Assembly (NCBI GenBank): GCA_043821445.1
Contig: JBDRCT010000033.1
Span: 69,391-133,390, forward strand
Length of the DNA stretch: 64,000 nucleotides
DNA from: Candidatus Omnitrophota bacterium
GTDB lineage: Bacteria > Omnitrophota > Omnitrophia > Omnitrophales > Aquincolibacteriaceae
Reading direction: 5' to 3'
In this document: positions 1 through 64,000 of the stretch, piece after piece
Position numbering within the stretch: the stretch's first letter is position 1
Layout of the letters: each line of letters opens with the position of its first letter
Notes under the pieces: generated by a model
Database searches by the model: none
What the model was told of the DNA's origin: nothing
What the model saw: only the letters and a program-made list of their open reading frames with translations
Position numbers and translations under genes: made by a program

Positions 1-2941
<2,941 letters not shown>

Positions 2942-2945
<4 letters not shown>

Positions 2946-3961
2946 GCCTTTCGGATCGCTTCTTCAAGTTCTTCGGGAGTGACCGTCGCGGTGCCAAGTT
3001 TGCCGACCACAATACCGGCGGCAAGATTCGATATCTTCGCGGCTTCCTGCATTTTCGCGCCCGCCGCCAATGCAACCGCAAGTGTCGCGATCACCGTATC
3101 CCCGGCGCCGGAGACATCATAAACTTCGCGCGCAGCAGTCGGAACTATGGTTAGTTTTTTATTTTTTTCAAAAAGAGCCATGCCATCCTCGCCGAGTGTG
3201 ATCAGCACGGAATCAAGTTTCAGTTTTTTCATCAGGCCCCATCCCACCTCTTCGAGTTCCGGCGTTTTGTAACAGGACCCATGAGTGCGTTCATAACCCA
3301 TGTAGGCTTCACTACGGTTCGGGGTGATGCAAGTCACGCCCTGGTAATAGACGAAATGTTTTTCCTTGGGATCTACAAGCACGGGTTTTTTGAATTTCTT
3401 AGCAAGCCGAACAATTTCCTTTAAAAGAAAGGGTTGCATCACGCCTTTTCCGTAATCCTCAAGGATCACAACATCCATTCGGTGGATATGCTCGCGAACA
3501 AATTTTAGGATCTTTAAAAGATGCGCCTTGGCAACATCGTCTGTTTTTTCACGGTCAAAACGGACCACCTGTTGGGAATGCGCGATCACGCGGGTTTTAA
3601 GGGACGTCGGACGCGCTGGATCATAAATAATCCCACCCGTCTCAATCCCCTGCTTGCGCATCGCCCTAAGCAACATACGCCCATAAAAATCGCGGCCTAC
3701 CACTCCACAAGGGCAAACCTGACCTCGAAGAGACCGGATATTATTGGCTACGTTAAGCGATCCCCCCGGCATAAAAGATTCCCGCTCGACCTTGACCACC
3801 GGGACCGGCGCCTCGGGAGAAATACGCTTCACGTTCCCCCAGACAAATTGATCCAGAATGAAATCCCCGATCACGAGAATACGGACCTCCTGGAACCTTT
3901 CAAGGATCTCGAGAAAGCATCTTTTTTCCAAGTTACTCAGTGGCAAGGATGTGGTCTTCAT
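2942..3961 (-). CDS. hldE: D-glycero-beta-D-manno-heptose-7-phosphate kinase (HldE/RfaE domain I only, pfkB family)
   Basis: 339 aa. ILVIGDFILDQFVWGNVKRISPEAPVPVV, and a C-terminal DVSGAGDTV ribokinase signature. The adenylyltransferase domain II is not fused. Confidence 0.8.
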
Positions 3962-3977
3962 GGGTCCCTCTGATACT

Positions 3978-4020
3978 AAAAAAGAGGACAGGCTTGTCTC
4001 TCTGCAACCCGCCTGTCCTT
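3978..4020 (-). terminator. Putative intrinsic terminator downstream of fmdB
   Basis: On the minus strand, an 8-bp GC-rich stem (ggacaggc / gcctgtcc) is followed by a U-run (cuCUUUUUU). Confidence 0.5.
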
Positions 4021-4137
4021 TAATAATTCGGAATTATGCGATGTATTTTAACATCAGAAGGAAGCCGTGTCAATGAAAGGAAATCTCTTTAAGTCTTTTA
4101 AATATAATGGGTTAGAAATGATTTGCAGCAGAAAATC

Positions 4138-4425
4138 TTATTTCTTCTTTACGTCACAGGACGAACAATCTCCAGAGCATGCCGGGGTCGAAGGGACGTC
4201 CTTTGGGGGAACATCTTTCTTAGCCGATTCTTTGTAACCTTTGGAGCGGTAATCGGTTTGGTAAAAGCCGCTTCCCTTGAAAAGCACCCCCGCCCCTCCG
4301 GAGATCACACGCCGGGCTTTGGCTTTTCCGCATTTCGGACATTTCTTGATGGGCTTGTCGCTCATGGATTGGTATTTTTCAAACCTGTGCTCGCACGTTC
4401 CGCATTCGTATTCATAAGTTGGCAT
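4138..4425 (-). CDS. FmdB-family zinc-ribbon putative regulatory protein
   Basis: 95 aa. MPTYEYECGTCEHRFE...CPKCG is the FmdB CxxC...CxxC ribbon. An aaggag RBS sits upstream. Confidence 0.75.
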   Translation of the reverse strand: MPTYEYECGTCEHRFEKYQSMSDKPIKKCPKCGKAKARRVISGGAGVLFKGSGFYQTDYRSKGYKESAKKDVPPKDVPSTPACSGDCSSCDVKKK

Positions 4426-4540
4426 ATATTATTTCTCCTTTTATGGGAATGATTCTGTGGGATAATCCTTATCATCACTGAAAAAACGGTGATCTTCTGA
4501 GGACCCTGGTTTTTAAGAATGACTTTTTCCTTAAAGAGTC

Positions 4541-6055
4541 TTACGCATCGAAAAGACTCACGGTAGAGAAATCCGTATCGCTGGTCACATTGATCCCAAG
4601 ACGTTTAAGCCCTTTATCATCCCCGGAGGTCGGAATATGGGTCATATGAGCTTCGCACCCGTTCAATTCCTTTAGTTTCGCCATGGCGGCCTCTGCCGAA
4701 GGATTGGTCGCGGCGCTGATACTCAAGGCCACCAAAATCTCATCCAGGTTCAGGCTCACTGCATGAGACCCCATAATATCCTGTTTAAGACGTCCGATGG
4801 ACTCGATCACTCCCAGTGACAGAAGATGAATGCTGTCAGGAATACCGGCGAGCTTTTTGACGGCGTTCAGCACGAGGCTCGAAGCCGCGTGCATAAGCGG
4901 CGTGTTCTTCCCGGTCACGATGGATCCATCGTGAAGCTCGATCGCAGCCCCACAATAAATTCCCTTGTTGCCCTCTCCGAGGCGCTGCGATTCCTGAGCC
5001 ATTGCCCGCGCGGGAAGTACCACGCGCCGGTCCTCGATCTTCGCATCCAGCTCCTTCATCAAAAGTTCCGTCCTCTGCGCCGCTTCTTTTTCTACAAACC
5101 CCATGACGTATTCGCAGGAATAGCGGAAATAGCGCGAGATGACTTCCTGAACAGCGGCCTTCCGGACAATTTCATCATCCACAATTCCGAAACCGGCGCA
5201 GTTAACTCCCATATCCGTGGGTGACTTGTAGATCGAGCGTTTCCCCATGATCTTTTTCAGGATGCGCTGAAGCACCGGAAATATCTCGAGATCACGGTTG
5301 TAATTGACCGTAGTTTTTTTATGAGCCTCGAGATGGAACGAATCGATCATATTGATATCGCCCAGGTCCGCGGTCGCGGCCTCATACGCCACGTTCACGG
5401 GATGCTTGAGCGGCAGGTTCCAGATCGGAAAGGTTTCGAACTTTGAGTAGCCGCTTTCGAGACCCCGCGTGTGCTCGTGATAGAGCTGGGAAAGACAGGT
5501 CGCAAGTTTTCCGCTTCCGGGCCCCGGCCCGGTTACGATCGCGATCGGATTTTTGGTTTCAATGTATTCGTTTGCTCCATAACCCGCGGGGCTGACGATC
5601 ATCTCCACGTCCGTGGGATATCCTTTGGTGAACCGATGCGTGTAGACGCGAATGCCACGTCTTTCCAGTTTGTTTTTGAAAATCGTGGCGGCCGGTTGTT
5701 CATTAAACCGCGTAATTACCACCGCCGTGATCGTAAGCCCCCAGGTCTTCAGATCATCGATCATTTTAAAGGCATCGGCATCGTAGGTGATACCGAAATC
5801 CGCCCGCAATTTCCGCCGCTCGATGTCCCCGGCGTGAATGCAGAGGATGATATCGATCTTGTCCTTAAGTCTTTGAAGAAGCCGCATCTTGACGTTCGGA
5901 TCATACCCGGGAAGGACCCGTGCAGCGTGATGATCGAAAAGTAATTTTCCGCCGAACTCGATATAAAGTTTGTTACTGTATTTCTTAACCCGTTTGAGAA
6001 TGGCTTCGGACTGCTCCTTCAAATATTTTTCATTATCAAAACCTGTTTTTTTCAT
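4541..6055 (-). CDS. DUF1846 / UPF0371 family protein
   Basis: About 505 aa. MKKTGFDNEKYLKEQSEAILKRV...GPGPGSGKLATCLSQLYHEH resembles UPF0371 proteins. The start is probably the MKKTG methionine, not the upstream one in the track. Confidence 0.65.
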   Translation of the reverse strand: MKKTGFDNEKYLKEQSEAILKRVKKYSNKLYIEFGGKLLFDHHAARVLPGYDPNVKMRLLQRLKDKIDIILCIHAGDIERRKLRADFGITYDADAFKMIDDLKTWGLTITAVVITRFNEQPAATIFKNKLERRGIRVYTHRFTKGYPTDVEMIVSPAGYGANEYIETKNPIAIVTGPGPGSGKLATCLSQLYHEHTRGLESGYSKFETFPIWNLPLKHPVNVAYEAATADLGDINMIDSFHLEAHKKTTVNYNRDLEIFPVLQRILKKIMGKRSIYKSPTDMGVNCAGFGIVDDEIVRKAAVQEVISRYFRYSCEYVMGFVEKEAAQRTELLMKELDAKIEDRRVVLPARAMAQESQRLGEGNKGIYCGAAIELHDGSIVTGKNTPLMHAASSLVLNAVKKLAGIPDSIHLLSLGVIESIGRLKQDIMGSHAVSLNLDEILVALSISAATNPSAEAAMAKLKELNGCEAHMTHIPTSGDDKGLKRLGINVTSDTDFSTVSLFDA

Positions 6056-6209
6056 GGATCTAGCCCCTTTTCGCAAGCGATAACGCCTTGTGGTCTCCCC
6101 TGAGATTTATACTTGTGCTTGAAATGGACTGGATTTTATCATGTGAGACACAAAGAAAGAACGGGTTAATTTATGGGAGAGAACTTCGCGAACAAGGAAT
6201 CTCGTTCTT

Positions 6210-7001
6210 CTAGGAACCGGCACCCGGTTCGTAGCCAACGAGTGTGGCGACGACTTCACCGAGAACGGGGACCTTGACTTTCATCATAAGCGGGACGCGA
6301 TGTTCGTCCATACTCATCCAACCGCGGATTTTTCCTCGCCGGACAAAAAAACCTTCGAACAAAATGATCGGCTCGACCTCGACCGCCTGAAAAACGCCCA
6401 TGGGGCCGATCTTCATTTCCTTGACGCCATGCGTAACGACTTCAAGATCCCAGTTCTTCTCGTCCGCGTTCACCGGGATCAGGGTCTTGGAATCGGTTTT
6501 TAGATCCTGGAGCCGGAGCCAATAGCAGCACGAGATCTGATCCTGAACATGCTTAGGGATGAACATCTCTTTGTGGCTGTTGTCCTTGCGGGAATAAAAG
6601 CGGCCGATGTGTTCATCCTGGTCGTATTCCATGGACTCGTCCGTCCAGTAGCGACCTTCTTTGATCTTCTTTTCATACCGAAGGGAGTGAAAGTGCTCGG
6701 CATCCATATAGGTATGATGTGTGTCCCGAACCTTGTAGATCCAATCAATTACCGCTCGCGAGCGAATGTTAATCTCTATGTGATAGGCGTCACGACCATT
6801 TACTTTAACGATCTCTTTGACCTCAGACTCCGCTTCCCCCACGGTGATCCCGAGATAACTGATCTCGAATTTTATTTTCTCCCCCAAAAAGATCTTCGCG
6901 GCGGGTTTTTCGGAATAGGGGAAGATCTTTTCCGTCTCCCCTGCAGAACCCGCCGGCATAAGAAAGACCAGCATTAAGAGAAGAAATGCGCATTTTTTCA
7001 T
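6210..7001 (-). CDS. Secreted DUF3108-like protein
   Basis: A signal peptide (MKKCAFLLLMLVFLMPAGSAG) is followed by a roughly 240-aa beta-rich domain. The family assignment is tentative. Confidence 0.45.
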   Translation of the reverse strand: MKKCAFLLLMLVFLMPAGSAGETEKIFPYSEKPAAKIFLGEKIKFEISYLGITVGEAESEVKEIVKVNGRDAYHIEINIRSRAVIDWIYKVRDTHHTYMDAEHFHSLRYEKKIKEGRYWTDESMEYDQDEHIGRFYSRKDNSHKEMFIPKHVQDQISCCYWLRLQDLKTDSKTLIPVNADEKNWDLEVVTHGVKEMKIGPMGVFQAVEVEPIILFEGFFVRRGKIRGWMSMDEHRVPLMMKVKVPVLGEVVATLVGYEPGAGS

Positions 7002-7091
7002 AAGGATCAGTTCCGGATAGTCCCAATACCCATCCATCGAAGCAAAGCTGAGATTGGGGCAATCCTTGTCGACCATTTTGGAAATAAAATC

Positions 7092-7352
7092 TTAGACAAG
7101 GATAGTCCTGTCCAGGCAAGCACCCATCCCGTCACAGAATATTTCTTTAACGAGTACGGCTTTCTTGCCCTGGCTTCTATTTTCGTTTTCTAGAAGATTA
7201 CCAGGGCTAGCCTCATGAACCTTTGCTCCTCCTGATGGAGAATGGGGCTTGTGTTCATCTTCCAGCACCAGAGCGCCTTCCGCGCATGCTTGGGTGCAAA
7301 GTCCGCATCCGTTGCATTTTTCCCGGTCGATCTCAATGATCTTACGTTTCAT
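7092..7352 (-). CDS. Small 4Fe-4S ferredoxin-like protein, interrupted in-frame by a repeat element
   Basis: [23 protein letters not shown] is a CxxCxxCxxxC cluster motif. The middle of the ORF (about 7158-7252) is coded by repeat copy R-A. The C-terminus has only CDGMGAC. Confidence 0.4.
7158..7252 (-). repeat. R-A: double-hairpin repeat element inside the ferredoxin-like ORF
   Basis: Minus strand: ACAAGCCCCATTCTCCATCAGGAGGAGCAAAGGTTCATGAGGCTAGCC + CCTGG-loop(GAAAACGAAAATAGAAG)-CCAGG + GCAAGAAAGCC. Confidence 0.6.
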
Positions 7353-7394
7353 GATAACCTCTTTGTCGCTAAAGGGGTCAGGCATCTTTTTTCT

Positions 7395-8477
7395 TCAAGA
7401 AGGTTCCCGACCCTTTGCTTGTTCAAATGCCTCTTCCGGCTTTAAATCGGTGAGACACGCGATCGTTTGACACTCCTTATGATAGCGGAATTTGTAGTAA
7501 CACGGACGGCATTCCAATCCTCGTTTAAAGATGGCGACCGCATCAGGCGAGGGCGGATAGGGTCCGTACACCTCGGGCGGCACGGGCCCGTAGAAAGCCA
7601 GGAGCGGCACATGAAGCGCATGCGCCAAATGGACGAGGCCTCCGTCATTGCCGGCAAAAAGCGCGGACTTTTTGAGGACCATGGCCGTTTGTGTAAGGTT
7701 CGTCTCCCCCGCCAGCACGACCGAGGGCGGTTGGATCATCGCCTGCAATTCTTCGCATAATGCCCGCTCGGAACGACTGCCCAAGATGGCGACGCCGTGG
7801 ATGTCTCTTTCTGCTTGAAGTTTTTTGATCAGTTCCGCGAAATACTTCACGGGCCAGCGCTTGAAAGAAGCCTCCTTCCCCCACGAATCCCCCCCGCCGG
7901 GAGCGACTGCGAGAAAACGCTCCGACAGGAGCTTTAATTTTCCGGCAACCTCCGCCTCGATCAAAAATTCGAGCTTCGGAAAAAAATATTCGAGAAAACG
8001 GTCTTTCACAGGAACACCGGCCGCCTCCGCGAGATCACAGTAAAAATCCACGACGTGACGTTTCCAGAACGCCTCAGGAAGCGAAAAATGGATATTGTGG
8101 AATAGGGCGCGCTTTTTATACGCAAATCCCGCACAACGGGGAACGCCAAGAAAGAACCGGCCCCAAAAGGCATGTTCGCGCCGCAGTGAATAATCCAGGA
8201 TCAGATCATAATGCCTGGCCCGGAGTTTCCGGCTCAGTTCCCAGTGGTCTCGAAGATTTTCGAGCCAGGTCTGACGATGAACGCGGTCCTTATCCACGAC
8301 AAAAATATCATCGATGTGGGGATTATGCTCCACCACCTCACGGGTACGGGACCCCAACAGAAGATCGACGGTCTCGACCGTCGGGATGAGACGAAGCGCA
8401 CGCATGACGGGTGTTACAAAGAGAAGGTCCCCGATCCCATACGGATGAACGATGAGTACACGGCGAAGCGTTCTCAT
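7395..8477 (-). CDS. Glycosyltransferase family 9 (ADP-heptose:LPS heptosyltransferase-like) #1
   Basis: 360 aa. N-terminal VLIVHPYGIGDLLFVTPVMRAL and C-terminal GNDGGLVHLAHALHVPLLAFYGP, both GT9 hallmarks. Confidence 0.85.
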   Translation of the reverse strand: MRTLRRVLIVHPYGIGDLLFVTPVMRALRLIPTVETVDLLLGSRTREVVEHNPHIDDIFVVDKDRVHRQTWLENLRDHWELSRKLRARHYDLILDYSLRREHAFWGRFFLGVPRCAGFAYKKRALFHNIHFSLPEAFWKRHVVDFYCDLAEAAGVPVKDRFLEYFFPKLEFLIEAEVAGKLKLLSERFLAVAPGGGDSWGKEASFKRWPVKYFAELIKKLQAERDIHGVAILGSRSERALCEELQAMIQPPSVVLAGETNLTQTAMVLKKSALFAGNDGGLVHLAHALHVPLLAFYGPVPPEVYGPYPPSPDAVAIFKRGLECRPCYYKFRYHKECQTIACLTDLKPEEAFEQAKGREPS

Positions 8478-9547
8478 ACAATCCTTCTCTCGATCTTGGC
8501 AGGATCAGAATGATGAGATATCAACTCTTTCACCGCCAGATAAACATCCTCCACGGCAATCTCATCGATATAGGTGAACTTCCGTTCGGCTTCCGGAATG
8601 TGGGAGACATCCTTCGCGACCACGCGAGAACGCTTCCCCGGCGGTCGCCAGCGTCCGGGCCCAAGACCTGCCTCATACCGTCCAAAAATGGAAACCACCG
8701 GCGTGCCGACCGCTGTCGCGATATGCACGGGTCCGGAATCATTGGAGACAAGCAGGGACGATCTTTGAAGGAGTGCGCCCAGATGCCCAAGCGAAAGCCT
8801 TCCGCTCAGATCAAAGACCGGTGCCGGAGTGTTTTGGGTCAGTCTTTCGATGAGAGGACGGTCCTGGGCGGTTCCTATCGCAATGAAAACGCTGGAGCGG
8901 TCCTTTTGGATCCGGGTCACAAGTTCGGCAAAGCGCGCAGCCGGCCACATTTTGGTCACATCGCTTGCCGAGGGATTGAGAACGATCCAGGGCCGATCGC
9001 ATGGAATTTTGTGGAACATACGCAAGCTCTCGAAAGAGCGGGCAAACCGGTCTGTAACAGGAAAAAAGGTTTCGATCTCTTGGGGAGGCGTCACGCCCAA
9101 AAGGTCCAGGAGCTCAAAAAGATATTCGGCTTCCTGTTTTTTTCCTTCTTTTTTATTATAAGGATGAACATGCGTAAGCGCCCACGGTGCGCGGCGTGCG
9201 TAACCTATGCGCAGGGGGATCCCCGCGAACCACGCGGCAAGATGCATCCTGTTTGTGCCATGGGCATGGACCACCACATCAAATCCTTTGCTCCGGAGTT
9301 TTTGACTGAAACGGAACTGCCCCCAAAGTCCGCGCTCGCTCCCTTTTTTATCATAGAGGATCACCTCGTCTAAGAAAGGATTCTCCTGAACGATCTCGCG
9401 ATGTTCGAGGAACACAACCGCCGCGATCCAGGCTTTCGGAAATTTTTGCCGTAGGGCCTTAAAGAGCGGCGTAGTGAGAACGATGTCCCCGATGCGATCG
9501 GTGCGTGTGATGAGAATGCGCGGGGCTTCAGGAAGATTAAGCGGCAT
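8474..9547 (-). CDS. Glycosyltransferase family 9 heptosyltransferase-like #2
   Basis: 357 aa. ILITRTDRIGDIVLTTPLFKAL...SNDSGPVHIATAVGTPVVSIFG. Confidence 0.85.
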   Translation of the reverse strand: MPLNLPEAPRILITRTDRIGDIVLTTPLFKALRQKFPKAWIAAVVFLEHREIVQENPFLDEVILYDKKGSERGLWGQFRFSQKLRSKGFDVVVHAHGTNRMHLAAWFAGIPLRIGYARRAPWALTHVHPYNKKEGKKQEAEYLFELLDLLGVTPPQEIETFFPVTDRFARSFESLRMFHKIPCDRPWIVLNPSASDVTKMWPAARFAELVTRIQKDRSSVFIAIGTAQDRPLIERLTQNTPAPVFDLSGRLSLGHLGALLQRSSLLVSNDSGPVHIATAVGTPVVSIFGRYEAGLGPGRWRPPGKRSRVVAKDVSHIPEAERKFTYIDEIAVEDVYLAVKELISHHSDPAKIERRIV

Positions 9548-10490
9548 TCAGAAGCTCCAGGGAAAGTTCGATCACTTTTTCGGGCTTAAGTCCATGGAAA
9601 CAACTCCTCTCGGAGCGGGGCAATTGATCGGACCCACAGGAACAGTTTTGAGCCTCTTCTCGCGCAATGCGGAATTTCGGGCCTTCGTGTCCGTACTTCT
9701 CATGGTCCGTCGGTCCGAAGATCCCAACGGTCGGCGTGCCCAATTCGAATCCAAGATGCATGATCGCGCTGTCGTTGGCGATCACAAGCGAAGCGTTCGC
9801 GATAAGCGCCGCCGTCTCGGGCAGAACAAGATCCCCGCAGAAAACTCCAACGATGCCGGGATGTTCCGCCAGAATGTTGTCAGCTACCGGTCTTTCACTA
9901 AAGGTCCCCACCAAAAGGATCTTCTTGCCGGTCCTCTCGTGAAGCACCCGGATCACTTCCTTGAAGTGTTGAACCGGCCACCGCTTCCTCTCGCTGGCCG
10001 CCCCTGCCGCTACCAGGATCCACCCATCCTTTTCCGTGATCCCCGCAGCGTCCAACGTGCGCCGTGCAAAGATCTTATCCGCTGGATTAAAAAAATGAAA
10101 AGGAGCGGGATCGGGAATGCCGGGCTCTACGGTCGCGAGCATTTCGAGGTGGCGGTCTCGCATGTTGACCTTGGTGAATTTCCTGAAAAGAGGGGTTTTC
10201 TTGCCGCAGGAGACCAGGAACGGAATGGCGGTATTACGCAGGTCCACGACACAGTGATATTTTACTTTGCGAAGTTCCGCAATAAATTTCAATTTTTCCC
10301 AAAGGGAAGCTTTCTTATCGTAGATCACGACTTTATGGATATCGGGACTCCTCTGCAAAACGCTCCGCGCACGCGGCCCCACCACCACTGTGATCCGCGC
10401 CCCAGGATATTTCCGGGCAAGTGCCATGATCACCGGCGTCGTCAGGATCACATCCCCGAAATTGCTTAAAGTCACGACAAGAATATTCAT
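9537..10490 (-). CDS. Glycosyltransferase family 9 heptosyltransferase-like #3
   Basis: 317 aa. ILVVTLSNFGDVILTTPVIMAL...ANDSAIMHLGFELGTPTVGIFGP. Confidence 0.85.
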   Translation of the reverse strand: MNILVVTLSNFGDVILTTPVIMALARKYPGARITVVVGPRARSVLQRSPDIHKVVIYDKKASLWEKLKFIAELRKVKYHCVVDLRNTAIPFLVSCGKKTPLFRKFTKVNMRDRHLEMLATVEPGIPDPAPFHFFNPADKIFARRTLDAAGITEKDGWILVAAGAASERKRWPVQHFKEVIRVLHERTGKKILLVGTFSERPVADNILAEHPGIVGVFCGDLVLPETAALIANASLVIANDSAIMHLGFELGTPTVGIFGPTDHEKYGHEGPKFRIAREEAQNCSCGSDQLPRSERSCFHGLKPEKVIELSLELLNAA

Positions 10491-11617
10491 GGCTTCCTCA
10501 AGATCTTTTCGACCGCATCCAAGACCTCCTCTGGAGTGATGTGCGAAAGCCAGCCTTCTGCCGGAAGGTTCTTGGCGCTCGCCCCGTTACAAAAATCAAC
10601 GCCTTGCTTTTGGGGAAAAAAGTTCTTGAGGAATCTCCCTTTGATATTTCCAAGAACACTCCCTGTTTTCATTTTTGTAACGGGGTAGAAAGGGATCGTA
10701 TAACCCGGAGGAACATATTGCAGCACAAGGCTCTCGCCTCTCCCCCGGGGCCCGGTGAGTTTCGGATCTGTGGGGCCAAAAAGGGCAACGACCGGGGCAC
10801 CGGTGCCGGAAGCGATGTGCATAGGCCCGGAATCTCCGGTCACAAGACATGCCGCATGCTTGTAAATCGCGGCAGAAACACGCAACTCCGTTTTCCCGAC
10901 CAAAGAGATGATCTTTGCGCGACGGACCCCGGATAGGAATTCTTCAAAGAGGGTCTCGTCATTTGGGGAACCGGTCACCACAACCGGAAGCTGCCATTTC
11001 GCTTCGATCTTCTCTGCAAGCGCGGCAAAATGTGCGGCCGGCCAGCGCTTGGGCTCCCAATTCGCTCCCAGATGAAAGCAGATGTATTTCGTGTTCTTTC
11101 CGATACCATGCATCCCGAGGACCTCGCTTGCGGCTTGTTCGTCCTCCTCCTTATAAAAAAACCGGTAGGCTCTTTCCAAGGGAAGCTCAAATCCGGCTCC
11201 TTTCATCATGTTGAAAAAATAATCCAGCTGGTGCATCGGATGCGCGGGTTCCTCGACCGCCAGCGACAAAAATCCTTTCCTTCCTTTTCCGTAACCGATA
11301 CGTTCTTTAACTCCGGCGAGTGCAAGGAACACCGCTCGCGAACGGGAACGATGAAAGAGATAGCCCCGGTCCCAGGGTCCGCGCCTCCTTAACTCCAAAA
11401 CAAATTGCATTCTCGCGAGCCAGGAACGATGCGTGCTCTTTTCGTCAAAGCCTAAGAATCCCGAAACCGCGGGATGAACCTCCAGGATCTCCCGGCATCG
11501 CTCGGGCGCAATGCAAACGATCGAGGCTTCGGGGTATTTTTGTTTGATAAGATCGAGCGCAGGCATTTGGAACAGCAGATCCCCGAGCCAATTTTTCATC
11601 ACAGCGAGGATCTTCAT
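10487..11617 (-). CDS. Glycosyltransferase family 9 heptosyltransferase-like #4
   Basis: MKILAVMKNWLGDLLFQMPAL...TGDSGPMHIASGTGAPVVALFGP. The start is likely at the MKILAV methionine, giving a 4-nt overlap with the upstream gene. Confidence 0.8.
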   Translation of the reverse strand: MKILAVMKNWLGDLLFQMPALDLIKQKYPEASIVCIAPERCREILEVHPAVSGFLGFDEKSTHRSWLARMQFVLELRRRGPWDRGYLFHRSRSRAVFLALAGVKERIGYGKGRKGFLSLAVEEPAHPMHQLDYFFNMMKGAGFELPLERAYRFFYKEEDEQAASEVLGMHGIGKNTKYICFHLGANWEPKRWPAAHFAALAEKIEAKWQLPVVVTGSPNDETLFEEFLSGVRRAKIISLVGKTELRVSAAIYKHAACLVTGDSGPMHIASGTGAPVVALFGPTDPKLTGPRGRGESLVLQYVPPGYTIPFYPVTKMKTGSVLGNIKGRFLKNFFPQKQGVDFCNGASAKNLPAEGWLSHITPEEVLDAVEKILRKP

Positions 11618-19255: not shown

Positions 19256-21355
19256 TCACGGCGCTTCGGATGAAGTTTCGGCGGCGTCGTATTTTTTCGG
19301 CAGCTCATTGACCACGTACGTGCACTTCGGATAATTCGAGCAACCGTAGAACGCCCGGCGGCCTTGGGCCCGGCGTTTCACCAATTCTCCGCCACAACCC
19401 GTCGCCGGGCAAAAGAACCCGGTCGGGAGAGAACGCGTGTACTTACATTCCGGGAATCCGGAGCAAGCCATGAATTTTCCAAACCGCCCGAACTTGATAA
19501 AAACCTGTTTGCCACACAGTTCACATTTGTGATCCGTGGGGATGGGGATTTGCTTGACACTTTTCATTTCTGTCTGTGCGCGCGTCAGGAATTCGCCGAA
19601 AGGCCCGTAAAAATCCTTCAGAACTTTGACCCAGTCCATTTTCCCTTCTTCGATCTCATCCAGCTCCTCTTCCATAAGCGCCGTGAATTCCACATCCAGG
19701 ATCGTCGGAAAATGCCGTACTAAAATATCCACGACCGTTTTGCCAAGTTCGGTAGGCATGAGCGCGCCGCCCTTACGCTCGGCATAAATACGCCCCAGGA
19801 TGGTTGATATCGTGGGCGCATAGGTGCTCGGGCGGCCGATGCCCTTTTCTTCGAGCAGTTTAATCAGGCTTGCATCATTGAACCGCGACGGCGGTTTCGT
19901 AAAGTGTTGTTCGCCCAGGAGTTCATGAAGCGTCAGTTTCTGTCCCGCTTTGAGGTCAGGAAGCTCCAGCGCCTCCGGGACTTCGTCTTCTTCGGCTTCC
20001 TTGGAATTCTCGGTTTCAACTTTGATTTCGCCGAACGCAGCGGTAAATCCCGGAAAGAGATTGCGTTTGCCGGTCGTACGGAATTTGTATCTTTCGCCGG
20101 CCAGGATCGAAATGACGGTGTGTTCATCGACCGCAGGCACCATTTGTGACGCCAGGAATTTCCTCCAGATGAGTTCATAGAGTTTCAACTCGTCGCTTTC
20201 GAGAAAATCTTTCATCGAATCCGGAATGCGAAAGGCCGAGGTCGGACGGATGGCTTCGTGAGCCTCCTGCGCACCCTTGCGGGATTTATATACAGGCGGT
20301 TTTTTAGGAAGATAATCTTTCCCGAATTTCTTTTGGATATAGCGCGCGGCTTCCCCTTGCGCGGAAGCGGCAACATTTACGGAATCTGTTCTCATGTAAG
20401 TGATAAGACCGACGCTGCCTTCGTCTCCGAGTTCCACGCCCTCATACAGCTTCTGTGCGATACGCATCGTGTTCGAGGCCGAGAACCCGAGCTGGCTGTA
20501 AGCTTCTTGCTGGAGTTTGCTTGTGGAATAAGGCGCCTGCGGGTTACGGCGCTTTTCGGTCTTTTCGATATTCGAGACCTGGAAAGGAAGCGGGTGGAGT
20601 TCTTGCTTGATCCGGTCGATCTCGGCCTGGGTCTTGAGTTTGGGCTTCGCTTGATCGATTTGAGTAAGACGGGAAAGAAAAATTTTGGACTGCTCGGGAC
20701 CTTCCGCAGCGGAAAGCTTTGCGTCCAATGTCCAGTATTCTTGCGGCACGAACTTCTGAATCTCGCGCTCGCGATCCACGATAAACCTGAGCGCCACAGA
20801 CTGTACGCGACCCGCGCTGAGCCCCCGGCCGACATTGCGCCAAAGGAGAGGACTCAATTGATATCCGACCACGCGGTCCAGAATGCGGCGCGCCTGCTGC
20901 GCGTTCACAAGATTCATGTCAATCTCGCGGGGATGGTCAAAAGCCTTTGACACGGCCTCTTTCGTGATCTCGTTGAATTCCACCCGAAGGATCTTCGGGC
21001 CGTGGCCTTCCTCTGAAAAAATATGGGCAAGATGCCAACTGATGGCCTCGCCTTCCCGGTCCGGATCGGGCGCGACATAGATGGTTTCTTTATCCTGTGC
21101 GTCCTTTTTAAGCTGTCTGACCGTTTTGAGGGCCCGCCGGATGATGATGTATTCCGGAGCGAAATCATGCTCGATATCGACAGCCATCCGGCTCTTCGGT
21201 AAGTCCCGCACATGGCCCATGGACGCTACAACATGGAAATCCTTGCCGAGGAACTTATTGATGGTTTTGGCCTTGGCCGGTGACTCCACAATCACCAGAT
21301 GCTTGGGTCCCTCCGCGGTCTTTGAAACTTTCACGCCTTTCTTCGCTTTTGCCAC
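19256..21355 (-). CDS. topA: DNA topoisomerase I
   Basis: 699 aa. LVIVESPAKAKTINKFLG Toprim start, the active-site region, and C-terminal Zn-ribbons (CELCGK..., CSNYPKC). Confidence 0.95.
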   Translation of the reverse strand: MAKAKKGVKVSKTAEGPKHLVIVESPAKAKTINKFLGKDFHVVASMGHVRDLPKSRMAVDIEHDFAPEYIIIRRALKTVRQLKKDAQDKETIYVAPDPDREGEAISWHLAHIFSEEGHGPKILRVEFNEITKEAVSKAFDHPREIDMNLVNAQQARRILDRVVGYQLSPLLWRNVGRGLSAGRVQSVALRFIVDREREIQKFVPQEYWTLDAKLSAAEGPEQSKIFLSRLTQIDQAKPKLKTQAEIDRIKQELHPLPFQVSNIEKTEKRRNPQAPYSTSKLQQEAYSQLGFSASNTMRIAQKLYEGVELGDEGSVGLITYMRTDSVNVAASAQGEAARYIQKKFGKDYLPKKPPVYKSRKGAQEAHEAIRPTSAFRIPDSMKDFLESDELKLYELIWRKFLASQMVPAVDEHTVISILAGERYKFRTTGKRNLFPGFTAAFGEIKVETENSKEAEEDEVPEALELPDLKAGQKLTLHELLGEQHFTKPPSRFNDASLIKLLEEKGIGRPSTYAPTISTILGRIYAERKGGALMPTELGKTVVDILVRHFPTILDVEFTALMEEELDEIEEGKMDWVKVLKDFYGPFGEFLTRAQTEMKSVKQIPIPTDHKCELCGKQVFIKFGRFGKFMACSGFPECKYTRSLPTGFFCPATGCGGELVKRRAQGRRAFYGCSNYPKCTYVVNELPKKYDAAETSSEAP

Positions 21356-21626
21356 AATACCTCCATTGAACAGTGATAAGCTGCAGAAAAAAGCGATAAG
21401 TTAAGAAAAGGAACGTCTTCCAACCTGTCGCTTATCTTAAAGGGGGGGATTCTAAACAAAATGCGGATGATTGTAAACGGCAAGTTTATCGGACGCTTGT
21501 AACCCGTTTTACGAAAACAAGTTATGGAGATCGATGGAACAATGCGTTTTGGCCCGAGAGAACCATGGCGTCATCCTTCAAAGGTAGCAGACCCCTAAGG
21601 ATGACCTTCTCAAAAATTTCTACGGC

Positions 21627-22022
21627 TTAAGAAATTTGCTCCCAGGGATCGTCTTTTGGTTTGGTGTTGGCTGAAGGTGTCTTTTTTGAGTTCCCATGGG
21701 AAAGCCTATAAAGGGACTCCAGTTCCATGATCTGGGAATCTCGCACGGCTTCTCTTTCAACACGGCGAACCAAACGCCTGAGCGCTCCAAGACGAATGCC
21801 AAGTTTCTCAATACAAAGTGTGGTTAAAAGCCGGGCCAGGATATTCACATGAACTTCCATGCTCGTCAGGCGATCATCCGCCCGTTCCCCGCCCTCTGCC
21901 GCCTTGACCACCTCTTTTTTAAGATCCGCGAGCTTCGCATAGAGGGAAAGAACTTCCTTAAATGTCCCTCCCCCCCTTTTGCCGACAGATTTGAATTTTC
22001 TGGAACGTTTTCTCTTGGCCAT
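21627..22022 (-). CDS. Hypothetical small basic protein
   Basis: About 131 aa from MAKRKRSRKFKSVGKRGGG, with a basic N-terminus followed by a helical region. I recognise no family. Confidence 0.35.
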   Translation of the reverse strand: MAKRKRSRKFKSVGKRGGGTFKEVLSLYAKLADLKKEVVKAAEGGERADDRLTSMEVHVNILARLLTTLCIEKLGIRLGALRRLVRRVEREAVRDSQIMELESLYRLSHGNSKKTPSANTKPKDDPWEQIS

Positions 22023-22111
22023 AGTATCTGTCTCTCGAATCAAAGCGTAACACATAAAACGGCACAAGGCGCAAAGCGCAAAGTTTTTAGCCTCAGGCTT
22101 TAAGCTTTACG

Positions 22112-23320
22112 TCATGAGTTGTCGCCGACGAATTCTAGCAGATCGCACTCAGGATAAAGACGCGTCAAATACGTTAACGCGAACACTCGAAAGAAGATCA
22201 CCACCGGCAACATGACCATGCCGATCACCACGATCACAGCCAGGATGAGCGCCATTGCCGCAAGACCCCCAAGGATGATAAGCGGAAGCTTCAGGAATGG
22301 AAGAACATTGATCAAGATAATCCCTGGAATTGCCATGAGCCCGCCAGCGATTACTCCGCCAATCACTGCAAAAATGCCGACGATGCTCTGAGCGATCATG
22401 GCGAGAATCCACAAACCGAAGACCACGAGAAGATATTGGAACGCCTTTCCAAAAGCAAATGTACCGGCCCTCAGAAGTTTATTCAACGCGCTCATCGCTG
22501 GGATCTTTTCACAATACATGAGCGGGAGAACAAAGTCGCGCATGATGGTTCCGACAAAGACCACGGCCACTACCACCGCCAGAACAAAAAGACCCCCGAG
22601 AATCATGAGAGGGATCCCTATCACCGGACTCCATTTCATCATTCCCAAAGAAAGCATTATCAGCAGTCCTGCCGATAAAAAAGCGGTAAGCCCGATCCCC
22701 ATGAAAGCCAGCGTCCATGCAAAATAGGAATTCCCTGCCTCCTTGTGCTTTCTGAACGGTCCTCCGATCGCCGGTTCCCGCGTCAGAATCGCATTCAGGA
22801 GTACGAAATTGAACCGGCTCGATAGCCACACAAAGAATACCGCGAAGGCAACCCCGAGAGAAATGATCCCAGCTGCGACCCATGCCACCCCGATAAGATT
22901 GACCTTGGATTTCAAACGATCCATCCCTGCTCTGATTTTTGCCATGGGGTCCGCATTGGGGCTTGCAGAAGGGGACCTCATTTCGTTTTGTGTCGGCGCT
23001 TGGATCTGCTCCGTGGAAGGAGTCGAAATCCCGGCGACCGCGGGAGTCTCGACCGGTGAGACCGAAGACATTTGCTCCGCCCCTTGCTGGGATATCCCTG
23101 AAGAAGGTTTTGCCATGGTGTTTTCCCCGGACACTGAAGAGGAACGGACGGATTTTTTTGGAATGTTAAAATTCGCACTGAATCCCTGAATGCCCGCGCC
23201 TGCAAGCCAGACGACAATCAGCGCCTTGAGCCAGCGTTTGAAATGAAACGGAAAAAGGATCTCCCGGCTTTTCGCCCAAGAGAACTTGATCATGTTTCTG
23301 ATCGTGGAAGCGCCGTTCAT
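22112..23320 (-). CDS. Hypothetical polytopic membrane protein with a Ser/Pro/Ala-rich N-terminal region
   Basis: 402 aa. A low-complexity segment of about 120 aa (SSSVSGENTMAKPSSGISQQ...SPSASPNADP) precedes about 6 hydrophobic helices. Confidence 0.5.
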   Translation of the reverse strand: MNGASTIRNMIKFSWAKSREILFPFHFKRWLKALIVVWLAGAGIQGFSANFNIPKKSVRSSSVSGENTMAKPSSGISQQGAEQMSSVSPVETPAVAGISTPSTEQIQAPTQNEMRSPSASPNADPMAKIRAGMDRLKSKVNLIGVAWVAAGIISLGVAFAVFFVWLSSRFNFVLLNAILTREPAIGGPFRKHKEAGNSYFAWTLAFMGIGLTAFLSAGLLIMLSLGMMKWSPVIGIPLMILGGLFVLAVVVAVVFVGTIMRDFVLPLMYCEKIPAMSALNKLLRAGTFAFGKAFQYLLVVFGLWILAMIAQSIVGIFAVIGGVIAGGLMAIPGIILINVLPFLKLPLIILGGLAAMALILAVIVVIGMVMLPVVIFFRVFALTYLTRLYPECDLLEFVGDNS

Positions 23321-23342
23321 GCTTAACCCCGCTGGAGACAGA

Positions 23343-23361
23343 AAGTGTTTTTAAAACACTT
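23343..23361. promoter_or_regulatory. Near-perfect palindrome AAGTGTTTT-T-AAAACACTT upstream of the membrane-protein gene
   Basis: 9-bp arms with a 1-nt spacer, lying 23-41 nt upstream of the ATG at 23320. A candidate operator. Confidence 0.3.
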
Positions 23362-23449
23362 ACAACAAGTCATCAGGAAAACCGCTTAAAACATTCGCGA
23401 CTTGACAACTGAGAAGGAATCTTCTTTTTGCCCCTAGAATCTCTCATGG

Positions 23450-23495
23450 GACGAAAGCAAAGATTCTCCTCCGCGGTCACCCACGGAGGAGAATC
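23450..23495 (-). terminator. Putative terminator after the RDD gene
   Basis: A 12-bp perfect stem (gattctcctccg / cggaggagaatc) with a 10-nt loop, followed on the minus strand by uuugcuuucg. Confidence 0.4.
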
Positions 23496-23524
23496 TTCAA
23501 AACTCAACAAAACCCTGACAGCCC

Positions 23525-23914
23525 TTAGGCTTCAACCACCTGCGTCTTAGCCCAATTGTCCGCAAGACGATGCCCTTTGATGATCAGCATCACGATCTCA
23601 ACAATATACCCCACCACAAGCACGAACGGAATGATCAAAAGAATGTTCCGAATCAAACCCTGCAACCATGTCACTTTTTCCCCCGTAAGGCTGATGAGCT
23701 TGATCTTGACCATCGCCCGCCCCGGAGAGTAGACCGCGTCACGAAACACCAACCAAAGGATATTGACGATCACAAGCACAATGCTGCGCACCGTGTCCGG
23801 AGCCGCCAAAAGAACCAAGCCAATCACAATCCCTAGAACGATGGGAATAACAACCAGATCGATCAGTCCCGCCGCGAACCTCTTCCCCTTATTTGCTGGC
23901 ACTAATCCTTCCAT
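23525..23914 (-). CDS. RDD-family membrane protein
   Basis: 129 aa. RFAAGLIDLVVIPIVLGIV...WLVFRDAVYSPGRA...GHRLADNWAKTQVV fits the RDD domain pattern. Confidence 0.6.
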   Translation of the reverse strand: MEGLVPANKGKRFAAGLIDLVVIPIVLGIVIGLVLLAAPDTVRSIVLVIVNILWLVFRDAVYSPGRAMVKIKLISLTGEKVTWLQGLIRNILLIIPFVLVVGYIVEIVMLIIKGHRLADNWAKTQVVEA

Positions 23915-24099
23915 CTTTAACTCCTTTCGTTTGAAAAACCTTCTTTAACAAGACATGGTTTTCACATAAAACTCTATAGAGGAAACACCCGTCTGTCAAA
24001 ACTTTTTTCCCGCTCTGACCTATCTAGTAACGACCTGCCCGCACCGAAGCTTAACGGACGAAATAGGCGCACCCGTCATCCCCATCAAACAAGTGACAG

Positions 24100-25461
24100 T
24101 CACCTGCTGTGATACTTCCCGTCGCTCCCCCTTTTGATCTTTCCGTCCAGCTCCATCCTCAGCAAAATGACTGGCAATTTTGCGGACTCGAGTCCGGTAA
24201 ACTCCATCATCTCGTCCGGCCCCAGAGGGCCCTCATCTTTAAGAAGTTCTAAAATAACCGGTTCATCTTCCATGTGAGTGTCCCCGATTCGCCACAAATC
24301 GTTGGACGAATTCTTCCTTTGGCGAAAAAGGTGACTTTCCTGACTTTTGTTTTCTTTTTCTTTATGGTAGTCAGGACTGCCCCGATCTCCGCCCAAACTT
24401 TTCATTTCTTTTCCCAATGGTAGTTTGAACGGCCCCAATCTCCGCTCCGCTGCGACTGAATCGGTATTGGAACCGCTTCGCTCTGAATGAAAAGAATGGG
24501 GACTGTCACCTGTCTTTGTCTTTTCTTCTGGAGTTGCCGTACTAGATTCCTCAATGGGAGTTTGAGATGCCGGCTCGAATTTATTTTCCCATTTCAACCG
24601 ATCCGCCAAAGCAAGCAGAATATCCTCGAAAGTCTCCACCAGGCACGCGCCTTCCTTAATGAGCTGATGGGCTCCGCGTGACGTTAGTTGGTCCACGGGC
24701 CCCGGAAGCGCAAAAACCTCCCGTCCTTGTTCCACCGCTTGATGCGCCGTAATGAGAGATCCGCTTCGAGAATGGGCTTCGACCACGAATGTGGCATACG
24801 AAAGCCCCGACAGGATCCTGTTTCGGCGCGGAAAATTCTCCGGAAGAGGCGGCATTCCCAAAGGATATTCACTTAAAATCGCGCCCCTCTCCAAAATTCT
24901 CTGAAAAAGATTTTCGTTCTCCTTGGGATAGATCACATCGAGTCCGCATCCCATTACCGCGATCGTGCGACCGTAAGAGATATGAAGTGCGCCGTCGTGC
25001 GCAACTTGGTCGATCCCGCGCGCCAACCCGGAGATGATCGTAAGCCCCCTTGCGGCCAACTCCTGGGCAAAGCGTTTTGCTTGCGTCCGTCCATAAATAC
25101 TCGGGTGCCGCGTTCCCACGATGGCGATGGCATTCCTGTCATTCTCGATCAAGGTTCCTTTTCTATAGAGAAGAAGCGGCGGATCCGCGACTTCTTTAAG
25201 CATGGCCGGATAATCTCCGTCGGAGTAGAGCAAAAAATCGATCCCTTTTTGAACGCAAAGTTCGATCTCTTTTTCCGCATTAAAGGGTGCTACGTTTTCC
25301 GGAGCCGAAAAATCCTTAAGCAGATCCTCGGACTCCATGCGTTTCACGACTTCCTGGGCGCTCTTCCCCTCCGAGAGAAGCGCCAAGACCCTGCGACGAC
25401 CTTCGATCCGCAACCGGTTCAACGCTAAAAACGCCAGGATCTCCTTCTCTTCAATGGACAT
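24100..25461 (-). CDS. dprA: DNA-processing protein DprA (Smf), with an extended low-complexity linker
   Basis: 453 aa. Rossmann core (AIVGTRHPSIYG...GLARGIDQVAHDGAL...VVEAHSRSGSLITA). Then a linker of about 110 aa containing an imperfect 33-nt tandem repeat. Then a C-terminal winged-helix-like tail. Confidence 0.85.
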   Translation of the reverse strand: MSIEEKEILAFLALNRLRIEGRRRVLALLSEGKSAQEVVKRMESEDLLKDFSAPENVAPFNAEKEIELCVQKGIDFLLYSDGDYPAMLKEVADPPLLLYRKGTLIENDRNAIAIVGTRHPSIYGRTQAKRFAQELAARGLTIISGLARGIDQVAHDGALHISYGRTIAVMGCGLDVIYPKENENLFQRILERGAILSEYPLGMPPLPENFPRRNRILSGLSYATFVVEAHSRSGSLITAHQAVEQGREVFALPGPVDQLTSRGAHQLIKEGACLVETFEDILLALADRLKWENKFEPASQTPIEESSTATPEEKTKTGDSPHSFHSERSGSNTDSVAAERRLGPFKLPLGKEMKSLGGDRGSPDYHKEKENKSQESHLFRQRKNSSNDLWRIGDTHMEDEPVILELLKDEGPLGPDEMMEFTGLESAKLPVILLRMELDGKIKRGSDGKYHSR

Positions 25462-25516
25462 GGGGAGGCCCTTTTATCCGCAGTGGGCCGAGACAACTTC
25501 GTTTTTTCATAAGAGA

Positions 25517-25545
25517 AGTATAATTGATTATTTATTTAAAATCAA
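25517..25545 (-). promoter_or_regulatory. Sigma70-like promoter for dprA
   Basis: Minus strand TTGATT-N17-TATACT inside a 60-nt AT-rich tract, about 55 nt upstream of the dprA ATG. Confidence 0.4.
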
Positions 25546-25617
25546 TATTTATTTAATTAAAATAAACTCCTTAAAAAAGGCCTTTTTGTGGCAATTAAAA
25601 CTGGCTTGGGAGGGAGC

Positions 25618-26715
25618 TTACTTTGCGCCGGCGAAATGAAGGATTTTGCGGACGTTCTCGCTGGGGATATTTTTCTCGACAGTGACTTTACCGATGCGCC
25701 GGGGCAGGACAAAATGCAATGCCCCTTTATTTTTCTTCTTGTCCGTCATCATAGTTTTCAGGATCGCAGAGGCTTTGAGGTTGAATTTTTTGATCGAAAC
25801 CGGCAGTTTCATGGAAATAAGAAGCTTCATCTGACGCCATGGAAGTTCTTGCGGGCAAAGCCCGAGATCCGCAGCAAGCTGCGCCGCCATCATCATTCCG
25901 ATCGCGACCGCTTCCCCATGGACCAGGCCCTTATAACCCAGCGTCCCTTCGATCCCATGCGCAAAGGTATGGCCATAGTTAAGAATCGCACGTTCCCCTT
26001 TTGTTTCAAACTCATCATGGCTCACAACCCCAGCTTTGATCTTTGCGCAGGCAAGAACGACTTTTTCGATCACTCTAAGATCTTTTCGCAGTATTTTTTT
26101 GTAATTTTTCTCCAGGAAATGGAACAGGGCGGGATCGCGGATCACACCGTATTTCACAACCTCCCCCAAAGAAGCGCAAAGTTCCCGCTGCGGAAGCGAA
26201 CGGAGCATGCTTACATCCGAGATCACAAGGACCGGGGGCCAAAAAGAGCCCATGAGATTTTTTCCTTCCTTGAGGTCGATCGCGGTCTTTCCTCCGATCG
26301 CACTGTCCACTTGGGCGAGCAAGGTCGTTGCAATATTCACATAACGGATCCCGCGCAGATAGACCGATGCCGCGAATCCCGCAAGATCACTCACCACCCC
26401 CCCGCCCACGGCCACGATCCCGTCCCTGCGTTCAAATCCCTTCTCAAGAAGATCGCAGGAGAGCCGGAACAGTTCTGCCCCGGATTTCGCGATCTCACCG
26501 TCCGGAAGCATGTGGGAATAAATCTCGAAACCTTTTTTGGAAAGTGATGAGGAGATGACTTTCAGATAGGGCGCAAGGTTCTTCTGGGAAACGATCATAA
26601 GTTTCGTTCCGGATTTAAAAATCGCGGCGCTCTGCGCACCGGCCTGCGCCAAAAGATCCCGGCCCACGCAGATCTTGTAATTTCCCTTCGCGCTCCTGAC
26701 TTGTATTGTTTTCAT
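25618..26715 (-). CDS. aroB: 3-dehydroquinate synthase
   Basis: 365 aa. VAVGGGVVSDLAGFAA...GGKTAID...GHTFAHGIE. Confidence 0.9.
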   Translation of the reverse strand: MKTIQVRSAKGNYKICVGRDLLAQAGAQSAAIFKSGTKLMIVSQKNLAPYLKVISSSLSKKGFEIYSHMLPDGEIAKSGAELFRLSCDLLEKGFERRDGIVAVGGGVVSDLAGFAASVYLRGIRYVNIATTLLAQVDSAIGGKTAIDLKEGKNLMGSFWPPVLVISDVSMLRSLPQRELCASLGEVVKYGVIRDPALFHFLEKNYKKILRKDLRVIEKVVLACAKIKAGVVSHDEFETKGERAILNYGHTFAHGIEGTLGYKGLVHGEAVAIGMMMAAQLAADLGLCPQELPWRQMKLLISMKLPVSIKKFNLKASAILKTMMTDKKKNKGALHFVLPRRIGKVTVEKNIPSENVRKILHFAGAK

Positions 26716-27233
26716 GGTTTGGCCCTTAATATTTCCTGAATCTCGCCTGCGATATCCTCAGCGATCTTGCCATCCGTCCCCACGGAAAAATAACAAGCCT
26801 TTTCATAGAAAGGTTCACGATCGCTCAAGATCTGCCGAAGCGCGCCGTAAGGATCGGATTTGTTGAGAAGCGGACGATCCTTGGAGTACCGGACCCTCTG
26901 CCACAAAGATTCCGCGGACGCTTGAAGCAAAATAACTTTTCCCGTCTCTCTCATTAACTGCACATTCGTCTCACGCAGGACAATGCCTCCGCCTGTCGCA
27001 ATCACCTGCTTCTCCTGCTTTGAAAAACGATCGAGGACCGACGATTCCACATCACGAAAATGAGGCTCTCCTTTTTGCGCGAAGATCTCAGGAATAGAAC
27101 GCCCCTCTTTTGCCTGGATCTCGGCATCCAGATCCACGAACGTATAGCCGAGCCGTTCCGCCAGGACTTTCCCGGTCACGGTCTTGCCTGAACCCATCAT
27201 GCCGATCAGATAAATGTTGCTGGCGCTAGACAC
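26712..27233 (-). CDS. aroK: Shikimate kinase
   Basis: 173 aa. IYLIGMMGSGKTVTGKVLAERLGYTFVDLD. Confidence 0.9.
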   Translation of the reverse strand: MSSASNIYLIGMMGSGKTVTGKVLAERLGYTFVDLDAEIQAKEGRSIPEIFAQKGEPHFRDVESSVLDRFSKQEKQVIATGGGIVLRETNVQLMRETGKVILLQASAESLWQRVRYSKDRPLLNKSDPYGALRQILSDREPFYEKACYFSVGTDGKIAEDIAGEIQEILRAKP

Positions 27234-28344
27234 GGATATGTTTTAAATAACCTTCGTAATTACGACGGATCTCTCCAAGAGAATCGCCGCCGAATTTCTC
27301 GAGAAAGGCATCCGCGAGCGTGTACGCCACAAGCGCTTCCCCGATCACGCTTCCGGCCGGCACTGCGCAAACGTCGCTGCGCTCAAAATCTGCCTTCTCC
27401 ACTTTTTTCGTTTTCATGTTCACCGATGCGAGAGGTCGCGCAAGCGTCGATATCGGCTTCATCGTGAGACGCACCACAAGATCTGCGCCGTTCGTCATCC
27501 CGCCTTCAATCCCCCCGGCATGATTGGTCTTATGAAAATAGCCACGAGCTTTCCCATAGAAGATCTCGTCATGCGCTTCGGAACCCGGCACGCCGGCGAG
27601 CCCCACTCCCCCCCCGATCTCGACCGCCTTCGCGGACTGCTGGCTCATAAGGATCATGGCAAGCCGCGCGTCGAGCTTTCTTTCAAAATGAACGTAAGAG
27701 CCCAATCCGATCGGCAGACCCGTGACACGAACTTCGTATTTCCCGCCAAGCGAATCTCTGTTCTTCATGGCTTTCGCGATCGCCTGCATCATGGCTTTCT
27801 CGGTCTTTTTGTCAATGCATCGAACGGGTGAATCCTCGGCACCCTTTCGAATTTCTTCAACCGTAATATCCCGTTCCGGGAGCAAAACGCTCCCGACCTG
27901 GACCACATGAGCGGCGATCTCGATATCGAATGCTTTGAGAAAAAGCTTGCAGGCCGCACCCACCGCAACACGCATGGCGGTCTCACGTGCGCTTGAACGT
28001 TCCAAGACCGCACGAATCCCCTGGTCATATTTAAGAGATCCCGCAAGATCCGCATGTCCTGGCCGGGGACGGAAGAGTTCCGGCATTTCTTCGATCTTGA
28101 AGTCCTTGTTCGAAAGAAGAAACCCCAACGGCGCACCGGTCGTGACCTTCTTGATCACGCCCCCTATGATCTCCACGCCATCCGTTTCGATCTTTTGTCT
28201 GCCTCCGCGTCCATAACCTCCCTGACGGCGGCGCATCTCACCATTAACAAAATCAAGGTCGATCATGAGACCGCTTGGAAAACCTTCCAGGATGGCGGCC
28301 ATGTAATGTCCGTGAGACTCTCCCGCAGTAATATATTTGAGCAT
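27226..28344 (-). CDS. aroC: Chorismate synthase
   Basis: 372 aa. GESHG...RPGHADL...GGRSSARETA-like motifs. Confidence 0.9.
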   Translation of the reverse strand: MLKYITAGESHGHYMAAILEGFPSGLMIDLDFVNGEMRRRQGGYGRGGRQKIETDGVEIIGGVIKKVTTGAPLGFLLSNKDFKIEEMPELFRPRPGHADLAGSLKYDQGIRAVLERSSARETAMRVAVGAACKLFLKAFDIEIAAHVVQVGSVLLPERDITVEEIRKGAEDSPVRCIDKKTEKAMMQAIAKAMKNRDSLGGKYEVRVTGLPIGLGSYVHFERKLDARLAMILMSQQSAKAVEIGGGVGLAGVPGSEAHDEIFYGKARGYFHKTNHAGGIEGGMTNGADLVVRLTMKPISTLARPLASVNMKTKKVEKADFERSDVCAVPAGSVIGEALVAYTLADAFLEKFGGDSLGEIRRNYEGYLKHIRV

Positions 28345-28345
28345 A

Positions 28346-29134
28346 TTAGACTCCGTAGGTTCTTGATAAAAAATTCAGAACGGCGTCCCCTTCCATGAAA
28401 ATAAACGCCCCCGCGAGCGCCAGGAACGGCCCAAAAGGAATTGTTTCTTCTTTTTTTACAAAACGCTGCCAGAGGGCGAATGGCAAGGCCGGAAAGGGGG
28501 CGAGAAAAAAAATAAGGCCGACTTTCGTTACCCCGACAAAAGCACCGATCATGGCCAGAAGTTTCACGTCCCCGCCGCCCATGCTGTCCTTGCGAAAAAC
28601 CAGTTTTCCGAGATATCCGATCAAGAGAAGGCCCCCCCCTCCCACCAAAAGACCGGCCCCGGAAGCGAGAAGTTTTTGATACCAGAATGTTTGCGTAAAA
28701 TGCCCGTGATCGGCCACGCTGAGCCCTAACCCCAAGATCATCCCTGCGATCGTGATCTGATCCGGGATCAGGCCGGTCTCAAAATCCGTCATGGTGACGA
28801 CAATGATCATGGTAAAAAAGATCGCGCTCGTCACAAATTCGACCGACAGACCATACCGTTGCCATAGCAACAAGGCGATCCCGGCCGTGATCAATTCCAC
28901 GAGAAAATAGCGGAAGGCGATCGGTTCTCGGCAGCGGAAACATTTTCCGCGAAGCAGAAGATAGCTCGCAAGCGGTATATTTTCATACCAGGGTATCATC
29001 GCCTTGCAATGCGGACAAAAGGACCTGGGAAGCACGATCGAAAGATCGCGCGGCATCCGATAAATACAAACATTCAAAAAACTCCCTACAACGGCCCCGA
29101 TAAAAAAAACAAACCACGGCGTCATTGAATCCAA
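28346..29134 (-). CDS. pilD: Type IV prepilin leader peptidase / N-methyltransferase (A24 family)
   Basis: 262 aa. CPHCKAMIPWYENIPLASYLLLRGKCFRC zinc motif, multiple TM helices and the catalytic GGGDVKLL. Confidence 0.85.
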   Translation of the reverse strand: MDSMTPWFVFFIGAVVGSFLNVCIYRMPRDLSIVLPRSFCPHCKAMIPWYENIPLASYLLLRGKCFRCREPIAFRYFLVELITAGIALLLWQRYGLSVEFVTSAIFFTMIIVVTMTDFETGLIPDQITIAGMILGLGLSVADHGHFTQTFWYQKLLASGAGLLVGGGGLLLIGYLGKLVFRKDSMGGGDVKLLAMIGAFVGVTKVGLIFFLAPFPALPFALWQRFVKKEETIPFGPFLALAGAFIFMEGDAVLNFLSRTYGV

Positions 29135-29135
29135 G

Positions 29136-30146
29136 TCATTTCCCCCGTTTGTTGAGAGCGTTAAGAAGCGCCCGGCGCATCACGCCCGCCGGCGCCTTTC
29201 GTCCCGTCCAAAGTTCCAAAGCCCGAGCGCCCTGATAAAGCAGCATCCCGAGCCCGTTGAGGGTCCGATGCCCTTTCTTTTTCGCCATCTTTAAAAAAGG
29301 TGTTACGGCCGGATTATAAATAAGATCCATAAAAAACTTCGGGCCGTAGCTTGCTTTTTTCGAGGCTCGCCCCCGCAGAGTTACTTGAACCCTTCCCGCT
29401 TGAGGGATCCAACTTTCCGGAACCACCTTCGGGTCTTGAGACCTCAGCCCGATCGGCGTCGCGTTGATAACAACATCGGCTTTTTGAAGAGCCTCCTTGA
29501 CCTCCGATGTTCCAGCCGCCACGGCATGGTAACCCACCTGTTTGAAAAGTTTCCGCATCTTCCTTGCGATTTTCCGGGCTTTTTGCGGAAAACAATCCGC
29601 AATCAGGATCTCCCGGATACCTGCCCGCGAAAGACCATAAACCACCGCACGTGCCGCGCCACCGGCCCCGAGGATCACGGCCTTTTTTCCGGACGGGCGA
29701 AACCCTCCTTCCTTCATGATCGCCCTGAGAAAACCTTCCATGTCCGTATTCGTACCTATCCACTGTCTTCCTTGTTTGAAAACAGTATTTACCGCGCCGA
29801 TAGCACGCGCTTCCGGCCGGATGCTGTCGAGATATTTCATCACCGTCTCTTTGAAGGGCACCGTGACATTAAAACCTGAAAGAGAAAGCTTGGAGGATCG
29901 GCGCATGAGCTTTTTGAAATCGACGGGAGTCGATTCTAAAACGATATAGTGGGCGTCGATCCCGAGCCTGCAAAACGCAGCTTCGTGCATGGCCGGAGAA
30001 AGAGTATGCGAAAGGGGGTACCCGAAGATCCCGTAAAGCTTAAAGGCCTTGTCCTGGCATCTGTTTTTTTCTGACTGAAGGTTGCCAGGACTAGTCCAAT
30101 TAACCTTCAAATTTTTTGATTGGGAATTGGGCTTGTCTTTTTTCAC
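29136..30146 (-). CDS. aroE: Shikimate dehydrogenase
   Basis: The core starts at KLYGIFGYPLSHTLSPAMHEAAF and includes GAGGAARAVVYGL. The ATG overlaps the leuA stop (ATGA). The roughly 33-aa N-terminal extension is coded by repeat R-C, so the true start is uncertain (possibly the TTG at codon 13). Confidence 0.8.
   Translation of the reverse strand: MKKDKPNSQSKNLKVNWTSPGNLQSEKNRCQDKAFKLYGIFGYPLSHTLSPAMHEAAFCRLGIDAHYIVLESTPVDFKKLMRRSSKLSLSGFNVTVPFKETVMKYLDSIRPEARAIGAVNTVFKQGRQWIGTNTDMEGFLRAIMKEGGFRPSGKKAVILGAGGAARAVVYGLSRAGIREILIADCFPQKARKIARKMRKLFKQVGYHAVAAGTSEVKEALQKADVVINATPIGLRSQDPKVVPESWIPQAGRVQVTLRGRASKKASYGPKFFMDLIYNPAVTPFLKMAKKKGHRTLNGLGMLLYQGARALELWTGRKAPAGVMRRALLNALNKRGK
30045..30137 (-). 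repeat. R-C: double-hairpin repeat element forming the 5' end of aroE
   Basis: Minus strand: ACAAGCCCAATTCCCAATCAAAAAATTTGAAGGTTAATTGGACTAGTCC + TGGCA-loop-TGCCAGGAC + AAGGCC. It is in the same frame as R-A, with peptide similarity DKPNSQSKNLKVNWTSPGNL vs [20 protein letters not shown]. Confidence 0.6.
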
Positions 30147-31690
30147 ACCGGGGAGGGCTGGCTTGCAGCCCGTTGAGAGTTCGCCGAAACTTTGTTAAGC
30201 GCGAAAAGGTAGGCACGTACGCTGGCTTCAATAATGTCGGTGCTCGTACCGCGGCCGGTCACTTCCTTGCCGCGGATCTCAAGCTTGACCAGCACTTCGC
30301 CCAAAGCATCTTTGCCGCTTGTGACCGATTGCAGGCCGTAATGAATAAGTTTCGCCCTGGAATTCACGATCTTCTCAATGGCCTTGTAACAAGCATCCAC
30401 GGGACCATCTCCGTTCGAGACGGCTTGTTTGGCCTGGCCCTCATAAGAAAGCTTGATCTGGGCGTGAGGCTTCGCACCGGTTTCAGACACCACCTTCATG
30501 GACATCAGCTTCCAAGTCTCCGGGATCTTGGCGATCTCATTTTGTAAGATGGCCTCGAGGTCTTCGTCAAAAATATATTTCTTCTTGTCCGCGAGAGCCT
30601 TGAATTGAACGAAAGCCTGATCGAGTTCCTTGGTTGCCAAACGGAACCCAAGTTTTCTTACGCGCACCTCAAAGGCGTGCTTACCCGAGAGTTTCCCGAG
30701 CATCAGCTGGCTGCCGGAAAGCCCGATTTTTTTGGGATCCATGATCTCATAGGTCTGACGCTTCTTGAGCACCCCGTCTTGATGGATGCCGGAAGCGTGC
30801 CAGAAGGCGTTGCGCCCGACGATCGCTTTGTTAGGCTGAACGACCATGCCCGTCAAATTAGAGACCAACCGCGAGGCTTTGGTGATCTCAGAGAGTTTGA
30901 TGTCTGTGTAACAATTCATGAAATCCGCGCGCGTGTCGATCGTCATGGCGATCTCCTCGAGCGAAGCATTCCCCGCACGTTCGCCGATCCCATTCACCGT
31001 ACACTCTACCTGATTTGCACCCGCCAGGACGGCAGCCAGGGAATTGGCCGTCGCGAGGCCAAGGTCATTATGACAATGAACCGAAAGCACGACTTTCTTG
31101 CCCAATTCGGGGTTTTTTTTGATCAGGAAACGGATCAATTCCGTGAACTCTTGTGGGACCGTATAACCCACGGTATCCGGAATATTGATCGAAGTGGCCC
31201 CCGCATGGATCGCGGCCCGGACGGTCCCTGCCAAAAAGTCCCGTTCGGTACGCGATGCATCTTCAGGCGAGAATTCGATCTGTTTGAAATCCTTGGCCGC
31301 GGACCTGATGTTCTGCTCGATCATCGCCAAGATCTCTTTTTTATTCTTCCTGAGTTTGAATTCACGATGGATCTGTGAGGTTGCGAGAAAAAGATGCAGG
31401 CGTTTCCTCGCGGCTTTTTCAAGAGCCCGTCGGCATGCATCGATATCCCTCGGCATCATACGCGAAAGACCGCAGATCACGGGCTTACGCACATGTTCCG
31501 CGATCATGGAGACGGCCTTCATCTCCCCAAGCGAAGACGCCGGGAACCCTGCTTCGATTACATCGATATTCAACCGCTCAAGCTGGCGCGCGATCGTCAG
31601 CTTCTCGTCGGGAGTAAGCGACGCCCCGGGCGATTGCTCGCCGTCTCTCAACGTGGTGTCGAATATGTGAATCTTCCGTTTTCCCGCCAT
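30143..31690 (-). CDS. leuA: 2-isopropylmalate synthase
   Basis: 515 aa. IFDTTLRDGEQSPGASL...HCHNDLGLATANSLAA, and a C-terminal regulatory domain. Confidence 0.9.
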   Translation of the reverse strand: MAGKRKIHIFDTTLRDGEQSPGASLTPDEKLTIARQLERLNIDVIEAGFPASSLGEMKAVSMIAEHVRKPVICGLSRMMPRDIDACRRALEKAARKRLHLFLATSQIHREFKLRKNKKEILAMIEQNIRSAAKDFKQIEFSPEDASRTERDFLAGTVRAAIHAGATSINIPDTVGYTVPQEFTELIRFLIKKNPELGKKVVLSVHCHNDLGLATANSLAAVLAGANQVECTVNGIGERAGNASLEEIAMTIDTRADFMNCYTDIKLSEITKASRLVSNLTGMVVQPNKAIVGRNAFWHASGIHQDGVLKKRQTYEIMDPKKIGLSGSQLMLGKLSGKHAFEVRVRKLGFRLATKELDQAFVQFKALADKKKYIFDEDLEAILQNEIAKIPETWKLMSMKVVSETGAKPHAQIKLSYEGQAKQAVSNGDGPVDACYKAIEKIVNSRAKLIHYGLQSVTSGKDALGEVLVKLEIRGKEVTGRGTSTDIIEASVRAYLFALNKVSANSQRAASQPSPV

Positions 31691-31713
31691 AACAGTTCCG
31701 GTGATTTCCTTTC

Positions 31714-32715
31714 TTACTTCGCTTTGCGGATGAATTCCATCATCCCGCGCAATTGCGCTCCGACTTTTTCAATCCCATGCTTGTCGCAATTTTCGCGCAT
31801 CTTTTTAAAATTGGGGCGTCCCTTTTTATTCTCTTCCATCCATTCCTTCGCGAATTTGCCGGACACGATCTCCTCCAGCATTTTCTTCATCTCTTTACGG
31901 GTATCCTTCGTGATCACACGCGGCCCGCGACTATAACCGCCATATTCCGCGGTATCGGAAACGCGTCGGTACATGCCGCTGATCCCGTGCACGAACATCG
32001 CGTCCACGATGAGCTTCACTTCATGAAGACATTCAAAATACGCCATCTCCGGCTGATACCCTGCCTCTACCAAAGTATCGTAGCCCGCCGTGATCAATTC
32101 GCTCAGACCGCCGCAGAGAACGGCCTGCTCACCGAAAAGATCCGTCTCGGTCTCTTCCTTGAAAGTGGTTTCGATCACGCCCGCACGAGTACCGCCGATC
32201 GCCTTTGCATAGGCAAGACCGATCTGGAGCGCCTTGCCGCTGGGATTCTGCTTTACAGCTACAAGGCATGGCACACCGCCGCCTTCCACGAATTGGGAAC
32301 GCACGAGCGAGCCCGGTCCCTTAGGGGCGACCATAAATACATCGATTTCCTTCGCGGGCTGGATATAGCCAAAATGGATGTTGAATCCGTGGGAGAAACA
32401 AAGCGATTTACCGGCCTTCATGTACGGCGCGATATGCTTTTCATAGATCTCAGCCTGGAGGTGATCCTGCGTCAAGATCTGAATGATATCCGCTTGTTGA
32501 GCCGCTTCGCTCGCGGCCATGGGCGTAAAGCCGTCCTTCACCGCCTGCTCATAGTTCGGCGTCCCCGGGATCTCGGAGACGATCACATCCACGCCCGAAT
32601 CACGAAGATTCAGTCCCTGACCGCGGCCCTGGATCCCATAGCCAATGATGGCGACTTTTTTGTCTTTTAAAAGGTTCAGATCCGCGTTTTTGTCATAATG
32701 AATTTTGACTGCCAT
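31714..32715 (-). CDS. ilvC: Ketol-acid reductoisomerase
   Basis: 333 aa. KVAIIGYGIQGRGQGLNLRDSG... Confidence 0.9.
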   Translation of the reverse strand: MAVKIHYDKNADLNLLKDKKVAIIGYGIQGRGQGLNLRDSGVDVIVSEIPGTPNYEQAVKDGFTPMAASEAAQQADIIQILTQDHLQAEIYEKHIAPYMKAGKSLCFSHGFNIHFGYIQPAKEIDVFMVAPKGPGSLVRSQFVEGGGVPCLVAVKQNPSGKALQIGLAYAKAIGGTRAGVIETTFKEETETDLFGEQAVLCGGLSELITAGYDTLVEAGYQPEMAYFECLHEVKLIVDAMFVHGISGMYRRVSDTAEYGGYSRGPRVITKDTRKEMKKMLEEIVSGKFAKEWMEENKKGRPNFKKMRENCDKHGIEKVGAQLRGMMEFIRKAK

Positions 32716-32736
32716 TTTATTTTCCTTTCGTTAGCT

Positions 32737-33300
32737 TTAGCGCTTTGTGAAATTATTTCTTTTTTGTTTTTTCGCCGTCTTACAAGCACCGGTCTTCCCG
32801 CCGCATTTCAAGGGAGCCTTGAGTTCGCCCCGGCGAGCCATGGCGATCTGTCCCGTCCGAACGACCTCCTTAAGATCAAAGGGCCTCAAAAGCTCGAGCA
32901 TGGCGTCGATCTTACCTTCGCTCCCTGTGACCTCGATTGTCAGGGATTCCGGACTTACGTCCACGATCTTCGCGCGGAACGTATTGACGACATGCATGAT
33001 GTCGTTACGATTGGACGCATTCGCGCCGATCTTGATCAGCACAAGCTCCCGCGTGATCATGTCCTGCGTCGTAAGGTCTTCCACCCGGATCACATCCACC
33101 AATTTATTCAGCTGCTTCATGATCTGCTCGACCACGCGGTCATCCCCGTTCGCGACCACGGTCATGCGCGACACTTCCGGATCCTGAGTCTCCCCCACTG
33201 CAAGACTGTCGATATTGAATCCGCGCGCCGAAAAAAGTCCTGCTACACGGGCTAAAACACCGGCGTGGTTTTCTACCAATACTGAGACTGTATGTTGCAT
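32737..33300 (-). CDS. ilvN: Acetolactate synthase small (regulatory) subunit, with a basic C-terminal tail
   Basis: 187 aa. HTVSVLVENHAGVLARVAGLFSARGFNIDSLAV is the ACT domain. The extra tail is RRGELKAPLKCGGKTGACKTAKKQKRNNFTKR. Confidence 0.85.
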   Translation of the reverse strand: MQHTVSVLVENHAGVLARVAGLFSARGFNIDSLAVGETQDPEVSRMTVVANGDDRVVEQIMKQLNKLVDVIRVEDLTTQDMITRELVLIKIGANASNRNDIMHVVNTFRAKIVDVSPESLTIEVTGSEGKIDAMLELLRPFDLKEVVRTGQIAMARRGELKAPLKCGGKTGACKTAKKQKRNNFTKR

Positions 33301-33334
33301 AAGAACTCCTTTTGATTATCTGAGGGTTTAGCGT

Positions 33335-33417
33335 CTAGTACCGTTCTCTATTTATTTTTACGGGTTAACGGTACTAGCACTACAAACCCGTAAAAATTAA
33401 CAGTAATGCAGTGCTAG
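33335..33417. repeat. X1: intergenic double-hairpin element between ilvB and ilvN
   Basis: H1 is CTAGTACCGTT-loop(ctctatttatttttacgggtt)-AACGGTACTAG. H2 is CTAGCACT-loop(acaaacccgtaaaaattaacagtaatgc)-AGTGCTAG. Loop 1 (TTTTTACGGGTT) is complementary to loop 2 (AACCCGTAAAAA). Confidence 0.7.
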
Positions 33418-33454
33418 AAAAACACGAAGGGTTTCCTAACCCCTCCCCTATTTT

Positions 33455-35140
33455 TTATGCCATATCCATGATCTGGTCCAGGGCATTCCCGGCCGGAACC
33501 ATCGGATAGACATTTGCTTCTCCGGAAACAAGGCATTGCACGACCACGGGGCCTTTATGAGCCAGCGCTTTTTTGATCGCCGGAATTACTTCTTTCTCTT
33601 GCGAGACTCGAAGCGCAAGGATCCCGTAAGCGCCCACTAATTTCACAAAATCAGGATTGGTAGGACCGATCACAGAACCCGAATAGCGCCGTTTGTAGAA
33701 AAGTTCCTGCCATTGGCGCACCATGCCATAATAACCATTATCCAGAATGAATGTCTTGACCGGCACTTTGTTATAAGCCGCGGTTGCGAGCTCCGTCATG
33801 GTCATCTGGAACGACCCGTCGCCTTCGATACAAACCACTGTTTCTTTGGGCTTTCCAAGCTGTGCGCCGATCGCGGCGGGAAAACCATACCCCATGGTTC
33901 CAAGCCCTCCGGACGTGAGCATGGTGCGTGGCCGGTTGAATTGATACCATTGCGCCGTCCACATTTGGTGCTGTCCCACACCGGTCACCACAATCGCCCG
34001 GTGCTTCGTCAGCTCTCCGATCTTTTTAATTACGTACGCAGGATGGATCTTCTGCCCCGTGTTCTCATATTTCATCGGATGCTTTTGCTTCCAAGCCGCG
34101 ATCCGAGCGAGCCATTCTTTCATATCCGAACGCTTGTCCGGAATAAGCGCGCTCAATTTTCCGATCGCCTGTTTTACGTCGCTCACCAAAGGCACATGCA
34201 CCCGAACGGTCTTTGAGATCGAAGATGGATCAATATCGATGTGGATGATCCTGGCATGCGGCGCGAACTTCGCCACGTTACCGGTCACGCGATCGTCAAA
34301 GCGCGCGCCGACCCCGATCAAAACATCGGAATTCTGCACCGCGTAATTCGCAAAATGAGTGCCATGCATCCCGAGCATCCTCAGCGAAGATTCATGTGTT
34401 TCCGGAAAGATCCCAAGCCCCAGGATCGTCGTCGTAATGGGGATCCCCGTCTTTTCCACGAACTTGCGGATCTCTTTTTCGGCTCCCGAAATGATCGCCC
34501 CGCCCCCCACATACAACACGGGCCGTTTGCTTCCGCGGATCAGTTCGGCAGCCTTCAGCATCTGTTCTTCCACCCCGGGACATTCCACGTCCGGTTGATA
34601 GCTCCGGATAAAAACATCTTTCGGCCATATAAACTCCGTTTTAGTCCGACTGATATCCACCGGAAAATCGATTAACACCGGACCGGGTTTTCCGGTCGTA
34701 GCGATATAGAATGCTTCACGCACGATCCTCGCAATGTCCCGAACATCCTTGATCAGAAAATTATGTTTCGTGATAGGACGCGTGATCCCGATGATGTCCA
34801 CTTCCTGGAACGCATCGCTCCCGATCGCATTCGTGGTCACCTGACCGGTGATGCAGACCAGAGGCACGGAATCCATATAAGCGGTTGCCAAACCGGTGAC
34901 AGTGTTCGTGGCTGCGGGTCCCGAAGTCACTAAACAAACGCCAGGACGTCCCGTCGCGCGAGCGTACCCATCCGCCATATGCGTCGCGCCCTGCTCATGC
35001 TTCGTCAAGATCAGTTTGATCTTGGAATCATAGAGCACATCGTAAGTAGGCAGAATGACCCCGCCTGGAAGGCCAAAAATGTGCCTCACATTTTCTTTTT
35101 CAAGACACTTGATCAAAATTTGAGCGCCTGTAAGTTTCAT
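33455..35140 (-). CDS. ilvB: Acetolactate synthase large subunit
   Basis: Thiamin-diphosphate enzyme motifs (GLPGG, GDGSFQM). The likely start is MKLTGAQIL. Confidence 0.9.
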   Translation of the reverse strand: MKLTGAQILIKCLEKENVRHIFGLPGGVILPTYDVLYDSKIKLILTKHEQGATHMADGYARATGRPGVCLVTSGPAATNTVTGLATAYMDSVPLVCITGQVTTNAIGSDAFQEVDIIGITRPITKHNFLIKDVRDIARIVREAFYIATTGKPGPVLIDFPVDISRTKTEFIWPKDVFIRSYQPDVECPGVEEQMLKAAELIRGSKRPVLYVGGGAIISGAEKEIRKFVEKTGIPITTTILGLGIFPETHESSLRMLGMHGTHFANYAVQNSDVLIGVGARFDDRVTGNVAKFAPHARIIHIDIDPSSISKTVRVHVPLVSDVKQAIGKLSALIPDKRSDMKEWLARIAAWKQKHPMKYENTGQKIHPAYVIKKIGELTKHRAIVVTGVGQHQMWTAQWYQFNRPRTMLTSGGLGTMGYGFPAAIGAQLGKPKETVVCIEGDGSFQMTMTELATAAYNKVPVKTFILDNGYYGMVRQWQELFYKRRYSGSVIGPTNPDFVKLVGAYGILALRVSQEKEVIPAIKKALAHKGPVVVQCLVSGEANVYPMVPAGNALDQIMDMA

Positions 35141-35200
35141 GATCTGTTTTCCGTTATGAGCCCTAGCCATCACTTTATTTGATCAGAATCGGAGAGAAGG

Positions 35201-36238
35201 TCAAATTGCGAAGAAGTTTTTCACGCCTTTTTTGAATTTTCCCTTCCAGGTCTTTTGTCCCTGAGCTACAGAAGCCTTCCAACTTTGCCCTGTGGATTCC
35301 ATCCAATCAAAAATTGATTTTTTAAATTCCAGGTCATTAAGTTCCTCATCGCTCTTGTAATCCACGAGATGGAGCGGATAACCCTTTTTTTGAAGTTCGT
35401 CGAACCAACCCTGGTTCCGAGACCGGGCTTCTCCATTCGCTTTCAGTGCGATGTAAAAGGGGACCTGGTCTGCCGCATCCGTGCGAAGCCGGATTAGTTG
35501 AGAAAAAGGTCCGTCCCACGCTTGGCCCAACAAAGCCACTGCCGCAAATTCCTTGGGATACTTAATCGCCATATAAGCCGCGTAATGGGCCCCCAAATCT
35601 TTTCCGACAAGATAGATGCGCTTTTTACTTATGGGAAAGCGTTCCACCATATCTCTTTTTACTGTCAGGAGCCACTCGTCCAGCCTATAAGGCGTATCCC
35701 CCTCTTTCGGCCAGAAAACAAAAGGGGCTAAAATAAAAAGGCCCTTTCTTTGAGCAAGCCCTGTCAAATACTCGATCTGTTCTTCCGCTTTCGCGTCTTG
35801 GGCCGGTGTGATCATGATCATCGCATAGGTCCTGTCGGTCCTGTAATCCTTCGGAGCGAAAAAAAAGACGGGATATTTGTAACCGCTGATCTCCACAAGT
35901 CCGGAAGGGTTTGAAGTTGTGAAGACCTGGTTTTGCGGCATATCTTGAGAAACAAGTTTTGGCGCCTCCGGCGAGGGCTGAACCCGTCCAGGCGTTTGAG
36001 ACCCTTCCGCTGTGGTCGCTGATGGGACTGCTCGGACTGGCGGAACAATCGCTTGCACAGGTTGCGCTCCCTCGGGAACTTGTTGGACCAAAGAGGCCCC
36101 TTCGACAACTCGGGCTTCCCCGAGCACCGGTAAAGTTTCATCATAGTTCGCCGCGGCTTTTTTTTCTTCAACCGTTTCAGCATAAGCGGTTATGCCGAAC
36201 GCGACGAAAAAAGCACTTAAAAAAAGAAATAAAACGCT
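35201..36238 (-). CDS. Secreted alpha/beta-hydrolase-like (esterase-type) protein
   Basis: A signal peptide (MSVLFLFLSAFFVAFGITAYA) and a Pro/Ala/Gln-rich linker precede a domain containing GKDLGAHYAAYMAIKYP, which is a GxSxG-like nucleophile elbow (GKDLG). The assignment is tentative. Confidence 0.45.
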   Translation of the reverse strand, partial: SVLFLFLSAFFVAFGITAYAETVEEKKAAANYDETLPVLGEARVVEGASLVQQVPEGAQPVQAIVPPVRAVPSATTAEGSQTPGRVQPSPEAPKLVSQDMPQNQVFTTSNPSGLVEISGYKYPVFFFAPKDYRTDRTYAMIMITPAQDAKAEEQIEYLTGLAQRKGLFILAPFVFWPKEGDTPYRLDEWLLTVKRDMVERFPISKKRIYLVGKDLGAHYAAYMAIKYPKEFAAVALLGQAWDGPFSQLIRLRTDAADQVPFYIALKANGEARSRNQGWFDELQKKGYPLHLVDYKSDEELNDLEFKKSIFDWMESTGQSWKASVAQGQKTWKGKFKKGVKNFFAI

Positions 36239-36411
36239 CATGCGACAGTTTTCCATTGGACCCTTGATCCCGTGGGGACTTAAATTGATGTAACTTGCTG
36301 CAACGAAAGAGGTTATTATTATATGGATAACCCCTGGCTTGTCAACGCGACTGAAATGGTCCAAAAAACATACCTTTTTGAAAAAACCGCATACTTCTCT
36401 TGAGAATCAGG

Positions 36412-38240
<1,829 letters not shown>

Positions 38241-38244
38241 CTAT

Positions 38245-38272
38245 GATTATAACAAATCCTCAGGGGGTGTCC
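38245..38272 (-). promoter_or_regulatory. Sigma70-like promoter for eno
   Basis: Minus strand TGGACA-N16-TATAAT about 65 nt upstream of the eno ATG, with an aaggag RBS. Confidence 0.4.
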
Positions 38273-38305
38273 AGCACCACGGGCATTGAAACCCGTTCAT
38301 GTCAT

Positions 38306-38875
38306 TCATTTTCCAGACAATACGAGATTTAAGGCCTGGGGGTAAATTTCGTATTCGAGGTTATGGATGCGGGCTTCCAATGTCTCAAGCGTATCGTTGG
38401 GAAGAACCGGGACTTTGCTCTGGAGGATAACGGGGCCAGTGTCCACCCCCGCATCGACAAAGTGAACCGTCACGCCGGTCTCCTTCACTTTCGCAGCCCA
38501 GGCGTCCTTGATCGCGTGAGCCCCCGGAAATGCCGGCAAAAGCGCGGGATGAATATTAATAAGCCGGCCATGGTATTTTTTTACGAATCCTTCGGTCAAG
38601 ATGCGCATGAACCCGGCCAGCACGATGATGTCGACCTTGTGTTTTTCAAGACATTCGCTCAGAGCCTGATCAAAAGCCGTCCGGTCCGCGTATGCCTTAT
38701 GATCGATCACAACTGTTTTCACCCCAAGCATGGCCGCCTTCTCGAGCGCCTTCACGCCGGGCTTGTTCGAGATCACGACTGCGGCTTCGGCATGGATCTC
38801 CCCCGCCCGGATTTTCTTGATTAGATTCTCGGCGTTGGTTCCACTGCCGGATACTAAGAAAGCAATGCGTTTCAT
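38306..38875 (-). CDS. purN: Phosphoribosylglycinamide formyltransferase
   Basis: 189 aa. IAFLVSGSGTNAENLI...NIHPALLPAFPG. Confidence 0.9.
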   Translation of the reverse strand: MKRIAFLVSGSGTNAENLIKKIRAGEIHAEAAVVISNKPGVKALEKAAMLGVKTVVIDHKAYADRTAFDQALSECLEKHKVDIIVLAGFMRILTEGFVKKYHGRLINIHPALLPAFPGAHAIKDAWAAKVKETGVTVHFVDAGVDTGPVILQSKVPVLPNDTLETLEARIHNLEYEIYPQALNLVLSGK

Positions 38876-38885
38876 ATTTGCTTTT

Positions 38886-38961
38886 CGCGCAACGCATAAA
38901 GCGCAACGTACAACGTGTTTTGACCACTTTTACGTTGAGCGTTGATCGTTGAGCGTTGAGC
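38886..38961. repeat. Heptad-repeat hairpin (CGTTGAG units) straddling the rsmI stop codon
   Basis: The right arm is cgttgag cgttgat cgttgag cgttgag (4 x 7 nt). The left arm is complementary (gcgcaacg...caacgtg). The loop contains the rsmI stop (38930-38932). The right arm encodes the RsmI C-terminal tail SSTLNDQRST. Confidence 0.65.
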
Positions 38962-39655
38962 TATCTCCTTTTTTCGGCAAAACTTGCTTTCGTCCTTTCC
39001 CAGAAACTAATACCACCATCTCGCCTTTGCGGGGCTCTTGCGTCATGTCCCGGATGAGTTCGGATAGGTTGCCGCGCAAGATCTCTTCGAATTTTTTCGT
39101 AAGTTCGCGCGCAACCGCAGCTTCTCGGTCTCCAAGGATCTCCCTCGCATCCTGGAGCATTTTCACGATCCTGAAGGGAGACTCAAAAAAAATGAGCGTT
39201 TCTTCCCGTTCTGTGAGCACCCGGAGCTCATGCCTGCGCCGTTCACCCTTATTGGAGAGAAAACCCAAAAAACTAAAACTGTCCGTCGGAAGGCCGCTTA
39301 AAACAAGCGCCGTTGTGATTGCCGACGGCCCCGGCAGTACTTCCAGCGGCAGCTGCTCCGCAAGCGCCGCGTGAACGACCTGGAACCCCGGATCGGATAC
39401 CAGCGGCATCCCACTATCTGAAACCAGTGCGAGACGCTTCCCTTCTTTTAGAAGCGCAACCACCTCCGCTGTCTTCTGCGGAGTGCTATGATCATGATAG
39501 CTGAGCAGCTGCTTCGCGATCCCGTAATGCCGGAGAAGTTTCTGCGTCTGCCGCGTGTCCTCACAGACGATGATGTCCGCCTGTTTCAAGGCCTCAAGCG
39601 CCCTGAACGTAATGTCTGAAAGATTACCGATCGGCGTCGGAACAAGGGTCAACAT
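38930..39655 (-). CDS. rsmI: 16S rRNA (cytidine1402-2'-O)-methyltransferase
   Basis: 241 aa. LTLVPTPIGNLSDITFRALEAL...IVCEDTR...ALVSDSGMPLVSDPG. Confidence 0.85.
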   Translation of the reverse strand: MLTLVPTPIGNLSDITFRALEALKQADIIVCEDTRQTQKLLRHYGIAKQLLSYHDHSTPQKTAEVVALLKEGKRLALVSDSGMPLVSDPGFQVVHAALAEQLPLEVLPGPSAITTALVLSGLPTDSFSFLGFLSNKGERRRHELRVLTEREETLIFFESPFRIVKMLQDAREILGDREAAVARELTKKFEEILRGNLSELIRDMTQEPRKGEMVVLVSGKGRKQVLPKKGDSSTLNDQRST

Positions 39656-39661
39656 AGCCGA

Positions 39662-40669
39662 TCAACAATTCCGCCCAAGGGCATAATCCGCAAGCTGTTC
39701 GAGACTTGTCCTGAAAATAGACGGCGGGAAAACCTCGAGTTCGCGTTTGGCCATGTCCATGAACCCTTTTGCCTTGGCAAGTGCATAATCCAGGGCTCCG
39801 TTTTTTTCAAAGGTCTCCCGAAGCATGGAAAAACGTCTTTTGTGGCTTCGGGAATAAAGAATGCGAACGACTTTGTCCCGCTCTCCCGACGCAAGGCAAT
39901 GGATCACGGGAAGCGTGTAGACCCCTTCTTCCAGGTCCGATCCGAGAGTTTTGCCGAATTTGCTCTCTTCACCTGAAAAATCCAGATAGTCGTCCGTGAT
40001 CTGGAACGCCATTCCGAAAAATTCCCCGAACCGGCCGAGGACCTCTGCTTTCTCAGGTTCAATCCCCCAAATAAGCGCTCCCGTCTGAAGGGCGCACGCA
40101 AGAAACGATGCCGTTTTTTTTCGGATGATCTCGAGATGAATTTTTTCGGTCATGTTGATGTTCTTCTTTTCACTGATCTCCTGAATTTCTCCTTCACAGA
40201 TCTCGCCGGCAGTCCGGAGAAAAAGCGGGATGATCCGGTCATTGCCATAACGAAAGATCGTCACAATGGCGCGATCATGAAAGTAATCCCCCGCGAGAAC
40301 CGCTGCCTGGGATCCTGATTTAATGTGAAGGGCCGAAACCCCTCGTCTTAAGGGCGCAGAATCAATGATGTCGTCATGGATGAGCGTTGCGGCATGGAAG
40401 ATCTCGGCAGCGGCGGCAAGGTGAAGTTCCGCTGTTTCGTTGCGCTCGTGCAAGATCCCATGTCCTGGCCATAGAGATCTGGCCAGGCCGGCTCCCAAAA
40501 AGACGAGGGCGGGGCGCAGGAGCTTCCCGTTCTTTGAAAAAAAATGGTCCACCATTTCTTGCATCTTGAGAATGGGGGTGTTGAGCGTCTCCCGGATAAG
40601 CGATGGGACCCGGCTCATGCCGGCTTGCACCGGCGCATAAATCGTCTCGAGATTCAGTGTGGTAGTCAT
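39662..40669 (-). CDS. ispB: Polyprenyl diphosphate synthase (IspB-like)
   Basis: 335 aa. DDIIDSAPLRRG and DDYLD aspartate-rich motifs. Confidence 0.8.
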   Translation of the reverse strand: MTTTLNLETIYAPVQAGMSRVPSLIRETLNTPILKMQEMVDHFFSKNGKLLRPALVFLGAGLARSLWPGHGILHERNETAELHLAAAAEIFHAATLIHDDIIDSAPLRRGVSALHIKSGSQAAVLAGDYFHDRAIVTIFRYGNDRIIPLFLRTAGEICEGEIQEISEKKNINMTEKIHLEIIRKKTASFLACALQTGALIWGIEPEKAEVLGRFGEFFGMAFQITDDYLDFSGEESKFGKTLGSDLEEGVYTLPVIHCLASGERDKVVRILYSRSHKRRFSMLRETFEKNGALDYALAKAKGFMDMAKRELEVFPPSIFRTSLEQLADYALGRNC

Positions 40670-40695
40670 AAGAGAGCGGTATTATAACCCTTATC

Positions 40696-40771
40696 GTGCA
40701 ACGCGCAAAGGTCAACGCGCAACGAAAAACTCAGAAACATCACGTTGTGCGTTGCGCGTTGTGCGTTGTGC
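40696..40771. repeat. Heptad-repeat hairpin (CGTTGYG units) straddling the rsmA stop codon
   Basis: The right arm is cgttgtg cgttgcg cgttgtg cgttgtg. The left arm is caacgcg caaaggt caacgcg caacg. The rsmA stop (40740-40742) lies in the loop. The right arm encodes the tail DSTTHNAQRTT. Confidence 0.65.
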
Positions 40772-41690
40772 TGTCTTTCTGCTTTTCCAAAGCCTCCGCA
40801 AGAAGGCCGAATTGCTCGAGAGTAAGGGTCTCGCCTCGGATTTTTGAGGAAAAACCGAGTTTTTCGAAAATGCGCTCGAGATCGTCACGCCCATATTGGG
40901 GCCCGAAATAATGCGCCAACAACGATAAAAGAGTTTTGCGCCTCTGACTGAACGCGACGCGGATGATCTCCAAGAGAGATTTTTCGCGCCTCGCTTCAAG
41001 ATCGTCACGATCCCCATGTGGGTCCGTTGGCGCGGACGAATGACCCTGACGGGAAGAAAGGGGAAAATTTGGACGGAACACATACCGCACGACCTGCGAT
41101 GTTACCTCCGGTGGCGGAAGAAAACACTTCGGCGAAACATCGAAAAGGAATTGCGTTTCCCCGTAGAACCGGCTTGTGACGCTCAATCGTCCATAGTCCT
41201 CATCACCCGCTTGCGCGGTAAGCCGCGCGGCCACCTCTTTTTGGAGCATGAGCACGGCACTCGAAAAAACCCTGGCGTGCTCGATCAAATGAAAAAGAAT
41301 GGGCGTGCTGATGTAGTAAGGAAGATTCCCGATCACTTTCGCCCTGGCGCCGGAACCGGCCCATTCCCGGATCATTTTTGTAGGATCACTTTTTAGAATA
41401 TCGCCCCGGATCAATTTGAAATGATCGGAATGCTCCGGCCAAAGTTCTCGCGTCAAGATCTCGACGAACTTCTTGTCTGTTTCTACCGCAAGCAAAGAGA
41501 ACCCGCGCCGCAGGACCTCTTGCGTGACTGCTCCCAATCCAGGTCCGATTTCAAAAACGTATTCGCCGGGTTGAAGATCCAGGGCGTCCACGATTTTGCG
41601 GATCGTATTCGGGTCCATCAAGAGATGTTGACCCAAATGGCCACGGATCCGAAGTGCATATTTTTTAAGTAGTTCTATCTGCGTGAGCAT
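40740..41690 (-). CDS. rsmA: 16S rRNA (adenine1518/1519-N6)-dimethyltransferase
   Basis: 316 aa. GQHLLMDPN...EIGPGLGAVT...NLPYYISTPIL. The C-terminal 12 aa are repeat-encoded. Confidence 0.9.
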   Translation of the reverse strand: MLTQIELLKKYALRIRGHLGQHLLMDPNTIRKIVDALDLQPGEYVFEIGPGLGAVTQEVLRRGFSLLAVETDKKFVEILTRELWPEHSDHFKLIRGDILKSDPTKMIREWAGSGARAKVIGNLPYYISTPILFHLIEHARVFSSAVLMLQKEVAARLTAQAGDEDYGRLSVTSRFYGETQFLFDVSPKCFLPPPEVTSQVVRYVFRPNFPLSSRQGHSSAPTDPHGDRDDLEARREKSLLEIIRVAFSQRRKTLLSLLAHYFGPQYGRDDLERIFEKLGFSSKIRGETLTLEQFGLLAEALEKQKDSTTHNAQRTT

Positions 41691-42694
41691 TTCGCAAGCA
41701 CGGCTTTTTCGGCAAGACGGAGCGCCGCAAGCATAGAGGAAGGATCGGCCTTGCCCTGATAGGCAATATCAAAGGCCGTGCCGTGATCCGGAGAGGTGCG
41801 GACGTAAGGAAGCCCGAGTGTGACGTTCACGCCATCGTGGAACGCGATCAGCTTGAACGCCGTAAGCGCCTGATCGTGGTACATGCCGATCACCGCATCA
41901 TACCGGCCATGATACGCGGCATGAAAAAGGAGATCGGCCGAAAAGGGCCCTGAGGCGCCCATGCCTTTGCGGCATGCCGCGCGGACTGCCGGCTCGATCA
42001 CTTTCGTCTCTTCCTCTCCGAATTCCTTGCCATGCGGATTGAGGGCGCAAACCGCAATCCTGGGTTTTTTGATGCCTTGCCCTTCTTTAAGCATTTCATT
42101 CGTCAGACGGATCTTTTCAAGGATGGACTTCTTCGTGAGCAGTCCGCTTACTTTCTTAAGCGGCACGTGAATGGTCGCAAGCGTCGCATTGAGGCGAGGG
42201 CTCATGAACATCATGGCAAATCGCCGGATCCTAGCTTTCCCGGCAAGAAATTCCGTGTGGCCGATGAATTTTTTATCCACAAGGCGAATCGCTGTCTTGT
42301 TCACTGGCGCAGTCACGATGGCATCGATGATCCCTTGTTTTGCTAAAGACGCCGCTTTTTCGATCGCCAAGAGCGCAAGTCGTCCGTTTTCGCGACAGAG
42401 CTTCCCTATTTGAAACTTTTCACCACCCGAAGGTCCCGATGAAATATCGAGAAAATAGATATGCCCGGCGCGAAGAGATTTTGGAAGAATGGAATGCGCG
42501 GTTTGAAACGGAAGCCAAAGACCTGTTTTTTGACACAGCGTTTTAAACACTTGCCGGGATCCTATCAGGAGATAGGCCAGGCGCTTGGAGGGTTTTTCCT
42601 TTTGGAGGGCCTTCACGAGAATTTCGGGGCCAATGCCGCCCGGATCGCCCATGGTGATTGCGATTACACATGGCTTTTGCTCATTTTTTTTCAT
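41675..42694 (-). CDS. pdxA: 4-hydroxythreonine-4-phosphate dehydrogenase
   Basis: CVIAITMGDPGGIGPE...HGTAFDIA. The surA-pdxA-rsmA order matches E. coli. The likely start is MKKNEQ. Confidence 0.85.
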   Translation of the reverse strand: MKKNEQKPCVIAITMGDPGGIGPEILVKALQKEKPSKRLAYLLIGSRQVFKTLCQKTGLWLPFQTAHSILPKSLRAGHIYFLDISSGPSGGEKFQIGKLCRENGRLALLAIEKAASLAKQGIIDAIVTAPVNKTAIRLVDKKFIGHTEFLAGKARIRRFAMMFMSPRLNATLATIHVPLKKVSGLLTKKSILEKIRLTNEMLKEGQGIKKPRIAVCALNPHGKEFGEEETKVIEPAVRAACRKGMGASGPFSADLLFHAAYHGRYDAVIGMYHDQALTAFKLIAFHDGVNVTLGLPYVRTSPDHGTAFDIAYQGKADPSSMLAALRLAEKAVLAKCSRR

Positions 42695-42730
42695 AACCGA
42701 TACCTCTTTACCTATATCACCAAGACCTAA

Positions 42731-42833
42731 GACCACAGACAACAGACCACGGTAAAAAAACTACCCCTTACCTTAGCCCTCTCCGCACGGGAGAGGATTG
42801 GGTGAGGGAGTCTTCAGTCTGTAGTCTGACGTC
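42731..42833. repeat. GTCTG/CAGAC heptad-repeat arms 3' of surA
   Basis: gaccacagacaacagaccacgg ... an internal GC hairpin (cctctcc/ggagagg) ... gtcttcagtctgtagtctgacgtc. The two arms are mutually complementary at about 70% and have 7-nt periodicity. Confidence 0.55.
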
Positions 42834-43804
42834 TATTTTATGGAAATATAGGCCGCCTTTTTGACTTCTTCCATCCAGTCGCGGAACCTCACGTTGCTTT
42901 TTTCCTGAAAGAGATATCCTGCGATTTGATCTTTCGCTTCTTCAAAAGTCCGGATCTTTTCAGGCTCTTTCGCTTCGACGCGAAAGATATGGTACCCGAT
43001 GGGAGTTTCTACAACCCCGGTAATCTTTCCCACGGGAGTTTTAAAGATCGCCTCATCCACGGATTCGATCATGGCGCCGCGCTCGATCCATTCTCCTGGA
43101 CCTTCCTCTTTGGCATGGCTGTCCTCGGAAAAATCCTTTACGGCTTGGTCAAAATTACGGTTGAGTCGGATCCTTTGGGCCAAAAGCTCGATCCGCTGCT
43201 TTGCTGCTTCATCCGTCAAGCCTTTCGTGCGGGCTTCTTCACTTTTCTTGATCGTGAGCGACTTGACCTGGACACGTTCCTTGCTCTTGAACTTGTCGGG
43301 ATTGTTCCTGAAAAAATCTTCTATCTCGGCAGGAGATACGATCACCTTGGAACGAATCTCACGGTCCTGGAGCTGACGGACCATCGCCTGCTTCTTGAGC
43401 CGCTCGCGCAGGGCTTTCATCGTAAGACCCTCCCGTTCAAGCATCTCTTCCAACTCCCCCGGTTTTTCCATCTTAGCCTTAAACTCCTGGAACTCTTTCT
43501 CCACGTCTTCATCCTTGATCTCGATCCCCATCAAGACCGCCTCTTGGTACACAAGCTTGTCCTCGATCATCTGGCTCAGGATCTTTTGGCGAACCTCGTC
43601 GATCGCTTTCACCAATTCCGCGCCGCTGTATTCCTTGCTGTATTGTTCATAGATCGGCCGGAGGAAAGTGTCCAGTTCGGCTTGGGTGATGACCTCGTCA
43701 TTGACCACAGCCACCACGCGGTCCAGTAGTTCCTGCTCCACGGCGTGGGCAAAAGGAATGCCTAGAACGAGAAATATTATGGGGATCAAAAAAAGACGTT
43801 TCAT
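42833..43804 (-). CDS. surA: Periplasmic chaperone / peptidyl-prolyl isomerase SurA
   Basis: 323 aa. A signal peptide, a SurA N-domain, and one parvulin PPIase domain (GEWIERGAMIESVDEAIFKTPVGKITGVVETPIGYHIFRVE). Confidence 0.8.
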   Translation of the reverse strand: MKRLFLIPIIFLVLGIPFAHAVEQELLDRVVAVVNDEVITQAELDTFLRPIYEQYSKEYSGAELVKAIDEVRQKILSQMIEDKLVYQEAVLMGIEIKDEDVEKEFQEFKAKMEKPGELEEMLEREGLTMKALRERLKKQAMVRQLQDREIRSKVIVSPAEIEDFFRNNPDKFKSKERVQVKSLTIKKSEEARTKGLTDEAAKQRIELLAQRIRLNRNFDQAVKDFSEDSHAKEEGPGEWIERGAMIESVDEAIFKTPVGKITGVVETPIGYHIFRVEAKEPEKIRTFEEAKDQIAGYLFQEKSNVRFRDWMEEVKKAAYISIK

Positions 43805-43826
43805 GGAGGGGTATTATACAACAATT

Positions 43827-43906
43827 CAGACTTGAGACTACAGACTTCAGACCATAAAAAACCGCTCGTTTTGGTCTATCGTCTGTTGTCTGCGGTCTGT
43901 GGTCTG
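43827..43906. repeat. GTCTG heptad-repeat hairpin spanning the mfd stop codon, 5' of surA
   Basis: cagacttgagactacagacttcagacc -loop- ggtctat cgtctgt tgtctgc ggtctgt ggtctg (5 x 7 nt). The second arm encodes the Mfd tail QTTDRRQQTIDQ. Confidence 0.6.
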
Positions 43907-45787
43907 TTTTTGCTCTGCCACGGCTTTTTTGAGCATACGGCAATAAAGATCAAAACCCACAGCCTGAATGAACCCGCTTTGTTCATGTCCAAGCAGATTC
44001 CCGGCGCCGCGGATCTCAAGATCTTCCATCGCGATCTTGAAACCCGACCCGAGTTGGGTGAATTTTTCGATGGCGTGAAGCCTTTTTTGAGCGTCCTGTG
44101 TCATGACCCAATTTTTCGGGATCAGAAAATAAGCATAGGCTTGCCGCTTTTCTTTGAAACGCCCTACACGCCCTCGCAGTTGATAAAGATCCGCAAGCCC
44201 GAAGCAATCGGCCCGGTCCACAAGAAGCGTATTGACGTTCGGAATATCGATCCCGGATTCCACGATACAGGTCGAAATAAGGCAATCGATCTCGCCCCTC
44301 AGGAATTTTTTCATGACGGTTTCAAGCCTGTCGACCGGCATCTGCCCGTGCATGACCCCGAACCGGACGCCGGGCAGAATTTCTTGCATCCGCTTATAGA
44401 CCCGTTCGATCGATTGCACACGGTTGTGCACAAAATAGACCTGCCCTTTGCGCGCAAGTTCCCGCTCGATCGCCTGCTTGATAATGGTTTCATGATATTC
44501 CATGACAAAGGTCTCGATCGGTATCCGGTTTTGAGGCGGCGTATCGATGACCGACATATTGCGCACGCCGAGGAGCGCCATATGGAGCGTTCTCGGGATG
44601 GGCGTGGCCGTAAGCGTCAGGACGTCCACTTGCGTACGCATTTGTTTCAGCTTTTCCTTGTGCCGCACCCCGAAGCGCTGTTCCTCGTCGATCATGACGA
44701 GCCCGAGATCTTTGAACCGGATATCCTTGGAAAGCAGGCGGTGGGTGCCGATCACAACGTCCGTTGCGCCTTCCTGGAGGGACCTGACGATCACCTTTTG
44801 TTCTTTCGGGGATTGAAATCGGGAGAGAAGCTCGACTGTGACCGGAAAATTTTTCGCGCGCTCCTTTAGTAAAACATAATGCTGTTCGGCAAGGATCGTG
44901 GTCGGCACCAAAAACGCCACTTGTTTGCCTCCCATGACCGCTTTGAATGCCGCACGCATCGCGACCTCGGTCTTCCCGTAGCCCACGTCCCCGCAAAGCA
45001 GGCGGTCCATCGGTCCCGTGGATTCCATATCCCGTTTTACTTCTTCGATCGCGCGCTTCTGTCCGGGCGTTTCTTCAAAAGGAAATTCTTTTTCGAATTC
45101 TTTCTGCCATGGCGTGTCCTTCGGGAAGGCCAGCCCTTGCGAAAGACTGCGCTTGGCCTGGATCTCAAGAAGGTCTTTGGCGACCTTGTGGAGCGCCGTC
45201 CGTGTCCGGTGCTTGATCCGCTCCCATTCCTGAGTGTTGAGCCGGGTCAGTTTCGGCCCGACGCCGGAGCCGCCGATGTAACGCTCCACGGGTTCTTCAA
45301 TGGAAAGGTAAAGGATCTCACGCTCGGCGTATTCGATCGCCATACAGCGGGTGCGGACCCCCTGCATTTGAATGACCTTGGTGCCGAGAAAACGACCGAT
45401 GCCGTACTTGAGGTGCACCACGAGGTCCCCGCGCTCAAGGTCTTTGGTGCCGGCCACGGGCTCGAAGGTCTCGAGCCGCTCCTCCATGCGCCGGAGTTTT
45501 TTCCGGAACATGTCGGAGACCTGAATGAGGAACACCTCTTCAAAGGTCGCCGTGCTTTCGCCCGTGGCGAGCGAGAAATCGCGGATCTGGACGGGCGTAT
45601 CGCCTTGAAATTGAATGCGGACAGGAAGCCGGTAGGTCACGGGATAGATGTCCACCATCCCGCCGCGTACGGCGAATTCCCCCGGCAGAGCGACATATTC
45701 CCGCTTCTGGTATTGGAGCCCCGTAAGAAGCTCCTCAAGCTGCCCGATCCCGATCTCCGCGTTGATCCTAAGCCGTCGGATTTCCAC
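43847..45787 (-). CDS. mfd: Compact Mfd-like transcription-repair coupling factor / RNAP-displacing translocase
   Basis: 646 aa with a GTG start. It runs D1b-like (GEFAVRGGMVDIYP...VRIQF), then the RNAP-interaction domain (GDLVVHLKYGIGRFLG), then the SF2 translocase (GDVGYGKTEVAMRAAF...DEEQRFGV...TATPIPRTL...LRGRVGR). No room remains upstream for the UvrB-homology D1a/D2 domains. Confidence 0.8.
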   Translation of the reverse strand: MEIRRLRINAEIGIGQLEELLTGLQYQKREYVALPGEFAVRGGMVDIYPVTYRLPVRIQFQGDTPVQIRDFSLATGESTATFEEVFLIQVSDMFRKKLRRMEERLETFEPVAGTKDLERGDLVVHLKYGIGRFLGTKVIQMQGVRTRCMAIEYAEREILYLSIEEPVERYIGGSGVGPKLTRLNTQEWERIKHRTRTALHKVAKDLLEIQAKRSLSQGLAFPKDTPWQKEFEKEFPFEETPGQKRAIEEVKRDMESTGPMDRLLCGDVGYGKTEVAMRAAFKAVMGGKQVAFLVPTTILAEQHYVLLKERAKNFPVTVELLSRFQSPKEQKVIVRSLQEGATDVVIGTHRLLSKDIRFKDLGLVMIDEEQRFGVRHKEKLKQMRTQVDVLTLTATPIPRTLHMALLGVRNMSVIDTPPQNRIPIETFVMEYHETIIKQAIERELARKGQVYFVHNRVQSIERVYKRMQEILPGVRFGVMHGQMPVDRLETVMKKFLRGEIDCLISTCIVESGIDIPNVNTLLVDRADCFGLADLYQLRGRVGRFKEKRQAYAYFLIPKNWVMTQDAQKRLHAIEKFTQLGSGFKIAMEDLEIRGAGNLLGHEQSGFIQAVGFDLYCRMLKKAVAEQKQTTDRRQQTIDQNERFFMV

Positions 45788-45895
45788 CCCGTTAGATCTC
45801 CTGATTATGTAAATCTTTAAATTTAAAAGGAAATTCCATGGACCTTTCTTCCCCGAAAGTCCCCAGCATTGTTTTGGTTAAGAGATCTAACGGGG
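45788..45895. repeat. E2: segment bounded by CCCGTTAGATCTC / GAGATCTAACGGGG
   Basis: 13-14-nt inverted termini enclose 81 nt. The left end abuts the mfd GTG start. Confidence 0.65.
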
Positions 45896-45989
45896 TCCAT
45901 AGGGAGGGTATTTTAACACAAAGTGGGCCTATTCATTTTTCAAGAAAAGCGGCTTTCCCGGACGGGAACTACTTAAAAATAGAGGCGTC

Positions 45990-46042
45990 CTGGATTCAAA
46001 TATAAAAATAATTGAAATCCAGGACAGCACTGATCTTCAATG
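45990..46042 (-). terminator. Putative aspC terminator
   Basis: A 10-bp stem (gtcctggatt / aatccaggac) with a 19-nt AT-rich loop, followed on the minus strand by gccucuAUUUUUaag. The stem type is shared with repeat R-C. Confidence 0.4.
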
Positions 46043-46098
46043 AATTTTTATAGAGGATCAGGCGATGCACTTGACGGAGGGTTGCTTTCTCTTATTTT

Positions 46099-47262
46099 TT
46101 ATTTGAAGATAGAGGAAATTCGTGTTACCGCGGCTTCGATGTCTTTTTCTGAGGTGGCGTAACTCATGCGGATATGACGAGGACTGCCGAATGGCTCGCA
46201 GGGAATGACCGCGACATGGACTTCATCGAGGAGTTTCTTCGCGACTTCAAAGCCGCTCAGGCCCGTTCCCTGAATGTCCACGAAAAGATAGAAAGCTCCG
46301 TTCGATCTGAACGGTTTAAAGGATTTCACGGCCTTCAGTTTCTCGATGAAAAGATCGCGGCGTTTCTGGAACACTTCGCACATCTTTTGGGCTTCCGCAT
46401 CCCCTTGATCCAGGGCGACCACTGCACCGGGCTGCGTGAAAGAAACCGGATTCGACGTCGAGTGGCTCTGAATGCTCTCCACGGCCTTGGCGAGGGTCTT
46501 ATCCGGAAACGCGGCATATCCCAAACGCCAACCGGTCATTGCATAGGCTTTGCTGTGCCCGTTCACGATCACCGTGCGCTTGGCGATCTCGGGATCCAAA
46601 GATGCGATCGAAACGTGTTTGCGGCCGTCAAAAACAAGTTTTTCATAGATCTCGTCGCTTAACACGGTCACGTTCGGGAACTTCTTAAGCGCCGCACAAA
46701 GCGCCGAGAGTTCTTCCCGGGAATAAACGGCCCCGGTGGGATTCGACGGCGAATTCAGAATGAGGATCTTGGAACGCGGCGTGAGCGCTTTTGCGAGCAC
46801 TTCGGGTGTGATCTTGAAATCCGTTTTTTCCGTCGACGGGAGAAAAACACTCGCACCGCCGAGGACGGTCACCATTTCGGGATAACTCAACCAATAGGGC
46901 ACGGGAATAAGCACTTCATCGCCCGGGTTCAAAAGGGCAAAAAGCACATTAAAGATCACATGCTTGGCACCACAACCGACCACGATCTGATCGGGAGTAA
47001 AATCAAGGCCCTGATCACGCTTCAGTTTGCGGCAAATGGCCTGGCGAAGTTCGACGGTTCCTGGAACGGGGGTATATTTGGTATTCCCTTTGTTGAGGGA
47101 TTCGATACAGGCGTTTTTGATAAAGGCCGGTGTATCAAAATCTGGTTCGCCGGCGCTCAAGGAGATCACATCGATCCCCTGCGCTTTCATCGCCTTCGCC
47201 TTGGCGGCTATTTCAAGTGTCACTGAGGGTTTTACCGCGAGAACTCTGCTTGAAAGTTCCAT
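46099..47262 (-). CDS. aspC: Aspartate/aromatic aminotransferase (PLP-dependent, class I)
   Basis: 387 aa. NSPSNPTG...SKAYAMTGWRLGY PLP-lysine motif. Confidence 0.85.
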   Translation of the reverse strand: MELSSRVLAVKPSVTLEIAAKAKAMKAQGIDVISLSAGEPDFDTPAFIKNACIESLNKGNTKYTPVPGTVELRQAICRKLKRDQGLDFTPDQIVVGCGAKHVIFNVLFALLNPGDEVLIPVPYWLSYPEMVTVLGGASVFLPSTEKTDFKITPEVLAKALTPRSKILILNSPSNPTGAVYSREELSALCAALKKFPNVTVLSDEIYEKLVFDGRKHVSIASLDPEIAKRTVIVNGHSKAYAMTGWRLGYAAFPDKTLAKAVESIQSHSTSNPVSFTQPGAVVALDQGDAEAQKMCEVFQKRRDLFIEKLKAVKSFKPFRSNGAFYLFVDIQGTGLSGFEVAKKLLDEVHVAVIPCEPFGSPRHIRMSYATSEKDIEAAVTRISSIFK

Positions 47263-47267
47263 GCTTG

Positions 47268-47394
47268 CCCCGTTAGAGATAGGGAACGCTTTAAAAGCGT
47301 TCCCGTTTGTTGTTTTGAAATCCTACATCAAACCTTTTATCCTGCTTCCCGAAAAAGACCCGCAAAAATATTTCCTCGCTGATCTCTAACGGGG
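47268..47394. repeat. E3: segment bounded by CCCCGTTAGAGAT / ATCTCTAACGGGG
   Basis: 13-nt perfect inverted termini enclose 101 nt. The interior holds a perfect plus-strand hairpin, GGGAACGC-TTTAAA-GCGTTCCC, followed by GTTTGTTGTTTTG. It lies between the rplQ stop and the aspC ATG, with 5 nt to the ATG. Confidence 0.7.
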
Positions 47395-47946
47395 TTAATA
47401 TTCGTCGCCTTTGAAGAATTTCCGGAGCTTCCCAAGAAAACCGCCCTTTTTCTCCGAGTCCTTCTTCTCTGCCTGTTTCGTGACTTCAGACTCTTTTTTC
47501 GTATCTGCGGCCTTAGGAGACTCCTTGGCCGGCGCCTTCTCAGCGGGTTTTGCTACTTTCTTTTTCTTGGCTTTTTTGGCAGGAGCTTCAAAAACCGCGG
47601 TCCATTCCAAAAGAGCCATTTGAGCGCCATCTCCGGCACGATATCCCAGCCGAAGCACGCGGGTATAGCCACCCTCGCGATCCTTAAAAAGCGGAGCGAT
47701 CTGGGTCATCAAAATACGCGCGATCTCCGGGTCCCGGACCTTGGAGATCAAAAGCCGGCGAGCATGAAGCCCCTCGCGCTTCGCGATCGTGACCATCTTA
47801 TCCGCGAACGCGCTGGTCTCTTTGGCTTTGGCATGCGTTGTTTCGATCCGTTTTTTTAAGACGAGCGCCCGCACGAGATTCCTGAGCTTCGCCGTGCGGT
47901 GAGCGGTGACAACCCCTAATGTCCTTCTGCGACGTTGATGGCGCAT
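47395..47946 (-). CDS. rplQ: 50S ribosomal protein L17, with a Lys/Ala-rich C-terminal extension
   Basis: 183 aa. The L17 core (HRTAKLRNLVRAL) plus a charged tail of about 60 aa. Confidence 0.9.
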   Translation of the reverse strand: MRHQRRRRTLGVVTAHRTAKLRNLVRALVLKKRIETTHAKAKETSAFADKMVTIAKREGLHARRLLISKVRDPEIARILMTQIAPLFKDREGGYTRVLRLGYRAGDGAQMALLEWTAVFEAPAKKAKKKKVAKPAEKAPAKESPKAADTKKESEVTKQAEKKDSEKKGGFLGKLRKFFKGDEY

Positions 47947-47955
47947 GATAGATCC

Positions 47956-48963
47956 TTATGATTCTTTCAGGGCTGCATGCGACGCGCCCCTGTTCAACGA
48001 AGGGTCCTCGATGTTCATTCCGAGATGAAGGTTCATCCCGACCAAGATCGCATTAATCTCGTTAAGGGATTTTTTTCCGAAGTTTTTGTATTTGAGCATC
48101 TGTCCTTCCGTCTTTTGAATAAGCTCCCCGATCGTTTTGATATTGGCGGCCTCGAGGCAGTTGGCACTGCGAACAGAAAGCTCCAACTCGCTGATCGGTT
48201 TGTGGATCATATCCAAAAATTCTTTGTCTTCAACTTCTTCTTCTTCCTCTTCCTCCGGTAATTCGCCGTAGTTGACGAAGACATCGAGATGCCGTTGGAG
48301 AATGTTCGACGCATAAAGAAGCGCTTCTTCCGGGCCCATAGCACCGTTCGTCCACACTTCCAGGACCAGACGGTCATAATCGGTCACTTGTCCTACGCGG
48401 GTGTCTTCCACATAGAAATTCACCTTGGTCACGGGAGAAAAGCACGAATCGACCGTCACCACACCAATGGAGGAATCTTCCTGCTTGTTTTTCTCGGCAG
48501 GAACATAACCACGGCCACGGCCCACTTCCATCTCCATCTTGAAGTTGTGGGATTTGCTCAGGGTGCAAAGCACGAGTTCGGGATTCACGATCTCAACCGT
48601 CTCATCCGCTTGAATATCGCCGGCCTTGACCGGGCCTTGTTTCTTGATGTCGATATAGATCTTCTTCGGACCTTTGCCATGATAACGGAGCACGATCTTC
48701 TTGACGTTCATCACGATCTGAGCGCCGTCCTCAACCACGCCTTCGACCGCTGAGAATTCATGCAACATCCCGTCGATCTTGATGCTGGTCACCGCAGCGC
48801 CATCGATCGAGGAGATGAGTACGCGCCTGAGCGCATTTCCGATCGTGGTGCCATAACCCCGTTCGAACGGTTCGGCAATGAACTTGCCATAATTGGGCGT
48901 CAGCGATCCTTGTTCTGCTTCGAGGCGCTTCGGCATTTCAAACGTTTTCCAACGAATACCCAT
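47956..48963 (-). CDS. rpoA: DNA-directed RNA polymerase subunit alpha
   Basis: 335 aa. Canonical NTD and CTD (ELSVRSANCL). Confidence 0.95.
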   Translation of the reverse strand: MGIRWKTFEMPKRLEAEQGSLTPNYGKFIAEPFERGYGTTIGNALRRVLISSIDGAAVTSIKIDGMLHEFSAVEGVVEDGAQIVMNVKKIVLRYHGKGPKKIYIDIKKQGPVKAGDIQADETVEIVNPELVLCTLSKSHNFKMEMEVGRGRGYVPAEKNKQEDSSIGVVTVDSCFSPVTKVNFYVEDTRVGQVTDYDRLVLEVWTNGAMGPEEALLYASNILQRHLDVFVNYGELPEEEEEEEVEDKEFLDMIHKPISELELSVRSANCLEAANIKTIGELIQKTEGQMLKYKNFGKKSLNEINAILVGMNLHLGMNIEDPSLNRGASHAALKES

Positions 48964-49021
48964 GGTGTTTCCTCCTTATGCGATCCGATATAAAAAACTT
49001 TTCAAGAAAAGAATCTGTTCC

Positions 49022-49645
49022 CTACTTCGAATACAATTCCACGATAAGAGCTTCTTCAACAGGGATTCCCGCATCCGCTTTTGTGGGAAGCCTCGTGATC
49101 TCTCCGATCAATTTTTCACGATCAAGCGCAAGCCATTCAGGAGCATTCAAATCCTTCCACTTCTCCATGCTTGCCTGCACTCTCTTGATCTGCGGCTCCT
49201 TCTGCTTCACACTGATCTTGTCTCCGACTTTGCAAACATAGGAAGGAATATCGACCTTCCGGCCGTTGACGGTGATGTGCCCGTGTCCGACCATTTGACG
49301 CGCTTCCCTGCGGGAACCGGAAAAGAGAAGACGGAATACCACGTTATCCAAACGCCGCTCGTGAAGCTGGATCAACATTTCACCCGTCACGCCTTTCATC
49401 TGGACTGCACGCGCGAAAAACACCCGAAACTGACGCTCGGTGACTCCGTAGATCCTTTTCATTTTTTGTTTTTCACGCAATTGCACGCCATAGTCGGAAA
49501 TTTTTTGACGGGAAAGACCATGCTGCCCGGGCGGTTTTGATAAACGTTTATCATGCTTTTCATCGGTCGTACGTCGACCCTTAAGACCGAGGTTCACCCC
49601 CTCGCGACGGTGCAACCGGATCACTGGACCGCGATATCTCCCCAT
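49022..49645 (-). CDS. rpsD: 30S ribosomal protein S4
   Basis: 207 aa. MGRYRGPVIRLHRREG. Confidence 0.95.
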   Translation of the reverse strand: MGRYRGPVIRLHRREGVNLGLKGRRTTDEKHDKRLSKPPGQHGLSRQKISDYGVQLREKQKMKRIYGVTERQFRVFFARAVQMKGVTGEMLIQLHERRLDNVVFRLLFSGSRREARQMVGHGHITVNGRKVDIPSYVCKVGDKISVKQKEPQIKRVQASMEKWKDLNAPEWLALDREKLIGEITRLPTKADAGIPVEEALIVELYSK

Positions 49646-49647
49646 AA

Positions 49648-50019
49648 TTAAACTCTCCTCTTCTTCGGCGGACGGCAGCCATTATGCGGCACCGGTGTAA
49701 TATCATGGATCGCGCTGATTACAAGTCCTGCGGCCTGAAGCGCACGGATCGCTGATTCGCGGCCCGCGCCGGGGCCTTTGATGTAAACTTCTACTTCTTT
49801 CATTCCGTATTCCATGGATTTTTTGGCGGCCTTCTCAGCAGCCATCTGTGCCGCAAAAGGCGTCGACTTCTTCGAACCCTTAAAACCCGCCGAGCCCGAA
49901 GATTCCCAGCAAACACAGTTGCCGCCGGCATCCGTGATCGTGATAATCGTATTATTGAAACTTGCCGCGATGTGTGCTACGCCGCGGACGATGTGTTTGA
50001 TCTTCTTCTTTTTTGCCAT
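49648..50019 (-). CDS. rpsK: 30S ribosomal protein S11
   Basis: 123 aa. [18 protein letters not shown]. Confidence 0.95.
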
Positions 50020-50050
50020 AGAATTCCTTTATCTCGGTGATAAGCTCAGA

Positions 50051-50437
50051 TTATTTAGGTGCGGGCGCCCCTTTAGCAAGTCCGCCCACGGTTTTACGTT
50101 TGCCTTTACGGGTGCGTGCATTCGTATGCGTTCTCTGCCCGCGACACGGCAGACCTTTCAAATGCCTCGACCCGCGATAGCAGCGGATATCCATCAGACG
50201 CTTGATGTTCATCTGGATCTCACGCCGAAGATCCCCTTCCACTTTCGTGGTCCGCTGAATAATTCCCGTAAGGGCAGAAACTTCAGCTTCGGTCAGGTCC
50301 TTGGCGCGTTTCGCCGGATCGACCTTAGCTTCCAACAAAATCTTTTTTGAAAGCGTTTTTCCGACCCCGTACAAATAGGTCAACGCTACATCCACTCTTT
50401 TTTCTCTCGGGATATCCACCCCAATGATACGTGGCAT
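50051..50437 (-). CDS. rpsM: 30S ribosomal protein S13
   Basis: 128 aa. [15 protein letters not shown]. Confidence 0.95.
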
Positions 50438-50463
50438 ACTCTGGATCCTTTCTTAAAAAATCA

Positions 50464-50577
50464 ATTAACCTTGTCGCTGCTTGTGCTTCGGATTACTGCA
50501 GATCACATACACGTAGCCTTTGCGACGTACGATCTTGCAATTCTCGCAGATTTTTCGAACTGAACTTCGAACTTTCA
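50464..50577 (-). CDS. rpmJ: 50S ribosomal protein L36
   Basis: My translation gives [37 protein letters not shown] (37 aa). It is too short for the ORF track. Confidence 0.85.
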
Positions 50578-50596
50578 TTTTTTCACCTCAGAGAAT

Positions 50597-50815
50597 TCAT
50601 TTAACTCGAAAAGTAATTCTTCCCCGCGTCAGATCGTATGGAGAAAGCTCCATCTTCACTTTGTCCCCCGGAAGAATGCGGATGTAATGCATCCTCATCT
50701 TACCGGAGATGTGCGCCAGCACCTTATGCCCGTTCTCAAGCTCAACGCGGAACATTGCATTGGGCAAAGGCTCGATCACGGTTCCTTCTACTTCGATCGC
50801 ATCTTCTTTCGGCAT
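50597..50815 (-). CDS. infA: Translation initiation factor IF-1
   Basis: 72 aa. [28 protein letters not shown]. Confidence 0.95.
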
Positions 50816-50890
50816 CGTCTAGTCCCAATTCTTATCAATTTCAGAGAATCTGAAATTGGGGCAACCCTTGTCAACCATTTAAGAAAAGAA

Positions 50891-51658
50891 TCACAGGCAA
50901 GGGTAGAGAGCCTCGTCGCCTGTTAAATTCATAAGTCCACTTTCCGTAAAAACAACCGTATCTTCGTAATGACTGGCGTTCTTACGATCTTTTGTGACTA
51001 CCGTCCAACCGTCCTCAAGCGTCTCCACTGCATAATGACCTTCCGTCACCATCGGCTCGATCGCAATCACCAATCCCGGTTCGATCTTGGCCCCCCGCCC
51101 GGCTTTCCCGTAATTCGGAACCTGCGGATCCTCGTGAAGCTGCCGTCCGATCCCATGTCCGGCGTAATCACGGACCAGTTGAAATCCTCGCTCTTCAACG
51201 TATCGCTGGATCGTCTCTGAAATATCCCCGATCCGCCAACCCGATTGATACGCCGCCATCGCTGCGTCAAAGGAGCCCTTCGCGGCACGGATCAACGTCT
51301 GTTTTCTCGGATCGGCCACGCCCACCTGCCAGGTCCTTGCCGCATCCGCATAAAACCCGTTCCATTTAACTCCAATATCAAAACTAACAATATCGCCATC
51401 TTTCAAACGACGCGCACCTGGGATTCCGTGCACCACGGCCTCATTGATGGAAATACAAGCTGCCTTCGGGAACCCGCGATAACCCTTGAACGCCGGTTCC
51501 CCGCCATTTTCAACGATCACCTTTTCTGCCGCGCAATCCAAGGCTTCCGTTGTCACGCCTTCAACGATCATGGGTTTCACGACCGAGAATATTTTTTTCA
51601 GGATCTTCCCGGCTTCCAAAATCAGTTGAATTTCACGTTTTGATTTCAACTCGATCAT
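50891..51658 (-). CDS. map: Methionine aminopeptidase type I
   Basis: 255 aa. HGIPG...DIGV...GHGIGR metal-ligand motifs. Confidence 0.9.
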   Translation of the reverse strand: MIELKSKREIQLILEAGKILKKIFSVVKPMIVEGVTTEALDCAAEKVIVENGGEPAFKGYRGFPKAACISINEAVVHGIPGARRLKDGDIVSFDIGVKWNGFYADAARTWQVGVADPRKQTLIRAAKGSFDAAMAAYQSGWRIGDISETIQRYVEERGFQLVRDYAGHGIGRQLHEDPQVPNYGKAGRGAKIEPGLVIAIEPMVTEGHYAVETLEDGWTVVTKDRKNASHYEDTVVFTESGLMNLTGDEALYPCL

Positions 51659-51664
51659 GCAAAC

Positions 51665-52318
51665 CTAGTGGATCTTTTCAAAGAGCTTTTCTAGGACCTT
51701 CTGGACCGACGGGGCATCGCCCCCTGCCGGAACATCATGGAGCAGCCCCGTTTTGCGATAGAACTCCACGAGCGGCTTCGTCGACTCGTGATAAACCTTA
51801 AGCCTGTGACGGATCGTCTCGGGCTCATCATCCTTGCGGGTCGTTAACTTCTCCCCGTCTACATCGCAAATCCCGTCCTTTTTCGGAGGCATATTGCGAA
51901 CATGATAGATCTTTCCGCACTTGGGGCAACCCCGCCGGCCCGAAAGCCGGTCGACAAGCACTTCTTCCGGCGCCATAAAATTGATCGCAGCCGTCAATGC
52001 GATCTTTTCCTTGGAGAAAAACTTTTCGAGCGCCTCGGCCTGAACAATCGTCCGGGGATACCCATCCAGAATAAAACCCTTGGAACTTTTCAATGCCAAG
52101 ATCTCATCGAATATCATGTCGTTCACAAGTTCGTCAGAAACAAGTTCGCCGCGTTCTATGACGGCCTTTGCCTGCAACCCGAGCGATGTGCCTTCCTTAA
52201 CATTCTTCCTTAAAATATCTCCTGCGGCCAACTGCAGCACACCATATTTTTCACAAATCACCTTGGCATGGGTGCCTTTTCCGGCTCCCGGAGGCCCCAA
52301 GAAGATCAGATTCATCAA
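51665..52318 (-). CDS. adk: Adenylate kinase
   Basis: 217 aa. LIFLGPPGAGKGT, and a Zn lid (CPKCGKIYH...CDVDGE). Confidence 0.9.
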   Translation of the reverse strand: MMNLIFLGPPGAGKGTHAKVICEKYGVLQLAAGDILRKNVKEGTSLGLQAKAVIERGELVSDELVNDMIFDEILALKSSKGFILDGYPRTIVQAEALEKFFSKEKIALTAAINFMAPEEVLVDRLSGRRGCPKCGKIYHVRNMPPKKDGICDVDGEKLTTRKDDEPETIRHRLKVYHESTKPLVEFYRKTGLLHDVPAGGDAPSVQKVLEKLFEKIH

Positions 52319-53664
52319 CGGCGCCCCTTCAAACGGCCCCGTTTAATGAACCCATCATAATGTCGCATCACCAGCTGAGACTCGATGGATTTCATCACAT
52401 CCAGCACCACGCCGACAATGATAAGAAGCCCGGTGCCGCCGAAAAAACTCGCGATCAGGAACGGGATATTCAACACATGCGGTGACGAGACGATCTTTGG
52501 AAAAAGTGCGATCAAAGCCAGGATCAAGGCTCCCGCCGTCGCGATCCTCGTCATCAGATAATCTAGATATTCCGCCGTGTTTTTTCCCGGTCGGATCCCC
52601 GGCACGAAACCGCCATATTTCTGGAGATTGTCGCTTACTTCGATCGGGTTAAATGTGATGGCCGTATAAAAAAAAGTAAAAAATATGATCAAAATGGCAT
52701 CCAGGGCCATATAGCCCCCGCTTCCGTAACTGATCGCCTGGGCAATCCTTGTGAAAGCTCCGGCATTCGGAAAAAAACCCGCGATCGTAGCCGGAAATAG
52801 AATGACCGACTGAGCAAAAATGATCGGGATCACACCCGCCTGGTTCACTTTGAGCGGCAAATACGTGCTCTGCCCGCCGTAAGTCCTGTGCCCCCGGATC
52901 TGTTTTGCATACTGGACAGGGATCTTTCGCTGCCCCTGAATGATCAAGATCAGAAAGATCACCGCGCCCACGAAAAGCCCGCACATAACCACAAATTTCC
53001 ACCATGCAAGTTGCTGACGCGACGGATCGAGCGGCGAAAGCAGGACCCATGTCTGGCGCAATGCTTCCGGCAGGGAGTCGATGATGCCCGCGGTAATGAT
53101 GACCGACATACCGTTGCCAATACCATAATTATCGATCTGCTCGCCGAGCCACATGATGAATGCTGTGCCTGTAGTCATGGTCAGCATACACATCAAACGG
53201 AAACCCCAACCCGGATCCGGCACGATCACCGATCCCCCGAAAGCTGCCGGGTTTTCAAGCCAAAGAGCGATAAAGAATGTCTGCAAGATACTCAGGACGA
53301 TCGTCCCGTAGCGTGTGTATTGGATGATCTTCTTGCGGCCTTCCTCGCCTTCCTTCGCGAGTTTCTCGAGAGCCGGTATCACCACGGTCAAAAGCTGTAA
53401 AATGATCGATGCCGAAATATAAGGCATGATCCCCAACGCGAAGATCGTCGCTTTCTGGAGTGCGCCTCCGGTGAACATCCCCATAAAACCCAGGAGTGAT
53501 CCGCCGGACATATGCTGCTGGAAAAATCGCGCGAGCGCAACGCCGTCGATCCCGGGTGTCGGCACATAAGTCCCTATTCGATACACGGCGATGATGCCGA
53601 GCGTAAATAGGATCTTTTTTCGCAAATCGGGGACTTTTAAGATATTTCCGAACGCTTGTAGCAC
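52315..53664 (-). CDS. secY: Preprotein translocase subunit SecY
   Basis: 449 aa. A 10-TM SecY pattern. Confidence 0.95.
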   Translation of the reverse strand: MLQAFGNILKVPDLRKKILFTLGIIAVYRIGTYVPTPGIDGVALARFFQQHMSGGSLLGFMGMFTGGALQKATIFALGIMPYISASIILQLLTVVIPALEKLAKEGEEGRKKIIQYTRYGTIVLSILQTFFIALWLENPAAFGGSVIVPDPGWGFRLMCMLTMTTGTAFIMWLGEQIDNYGIGNGMSVIITAGIIDSLPEALRQTWVLLSPLDPSRQQLAWWKFVVMCGLFVGAVIFLILIIQGQRKIPVQYAKQIRGHRTYGGQSTYLPLKVNQAGVIPIIFAQSVILFPATIAGFFPNAGAFTRIAQAISYGSGGYMALDAILIIFFTFFYTAITFNPIEVSDNLQKYGGFVPGIRPGKNTAEYLDYLMTRIATAGALILALIALFPKIVSSPHVLNIPFLIASFFGGTGLLIIVGVVLDVMKSIESQLVMRHYDGFIKRGRLKGRR

Positions 53665-53679
53665 CAGAACTCCGTTCTT

Positions 53680-53753
53680 GCACTGTGTTCTATTTAATTT
53701 TAAAGGTTCACAGTGCTAGTACCGTGCACCCTTAAAAATTAATCTGACACGGT
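53680..53753. repeat. X2: intergenic double-hairpin element between rplO and secY
   Basis: H1 is GCACTGTG-loop(ttctatttaattttaaaggtt)-CACAGTGC. H2 is ACCGTG-loop(cacccttaaaaattaatctga)-CACGGT. The loops are homologous to those of X1 and X3. It also shares the 10-mer CTAGTACCGT with X1. Confidence 0.7.
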
Positions 53754-53762
53754 GCTTGTTAT

Positions 53763-54194
53763 TTATTTTCCGAGCAGAATGGCTTGACCGCCCTTAGACT
53801 CGATCTTGATCTTCGCGGAACCGCTGAAAAGATGGGCCTTCACGGTGACGGCTTTCTTAAGCTCCCCGGATCCGAGGATCTTCAATCCGTCACGTAGTTC
53901 TTTAATGACATTTTTAGCGAGCAATAATTCCGGCGTGATCTCTTTATCTTCAAGCTTTGCCAACGTCTGAAGATTCACAATCGCATAAACCTTTTTGAAC
54001 GCACTGCGATTAAAACCCCTCTTCGGAAGACGGCGATAAAGAGGATTCTGTCCGCCTTCAAACCCCGGATTCAAAGTAAAGCCCGAACGGGCCCTCTGTC
54101 CTTTGTGCCCCTTGGTCGAGGTTTTCCCATGCCCGGAACCGATCCCGCATCCTAAACGTTTTTTACGCTTTTTATAAGGAGTCTTGTGTCTCAT
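53763..54194 (-). CDS. rplO: 50S ribosomal protein L15
   Basis: 143 aa. [23 protein letters not shown]. Confidence 0.9.
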
Positions 54195-54760
54195 GAGACT
54201 TTTTCACCTTCTAAGTCATAACGAACCTTGCGGTCCACAAGCGCGGTCAGCCCGTCAATCGTGGCTTTCAAAACATTAATGGAATTATCGCTGCCAAGGC
54301 TCTTCGTTAAAATATCCTTAATCCCGCAGGCCTCGCACGCCGCACGCACCGAACCACCAGCGATGATCCCCGTACCGGGAGAGGCAGGCTTCAAAAGAAC
54401 TTTCGCCGCACCGTAGCGCCCGATCACCTCGTGAGGGATCGTTGTTCCTTTGAGCGTGACCTTAATGATGTTCTTGCGGGCCGCGACAAGCGCCTTGCGG
54501 ATCGCATCCGCGACCTCGTTGGCCTTGCCCTGAGAATACCCCAGCTGAGCGGTGCCGTTACCCACCACCACCAACGCGCTGAATGAAAAACGTTTTCCGC
54601 CTTTCACGACCTTGGCACAGCGGTTCACCTGAATGACCTTTTCGTAGGTCGTCGAACCATCCGCCGATAGGGTGGGAGTTCGGGAAGACCGCGAGGGGGA
54701 TTGAGGAGCCCTCGGACCCGCTTTATGCTGTGTTTTCGGCGCTGCAGCTGTTTTTTCCAT
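54191..54760 (-). CDS. rpsE: 30S ribosomal protein S5, with an N-terminal extension of about 35 aa
   Basis: 189 aa. [25 protein letters not shown]. It overlaps rplO directly, so there is no rpmD (L30) in between. Confidence 0.9.
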
Positions 54761-54827
54761 GCTGAGTGGATTTCCTTTCGGTTTACCTCGTTTTACGAGG
54801 TGAACCCCGTTCTACGGGGCAAGCTCT

Positions 54828-55190
54828 TTAAAATTGAATGCCGTTCTTACGGATCGCTTCAGCTAAGGCCTTCACACGACCATGGTAAAGATACCCGCCG
54901 CGATCAAACGATATTTTCCCCACACCTTTTTTCTTAAGCTCCTCGGCGAAAAGTTGCCCCAACTGTTCGGAGATGTGGATCTTTCCCTTCTTGGTGGTTG
55001 CTTTCACAATTTTTTTATCCAAAGAAGATAGCGAGGCAAGCGTTTTCTGGGAAATATCATCAATGGCTTGCACGAAAATATTTTTCAGGGAGCGATGTAC
55101 GACCACCCGCGGCCTCTCGGCCGACCCGATGACCTTTTTTCGGACCCGGCGATGCCTTTGGATCCTTCCCCATTCTTTTTCCTGGACCAT
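54828..55190 (-). CDS. rplR: 50S ribosomal protein L18
   Basis: 120 aa. Confidence 0.9.
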   Translation of the reverse strand: MVQEKEWGRIQRHRRVRKKVIGSAERPRVVVHRSLKNIFVQAIDDISQKTLASLSSLDKKIVKATTKKGKIHISEQLGQLFAEELKKKGVGKISFDRGGYLYHGRVKALAEAIRKNGIQF

Positions 55191-55205
55191 AAATTCTAAA
55201 CTCCC

Positions 55206-55742
55206 CTAACTGACCGTTTTACCCTGTTTGCGACGCACATGCTCGTCAAGGTAGCGGATACCCTTCCCCTTGTACGGTTCGGGCTTCATAAAACTGCGGA
55301 TCTCGGCGGCCGTCTGCCCAACACGTTGCTTGTCGGCCCCTGCAATGATGATCGAGGTCGGCTTCGGACATTTAATCTCCACATCCTTACCAAACGGATA
55401 ATCGATCGGGTGCGTGAATCCGAGTGACAGAGTCAACACGCTATCCTTCACGGAAGCCTTCATGCCAACACCCACGATCTCGAGCTCCTTTGCATAGCCT
55501 TGCGTCACACCCGTCACCATATTCTGGATCAAACTGCGCGTCAGACCATGGAGCGCACGATCCGTACGGATATCCGTGGGACGGGTAACCTTGACCTCCG
55601 CCCCTTCGACCTTGACCGTGATACGAGGATGAACGCTCAAAGTAAGTTCACCCTTAGGCCCTTGGACTTTCAAGACCGTACCCTGGACCGCAACTTTCAC
55701 TTTTTCAGGGATCGTAACTGGCTTTCTTCCAATGCGTGACAT
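55206..55742 (-). CDS. rplF: 50S ribosomal protein L6
   Basis: 178 aa. MSRIGRKPVTIP. Confidence 0.9.
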   Translation of the reverse strand: MSRIGRKPVTIPEKVKVAVQGTVLKVQGPKGELTLSVHPRITVKVEGAEVKVTRPTDIRTDRALHGLTRSLIQNMVTGVTQGYAKELEIVGVGMKASVKDSVLTLSLGFTHPIDYPFGKDVEIKCPKPTSIIIAGADKQRVGQTAAEIRSFMKPEPYKGKGIRYLDEHVRRKQGKTVS

Positions 55743-55773
55743 AATTCCCTTTGATTATCCGCTTAATGGATTA

Positions 55774-56175
55774 TTACCAAACCGTGCAAAGAATTTCACC
55801 GCCGGCCTTGGCCTCACGGGCCTGCCGTCCGGTTAAAACGCCCTTGGGAGTTGAAAGGATCGCTACTCCGAATCCCCCGAGAACCTTGGGGATCTCCTGA
55901 TATCCGACATAGCGGCGTAACCCCGGCGTGGAGACGCGCTTCAGCCCCTGGATCGCCGCTTTCTTGCCCCCAGAGAGATATTTCAGATGGATGCGCACAA
56001 AATTTTTGTTCCCATCATTGAACGGTTTTACGTTCTCGATGAAACCCTCTTTCTTCAAAAGTTCCGCGATCCGTACCGTGATCACAGAAGCCGGGGCGGT
56101 CAATTTCTCCTTATGCGCCTTCGAGGCGTTCCGGATGGACGTTAAAAAATCTCCGATAAAATCATAGCGCGACAT
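55774..56175 (-). CDS. rpsH: 30S ribosomal protein S8
   Basis: 133 aa. DFIGDFLTSIRNA. Confidence 0.95.
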   Translation of the reverse strand: MSRYDFIGDFLTSIRNASKAHKEKLTAPASVITVRIAELLKKEGFIENVKPFNDGNKNFVRIHLKYLSGGKKAAIQGLKRVSTPGLRRYVGYQEIPKVLGGFGVAILSTPKGVLTGRQAREAKAGGEILCTVW

Positions 56176-56193
56176 GAAAACATTTCCTCCTGA

Positions 56194-56379
56194 TTACCAG
56201 CTGGATTTGACCACGCCCGGAAGCATGCCCGTGTTGGCCAACTCCCGGAAACAGATGCGGCAGATAGAGAATTTCCGGATATAGCCGCGCGGACGTCCGC
56301 ACCGCTGGCAGCGGTTGTATTTTCTGACCTTGAATTTCGGTTCCAATCTCTGCTTAACGATCAAACAAGTTTTTGCCAT
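56194..56379 (-). CDS. rpsZ: 30S ribosomal protein S14 type Z (zinc-binding)
   Basis: 61 aa. [23 protein letters not shown]. Confidence 0.9.
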
Positions 56380-56389
56380 TTGAAATCCC

Positions 56390-56950
56390 TTATTTCCTGA
56401 AAGGAAAGCCCAAAAGCTCCAGGAGCCGCTTTCCCTCTTTGCTGTTCTCGGCCGTGGTCACAAACGTGATGTCCATGCCTTGGGTCTTTTTCATCTTATC
56501 AAATTCCACTTCCGCGAAGATCGTCTGCTCGGTGAGCCCAATCGTGAAATTCCCGCGTTGGTCGAAGCTTTTATCCAAAAATCCGCGGAAGTCACGGATA
56601 CGCGGCATGGCAAAGTTAAAAAGACGGTCCATGAATTCGTACATGCGGCTCTTCCGGAGCGTCACTTTCAATCCGATCGGCGACCCTTGGCGAAGTTTAA
56701 AAGCCGAAATGGACTTCTTCGCGCGCGTCACCACCGGTCTTTGTCCGACGATACGCGAAAGCTCGATCGCGAGCTGATCCAAGATCTTAATATCCTCCTG
56801 GCCTTCTTTCACGCCCATATTGACCACGATCTTCTCCACCCGCGGCGCCTGCATGGGGTTCTTATAGCCGAACTCCTCGAGAAGTGTCGGCACGACCTCC
56901 GTGCGGTATTTCTCAAGTAGTCTTGGGGCTACGGTGACTTTTTGATTCAT
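56390..56950 (-). CDS. rplE: 50S ribosomal protein L5
   Basis: 186 aa. Confidence 0.95.
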
Positions 56951-56955
56951 GATAT

Positions 56956-57264
56956 TTATAAAACCTCGCCTGATGCTTTAACCATACGGTGCTTGGTCCC
57001 ATCCGCGAGGATGGAATACCCCACGCGGGAAGGCTTGCCGCTACGCGGACAAATAAGCTTGACGTTCGAAACATGGAGCTTCCCTTCCATCTTCGTGATC
57101 CCACCCTTCGGATTTTCCTGGCTCTTGCGTAGATAGCACGTCCGATAATTGATCTTTTCGATCAAAAGCTTCCCCTCTTTCGGGAATGCGCGCATCACGC
57201 GCCCTTTTTTCCCGCTGTCTTTCCCCTTGGTCACCATCACTTCATCGCCTTTACGTATCTTCAT
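56956..57264 (-). CDS. rplX: 50S ribosomal protein L24
   Basis: 102 aa. MKIRKGDEVMVTKGKDSGKKG. Confidence 0.9.
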   Translation of the reverse strand: MKIRKGDEVMVTKGKDSGKKGRVMRAFPKEGKLLIEKINYRTCYLRKSQENPKGGITKMEGKLHVSNVKLICPRSGKPSRVGYSILADGTKHRMVKASGEVL

Positions 57265-57267
57265 AAC

Positions 57268-57636
57268 TTAAACGACCTCCGGCGCGAGCGAGATGATCTT
57301 GGAGAAATCACAATCACGGAGCTCACGGGCCACGGGGCCAAAAATGCGCGTCCCGCGCGGGTTCTTCTGATTATCGATCAACACAATGGCATTTGACGAA
57401 AATTTCACGGAAGAGCCGTCCTTGCGCCGGATCGGGGATTTTGTCCTCACGACCACCGCCCTCACGACCTCTCCTTTTTTGACCGCCCCGCTCGGAAGCG
57501 CTTCCTTCACGGACGCGGTAATAATATCTCCCACTTCAGCGGAACGCTTGCTGTGACGGCCGATCACACCAATCATGGCCGCTTTTTTTGCGCCGCTATT
57601 ATCGGCGATCTCGAGAACGCTTCGCATCTGGATCAT
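57268..57636 (-). CDS. rplN: 50S ribosomal protein L14
   Basis: The start is at [18 protein letters not shown], which overlaps rpsQ by 4 nt. Confidence 0.9.
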
Positions 57637-57896
57637 GACGGCAGCACCTTCACGAGACGCCAACGTTTGGTCTTGGAAAGCGGCCGGGTCTCGACGATCT
57701 GGACGCGGCTCCCTTCTTTGGCCTCGTTCTTCTCATCATGCGCGAAATATTTGACGTGCCGCTTGATGATCTTCTTGAATTTAGAATGCTTTAACAGGCG
57801 GGTGACAAGCACCGTGATGGTCTTGTTCATCTTTGAACTGACGACCACGCCCTCACGAACTCGCTTACTTTGAGCTTCAGGCCCGTTCTCGGTCAT
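57633..57896 (-). CDS. rpsQ: 30S ribosomal protein S17
   Basis: 87 aa. Confidence 0.9.
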
Positions 57897-58099
57897 GACT
57901 TTTTCTCGCCTTTCTTCTTTTCGGTGATCACGGTCTTGACGCGTGCGATGTCGCGCTTGGCTTCCTTCAGCGCGGACTGTCGTTCGAGCTTGCCGGTCTT
58001 ATGCTGGAACCGGAGCTGCATCAAACCCTTTTTCAAAACGTTGACCTTCTCGTTTAATTCCTCAATGCTGAGTTCTTTTAATTCCGTGACTTTCAACAT
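57893..58099 (-). CDS. rpmC: 50S ribosomal protein L29
   Basis: 68 aa. Confidence 0.9.
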
Positions 58100-58100
58100 A

Positions 58101-58520
58101 TTAAGTTGCTGCCTCGCGTTTCACGAATTTGGTACGGAACGGGATCTTATGGGCGCAAAGCCTCATGGCTGAACGAGCCATCTCTTCCGGAACACCCCCC
58201 ATTTCAAAAAGGATCTTGCCGGGCTTAATGACCGCAACGTAATGCGAAGGAGCAGCTTTTCCTTTGCCCATGCGGGTCTCGGCAGGCTTCTTGGAGACCG
58301 ATTTGTCCGGGAAAACGCGCAACCAGATCTTGCCGCCGCGTTTGACGTGACGCGTCAGAGCTACACGGGCCGCTTCGATCTGGACTCCTGTCAGCCAATG
58401 GCAGGCAAGGGCTTTCAGGCCGAACTCTCCGAACGACAAATTACTGCCTCGCGTGGCGATCCCGCGCATCCAACCGCGCTGCTGCTTGCGAAATTTAACC
58501 CTCTTAGGCTGTAGGGGCAT
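58101..58520 (-). CDS. rplP: 50S ribosomal protein L16
   Basis: The start is probably [16 protein letters not shown]. The track ORF begins further upstream. Confidence 0.9.
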
Positions 58521-59289
58521 CGCTCTTATTCTCCTGTGTCCCGCTATGCTGGGACGCTTCCGAAGCAGGCTTGGCCGCTTCCACAACTTCTGTTTTGGGG
58601 ATCTCTTCTTCAGCGACCTTAAATTTTTTCTCGAGCTCGAGCTTCTGAGCTTCCTGCTCTTTTTTCACGAGCACATCCCCCTTGTAGATCCAGGTCTTGC
58701 AACCAATGGTTCCATAGGTGGTAAAGGCTTCGGCAAAACCGTAATCGATATCCGCGCGGAAAGTGCTGAGCGGAACTTTTCCTTCATGATATTTTTCTTC
58801 GCGAGCGATCTCCGCGCCGCCGAGACGGCCCTTGCACTGCACTTTGATTCCAAGCGCACCCTTCTGCATCGCAAGCTGGATGGATTTTTTCATTGCGCGC
58901 CGGAACCCGATGCGCTTTTCAAGCTGCAGCACGATATTCTCGGCCACAAGTTGCGCGTCGATCTGAGGCATCTTCACTTCCTTGATATCCAGGAACACCT
59001 CGTTCTTCGTCAGTGCCGCAAGGTCCTCTTTGATCTTATCGATCTCTTGACCGCGCCGCCCGATAATAACACCGGGCTTGGCCGCGAAAATACGAATACG
59101 GCACCGATTCGACGCCCGGTCGATCTCGATCGAAGAAATACCGGCGATCGCCAGCTTTTTCTTCAAATAGGCACGGATCTTGAGGTCCTCCATGAGAATA
59201 GTCCCGGCGTCACGCTTAGCGAACCAACGCGCTTTCCAGGGCTTGATGTACCCAAGCCTCAAACCGTAAGGATGAACTTTCTGACCCAA
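58504..59289 (-). CDS. rpsC: 30S ribosomal protein S3
   Basis: 261 aa. (M)[12 protein letters not shown] from a TTG start, with a GGGAGG SD 8 nt upstream. Confidence 0.95.
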
Positions 59290-59318
59290 AATAACCTCCC
59301 TTATGCCTTCGTTCTTTT

Positions 59319-59393
59319 ATACTGTTCCCAATTAAATTTTAAGGGTTAACAGTATTATGCCGCATACCCTTAAATTTAAATGTGATGCGGCAT
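59319..59393. repeat. X3: intergenic double-hairpin element between rplV and rpsC
   Basis: H1 is ATACTGTT-loop(cccaattaaattttaagggtt)-AACAGTAT. H2 is ATGCCGCAT-loop(acccttaaatttaaatgtg)-ATGCGGCAT. H2 overlaps the rplV stop by 1 nt. Confidence 0.7.
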
Positions 59394-59842
59394 TAAGCCG
59401 CCGCGGCGGTTTTTTTCTTGTTCTTCGCTTTCGCGTCTTCCGGCGATCTTCCGCCCCAAAACTTGATTCCTTCGCGGACTTCCACGGTCAGGTGGGTGGT
59501 CCGTTTGAGAATTTTATCCGCACGCCCCATAGAACGGGTCAGAAACCGTTTGAATACCGGCCCCCCATCCGCACGCACGTTCGATACATAAAGACGGTTT
59601 TCATTCAATCCCAGATTCTTGGCGTTCGAGATGGCGCTTTTCAAAGTCTTGACCGCCATCTTAGCGCCCTTCTTTTTAAGAAGCATCAGAATCCCGACCG
59701 CTTCCTGGGCCGGTTGCCTCCGGATTGTATCGATCACAAGACGCATCTTTCGCGGCGCGATCCTTAAGTGCTTCGTAAGCGCTCTGACGACGCGCGGCGA
59801 CGGCGCTACATCTACTTTTGATTTTTTTTCGTCCTTGGCCAT
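59393..59842 (-). CDS. rplV: 50S ribosomal protein L22
   Basis: 149 aa. Confidence 0.9.
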   Translation of the reverse strand: MAKDEKKSKVDVAPSPRVVRALTKHLRIAPRKMRLVIDTIRRQPAQEAVGILMLLKKKGAKMAVKTLKSAISNAKNLGLNENRLYVSNVRADGGPVFKRFLTRSMGRADKILKRTTHLTVEVREGIKFWGGRSPEDAKAKNKKKTAAAA

Positions 59843-59856
59843 GATGTTCTTTCAGA

Positions 59857-60156
59857 TCAGGTTGTTGAGCCGGCGGCAAGAGCTTTTGCCTTATCGCCCG
59901 AAGCGCTGTGTTTCCTGAACGTTCGTGTCGGAGAGAATTCCCCGACCTTGTGTCCGACCATATTCTCGGTCACGAACACATTAATAAAATTTTTTCCGTT
60001 ATGGACCGACAGCGTAACGCCGATGAACTCCGGCGTGATCGTCGAGCATCGCGACCAGGTTTTGATGGGACGGCGATCTTTTTTTTGATTCGCTGTTTGG
60101 ACCTTACCTAAAAGCCTGTCGTCAACGTAGACGCCTTTTTTTGCTGAACGGCTCAT
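59857..60156 (-). CDS. rpsS: 30S ribosomal protein S19
   Basis: 99 aa. [12 protein letters not shown]. Confidence 0.95.
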
Positions 60157-60980
60157 TTTCTGCGATCCTTCACGATGTATTTGTTCGATGCTTTATACCG
60201 GCTCCGCGTCTTGAAACCCTTGGACTTTTGCCCCGTCGGACTCTGCGGATGATTCCCGCCCTTCGATTTACCTTCACCGCCGCCAAGCGGATGGTCGACA
60301 GGGTTGCGCGCAACGCCGCGCGAAACGGGACGCCGCCCAAGCCAGCGAGCCCGGCCGGCTTTCCCGAGAATAATATTTTCATGATCGATATTGGAGCACT
60401 GCCCGATCGTTGCGTACGACTTCGCCGGGACAAGCCTCACTTCCCCGGAGGGAAGCTTGATATGCGCCATATCATTTTCTTTTGCGAGGATCTGCGCCAC
60501 CACACCGCCAGCACGCGCCAGCTTGCCTCCCAAACCGGGACGGAGCTCGATGTTGTGGATCATGGAACCTTCCGGGATCTTCTCAAGCGGCAGATGATTC
60601 CCGATTTTCACTTCCACATCCGGCCCACTCACCACTTTTTCACCGACTTTGAGACCGTCCGGACAAAGAATGTAACTCTTGAGCCCGTCCGCGTACTCCA
60701 CAAGCGCGATGCGAGCACTACGGTTTGGATCATATTCCACGGTCAAAACCGTCGCCTCAACGCCCATGCGATTCCTTCTAAAATCGATCGAACGGATGCG
60801 ACGCTTGTGCCCGCCTCCTATACGCCGCGAAGTAATATGACCATGGTTGTTGCGCCCGCCCGAGCCCTTTTTAATATAGGTCAAAGGCTTATATGGCTTA
60901 TCCTTGGTGATCTCGGCAAAGTCAGAGACATTCCCGTATCGCCGTGTCGGTGTTGTGGGTTTGAATTTAATGAGTCCCAT
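60153..60980 (-). CDS. rplB: 50S ribosomal protein L2
   Basis: 275 aa. Confidence 0.95.
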
Positions 60981-60995
60981 AGATCCTTTTCTTTT

Positions 60996-61283
60996 TTATT
61001 TCGTCAGGTCGATCTTTTCGCCCTTTTTCAGGGTCACAATAGCTTTTTTCCAAGCCACCGTCTGCCCGGGAACATGCCGCACACGGCGCCATTTCCCGGA
61101 AACGTTCATCGTATTCACGCTTTCCACATGCACGGCAAAGATCTTCTCGATGGCCGCTTTTACTTCCTTTTTATTGGCTTGCGGATGCACGCGAAAACCA
61201 TACTGGCTCGCAACCTCGGCGGCCTTGGAAAGCTTCTCGGTGATGAGCGGCTCGATCACAACATCATAAAGATTAAGCTTCAT
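60996..61283 (-). CDS. rplW: 50S ribosomal protein L23
   Basis: 95 aa. Confidence 0.9.
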   Translation of the reverse strand: MKLNLYDVVIEPLITEKLSKAAEVASQYGFRVHPQANKKEVKAAIEKIFAVHVESVNTMNVSGKWRRVRHVPGQTVAWKKAIVTLKKGEKIDLTK

Positions 61284-61929
61284 GGGACTTCTCTTTCGCC
61301 GTCGCTGCTAAACGCTTTTCAATCAACTCGACCGCCGTCTCATCGATCACCAACTTCTCTCGCTGCATCACATCAAAAGCTGTGAATTCCGCCGCTGTCT
61401 TGACCTCGATCCGCTCACGCATATTGCGGCTTGCGCGTTTGAGGTTCGGCGTTGCTTCTTTGACCACATAAAGCGCGCGTTTTTTCATGACCGGCAACGC
61501 TTTCGCAATAGCGGCAAATTCTTTCGTCTTTGGCGTCTCGAACTTTACCGCCTCAAGAAGTATCAAGTTCTTTTCTCCCGCACGTTTGCTCAGCATCACT
61601 CTAAGAGCGAGATTACGAATCGTCTTCGATAGATTTACCGTGTAATCTCTCTGATGCGGTCCAAAAACAGTACCGCCACCCACCCAGATCGGAGAGCGAG
61701 TCGAACCGTGACGGGCTCTTCCGGTCCCTTTTTGTTTCCAAGGCTTTTTACCGCCACCGCGCACTTCGCCGCGCGTTTTGGTATCGACGGTCCCTTTGCG
61801 GAGATTGCCCGAATAAGCGTTCCTCACCAGTTCCAAAAGACGCACGTTCGTCCGCATCCCGTAGATCTCAGGATTCAAGACCACCTCTTGTTTCTTCTTA
61901 CCCTCTTTCGAGTAAAGAAGCGCTTTCAT
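61273..61929 (-). CDS. rplD: 50S ribosomal protein L4
   Basis: 218 aa. Confidence 0.9.
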   Translation of the reverse strand: MKALLYSKEGKKKQEVVLNPEIYGMRTNVRLLELVRNAYSGNLRKGTVDTKTRGEVRGGGKKPWKQKGTGRARHGSTRSPIWVGGGTVFGPHQRDYTVNLSKTIRNLALRVMLSKRAGEKNLILLEAVKFETPKTKEFAAIAKALPVMKKRALYVVKEATPNLKRASRNMRERIEVKTAAEFTAFDVMQREKLVIDETAVELIEKRLAATAKEKSHEA

Positions 61930-61979
61930 CTTTTATGCCTTTCTTTCGATCCTTAGACCGTTCAACCCAAACTTGATTG

Positions 61980-62729
61980 CTAGGAACTTGCTTTCGTTCC
62001 GTCCTGAGGATTTTCAGCTTTGGAAGTTTCCGAGGAAGTTTCCTTCGGGGACCCCTGCTTACTACTTCTCACTTTCCAGGAACTTTTCTTGCCGCGTTTC
62101 AGCGCACTGCGGATAATCAAGTAACCGCCCTCCGCGCCGGGGACACTGCCGCTCAGAGCGAGAAGATGGTTCTCGGCATCTATTTTCATGATCTTCAGAT
62201 TATGAATACAGATCTTTTCATCGCCCATATGCCCGGGAAGCCCTTTACCCTTGCGAACTTTTTTGCGGCAACCCTTACCACCCGCCATCGAACCAATGCC
62301 GCCTGGGACACGCCCAAACATCGAACCATGCCCAGCGCCCCCGCCTTTGTAATTGAGACGCTTCACAACGCCTTGAAAGCCTTTTCCGATCGAAACGCCT
62401 TCGATATCCACATACTCCCCGACCTCAAAATTCTCCGCACGAAGCTCGTTTCCAACGCTTAAATTCGCAATGTCTTCCGTCCGGATCTCGCGGATAAATC
62501 TTACCGGCGGAACATTCGCCTTGCGAAGCGCGCCCAATTTTGCTTTATTGAGAAGCTTTTCTCTCACAGGATCAAAGCCAAGCTGGATCCCCAGGTATCC
62601 ATGCTTTTCTTTAGTGCGAAGCGCCGTCACAAAACACGGCCCCACCTCAAGCACCGTCACGGGGATCTGCTGGCCCTCCGCGTCGAAGATCTGGGACATT
62701 CCTACTTTTTTACCTAAAAGACCGATCAT
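61980..62729 (-). CDS. rplC: 50S ribosomal protein L3, with a C-terminal Ser/Lys-rich tail of about 35 aa
   Basis: 249 aa. MIGLLGKKVGMSQIFD. Confidence 0.9.
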   Translation of the reverse strand: MIGLLGKKVGMSQIFDAEGQQIPVTVLEVGPCFVTALRTKEKHGYLGIQLGFDPVREKLLNKAKLGALRKANVPPVRFIREIRTEDIANLSVGNELRAENFEVGEYVDIEGVSIGKGFQGVVKRLNYKGGGAGHGSMFGRVPGGIGSMAGGKGCRKKVRKGKGLPGHMGDEKICIHNLKIMKIDAENHLLALSGSVPGAEGGYLIIRSALKRGKKSSWKVRSSKQGSPKETSSETSKAENPQDGTKASS

Positions 62730-62738
62730 AAGTCTCTC

Positions 62739-63053
62739 TTAAAGTTTAATTTCCACATCCACGCCTGCCGGAAGATCGAGTTTCATCAACGCGTCCACGG
62801 TGCGGGAGGTGGGTTCTTCCAGTTCAATAAGACGTTTATGGGTCCGGATCTCGAATTGATCACGCGCTCTTTTGTCGATGTGCGGACCGCGGAGCACCGT
62901 CGTTTTCCAAATATGCGTCGGAAGAGGGATCGGCCCGATCACTTTCGCGCCGGTCTTCTTCGCGGTCCCCACGATCTCCTGCACCGATTGGTCGAGCACG
63001 CGGTGGTCATACGCTTTTAATTTGATTCGGATCTTTTCTTTGGTTTGTGCCAT
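62739..63053 (-). CDS. rpsJ: 30S ribosomal protein S10
   Basis: 104 aa. [16 protein letters not shown]. Confidence 0.95.
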
Positions 63054-63059
63054 TTTTCA

Positions 63060-63165
63060 CCCCGTTAGAGGCCTGAACCCCTCGGGCTGTCCTTTTCTTC
63101 TAATTCTACTTTCTTCTTTTTTAAAAATCTTACGCACGCCCCAGGCTGTCAAGCCTCTAGCGGGG
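63060..63165. repeat. E4: segment bounded by CCCCGTTAGAGGC / GCCTCTAGCGGGG between fusA and rpsJ
   Basis: 12-13-nt inverted termini with one mismatch enclose 80 nt. The right end lies 1 nt from the fusA stop. The left end lies 6 nt from the rpsJ ATG. Confidence 0.65.
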
Positions 63166-63166
63166 T

Positions 63167-64000
63167 TTATCCTGCGATGATCTTTTCTGCGACCATTTTT
63201 GGAACTTCTTGATAAGTGTGCGGCTCCATCGAGTAAGTCGCGCGTCCCTGCGACAAGGAACGGACCGAAGTCGCATAACCGAACATCTCGGAAAGAGGCA
63301 CAAGCCCCTGGATGGCCTTAAGATGGCCACGGTTCGTGAGCTCCTGAATGACGCAACGGCGGGAGTTCAGATCGCCGATGATATCCCCCATGTACTCCTC
63401 GGGAACCAATACCTCCACGAACATGATGGGCTCCAAGAGAACAGGCTTCGCTCTCTTAAAGGCTTCTTTAAAGGCAAAAATTCCGGCCATTTTAAAGGCA
63501 ATTTCCGAAGAGTCAACGTCATGATAGCTTCCGTCATAAACGATGGCCCGGACGTCCGTGACAGGATAGCCGGCCAGCACCCCGTTCGCACAAGCATCTT
63601 CCACCCCGGACTCCACGGCAGGGATGTACTCGCGGGGGATGGAACCGCCCTTTACTTCATCCTCAAATTCGTTTCCGGTGCCGCGAGGAAGAGGTTCGAT
63701 CTTGATGTAGCAATGCCCATACTGTCCGCGACCCCCCGTTTGCTTGATGAATTTCCCTTCGGCCTCTGCCACCGCCCGGATCGTTTCTTTGTAGGCAACC
63801 TGCGGTTTCCCGACATTCACCTGAACGGCATATTCCCGCTTCATGATGTCGACTTTGATCTCTAGATGAAGTTCCCCCATCCCGCCGATCAAGGTTTGAA
63901 CCGTCTCCTGGTCCGTTCTTACACGGAAGGTCGGATCCTCGTTCACAAGCTTACCCAGCGCATCCGACATTTTGTCACGATCCGCTTTAGTCTTGGGCTC
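63167..64000 (-). CDS. fusA: Elongation factor G, C-terminal part (the gene continues beyond the window)
   Basis: The translation matches EF-G domains III-V ([11 protein letters not shown]...GGRGQYGH...). Confidence 0.9.

Follow-up and report, generated by a model that had tools for sequence, protein, structure and literature searches.

A short palindromic repeat, probably mobile, inserted in frame in aroE and other protein-coding genes of Candidatus Omnitrophota

Introduction

In a Candidatus Omnitrophota bacterium, codons 4-33 of the longest aroE (shikimate dehydrogenase) reading frame are encoded by a copy of a repeat of about 90 nt, which raises the question of what this segment is to the gene. 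A preliminary description of the locus took the repeat for the entire 5' extension of aroE and offered two readings of it, either a domesticated N-terminal extension of the enzyme or a structured spacer between leuA and aroE with translation starting at an internal TTG. From the comparisons presented here, the segment is better described as a mobile palindromic repeat that has inserted in frame and is tolerated, neither domesticated extension nor spacer. With a probability of roughly 85% the segment is a copy of a short non-autonomous hairpin repeat that spreads in Omnitrophota genomes and survives inside protein-coding genes. In the following, the window denotes the whole stretch of 64,000 nt that was analysed.

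The leuA-aroE junction

Coordinates of the features are listed in Table 1. The coding-strand sequence of the junction is ...CCCCGGT GTG A AAAAAGACAAGCCC...; the aroE reading frame overlaps the leuA stop codon, as had been reported, with a GTG in place of the reported ATG and an overlap of GTGA (30143-30146, minus strand) in place of ATGA. The in-frame TTG described at codon 13 is present, and inspection of the aroE sequence revealed no in-frame ATG, GTG or TTG between this codon and the conserved LYGIFGYPLSHTLSP. A promoter and terminator scan of positions 29800-30400 delivered nothing. Shikimate dehydrogenases of the PDB align from about residue 31-38 of the window ORF. In the AlphaFold model of AroE the core is confident (mean pLDDT 83), with its first strand starting at residue 36; residues 1-32 (pLDDT about 30, without secondary structure) are predicted to be disordered.

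Table 1. Features of the aroE locus and of the family-1 repeat copies in the window
Feature	Position	Strand	Remarks
aroE (shikimate dehydrogenase)	29136..30146	-	longest ORF, 336 codons from GTG
leuA (2-isopropylmalate synthase)	30143..31690	-	515 aa; length equal to that in empty-site relatives
aroE GTG start codon, ancestral, most likely start	30144..30146	-	overlaps leuA TGA 30143-30145
In-frame TTG, aroE codon 13, within repeat	30108..30110	-	NCBI start; unconserved in filled orthologues
Family-1 repeat copy with both GACAAG direct repeats	30048..30137	-	exact 84-nt indel against empty syntenic loci L057 and L058
Left direct repeat GACAAG, codons 4-5 (Asp-Lys), presumed target hexamer	30132..30137	-	
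Right direct repeat GACAAG, also foot of the 3' arm of hairpin 2	30048..30053	-	
Hairpin 1	30095..30131	-	arms 30125-30131 and 30095-30101; conserved 23-nt loop
Hairpin 2	30048..30094	-	arms 30084-30094 and 30048-30058
Family-1 copy in small 4Fe-4S ORF (7092-7385)	7164..7253	-	frame 1, between Cys clusters
Family-1 copy in kdtA/waaA (16784-18238)	17250..17339	-	frame 2 (TSPILHQKKERLIRLAPTTVHENKIEVGAR); 28-aa insertion relative to 456-aa orthologues

Filled and empty alleles of aroE

The junction was aligned between the window, two loci without the repeat (empty; L057, L058) and one locus with it (filled; L059), all of which share the gene order ilvN-ilvC-leuA-aroE-pilD-aroC-aroK-aroB. Filled and empty alleles differ by exactly 84 nt (28 codons), and the sequence 5' of the insert, including the GTGTGA overlap, is invariant in the four loci. 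The 84 inserted nucleotides of the repeat copy encode PNSQSKNLKVNWTSPGNLQSEKNRCQDK plus one DK and are flanked on both sides by GACAAG, where the empty sites have a single GACAGG or GAAAAG. At the protein level the empty alleles read (M/V)KKDKAFKLYG and the window reads VKKDK[28 aa]AFKLYG. Among the Omnitrophota homologues of AroE three classes of N-termini occur: empty, (M/V)KKDKAFKLYGIFG...; filled, MKKDKPNS...SPGNLQSEKNRCQDKAFKLYG... (MKKDKPNS...CQDKAFKLYG), with the start of the empty class; and double, in which a second element is nested within the first. Among the empty AroE orthologues are close ones with 90%, 86% and 85% identity.

The exact 84-nt indel together with the shared start indicates that aroE began ancestrally at GTG and that the element landed after codon 5. 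The comparison of aroE 5' ends with those of relatives, which the preliminary description had proposed, thus finds a common start, with the extension being absent, present or doubled; the repeat does encode codons 4-33, but as a 28-codon insertion behind an older beginning. Because filled and empty alleles share their start and leave no intercistronic gap, the repeat is an insertion and not a spacer, and the reading as a structured spacer with an internal TTG start is not sustained: the same (A/G)TG start is used with and without the repeat, and the TTG is not conserved. We infer from these alignments that AroE translation initiates at the ancestral GTG. Due to the absence of any further in-frame start between codon 13 and the conserved core, the insert is almost certainly translated, with at least 21 and most likely all 28 of the element-encoded residues.

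The sequence of events would then be as follows. An element landing on an in-frame GAC-AAG (Asp-Lys) is read as DKPNS...CQDK; insertion after aroE codon 5, between VKKDK and AFKLYG, has left the GTG start and its coupling to the leuA stop by GTGA intact; and AroE would gain a disordered 28-residue insertion close to the N-terminus, which the enzyme presumably tolerates.

Filled and empty alleles are intermixed in the AroE tree, even at the level of sister pairs, which requires either many seamless losses or many gains at one nucleotide. Precise deletions are known to arise by slippage across a hairpin from one hexamer repeat to the other. Recombination between lineages would be an alternative source of such an interleaved pattern. 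[quoted passage not shown] A 45-nt indel within aroE was considered as a further repeat and rejected, as it shows no repetition outside aroE orthologues.

Distribution of the repeat family

The three family-1 copies of the window are about 70% identical, with nhmmer E-values of about 1e-26 each against the three-copy profile, and all three lie inside genes. The copies in aroE and in the 4Fe-4S ORF were correctly described as sharing their reading frame and 11 of 20 residues (compared with DKPNSQSKNLKVNWTSPGNL; hand count on the translations), and the hairpin stem GTCCTGGC/GCCAGGAC is present in the aroE copy as stated. A recurrence of this stem in the aspC hairpin was not confirmed: that hairpin is located at 45987-46025 rather than 46004-46042, it has in common only the 7-mer GTCCTGG, of which the window contains 12 occurrences, 5.7 being expected, and the family profile has no match there. 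The site of the copy in the 4Fe-4S ORF is likewise filled in locus L064.

A wider scan used a degenerate 19-mer of the conserved end against one genome per species, followed by a profile search, with a metagenome scan added. The 19-mer delivered 56 matches, of which about 35 are expected by chance. Full-length elements in the profile search originated from Omnitrophota or unnamed metagenome-assembled genomes only (10 species-level genomes). After the metagenome scan and the removal of duplicates, 45 non-redundant copies from at least 10 species-level genomes were retained; all but three are located in long ORFs, and every such copy is sense-oriented. A pattern scan of viral contigs gave chance matches only and no element. 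A peptide search of the 30-aa segment against a library of 1.84 billion proteins yielded two weak, uninformative matches only, and a word-indexed protein search with the 60-aa tandem consensus peptide yielded none.

The host genes are functionally unrelated, and their codons flanking the element are under purifying selection. Hosts confirmed by NCBIfam are FtsK (in a linker), a UbiD-family decarboxylase, RbfA (C-terminal tail; single, tandem and nested copies), GltX, QueD (between GGH and KCSHLHGH of a loop, at seven loci), LeuS (N-terminal region) and LspA (at its C-terminal tail). Hosts recognized by eye only comprise an AddB-like nuclease, a histidine kinase, a Ski2-like helicase and a zinc-ribbon protein. 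The frame in which a copy is translated is set by the reading of the hexamer, with GAC-AAG giving frame 1, xxG-ACA-AGx frame 2 (TCG ACA AGC in kdtA) and xGA-CAA-Gxx frame 3. On the sense strand frames 1 (DKPNSPSKNLKVNWTSPGNLQSEENRCQDK) and 2 are open and frame 3 is closed by a TAA, and all three antisense frames are closed in the inspected consensus; for this reason only sense-oriented copies persist in genes.

The copy in kdtA and the sister families

The modal length of KdtA orthologues is 456 aa, compared with 484 aa (+28) in the window protein. Empty and filled kdtA sequences differ by 84 nt, TCGACTAAGAGAAAAG versus TCGACAAG[84]AGGAAAAG, and the window KdtA has 41 residues where the structure of Aquifex WaaA (PDB 2xci) has 9. 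In some orthologues (P0123, P0166) no more than remnants of this insert are left. The AlphaFold model of KdtA is too poor overall (mean pLDDT 59) to show anything beyond the low confidence of residues 302-333.

Other elements of 27-28 codons are present at two further sites in KdtA orthologues. One of them is 81 nt long with CAG repeats, and the other, of 84 nt, is a member of the second repeat family of the window (7015-7105, 50817-50906). These sister elements likewise fold into two hairpins. Family 2 is found nested in family 1 after a TAG, which gives rise to composites of 171 nt and to the "double" N-termini of AroE.

Structure of the element

The element comprises 84 nt with GACAAG direct repeats at its bounds and two hairpins. 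Its ends, GACAAGCCCAATT... and ...GCCAGGACAAG, form direct repeats, and terminal inverted repeats are absent. In a structural alignment of 32 copies, helix 1 joins columns 7-13 with 37-43, where pair 10-40 occurs as A-U (16 copies) and as C-G (13 copies), and helix 2 joins columns 44-54 with 81-91, with compensatory double changes in 9 of 11 pairs. Over both helices 86% of the cells are paired and 10 pairs show double changes; the covariation score was matched by none of 500 shuffles, and controls slid along the alignment were 18-45% paired. RNAalifold arrived independently at the same two helices, and folding of single sequences gave z-scores of -2.4 to -4.7. The flanks of the loop are nearly invariant among the copies.

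Departures from pairing are about equally G.U (14) and A.C (13), so that the constraint has no visible specificity for the sense RNA; a palindrome at the level of DNA is at least as likely to be its basis. A central third helix (columns 31-36 with 55-60, AAGGTT/AACCTT) was rejected, as its variants are uncompensated in the same alignment. An intein, an intron and a ribosomal-bypass sequence were also rejected for an element of 28 codons that is stop-free in the used frame and occurs in the open-frame orientation only. A search of the whole window against Rfam gave no match at the gathering score, with noise of E > 2 only over 29950-30250.

Divergence of the copies

In filled aroE orthologues the differences within the element are spread over the three codon positions (41/23/30); of the codon changes, 18 are synonymous and 61 non-synonymous. 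The corresponding figures for the adjoining aroE core are 141/122/488, and 388 synonymous versus 222 non-synonymous changes. A ratio of 18:61 against 388:222 argues that the peptide is without protein-type constraint, and hence against its domestication.

The divergence between orthologous copies is nonetheless slow, lower than that of flanking third codon positions by a factor of 2.5-5: 7% versus 34% in queD, 16% versus 40% in rbfA, and 0 of 90 positions versus 21% in one ftsK pair. The copies in queD have in common a site-specific stem variant, GTGCTGG/CCAGCAC, which indicates vertical descent. The slow divergence may be due to selection acting on the nucleotides in situ, to gene conversion or to re-insertion that happened repeatedly. 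Sequence and hairpins are conserved as nucleotides and not as peptide, which points to a constraint on DNA or RNA and not to a function of the extension. Slow divergence of this kind is unlike that of decaying junk and could mean that the element has a function.

Alternative explanations

According to the NCBI record MFH1800351.1, AroE has 324 aa and is annotated from the TTG of codon 13, in which case 36 nt behind the leuA stop would remain untranslated and only 21 repeat-encoded residues would be added. Neither candidate start is preceded by a Shine-Dalgarno-like purine run. We nevertheless consider the TTG an unlikely start: its position is occupied by S, P or L codons (AGC, CCA or CTx) in the other filled orthologues, whereas the (A/G)TG over the leuA stop is kept in all filled and empty alleles compared, in the latter as the sole possible start of aroE, and other annotation pipelines choose the upstream start (P0002, P0005, P0006). 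As the source is a metagenome-assembled genome, a repeat mis-joined at the leuA-aroE junction during assembly or binning was also considered; this is extremely improbable, given that independent NCBI, ENA, JGI and Logan assemblies have the repeat at the same nucleotide position between diverged flanking genes.

A translated extension of AroE is supported, and its retention with intact reading frame in several species would suit a functional peptide, such as a regulatory or targeting segment. Domestication of this kind is nonetheless very improbable, since the segment is absent from the close orthologues, is predicted to be disordered, and changes mostly non-synonymously and at all codon positions, and since kdtA uses another frame of this DNA, which elsewhere serves as donor of a stop codon at the 3' end of aroE. 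Somewhat harder to dismiss, if still doubtful, is a structured cis-acting motif selected by the host and kept by purifying selection rather than being purely selfish, be it a protein-binding site in DNA or an mRNA structure for translation or stability. The slow divergence in queD, rbfA and ftsK, the stems that stay paired through compensatory changes, the nearly invariant loop flanks and the folding z-scores are all in line with such a motif. On the other hand, the even balance of G.U and A.C departures gives no sign of selection on the sense RNA, the hosts have no functional relation, presence and absence at one site among close relatives argue against a function that aroE needs, and low divergence would also result from gene conversion or from the recent re-insertion of conserved master copies. 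Insertion of a mobile palindromic repeat that the gene tolerates accordingly remains the preferred explanation of the aroE segment.

Relationship to known mobile elements

In terms of behaviour the closest known analogue is the Rickettsia palindromic elements (RPE), hairpin-forming repeats that lie in frame in unrelated genes (Ogata et al. 2000, summarised in PMC10969869) and measure about 105-146 nt (PMC3184786). Both are short, dispersed, hairpin-forming and in frame in unrelated housekeeping genes; both add a peptide at permissive positions, and both lack a transposase of their own. The likeness is one of behaviour between different phyla and implies no claim of homology. The Omnitrophota element differs from RPE in its smaller, fixed size of 84 nt, its defined anatomy of two hairpins with GACAAG direct repeats, its several sister families of 81-84 nt with one family nested in another, and its divergence, which is slower than that of synonymous sites. 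New are thus the phylum and the anatomy (fixed 84 nt, two hairpins, hexamer repeats, nested sister families), whereas the behaviour is known. Full-text searches of the literature turned up no account of such elements in Omnitrophota.

Miniature inverted-repeat elements (MITEs) that overlap ORFs are comparable as well. QMITE1 and QMITE2 of Coxiella extend ORFs and possess terminal inverted repeats and variable direct repeats (PMC5896051). Together with intragenic ERIC and Correia elements they resemble the present element in being short and non-autonomous and in extending or fusing ORFs or supplying stops or C-terminal residues, but they possess terminal inverted repeats along with target-site duplications that vary, and are located mostly between genes or at gene ends, whereas the Omnitrophota element has a near-constant flanking hexamer and lies mainly inside genes. 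Lacking terminal inverted repeats, it is not a textbook MITE.

The anatomy of the element, with subterminal hairpins, no terminal inverted repeats and a flank equal to the right-end sequence, is of the IS200/IS605 type. Work attributed to Barabas in 2008, Ton-Hoang in 2012 and Bertels and Rainey in 2011 is said to concern palindrome-associated elements derived from IS200/IS605, and REP/REPIN sequences, that are mobilised by Y1 HUH transposases. Such elements share with the present one subterminal hairpins without terminal inverted repeats, seamless excision, insertion beside a short specific sequence resembling their own right end, and an internal stretch whose complement is the sequence that is cleaved or targeted. 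The spacing from hairpin to end is different from that of IS608, and REPs are extragenic, whereas the Omnitrophota copies are intragenic (nearly all in ORFs) and stop-free.

Mobility and possible mechanism

Signs of activity are the many unrelated sites, the nested and tandem copies, the lineage-specific presence and the mixture of filled and empty alleles in the AroE tree. The flanking hexamers are nearly always GACAAG. Apart from one A.A mismatch, both hexamers are complementary to an internal arm of the element (columns 44-49, CTAGTC). A variant 4-mer is found in eight copies; in four of these the 4-mer is identical on both sides (CAGG, TAAG, CATG, CCTG), and the pairing of the internal arm is kept or improved. 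A change of the internal arm together with the hexamers is not predicted by plain target-site duplication. It would be predicted by an element-encoded guide as in IS200/IS605 transposons. A single-strand HUH mechanism, IS200/IS605- or RAYT-like, is therefore our leading guess, which draws on sequence features, namely the identity of left flank and right end, ends without terminal inverted repeats, empty sites that are seamless, and the arm that covaries with both hexamers.

The minus strand of the window is the G-rich strand and presumably the leading strand, so that the open orientation would correspond to the lagging-strand template, which is compatible with a mechanism of the HUH type. The orientation of the copies is explained equally well by a stop-codon filter. 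A search of 1.1 Mb of partial genomes revealed no pair of left and right ends more than 171 nt apart and no autonomous parent; the longer elements encountered were only the 171-nt nested copies and copies of 107-108 nt bearing a mini-palindrome. A tblastn search of the window and the loci, which represent partial genomes, gave no match with an IS608 TnpA query, which is a weak test for a Y1 transposase; a RAYT did not come to light either.

A more far-reaching reading, which we put forward as speculative and rather unlikely, is that the elements of 81-84 nt constitute a previously undescribed superfamily of mobile DNA adapted to coding sequences, with a length that is a multiple of three and two stop-free frames, in which the central 'guide' arm, pairing with target hexamer and right end, would direct site-specific and seamless single-strand insertion and excision by an enzyme of the HUH type or another, and of which copies would be kept by nucleotide-level selection instead of decaying.

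Significance

For the annotation of this genome, the public record probably has aroE starting 12 codons too late. Elsewhere, too, gene callers are misled by repeats that lengthen N-termini or provide stop codons. Through their positions the elements show which sites of essential enzymes are permissive, among them a loop in the active site of QueD. Selfish DNA within protein-coding genes, best known from Rickettsia, also occurs in the Omnitrophota, which are very small, probably host-dependent cells, and it does so in several families and with nested copies. Its mobilisation is now a concrete and testable problem, defined by a fixed size of 84 nt and hexamer repeats, by alleles that differ seamlessly, by three-way covariation and by slow divergence. 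The wider phenomenon, with its slow divergence, three-way covariation and seamless polymorphism, is of more interest than the aroE case alone. If the reading as a superfamily with a guide were true, the Omnitrophota would harbor a retargetable, scarless insertion system living inside essential genes.

Host sites in queD and kdtA

Elements of family 1, the 84-nt two-hairpin repeat that is also inserted in frame in aroE, were found inside the conserved QueD loop GGH/KCSHLHGH at seven loci from other genomes and metagenomes (L007, L024, L046, L072, L104, L003 and L102). All seven share a site-specific stem variant, GTGCTGG/CCAGCAC, and the element is an insertion into what appears to be the catalytic loop of a gene that is otherwise intact. 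The kdtA orthologues (L147 4001-5536, L149 4001-5539) contain 27-28-codon elements of different kinds, which occupy three separate sites across lineages, with up to two or three different elements per kdtA; in one orthologous protein, P0178, the element QPSASDQLKGLPMTVP... occurs twice in tandem. An in-frame element of a second repeat family is present in kdtA of other genomes.

Further repeat families

This second family (family 2) is represented in the window by an 84-nt repeat with two hairpins and the layout TAG/TCCCAAT...ATTGGGGCAATCC...GGATAG. The Fer4 ORF takes its final codons and its stop from the copy at 7015-7105, which also artificially lengthens the N-terminus of the DUF3108 ORF (6210-7076), the true start of which is probably MKKCAFLLL. 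Family-2 copies are also nested within family 1, and in two family-1 copies (L056 959-1071, L045 1110-1228) a perfect mini-palindrome of 21 nt, CCTGCCTGCCGGACAGGCAGG, its length once more divisible by three, is nested between both hairpins. A third family, intergenic within the window, folds into a single long nested hairpin rather than two hairpins.

Repeats and hairpin located in the window
Feature	Position	Strand	Remarks
Family-2 copy	7015-7105	+	
Family-2 copy	50817-50906	+	
Partial family-2 copy	24325-24410		within minus-strand ORF 24100-25473
Third family	33334-33417		CTAG at its bounds
Third family	53676-53760		CTAG at its bounds
Third family	59331-59400		CTAG at its bounds
Hairpin GTCCTGGATT.../...AATCCAGGAC	45987-46025		14-bp stem; 3' of a plus-strand ORF

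The aspC-side hairpin at 45987-46025, placed about 17 nt away from its actual position in the preliminary description and tied there to the aroE repeat family, bears no detectable relation to that family. Within aroE, the 45-nt (15-codon) segment RVQVTLRGRASKKASYG (window 29310-29417, codons about 250-266) is carried by some AroE orthologues but not by others, is of low AlphaFold confidence, and showed no repeat beyond aroE in the DNA collected for the analysis.

Replication orientation

Plus-strand GC skew is negative across the entire window (1-64000) and almost all long ORFs seen there lie on the minus strand; the entire window therefore appears to belong to a single replichore, with its genes co-oriented with replication.

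Follow-up and report, generated by a model that had tools for sequence, protein, structure and literature searches.

In a 64,000-nucleotide stretch of a Candidatus Omnitrophota genome (hereafter the window), three tight gene junctions, ilvB/ilvN, rplO/secY and rplV/rpsC, each contain a short double hairpin, designated X1, X2 and X3, respectively. The original prediction regarded these elements as a family of three copies with a functional role as RNA or DNA sites, rather than as mobile DNA. This raises the question of whether the hairpins are selected at the junctions where they lie, or whether they arrived there as elements that spread on their own account. As set out below, we conclude with a probability of roughly 85% that X1, X2 and X3 are copies in an undescribed superfamily of small, non-autonomous, palindromic mobile DNA elements of Candidatus Omnitrophota. 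The elements are selfish repeats that recently jumped into tight gene junctions, and they combine features of MITEs, REPINs and Rickettsia palindromic elements (RPEs). A full-text literature search returned no description of such repeats in Omnitrophota.

Conserved loops and interchangeable stems

The sequence confirmed the positions of X1, X2 and X3 and the identity of the three junctions, where all genes are located on the minus strand. Each element consists of two mutually inverted hairpin modules, the second being a near reverse complement of the first. A module has a stem of 7–11 bp and a loop of 19–25 nt, and the two modules are joined by a centre of 3–4 nt. With flanks the elements measure 81–88 nt, of which the body accounts for 74–80 nt. 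When brought into a common orientation, the X copies read 4-nt flank, stem 1, loop A, stem 1′, centre, stem 2, loop A′, stem 2′ and 4-nt flank. Their stem cores are yACTGyg (stem 1) and TACCGTk (stem 2), the centre is CTAG or TTA, and the loops read tTCTATTTaATTTTAAGGGTT (loop A) and AACCCTTAAAAtTtAA... (loop A′).

The hairpin-1 stems had been correctly quoted for the three copies (CTAGTACCGTT/AACGGTACTAG, GCACTGTG/CACAGTGC and ATACTGTT/AACAGTAT), but the view that they differ completely could not be maintained. The copies share the two cores, and X1 is X2 in the opposite orientation, so that the hairpin-1 stem of X1 equals the hairpin-2 stem of X2, while X3 differs from both by paired substitutions. 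The claim that loop 1 is the reverse complement of loop 2 was exact for X1 (TTTTACGGGTT versus AACCCGTAAAA). Loop 1 of X3 reads CCCAATTAAATTTT instead of TCTATTT. A proposed switch between two hairpins and one long hairpin found support in silico: upon folding as DNA, the minimum of X1 and X2 was a single long hairpin, and that of X3 was a pair of hairpins.

Thirteen X copies from about nine genomes were aligned, and 90.9% of the cells were paired; in controls with a slid alignment, pairing dropped to 32–49%. Changes on both sides were observed in 12 of the 27 pairs, a result matched by none of 500 shuffles, and the predicted stem covariation is thus significant. The helix formed between the two loops was 87–92% paired, and one of its pairs covaries, being A-U in six copies and C-G in three. 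G·T pairs in the stems outnumbered A·C pairs (15 versus 7), an excess too small to name the folding strand.

As the original prediction had suggested, further copies were sought with a covariance model, which was built from eight copies (three from the window and five from other genomes). X1, X2 and X3 scored 89–95 bits (E about 1e-17 to 1e-18), far above chance. Rather than three copies, this one model identified eight full-length elements in the window (three X, three R and two D6; Table 1), five of them in addition to X1, X2 and X3, and more in related contigs. A generic scan for two adjacent hairpins, by comparison, was too permissive, yielding 89 clusters versus 51 in shuffled sequence. 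The genes of the window are almost all on the minus strand, and its GC skew is negative all along.

Table 1. Double-hairpin elements of the 64-kb window, with their sites, flanks and covariance-model scores
Element	Position	Strand	Site	Flank / centre / flank	Model match
X1 (X-type)	33335–33417	− (canonical orientation)	spacer between ilvB (33455–35173, −) and ilvN (32737–33300, −)	CTAG / CTAG / CTAG (layout CTAG-H-CTAG-H-CTAG)	89.5 bits, E 2e-17
X2 (X-type)	53677–53758	+	spacer between rplO (53763–54194, −) and secY (52315–53664, −)	CTTG / CTAG / CTTG	94.1 bits
X3 (X-type)	59316–59396	+	between rplV (59393–59842, −) and rpsC (TTG start near 59283, −); right flank contains the rplV stop codon	TTTA / TTA / TTAA	95 bits
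R-type	7164–7251	+	in-frame (28 codons) in the 4Fe-4S protein gene	flanks CTTG...CTTG	
R-type (R17250)	17250–17337	+	in-frame in waaA/kdtA (ORF 16784–18238, −)	CTTG / CAAG / CTTG	
R-type (R30048)	30048–30135	+	in-frame directly after the GTG start of aroE (ORF 29136–30146, −)	CAAG / CTAG / CAAG	
D6-type	7018–7105	−	truncation point of the 4Fe-4S gene	flanks TAG...TAG	
D6-type	50820–50906	−	between map and infA; takes the place of the last map codons		
Candidate ninth double hairpin (divergent, membership uncertain)	45992–46066		mfd/aminotransferase spacer		weak, E 3

The family comprises at least four stem types, X, R, D6 and S. The stems of R and D6 (CCCCAAC, TCCTGGC, CCTAATT and TCCTTGTC) are unrelated to those of X. 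The S type, which was seen in a related contig, has one stem and both loops in common with R and a different second stem. The loops are nevertheless recognisably alike across types (X, TCTATTTAATTTTAA...GGTT; R, CTCTATTTTATTTTCATGAACGGTC; D6, TAAGATTTTATTTCCAAAATGGTC). The pattern of conserved loops with interchangeable stems, first noted for three copies, is therefore stronger still at the superfamily level, and both the strand symmetry and the existence of a genuine family were borne out. Integron attC sites were considered as relatives and rejected, as they have a conserved stem base and a variable loop, the opposite of the present elements. The candidate ninth double hairpin in Table 1, with stems TCCTGGATT and CTGATC and with TTTTTATAGAG at the end of its second loop, may be an older family member or a terminator.

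Consistent with the expectation that no known Rfam family would match, an Rfam search gave 0 matches at gathering score, and its E-value mode gave chance miRNA-like matches only. Across the 64-kb window every Rfam family, ribosomal-protein leaders included, fell short of its gathering score. Scans of genomes and metagenomes placed further copies exclusively in Omnitrophota or unclassified MAGs among the contigs searched. In the genome contigs, where a loose pattern was used, six of 117 loci were true relatives (L013, L014, L043, L049, L061 and L089), and a specific pattern gave two loci in metagenomes (L118 and L119). Homologues of SecY, IlvN and WaaA assign the window to Candidatus Omnitrophota, and its WaaA is 100% identical to a protein from an Omnitrophota MAG. 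No element was found in two scans of viral sequences, nor did a plasmid BLAST give an element match. Two of the new loci hold compound arrangements. At L043 (90–258) an X-type element carries a nested D6-type insertion precisely at its centre, which shows that the centre, a CTAG-like site, is itself a target. At L119 (2716–3007) three elements (D6, D6 and X) follow each other head to tail with spacers of 13–16 nt, forming a BIME-like cluster.

Empty sites, in-frame copies and decay

Closely related genomes carry several of the same junctions without an element. Both rplO/secY and rplV/rpsC were empty in L120, L121 and L122, in which SecY is 97%, 91% and 88% identical, respectively, and the covariance model found no copy over the 64 kb compared in these three. 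The gaps in L120 measure 16 nt (rplO-secY) and 26 nt (rplV-rpsC), and the X2 insertion point there reads CTG. The rplV/rpsC site reads CGTTCT-TTAA-GCC when empty, with a single TTAA in L120, L121 and L122, and CGTTCT-TTTA-[X3]-TTAA-GCC when filled. In L124 (IlvN 93%), ilvB and ilvN are separated by 22 nt without an element, and AroE (296 aa) lacks the N-terminal insert. Reciprocally, aroE of L124 ends in an R copy of its own at the 3′ side, and a decayed X copy separates dprA from an RDD gene in that genome. The window is empty at both of these sites, with a single CTAG at dprA/RDD. The cleanest pair was provided by L126, which reads GAACA-CAAG-AAGGC where the window (site 7164–7251) reads GAACA-CAAG-[80 nt]-CAAG-AAAGC. 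The D6 copy at map/infA, which is common to the window and L120 and absent from L121 and L122, is an older insertion.

These empty sites belong to relatives, not to ancestors; two cases are off by one base (CAG versus CAAG), and the repeat is 3 or 4 nt long. As in MITEs, direct repeats of 3–4 nt flank the element and one copy is present at the empty site, whether this represents a duplicated target or a sequence borne by the element. A 2-nt TA duplication, as made by IS630, was rejected because a repeat of 4 nt agrees better with the empty sites, and an origin of the stems from the target was rejected, the stem sequences being absent at empty sites. We also discarded the ilvB/ilvN spacer of L123 as an empty site for X1, as it consists of a different 79-nt sequence and is not clean. 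This spacer (3760–3838) contains heptamers, in inverted order, similar to short 7-nt tandem arrays (CGTTGAG, CGTTGTG, TTCAGAC and TGGTCTG) in intergenic spacers of the window (38933–38961, 40743–40771, 43825–43852 and 43872–43907). The arrays look like a second, unrelated kind of spacer repeat. In the ribosomal-protein operon of L122, many spacers are stretched to 70–200 nt and contain hairpins of another kind; other repeats seem to play the same part there.

The element types differ in where they are tolerated. R copies add 84 nt (an 80-nt body and a 4-nt repeat), which keeps the reading frame. Frames are open in the R, D6 and S types, which have a net length of 84 or 81 nt and persist in-frame in proteins, as RPEs do. 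The X type has stop codons in all six frames, and for this reason it is found only between genes, where X copies leave the upstream stop codon and the downstream ribosome-binding site intact. R17250 is read in a different frame from the other two R copies of the window. Its host protein, WaaA, is an insertion hotspot in Omnitrophota, with in-frame inserts of 27–28 aa at three separate sites in different lineages, among them a tandem insert pair (P0298) and partly deleted remnants (P0243 and P0286). The window protein has 484 aa, compared with 455–456 aa in most Omnitrophota, which lack the 28-aa insert, and it has about 31 extra residues relative to PDB 2xci.

In the 4Fe-4S gene (window 7018–7385), the R insert lies between the two cluster motifs, and the ORF ends at the D6 copy, at a point equivalent to about residue 52 in a homologue with a gene call of 253 aa (of which 245 aa are on the locus). 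The truncation probably reflects a deletion associated with the element, or else a pseudogene. A DUF3108 gene follows directly. At map (window 50820–50926), the D6 element supplies the last five codons and the stop, giving LYPCL* instead of S*. An R-type element was also seen in L125 (13864–13956), within a family-9 glycosyltransferase (heptosyltransferase) gene encoding 387 aa, compared with 360 aa for the window homologue, and this copy is probably another in-frame insertion. It is the harmless insertions alone that survive, a filter with which the stop-codon pattern per frame agrees, and fixed copies then decay neutrally.

Orthologous copies indeed showed decay. The window and L125 (WaaA 86%) have the waaA copy in common, with differences at four element positions, each change being one-sided and resulting in a mismatch or a wobble. 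The map/infA copy in L120 likewise showed one-sided changes, and its stems have decayed. From these one-sided changes it follows that the structure is not maintained where it is inserted. It must be in the spreading lineages that covariation between copies arises. Selection on the structure thus seems to act on the ability to spread, and not on a role at the place of insertion. Orthologous conservation with compensatory change, as expected of a curated cis-regulatory RNA, was not what we found.

The idea of a host-functional structured RNA, in which a cis-acting processing site, attenuator, mRNA stabiliser or protein-binding motif is selected at each operon junction, has to be judged against these observations. 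It would account for the covarying stems and conserved loops, and for sites in highly expressed operons at which stop codon and RBS are kept. REP-like elements stabilise upstream mRNA and, by analogy, could serve as a precedent. However, the junctions are empty in genomes as close as those listed above, X1 is inverted relative to X2 and X3 with respect to transcription, sister copies reside within ORFs, orthologous copies lose pairs without compensation, and the Rfam search was without a match. We therefore consider a structured RNA of this kind very improbable. Taken with the nested and tandem copies, the same observations overturned the claim that the hairpins are functional RNA or DNA sites rather than mobile elements. 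Some copies may nonetheless have an added host role, for example in mRNA stabilisation or processing.

Pairing between flanks and centre

The flanking repeats of 3–4 nt have the form YNNR (CTTG, CTAG, TTAA, CTAA and others). The hairpin feet read CTAG, CTTG, CTAA, TTAG, TTAA or CAAG, and each hairpin abuts a 3–4 nt YNNR motif in the manner of the subterminal hairpin and tetranucleotide of HUH-type ends. The flanks also relate to the centre. Apart from the copies in Table 1, flank, centre and flank read CTTG / CAAG / CTTG in L119c (as in R17250), CTAA / TTG / CTAA in L061 and L089, and TTAG / CTA / TTAG in L049. By a hand count from the sequences, the flank base that adjoins the stem is complementary to the centre in 23 of 26 copies (7 with A-T and 16 with G-C). 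Since a random target duplication would not covary with internal sequence, three explanations are left. The flank could in effect be inherited with the element, through site-specific or HUH-type insertion. The centre could instead guide the choice of target, as in IS608, in which an internal guide pairs with the target. Lastly, template-switching at replication could correct the quasi-palindrome afterwards. The complementarity of flanks and centre hints at target choice encoded by the element. The sequence fits a 4-bp duplication as well as a left target combined with the element's own right tetranucleotide, with the flank-centre covariation leaning towards the latter.

The hairpins are probably the substrate of an enzyme acting in trans. 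Such an enzyme, encoded elsewhere, would read the shape and the loop bases of the folded hairpins, and would direct insertion to a short target matching the flank of the element. Because the flanks are complementary to the centre, we favour a structure-specific single-strand mechanism, either HUH-type (as for IS200/IS605, RAYT and IS91) or by a site-specific recombinase, although this preference is tentative and falls somewhat short of an even chance. A classic DDE transposase that makes a 4-bp duplication is a possibility to be reckoned with, without being probable, and some other mechanism is unlikely. No transposase or autonomous parent was present among the window ORFs between 1 and 24 kb, and no orphan half-elements occurred in the loci compared. 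A candidate enzyme was not found either, the sole recombinase in the window being the product of an XerC/D-like gene (18367–19308), which has conserved synteny with topA and waaA.

An ordinary DDE-type MITE is a further reading to be weighed. The elements would then be IS deletion derivatives moved by cut-and-paste, their hairpins would be by-products of long inverted ends, and template-switch correction would have produced both the covariation and the match of flank and centre. IS5-like elements use a YTAR target and make a 4-bp duplication. Most flanks here fit YTAR (CTAG, CTAA, TTAG and TTAA), and the 4-nt direct repeats are single at empty sites. As a mechanism, a 4-bp duplication made by a DDE enzyme is the most economical, and a DDE transposase with a 4-bp YTAR-like target is the simplest alternative. 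The left half of the element is, moreover, an inverted copy of the right half, like the terminal inverted repeats of MITEs, and the long hairpin is the minimum fold for X1 and X2. A transposase that reads the ends, however, would be expected to leave the reverse of what is seen, as the types X, R, D6 and S have internal loops in common but completely different end sequences. Furthermore, CTTG, CAAG, CAGG and CCAG are outside YTAR, and CTTG is common to all three R copies of the window. Flank and centre covary over independent insertions, as illustrated by R30048 (CAAG / CTAG / CAAG) and its near-identical cousin in L124 (CAGG / CCAG / CAGG), and orthologous copies showed no correction of the palindrome. 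On balance, a DDE-type MITE of the ordinary sort appears doubtful.

Inverted doublets of a hairpin unit that can fold as two hairpins or as one long hairpin are also typical of REPs and REPINs, which are spread by a single-copy, domesticated RAYT (Y1 HUH) transposase. The present elements further resemble them in their high density and BIME-like tandem clusters, in a conserved structure with variable stem sequence, and in the tetranucleotide at each hairpin foot. Against this stand the absence of GTAG (the feet being CTAG, CTTG and similar), loops of 19–25 nt that are far larger than in REPs, flanks that act like target duplications, and copies within genes (waaA, aroE, the Fer4 gene and map) instead of an extragenic-only distribution. 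We therefore regard a REP/REPIN-type origin as unlikely. The preferred reading is that of mobile palindromic elements of an undescribed superfamily. In a further step, the centre might act as a guide that pairs with the target or cleavage tetranucleotide, with folded single strands being moved by an enzyme that reads loops and hairpin shape, not ends; this specific version is a conjecture with the odds clearly against it.

Relation to known repeats and implications

Viewed side by side with the REP/REPIN-RAYT systems of Proteobacteria, the elements share inverted palindromic pairs, two-hairpin or one-hairpin folding, high copy number, clustering, a foot tetranucleotide and a non-autonomous nature. 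They differ in the lack of GTAG, in combining variable stems with large, conserved loops (in REPs it is the stem that is conserved), in direct repeats at the flanks, of which the empty site has one copy, in copies within ORFs and in the host phylum. With the bacterial MITEs (Correia/CREE, ERIC, BOX/RUP and QMITE) they have in common that they are small (<300 bp), non-coding and multi-copy, with inverted halves, short flanking repeats, insertion polymorphism, nesting and positions within operons. Unlike in these MITEs, however, the ends vary between types while the loops are conserved, the flanks are complementary to the centre, and no parent IS is known.

A precedent is the IS91 family, whose members have subterminal palindromes and insert without duplication next to CTTG or GTTC, a tetranucleotide that may also form the end of the element; in IS801 and IS1294 the same tetranucleotide at the target and at the element's own terIS end creates a pseudo-duplication, and mini-elements of about 170 bp suffice for IS91 transposition (PMC13181058). 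The Omnitrophota elements resemble such HUH ends (IS200/IS605, PATEs and IS91) in their subterminal hairpins and in a tetranucleotide target with T at position 2 (CTTG, GTTC). HUH ends, on the other hand, are asymmetric, and the active strand carries the two hairpins in a single sense, whereas the modules described here are mutual reverse complements. The element is also half the size of the known mini-IS91, and no HUH gene was found.

Rickettsia palindromic elements are palindromic repeats that occur in-frame in protein genes (PMC10969869). By description, not by sequence, the Omnitrophota elements are like RPEs in adding an in-frame peptide to unrelated housekeeping proteins (here WaaA, AroE, ferredoxin and heptosyltransferase) and in having several families per genome. 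This likeness holds for R, D6 and S, but not for X with its stop codons. RPEs are also longer (about 150 nt, versus about 80 nt or 27–28 aa here) and belong to another host phylum.

Together, these findings describe a very compact mobile repeat from a poorly known, uncultured phylum, polymorphic even at 97% SecY identity. Its insertions have hit the core ribosomal-protein operon and, in-frame, enzymes of LPS and aromatic amino-acid synthesis. For annotation, the repeat accounts for unusually long spacers, ORF extensions and inserts of 28 aa in proteins of Omnitrophota, and its insertion polymorphisms could be used as strain markers. For research on mobile DNA, conserved loops, together with stems that can be exchanged and flanks complementary to the centre, give a testable lead to structure-guided insertion. 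We class the elements as a new family within a known kind of selfish repeat, and only the pairing of flank and centre could lift them beyond it. If the centre did act as a guide, the choice of insertion site would lie with a symmetric mini-element of 80 nt, which could also re-programme it.

Follow-up and report, generated by a model that had tools for sequence, protein, structure and literature searches.

The window, a 64-kb stretch of Candidatus Omnitrophota DNA, contains the genes purN, rsmI, ispB, rsmA, pdxA, surA and mfd, all of which are on the minus strand (Table 1). Six Candidatus Omnitrophota MAG contigs with 70-80% identity were obtained using RsmA as the query in a genome-collection scan, and more relatives were added from a metagenome scan with IspB and from look-ups of RsmI homologues. 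The gene order mfd-surA-pdxA-rsmA-ispB-rsmI-purN was kept in all of the relatives found. The closest was L090 (92% RsmI identity); an exact look-up of the PurN of the window matched no contig.

Heptamer hairpins at gene ends

Inverted pairs of four to five heptamers were located at the four junctions rsmI-purN (site 1), rsmA-ispB (site 2), mfd-surA (site 3) and surA-pdxA (site 4). Within each heptamer, a core of 5 nt is complementary between the arms and a spacer of 2 nt is variable. In the mRNA sense a 5' array of 4-5 heptamers is followed by a loop and by a 3' array of four heptamers, and the cores of the two arrays are reverse-complementary, being CAACG/CGTTG at sites 1 and 2 and CAGAC/GTCTG at sites 3 and 4. 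No further CAACG or CAGAC copies were found in the window. The interior of site 4 holds a GC-rich inner hairpin and a T7 run, resembling an intrinsic terminator enclosed by the two arms.

Table 1. Genes, hairpin arms and associated motifs; positions are those of the window
Feature	Positions	Strand	Detail
purN	38306-38875	-	ATG at 38875
rsmI	38930-39655	-	
ispB (polyprenyl synthase)	39662-40669	-	ATG at 40669
rsmA	40740-41690	-	
pdxA		-	ATG at 42694
surA	42833-43804	-	ATG at 43804
mfd, short	43847-45787	-	
Site 1, mRNA-5' arm	38933-38960	-	(CTCAACG)x4, one unit ATCAACG; encodes RsmI tail SSTLNDQRST
Site 1, loop (17 nt)	38916-38932	-	opens with rsmI TAA stop, 38930-38932
Site 1, mRNA-3' arm	38888-38915	-	CGTTGTA CGTTGCG CTTTATG CGTTGCG; arm motif (CGTTGNN)x4
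Site 1, left flank GGAGATAG	38961-38968	-	contains SD-like GGAG
Site 2, mRNA-5' arm	40743-40770	-	(CACAACG)x4, one unit CGCAACG; encodes RsmA tail STTHNAQRTT
Site 2, mRNA-3' arm	40697-40724	-	CGTTGCG CGTTGAC CTTTGCG CGTTGCA; arm motif (CGTTGNN)x4
TATAAT -10 box of ispB promoter module ATAAGGGTTATAATACC	40681-40686	-	11 nt before ispB ATG
Site 3, mRNA-5' arm	43872-43906	-	(CAGACNN)x5; encodes Mfd tail QTTDRRQQTID
Site 3, mRNA-3' arm	43827-43854	-	TGGTCTG AAGTCTG TAGTCTC AAGTCTG; arm motif (NNGTCTG)x4
TATAAT -10 box TTGTTGTATAATACC	43813-43818	-	8 nt before surA ATG; kept clade-wide at mfd-surA
Site 4, mRNA-5' arm	42809-42836	-	ATAGACG TCAGACT ACAGACT GAAGACT; motif (NNAGACN)x4
Site 4, GC-rich inner hairpin	42778-42796	-	CCTCTCC-CGTGC-GGAGAGG; whole interior 42754-42796
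Site 4, T7 run	42754-42760	-	
Site 4, mRNA-3' arm	42723-42750	-	GTGGTCT GTTGTCT GTGGTCT TAGGTCT; motif (GGTCTNN)x4
Weaker hairpin, GCGTACG family	18302-18361	-	GGTATAC GGGGTAA AGCGTAC GGCG ... CGCCGTA CACCGTA CGCC
Weak hairpin, AAAGC/CTTTG	22063-22111	-	CGTAAAG CTTAAAG ... CTTTGCG CTTTGCG CCTTGTG

Stop codons are found in several positions relative to the arms. The rsmA TGA stop (40740-40742) directly follows the 5' arm of site 2 and is in turn followed by the loop, and the surA TAG stop (42833-42835) is in the first unit of the 5' arm of site 4. The mfd TGA stop, placed directly after the five heptads in the original prediction, actually lies at 43847-43849, inside the distal (3') arm of site 3; the Mfd ORF therefore continues across the proximal arm and the loop. 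Of the two weaker hairpins, the one of the GCGTACG family begins about 5 nt past the TGA stop of ORF 18367-19308, and the AAAGC/CTTTG one is directly 3' of the stop of ORF 22112-23320. The GCGTACG family was also found at surA-pdxA of L005 and L006 and at rsmA-ispB of L090. All six sites in the window include a stop or begin 0-5 nt after one, and at least four unrelated cores (CAACG, CAGAC, GTACG and AAAGC) occur together in 64 kb.

Using TRF, period-7 arrays were called exactly at the arms of sites 1-4 (3.9-5.1 copies), and lag scans of the whole window gave such tracts at period 7 only, except for one coding 6/9-nt tract. Ungapped Watson-Crick complementarity of the arms was 20/28, 21/28, 21/30 and 19/28 at sites 1-4, and was equalled in 0 of 5000 shuffles of the 3' arm. 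The common heptad-hairpin design at the ends of rsmI, rsmA and mfd and the related GTCTG/CAGAC-type pair after surA (site 4) were found as predicted, with a complementarity exceeding that of shuffled controls. At 22063-22111 the arms are complementary at 11/14 positions, a level seen in 15 of 5000 shuffles, and the fold z-score of this hairpin was not significant. RNA fold z-scores were -2.4 for site 1, -1.3 for site 2 (-4.3 for its other strand), -5.2 for site 3 and -4.6 for site 4, the predicted hairpins being made up of 4-6-bp helices split by 1-3-nt internal loops.

The period was also examined outside the window. A detector of inverted pairs of phased 5-mers, applied to 797 kb (the window and 89 loci from many lineages), returned 22 pairs at period 7 and 0-3 at each of periods 5, 6 and 8-12. 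Among the period-7 matches are a Verrucomicrobiota MAG and numerous unrelated contigs from metagenomes, the core differing from one to the next. Within the clade, TRF identified 28 arrays of period 7 in 193 kb, mostly with 3.3-4.4 copies, and 7 was the commonest tandem-repeat period in the Omnitrophota loci.

Rfam 15 gave no match at E<=1 in 36000-47000 and none at the gathering score in five related loci. Sites 1-4 were not called on the gene strand by a consensus terminator scan; sites 1-3 show no canonical U-tract past the stem and carry a T-run inside the loop instead, and a GC stem with T7, separated by a gap, occurs only in the inner hairpin of site 4. In most loops a T-run immediately precedes the 3' arm, and an A-run stands ahead of many 5' arms. 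G-quadruplex formation was rejected as an explanation for the window cores CAACG, CAGAC, GTACG and AAAGC, none of which contains a G3 tract; G-rich families (GGGAACG/GGGACT) were present only among the relatives.

C-terminal tails and occupancy among relatives

An RsmI search returned 120 relatives, giving 121 orthologues with the window protein. Sixty-seven of the 121 are tailless proteins of 232 aa ending in ...LPKRxxx. Fourteen (the window's and 13 others, with 70-92% identity) bear a tail of the pattern x(S/A)TxNxQ(R/T)xT, which is the cyclic translation of four CNCAACG units, and tails of one to three units were absent from the 121 orthologues. In L011, L013 and L091, which lack heptads at these genes, rsmA and mfd stop right after the conserved end, and the tails therefore lie beyond the family C-termini, in agreement with the original prediction. 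The tails of RsmI, RsmA and Mfd are element-encoded. They arise because the 5' arm is poor in T and free of stops in all three frames, the latter because it is T-poor and 7 is coprime with 3. Where an element lies on or before a stop, the ORF is read on until the loop or the 3' arm supplies a stop, and a heptad-periodic tail of 10-20 aa is produced as a by-product.

That the arrays are contingency (phase-variable) loci, in which frequent changes of heptad copy number switch the upstream C-terminus or downstream expression, had been among the proposals. Tandem repeats are in principle prone to slippage, and the 5' arm at surA-pdxA has four units in the window and five in the orthologous arm of L004. 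However, four units were present in all 14 tailed RsmI orthologues, and the six sequenced filled rsmI-purN junctions were all 4+4. The repeats occupy the last codons, where a slip would change only the tail because 7 and 3 are coprime, yielding the same cyclic peptide and a nearby stop and no on/off switch. The genes concerned are housekeeping genes, and Rehm et al. came to the same conclusion for the heptamers of Xanthomonas (PMC4692102). Phase variation is accordingly judged highly improbable. A link to rRNA methyltransferases, raised because rsmI and rsmA are two of the upstream genes, was not upheld either: elements also follow mfd, surA and ispB, and are absent from the rsmI and rsmA junctions of close relatives.

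The rsmI-purN junction was found filled (85-93 nt, 4+4 CAACG units) in the window, L004, L006, L090 and L091, and filled with a degenerate 4+4 copy, with a 40-nt insertion in the 3' arm, in L092. It was empty in L002, L005, L010, L011, L094 and L095. In all six empty loci the rsmI stop overlaps the purN start, as ATGA with an 8-nt gap in five and as GTGA with a 6-nt gap in L094. The tailed state is scattered on the RsmI tree, requiring at least 12 changes by parsimony; recombination may have blurred this tree, which is short. L091 (filled) and L095 (empty) match at 100% over 6.2 kb, after which identity falls to about 80% as far as the contig end; this pair was not used as proof because either a real recombinant or a contig-end assembly chimera could account for it.

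At rsmA-ispB different families occupy the same junction: CAACG in the window, CAGAC in L004 and L012, GCGTACG in L005 and L090, and GGGAACG in L006 and L010, with GGGAACG remnants in L002 and L003 and nothing in L011, L013 and L091. Within this Omnitrophota clade, gain, loss and replacement affect whole elements, both at the 3' ends of genes and at intergenic junctions, although recombination alone could also give rise to such patchy presence. Comparison of filled and empty rsmI-purN alleles revealed no clear target-site duplication, and the arms act as inverted repeats. No conserved terminal tag was found in the window or the related loci, where the element ends differ by family, and no associated transposase was identified within the 64-kb window and the short loci.

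Similarity between non-orthologous junctions was also observed. The rsmA-ispB junction of the window is 84% identical over 104 nt to the mfd-surA junction of L004, including the loop and the flanking ATAAGGGTTATAAT promoter, and the mfd-surA junction of the window is 78% identical over 98 nt to the rsmA-ispB junction of L012. For comparison, the 4-fold degenerate sites of the window were only 58% identical to those of L004 and 41% identical to those of L006. To judge from these alignments, two hairpin-plus-promoter modules appear in effect to have been swapped between mfd-surA and rsmA-ispB in the window relative to L004. L004 also contains two paralogous composites, 75% identical, in which CAGAC arms surround a GC hairpin and a T-run; site 4 is the same composite.

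These data bear on growth in situ, in which polymerase slippage, favouring 7-nt units, would expand an array in one arm of a small hairpin already present and intramolecular template switching would copy it to the other, leaving neutral, immobile intergenic filler. Heptanucleotide SSRs have been reported as the most over-represented class of long SSR in prokaryotes, with slippage proposed as their origin (summarised in PMC4679880 and PMC4692102); the one-unit difference at surA-pdxA would fit such growth, as would the decay without compensation of orthologous copies, exemplified by the decayed 3' arms of L090 and L092. It is at odds with the all-or-none occupancy of rsmI-purN (0 or 4 units among the 121 orthologues) and with the sharing of loop, spacers and flanking promoter by non-orthologous junctions at 78-84% identity. 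Template switching, moreover, predicts complementary spacers, but the spacers are not complementary, and between the window and L004/L006 the cores are about 92% identical as against 50-81% for the spacers and 41-58% for the 4-fold sites (values read from the alignment). Growth in situ is considered rather unlikely.

Promoters, terminators and the purN ribosome-binding site

A promoter-like motif found throughout the clade, TTGTTGTATAATACC with one variant AAGGGTTATAAT, directly adjoins the 3' arm at mfd-surA and rsmA-ispB, and the ATG follows about 8-11 nt on. Sites 1 and 4 have no such TATAAT promoter. With a promoter between the hairpin and the start codon, as at sites 2 and 3, the mRNA of the downstream gene itself would lack the hairpin, and we infer from this arrangement of motifs that at these two junctions the hairpin probably marks the end of the upstream message and not the leader of the next gene. 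The proposed occlusion of the intercistronic region is hard to reconcile with the conserved TATAAT promoter between hairpin and start at sites 2 and 3. The hairpins are located directly after or across stops, and some copies nest a GC hairpin and a T-run. A role at 3' ends is nevertheless not universal, because similar hairpins also sit between divergent genes in other phyla.

The same junctions invite a DNA-level reading, according to which four phased heptamers just upstream of a -10 box constitute a protein-binding array or structural module, the inverted partner being secondary. Consistent with this are the clade-wide abutment of 3' arm and TATAAT promoter at mfd-surA and rsmA-ispB, and solitary GTCTGx4 arrays that precede a promoter without a 5' partner in L001, L002 and L090. 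The -10 context tracks the heptad family as well, CGTTG being accompanied by AAGGGTTATAAT and GTCTG by ATTGTTGTATAAT. Folding is also strand-neutral, as would be expected of a DNA feature: over 25 junctions, compared as a test for an RNA signature through G-U asymmetry, sense and antisense folding energies did not differ (12 vs 13; Wilcoxon p=0.95). However, four unrelated cores at the orthologous promoters of sister genomes are a poor fit to a specific regulator, sites 1 and 4 are without the promoter, and a repeat of 7 bp does not keep phase with the helical turn of DNA. A binding array is therefore regarded as quite unlikely.

The rsmI-purN junction is arranged differently. In the empty alleles an SD-like GGAG lies 8-10 nt from the purN start. 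In the filled alleles the GGAG is 5' of the hairpin and the purN ATG is 3' of it without an SD of its own; in the window the ATG is 12 nt past the 3' arm, with no adjacent SD. The ancestral state of rsmI-purN would thus appear to have been tight coupling, with the element inserted between the SD and the ATG of purN. GGAGATAG is identical in five of the six filled alleles, down to 70% RsmI identity, and the SD-AUG distance predicted after folding is 3-13 nt.

This arrangement is among the points in favour of a selected cis-regulatory RNA hairpin that would govern downstream translation either by coupling, with ribosomes melting the 5' arm, or through a split RBS, and whose structure would be the reason for its being kept. 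The invariance of GGAGATAG, the predicted folded distance and the precedent of T4 genes 38 and 25 (PMC3014915) can all be cited for it. Most copies carry the stop where the 5' arm ends or within the loop, and terminating ribosomes would therefore have to open the helix. Against it stand the promoter that separates the hairpin from the start codon at sites 2 and 3, and site 4, whose stop falls in the opening unit of the 5' arm and which encloses a terminator. Among the six orthologous rsmI-purN copies covariation was lacking: one compensatory (double-sided) pair in 28 was found and several pairs were broken, the covariation term being unfavourable (+2.42), and the helix is kept through invariant cores. 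The sense strand is not preferred in folding, and close relatives are element-free with tight ATGA coupling. That the elements are kept as such regulatory hairpins is judged unlikely.

Proposed origin, known repeats and meaning

The reading that we favour, with a little better than even confidence, is that the sites of the window are copies of a dispersed, multi-family class of palindromic heptamer-repeat elements of about 70-140 bp. Each arm of such an element consists of approximately four tandem heptamers, the two arrays are complementary to each other, and the A/T-rich apex mostly closes with a T-run; a canonical terminator is contained in some copies. In RNA the arms would form a helix of about 28 bp with a 2x2 internal loop every 5 bp, closing the upstream message shortly before the promoter of the next gene. 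The element would most likely serve as a transcript-end hairpin, acting in termination or as a barrier to 3' exonucleases, or as an insulator. The equal folding of the two strands, the near absence of covariation and the missing U-tract after the stems of sites 1-3 count against this reading as well. At rsmI-purN, folding of the inserted element may rejoin the SD and the ATG as a split RBS like that of T4 genes 38 and 25. Copies may have spread by homologous recombination or gene conversion between junctions, or through an unknown hairpin-recognising enzyme.

A bolder version would make the heptad hairpins a phylum-spanning class of mobile palindromes, with arms of about 4 x (5-nt core + 2-nt spacer), that an enzyme would recognise by shape and not by sequence and that would move as transcript-boundary cassettes of hairpin plus outward promoter, re-cutting operons and rewriting C-termini in Omnitrophota, Verrucomicrobiota and other uncultured bacteria. 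This extension is speculative and, in our estimation, rather improbable.

The closest precedent is found in Xanthomonas, whose GGGAATC heptamers form inverted pairs (Rehm et al. 2015, PLoS One, PMC4692102). These heptameric SSRs show a clear preference for four units, are mostly intergenic and near or overlapping the stop of the upstream ORF, and form 70-75 convergent inverted pairs per genome with the potential for stem-loops. Transcript starts and ends are more frequent there than at controls. The repeats were linked neither to phase variation nor to IS elements, their function is unknown, and they were read by the authors as G-quadruplex formers (PMC4692102). The Omnitrophota elements resemble them in having 7-nt units in about four copies, in adjoining or overlapping stops and in forming convergent pairs capable of stem-loops. 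Xanthomonas, a member of the Gammaproteobacteria, has one genome-wide G-rich motif, whereas in the present lineage, Omnitrophota (PVC group), several unrelated cores, mostly not G4-capable, share one architecture. In the latter, furthermore, the arrays are nearly all paired, occupancy is all-or-none, families replace one another at orthologous junctions, and modules have apparently been copied between junctions.

REP/REPIN elements and MITEs are short imperfect intergenic palindromes, often at gene 3' ends, with several families per genome (PMC3733652, PMC3116915). They are likewise dispersed and multi-family, with proposed roles in termination or mRNA stabilisation and with insertion/absence polymorphism between relatives. 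The Omnitrophota elements differ from REP/REPIN in having no GTAG/CGTC terminal tag (as defined in PMC3733652), and from REP/REPIN and MITEs in that their arms are internally repetitive (4x7 nt) and not unique sequence; no clear target-site duplication was seen in the rsmI-purN comparison. Cyanobacterial STRR, the Beggiatoaceae TAACTGA repeats and the 4x/5x heptanucleotides of Geobacter metallireducens have 2-6 units, often 4-5, and are mostly intergenic, with a few of them overlapping ORF ends; they are present in dozens to hundreds of copies and their function is unknown (PMC4679880, PMC2700814). These are mostly direct arrays of one motif, those of Beggiatoaceae being upstream of start codons, and inverted pairing is rare among them (1/170 in the Maribeggiatoa genome).

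In T4 genes 38 and 25 the SD and the AUG are brought back to a functional spacing by a hairpin lying between them (PMC3014915). The SD and ATG of rsmI-purN are similarly on opposite sides of a hairpin, but the T4 hairpins are short and dedicated, whereas that of rsmI-purN is about 75 nt long and belongs to a dispersed element, and its effect is only inferred. Literature searches turned up no account of heptad hairpins from either Omnitrophota or the PVC group.

Among the long simple repeats of bacteria, heptamers are reportedly the most over-represented, and this locus offers clean material for studying what they do. Orthologous filled and empty sites, several cores sharing an architecture, a constant size of four units and swapped hairpin-plus-promoter modules are found together here, and argue for discrete, copyable elements over gradual slippage. 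Two testable roles are defined, the transcript-end hairpin and the split RBS. For annotation, repeat-encoded C-terminal tails in MAG proteins are to be read as by-products of insertion and not as functional extensions, and ORF callers over-extend genes through the stop-free arrays.

Inverted-repeat elements at start codons

A second element family, unrelated to the heptad hairpins, was found in the window, whose 64 kb hold five copies, and in comparison loci L004, L013 and L016. The copies are each approximately 95–130 nt long and end in 12-nt terminal inverted repeats (CCCCGTTAGAGA ... TCTCTAACGGGG) around a variable interior. Most are located exactly at start codons, and most are bordered on both sides by a 4-nt direct repeat (TGAA, TGGA or TGAG). 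The start is re-created at the right junction of the element; at mfd, for example, GGGG abutting TGAA gives GTGAA. No match to the family was found in Rfam. The elements look like a start-codon-targeting MITE, or else a conserved leader stem.

Feature coordinates in the window and in comparison loci (L numbers; related genomes and metagenome contigs)
Feature	Window	Other loci
12-nt TIR element	10583-10684, 13711-13835, 45788-45894, 47269-47393, 63061-63164	L004 4241-4363; L013 ~2945-3059; L016 1791-1888
Long CCAAG/CTTGG palindrome		L005 11955-12160; L010 7003-7170, 3843-4041
GC-rich rsmA-ispB insert		L003 ~1045-1461
Duplicated mfd end with insert		L004 ~735-860
mfd gene	43847-45787	
Period-7 and period-8 tracts		L007 7945-13832
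Promoter-like motif	43812-43823, 40675-40690	corresponding junctions of L001-L013, L090-L092

Variation at the heptad-hairpin junctions

At rsmA-ispB, which holds a heptad hairpin in other genomes, L003 carries a GC-rich, apparently structured insert of 417 nt that gave no match against Rfam. Longer palindromes of heptad type (CCAAG/CTTGG, 170–205 nt) are inserted at ispB-rsmI and surA-pdxA in L005 and L010; downstream of the ispB-rsmI copies, a small GC hairpin (AAGGGGCCTCAGCCCCTT) lies immediately 5' of the rsmI ATG.

In L004 the final ~30 nt of mfd are present twice (ATGCTCAAGAAAGCCGTCGAAGAACAAAAA and ATGTTCAAGAAAGCGGTGGAAGAACAAAAAAA), flanking an inserted GC hairpin and T-run, with a CAACG heptad element immediately 3' of the duplicated end. 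The window Mfd is short (646 aa; 632–643 aa in relatives) and aligns with positions 276–830 only of the 907 in the TIGR00580 model, so that the C-terminal domain is missing, as is most of the N-terminal region normally present.

The contigs L091 and L095, which come from sister samples, share 100% identity across a 6.2-kb stretch that begins in mfd and extends to nt 390 of rsmI; beyond this point identity falls to ~80% up to the end of L091. The rsmI-purN element is present in L091 and absent from L095. Either the allele is a recombinant, or assembly produced a chimera at the end of a contig.

Distant relatives

The Verrucomicrobiota MAG locus L007 (19 kb covered) contains six tracts of period 7 and three of period 8. 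One of the period-7 tracts covers an inverted ATTTGCG/CGCAAAT pair; among the period-8 tracts, two lie next to each other as an inverted pair. Because of these period-8 arrays, the sequence suggests a sister design to the heptad hairpins in the L007 lineage. In L092/L093, from a distant Omnitrophota relative, a gene of 9803 aa is called from position 9527, starting downstream of divIC.

Promoter-like motif before surA and ispB

Only ~8–11 nt separate the surA and ispB ATG codons from a conserved promoter-like motif on their 5' side, TTGTTGTATAATACC (variant AAGGGTTATAATACC). Judged from this spacing, the motif implies that both mRNAs would be near-leaderless in this clade.
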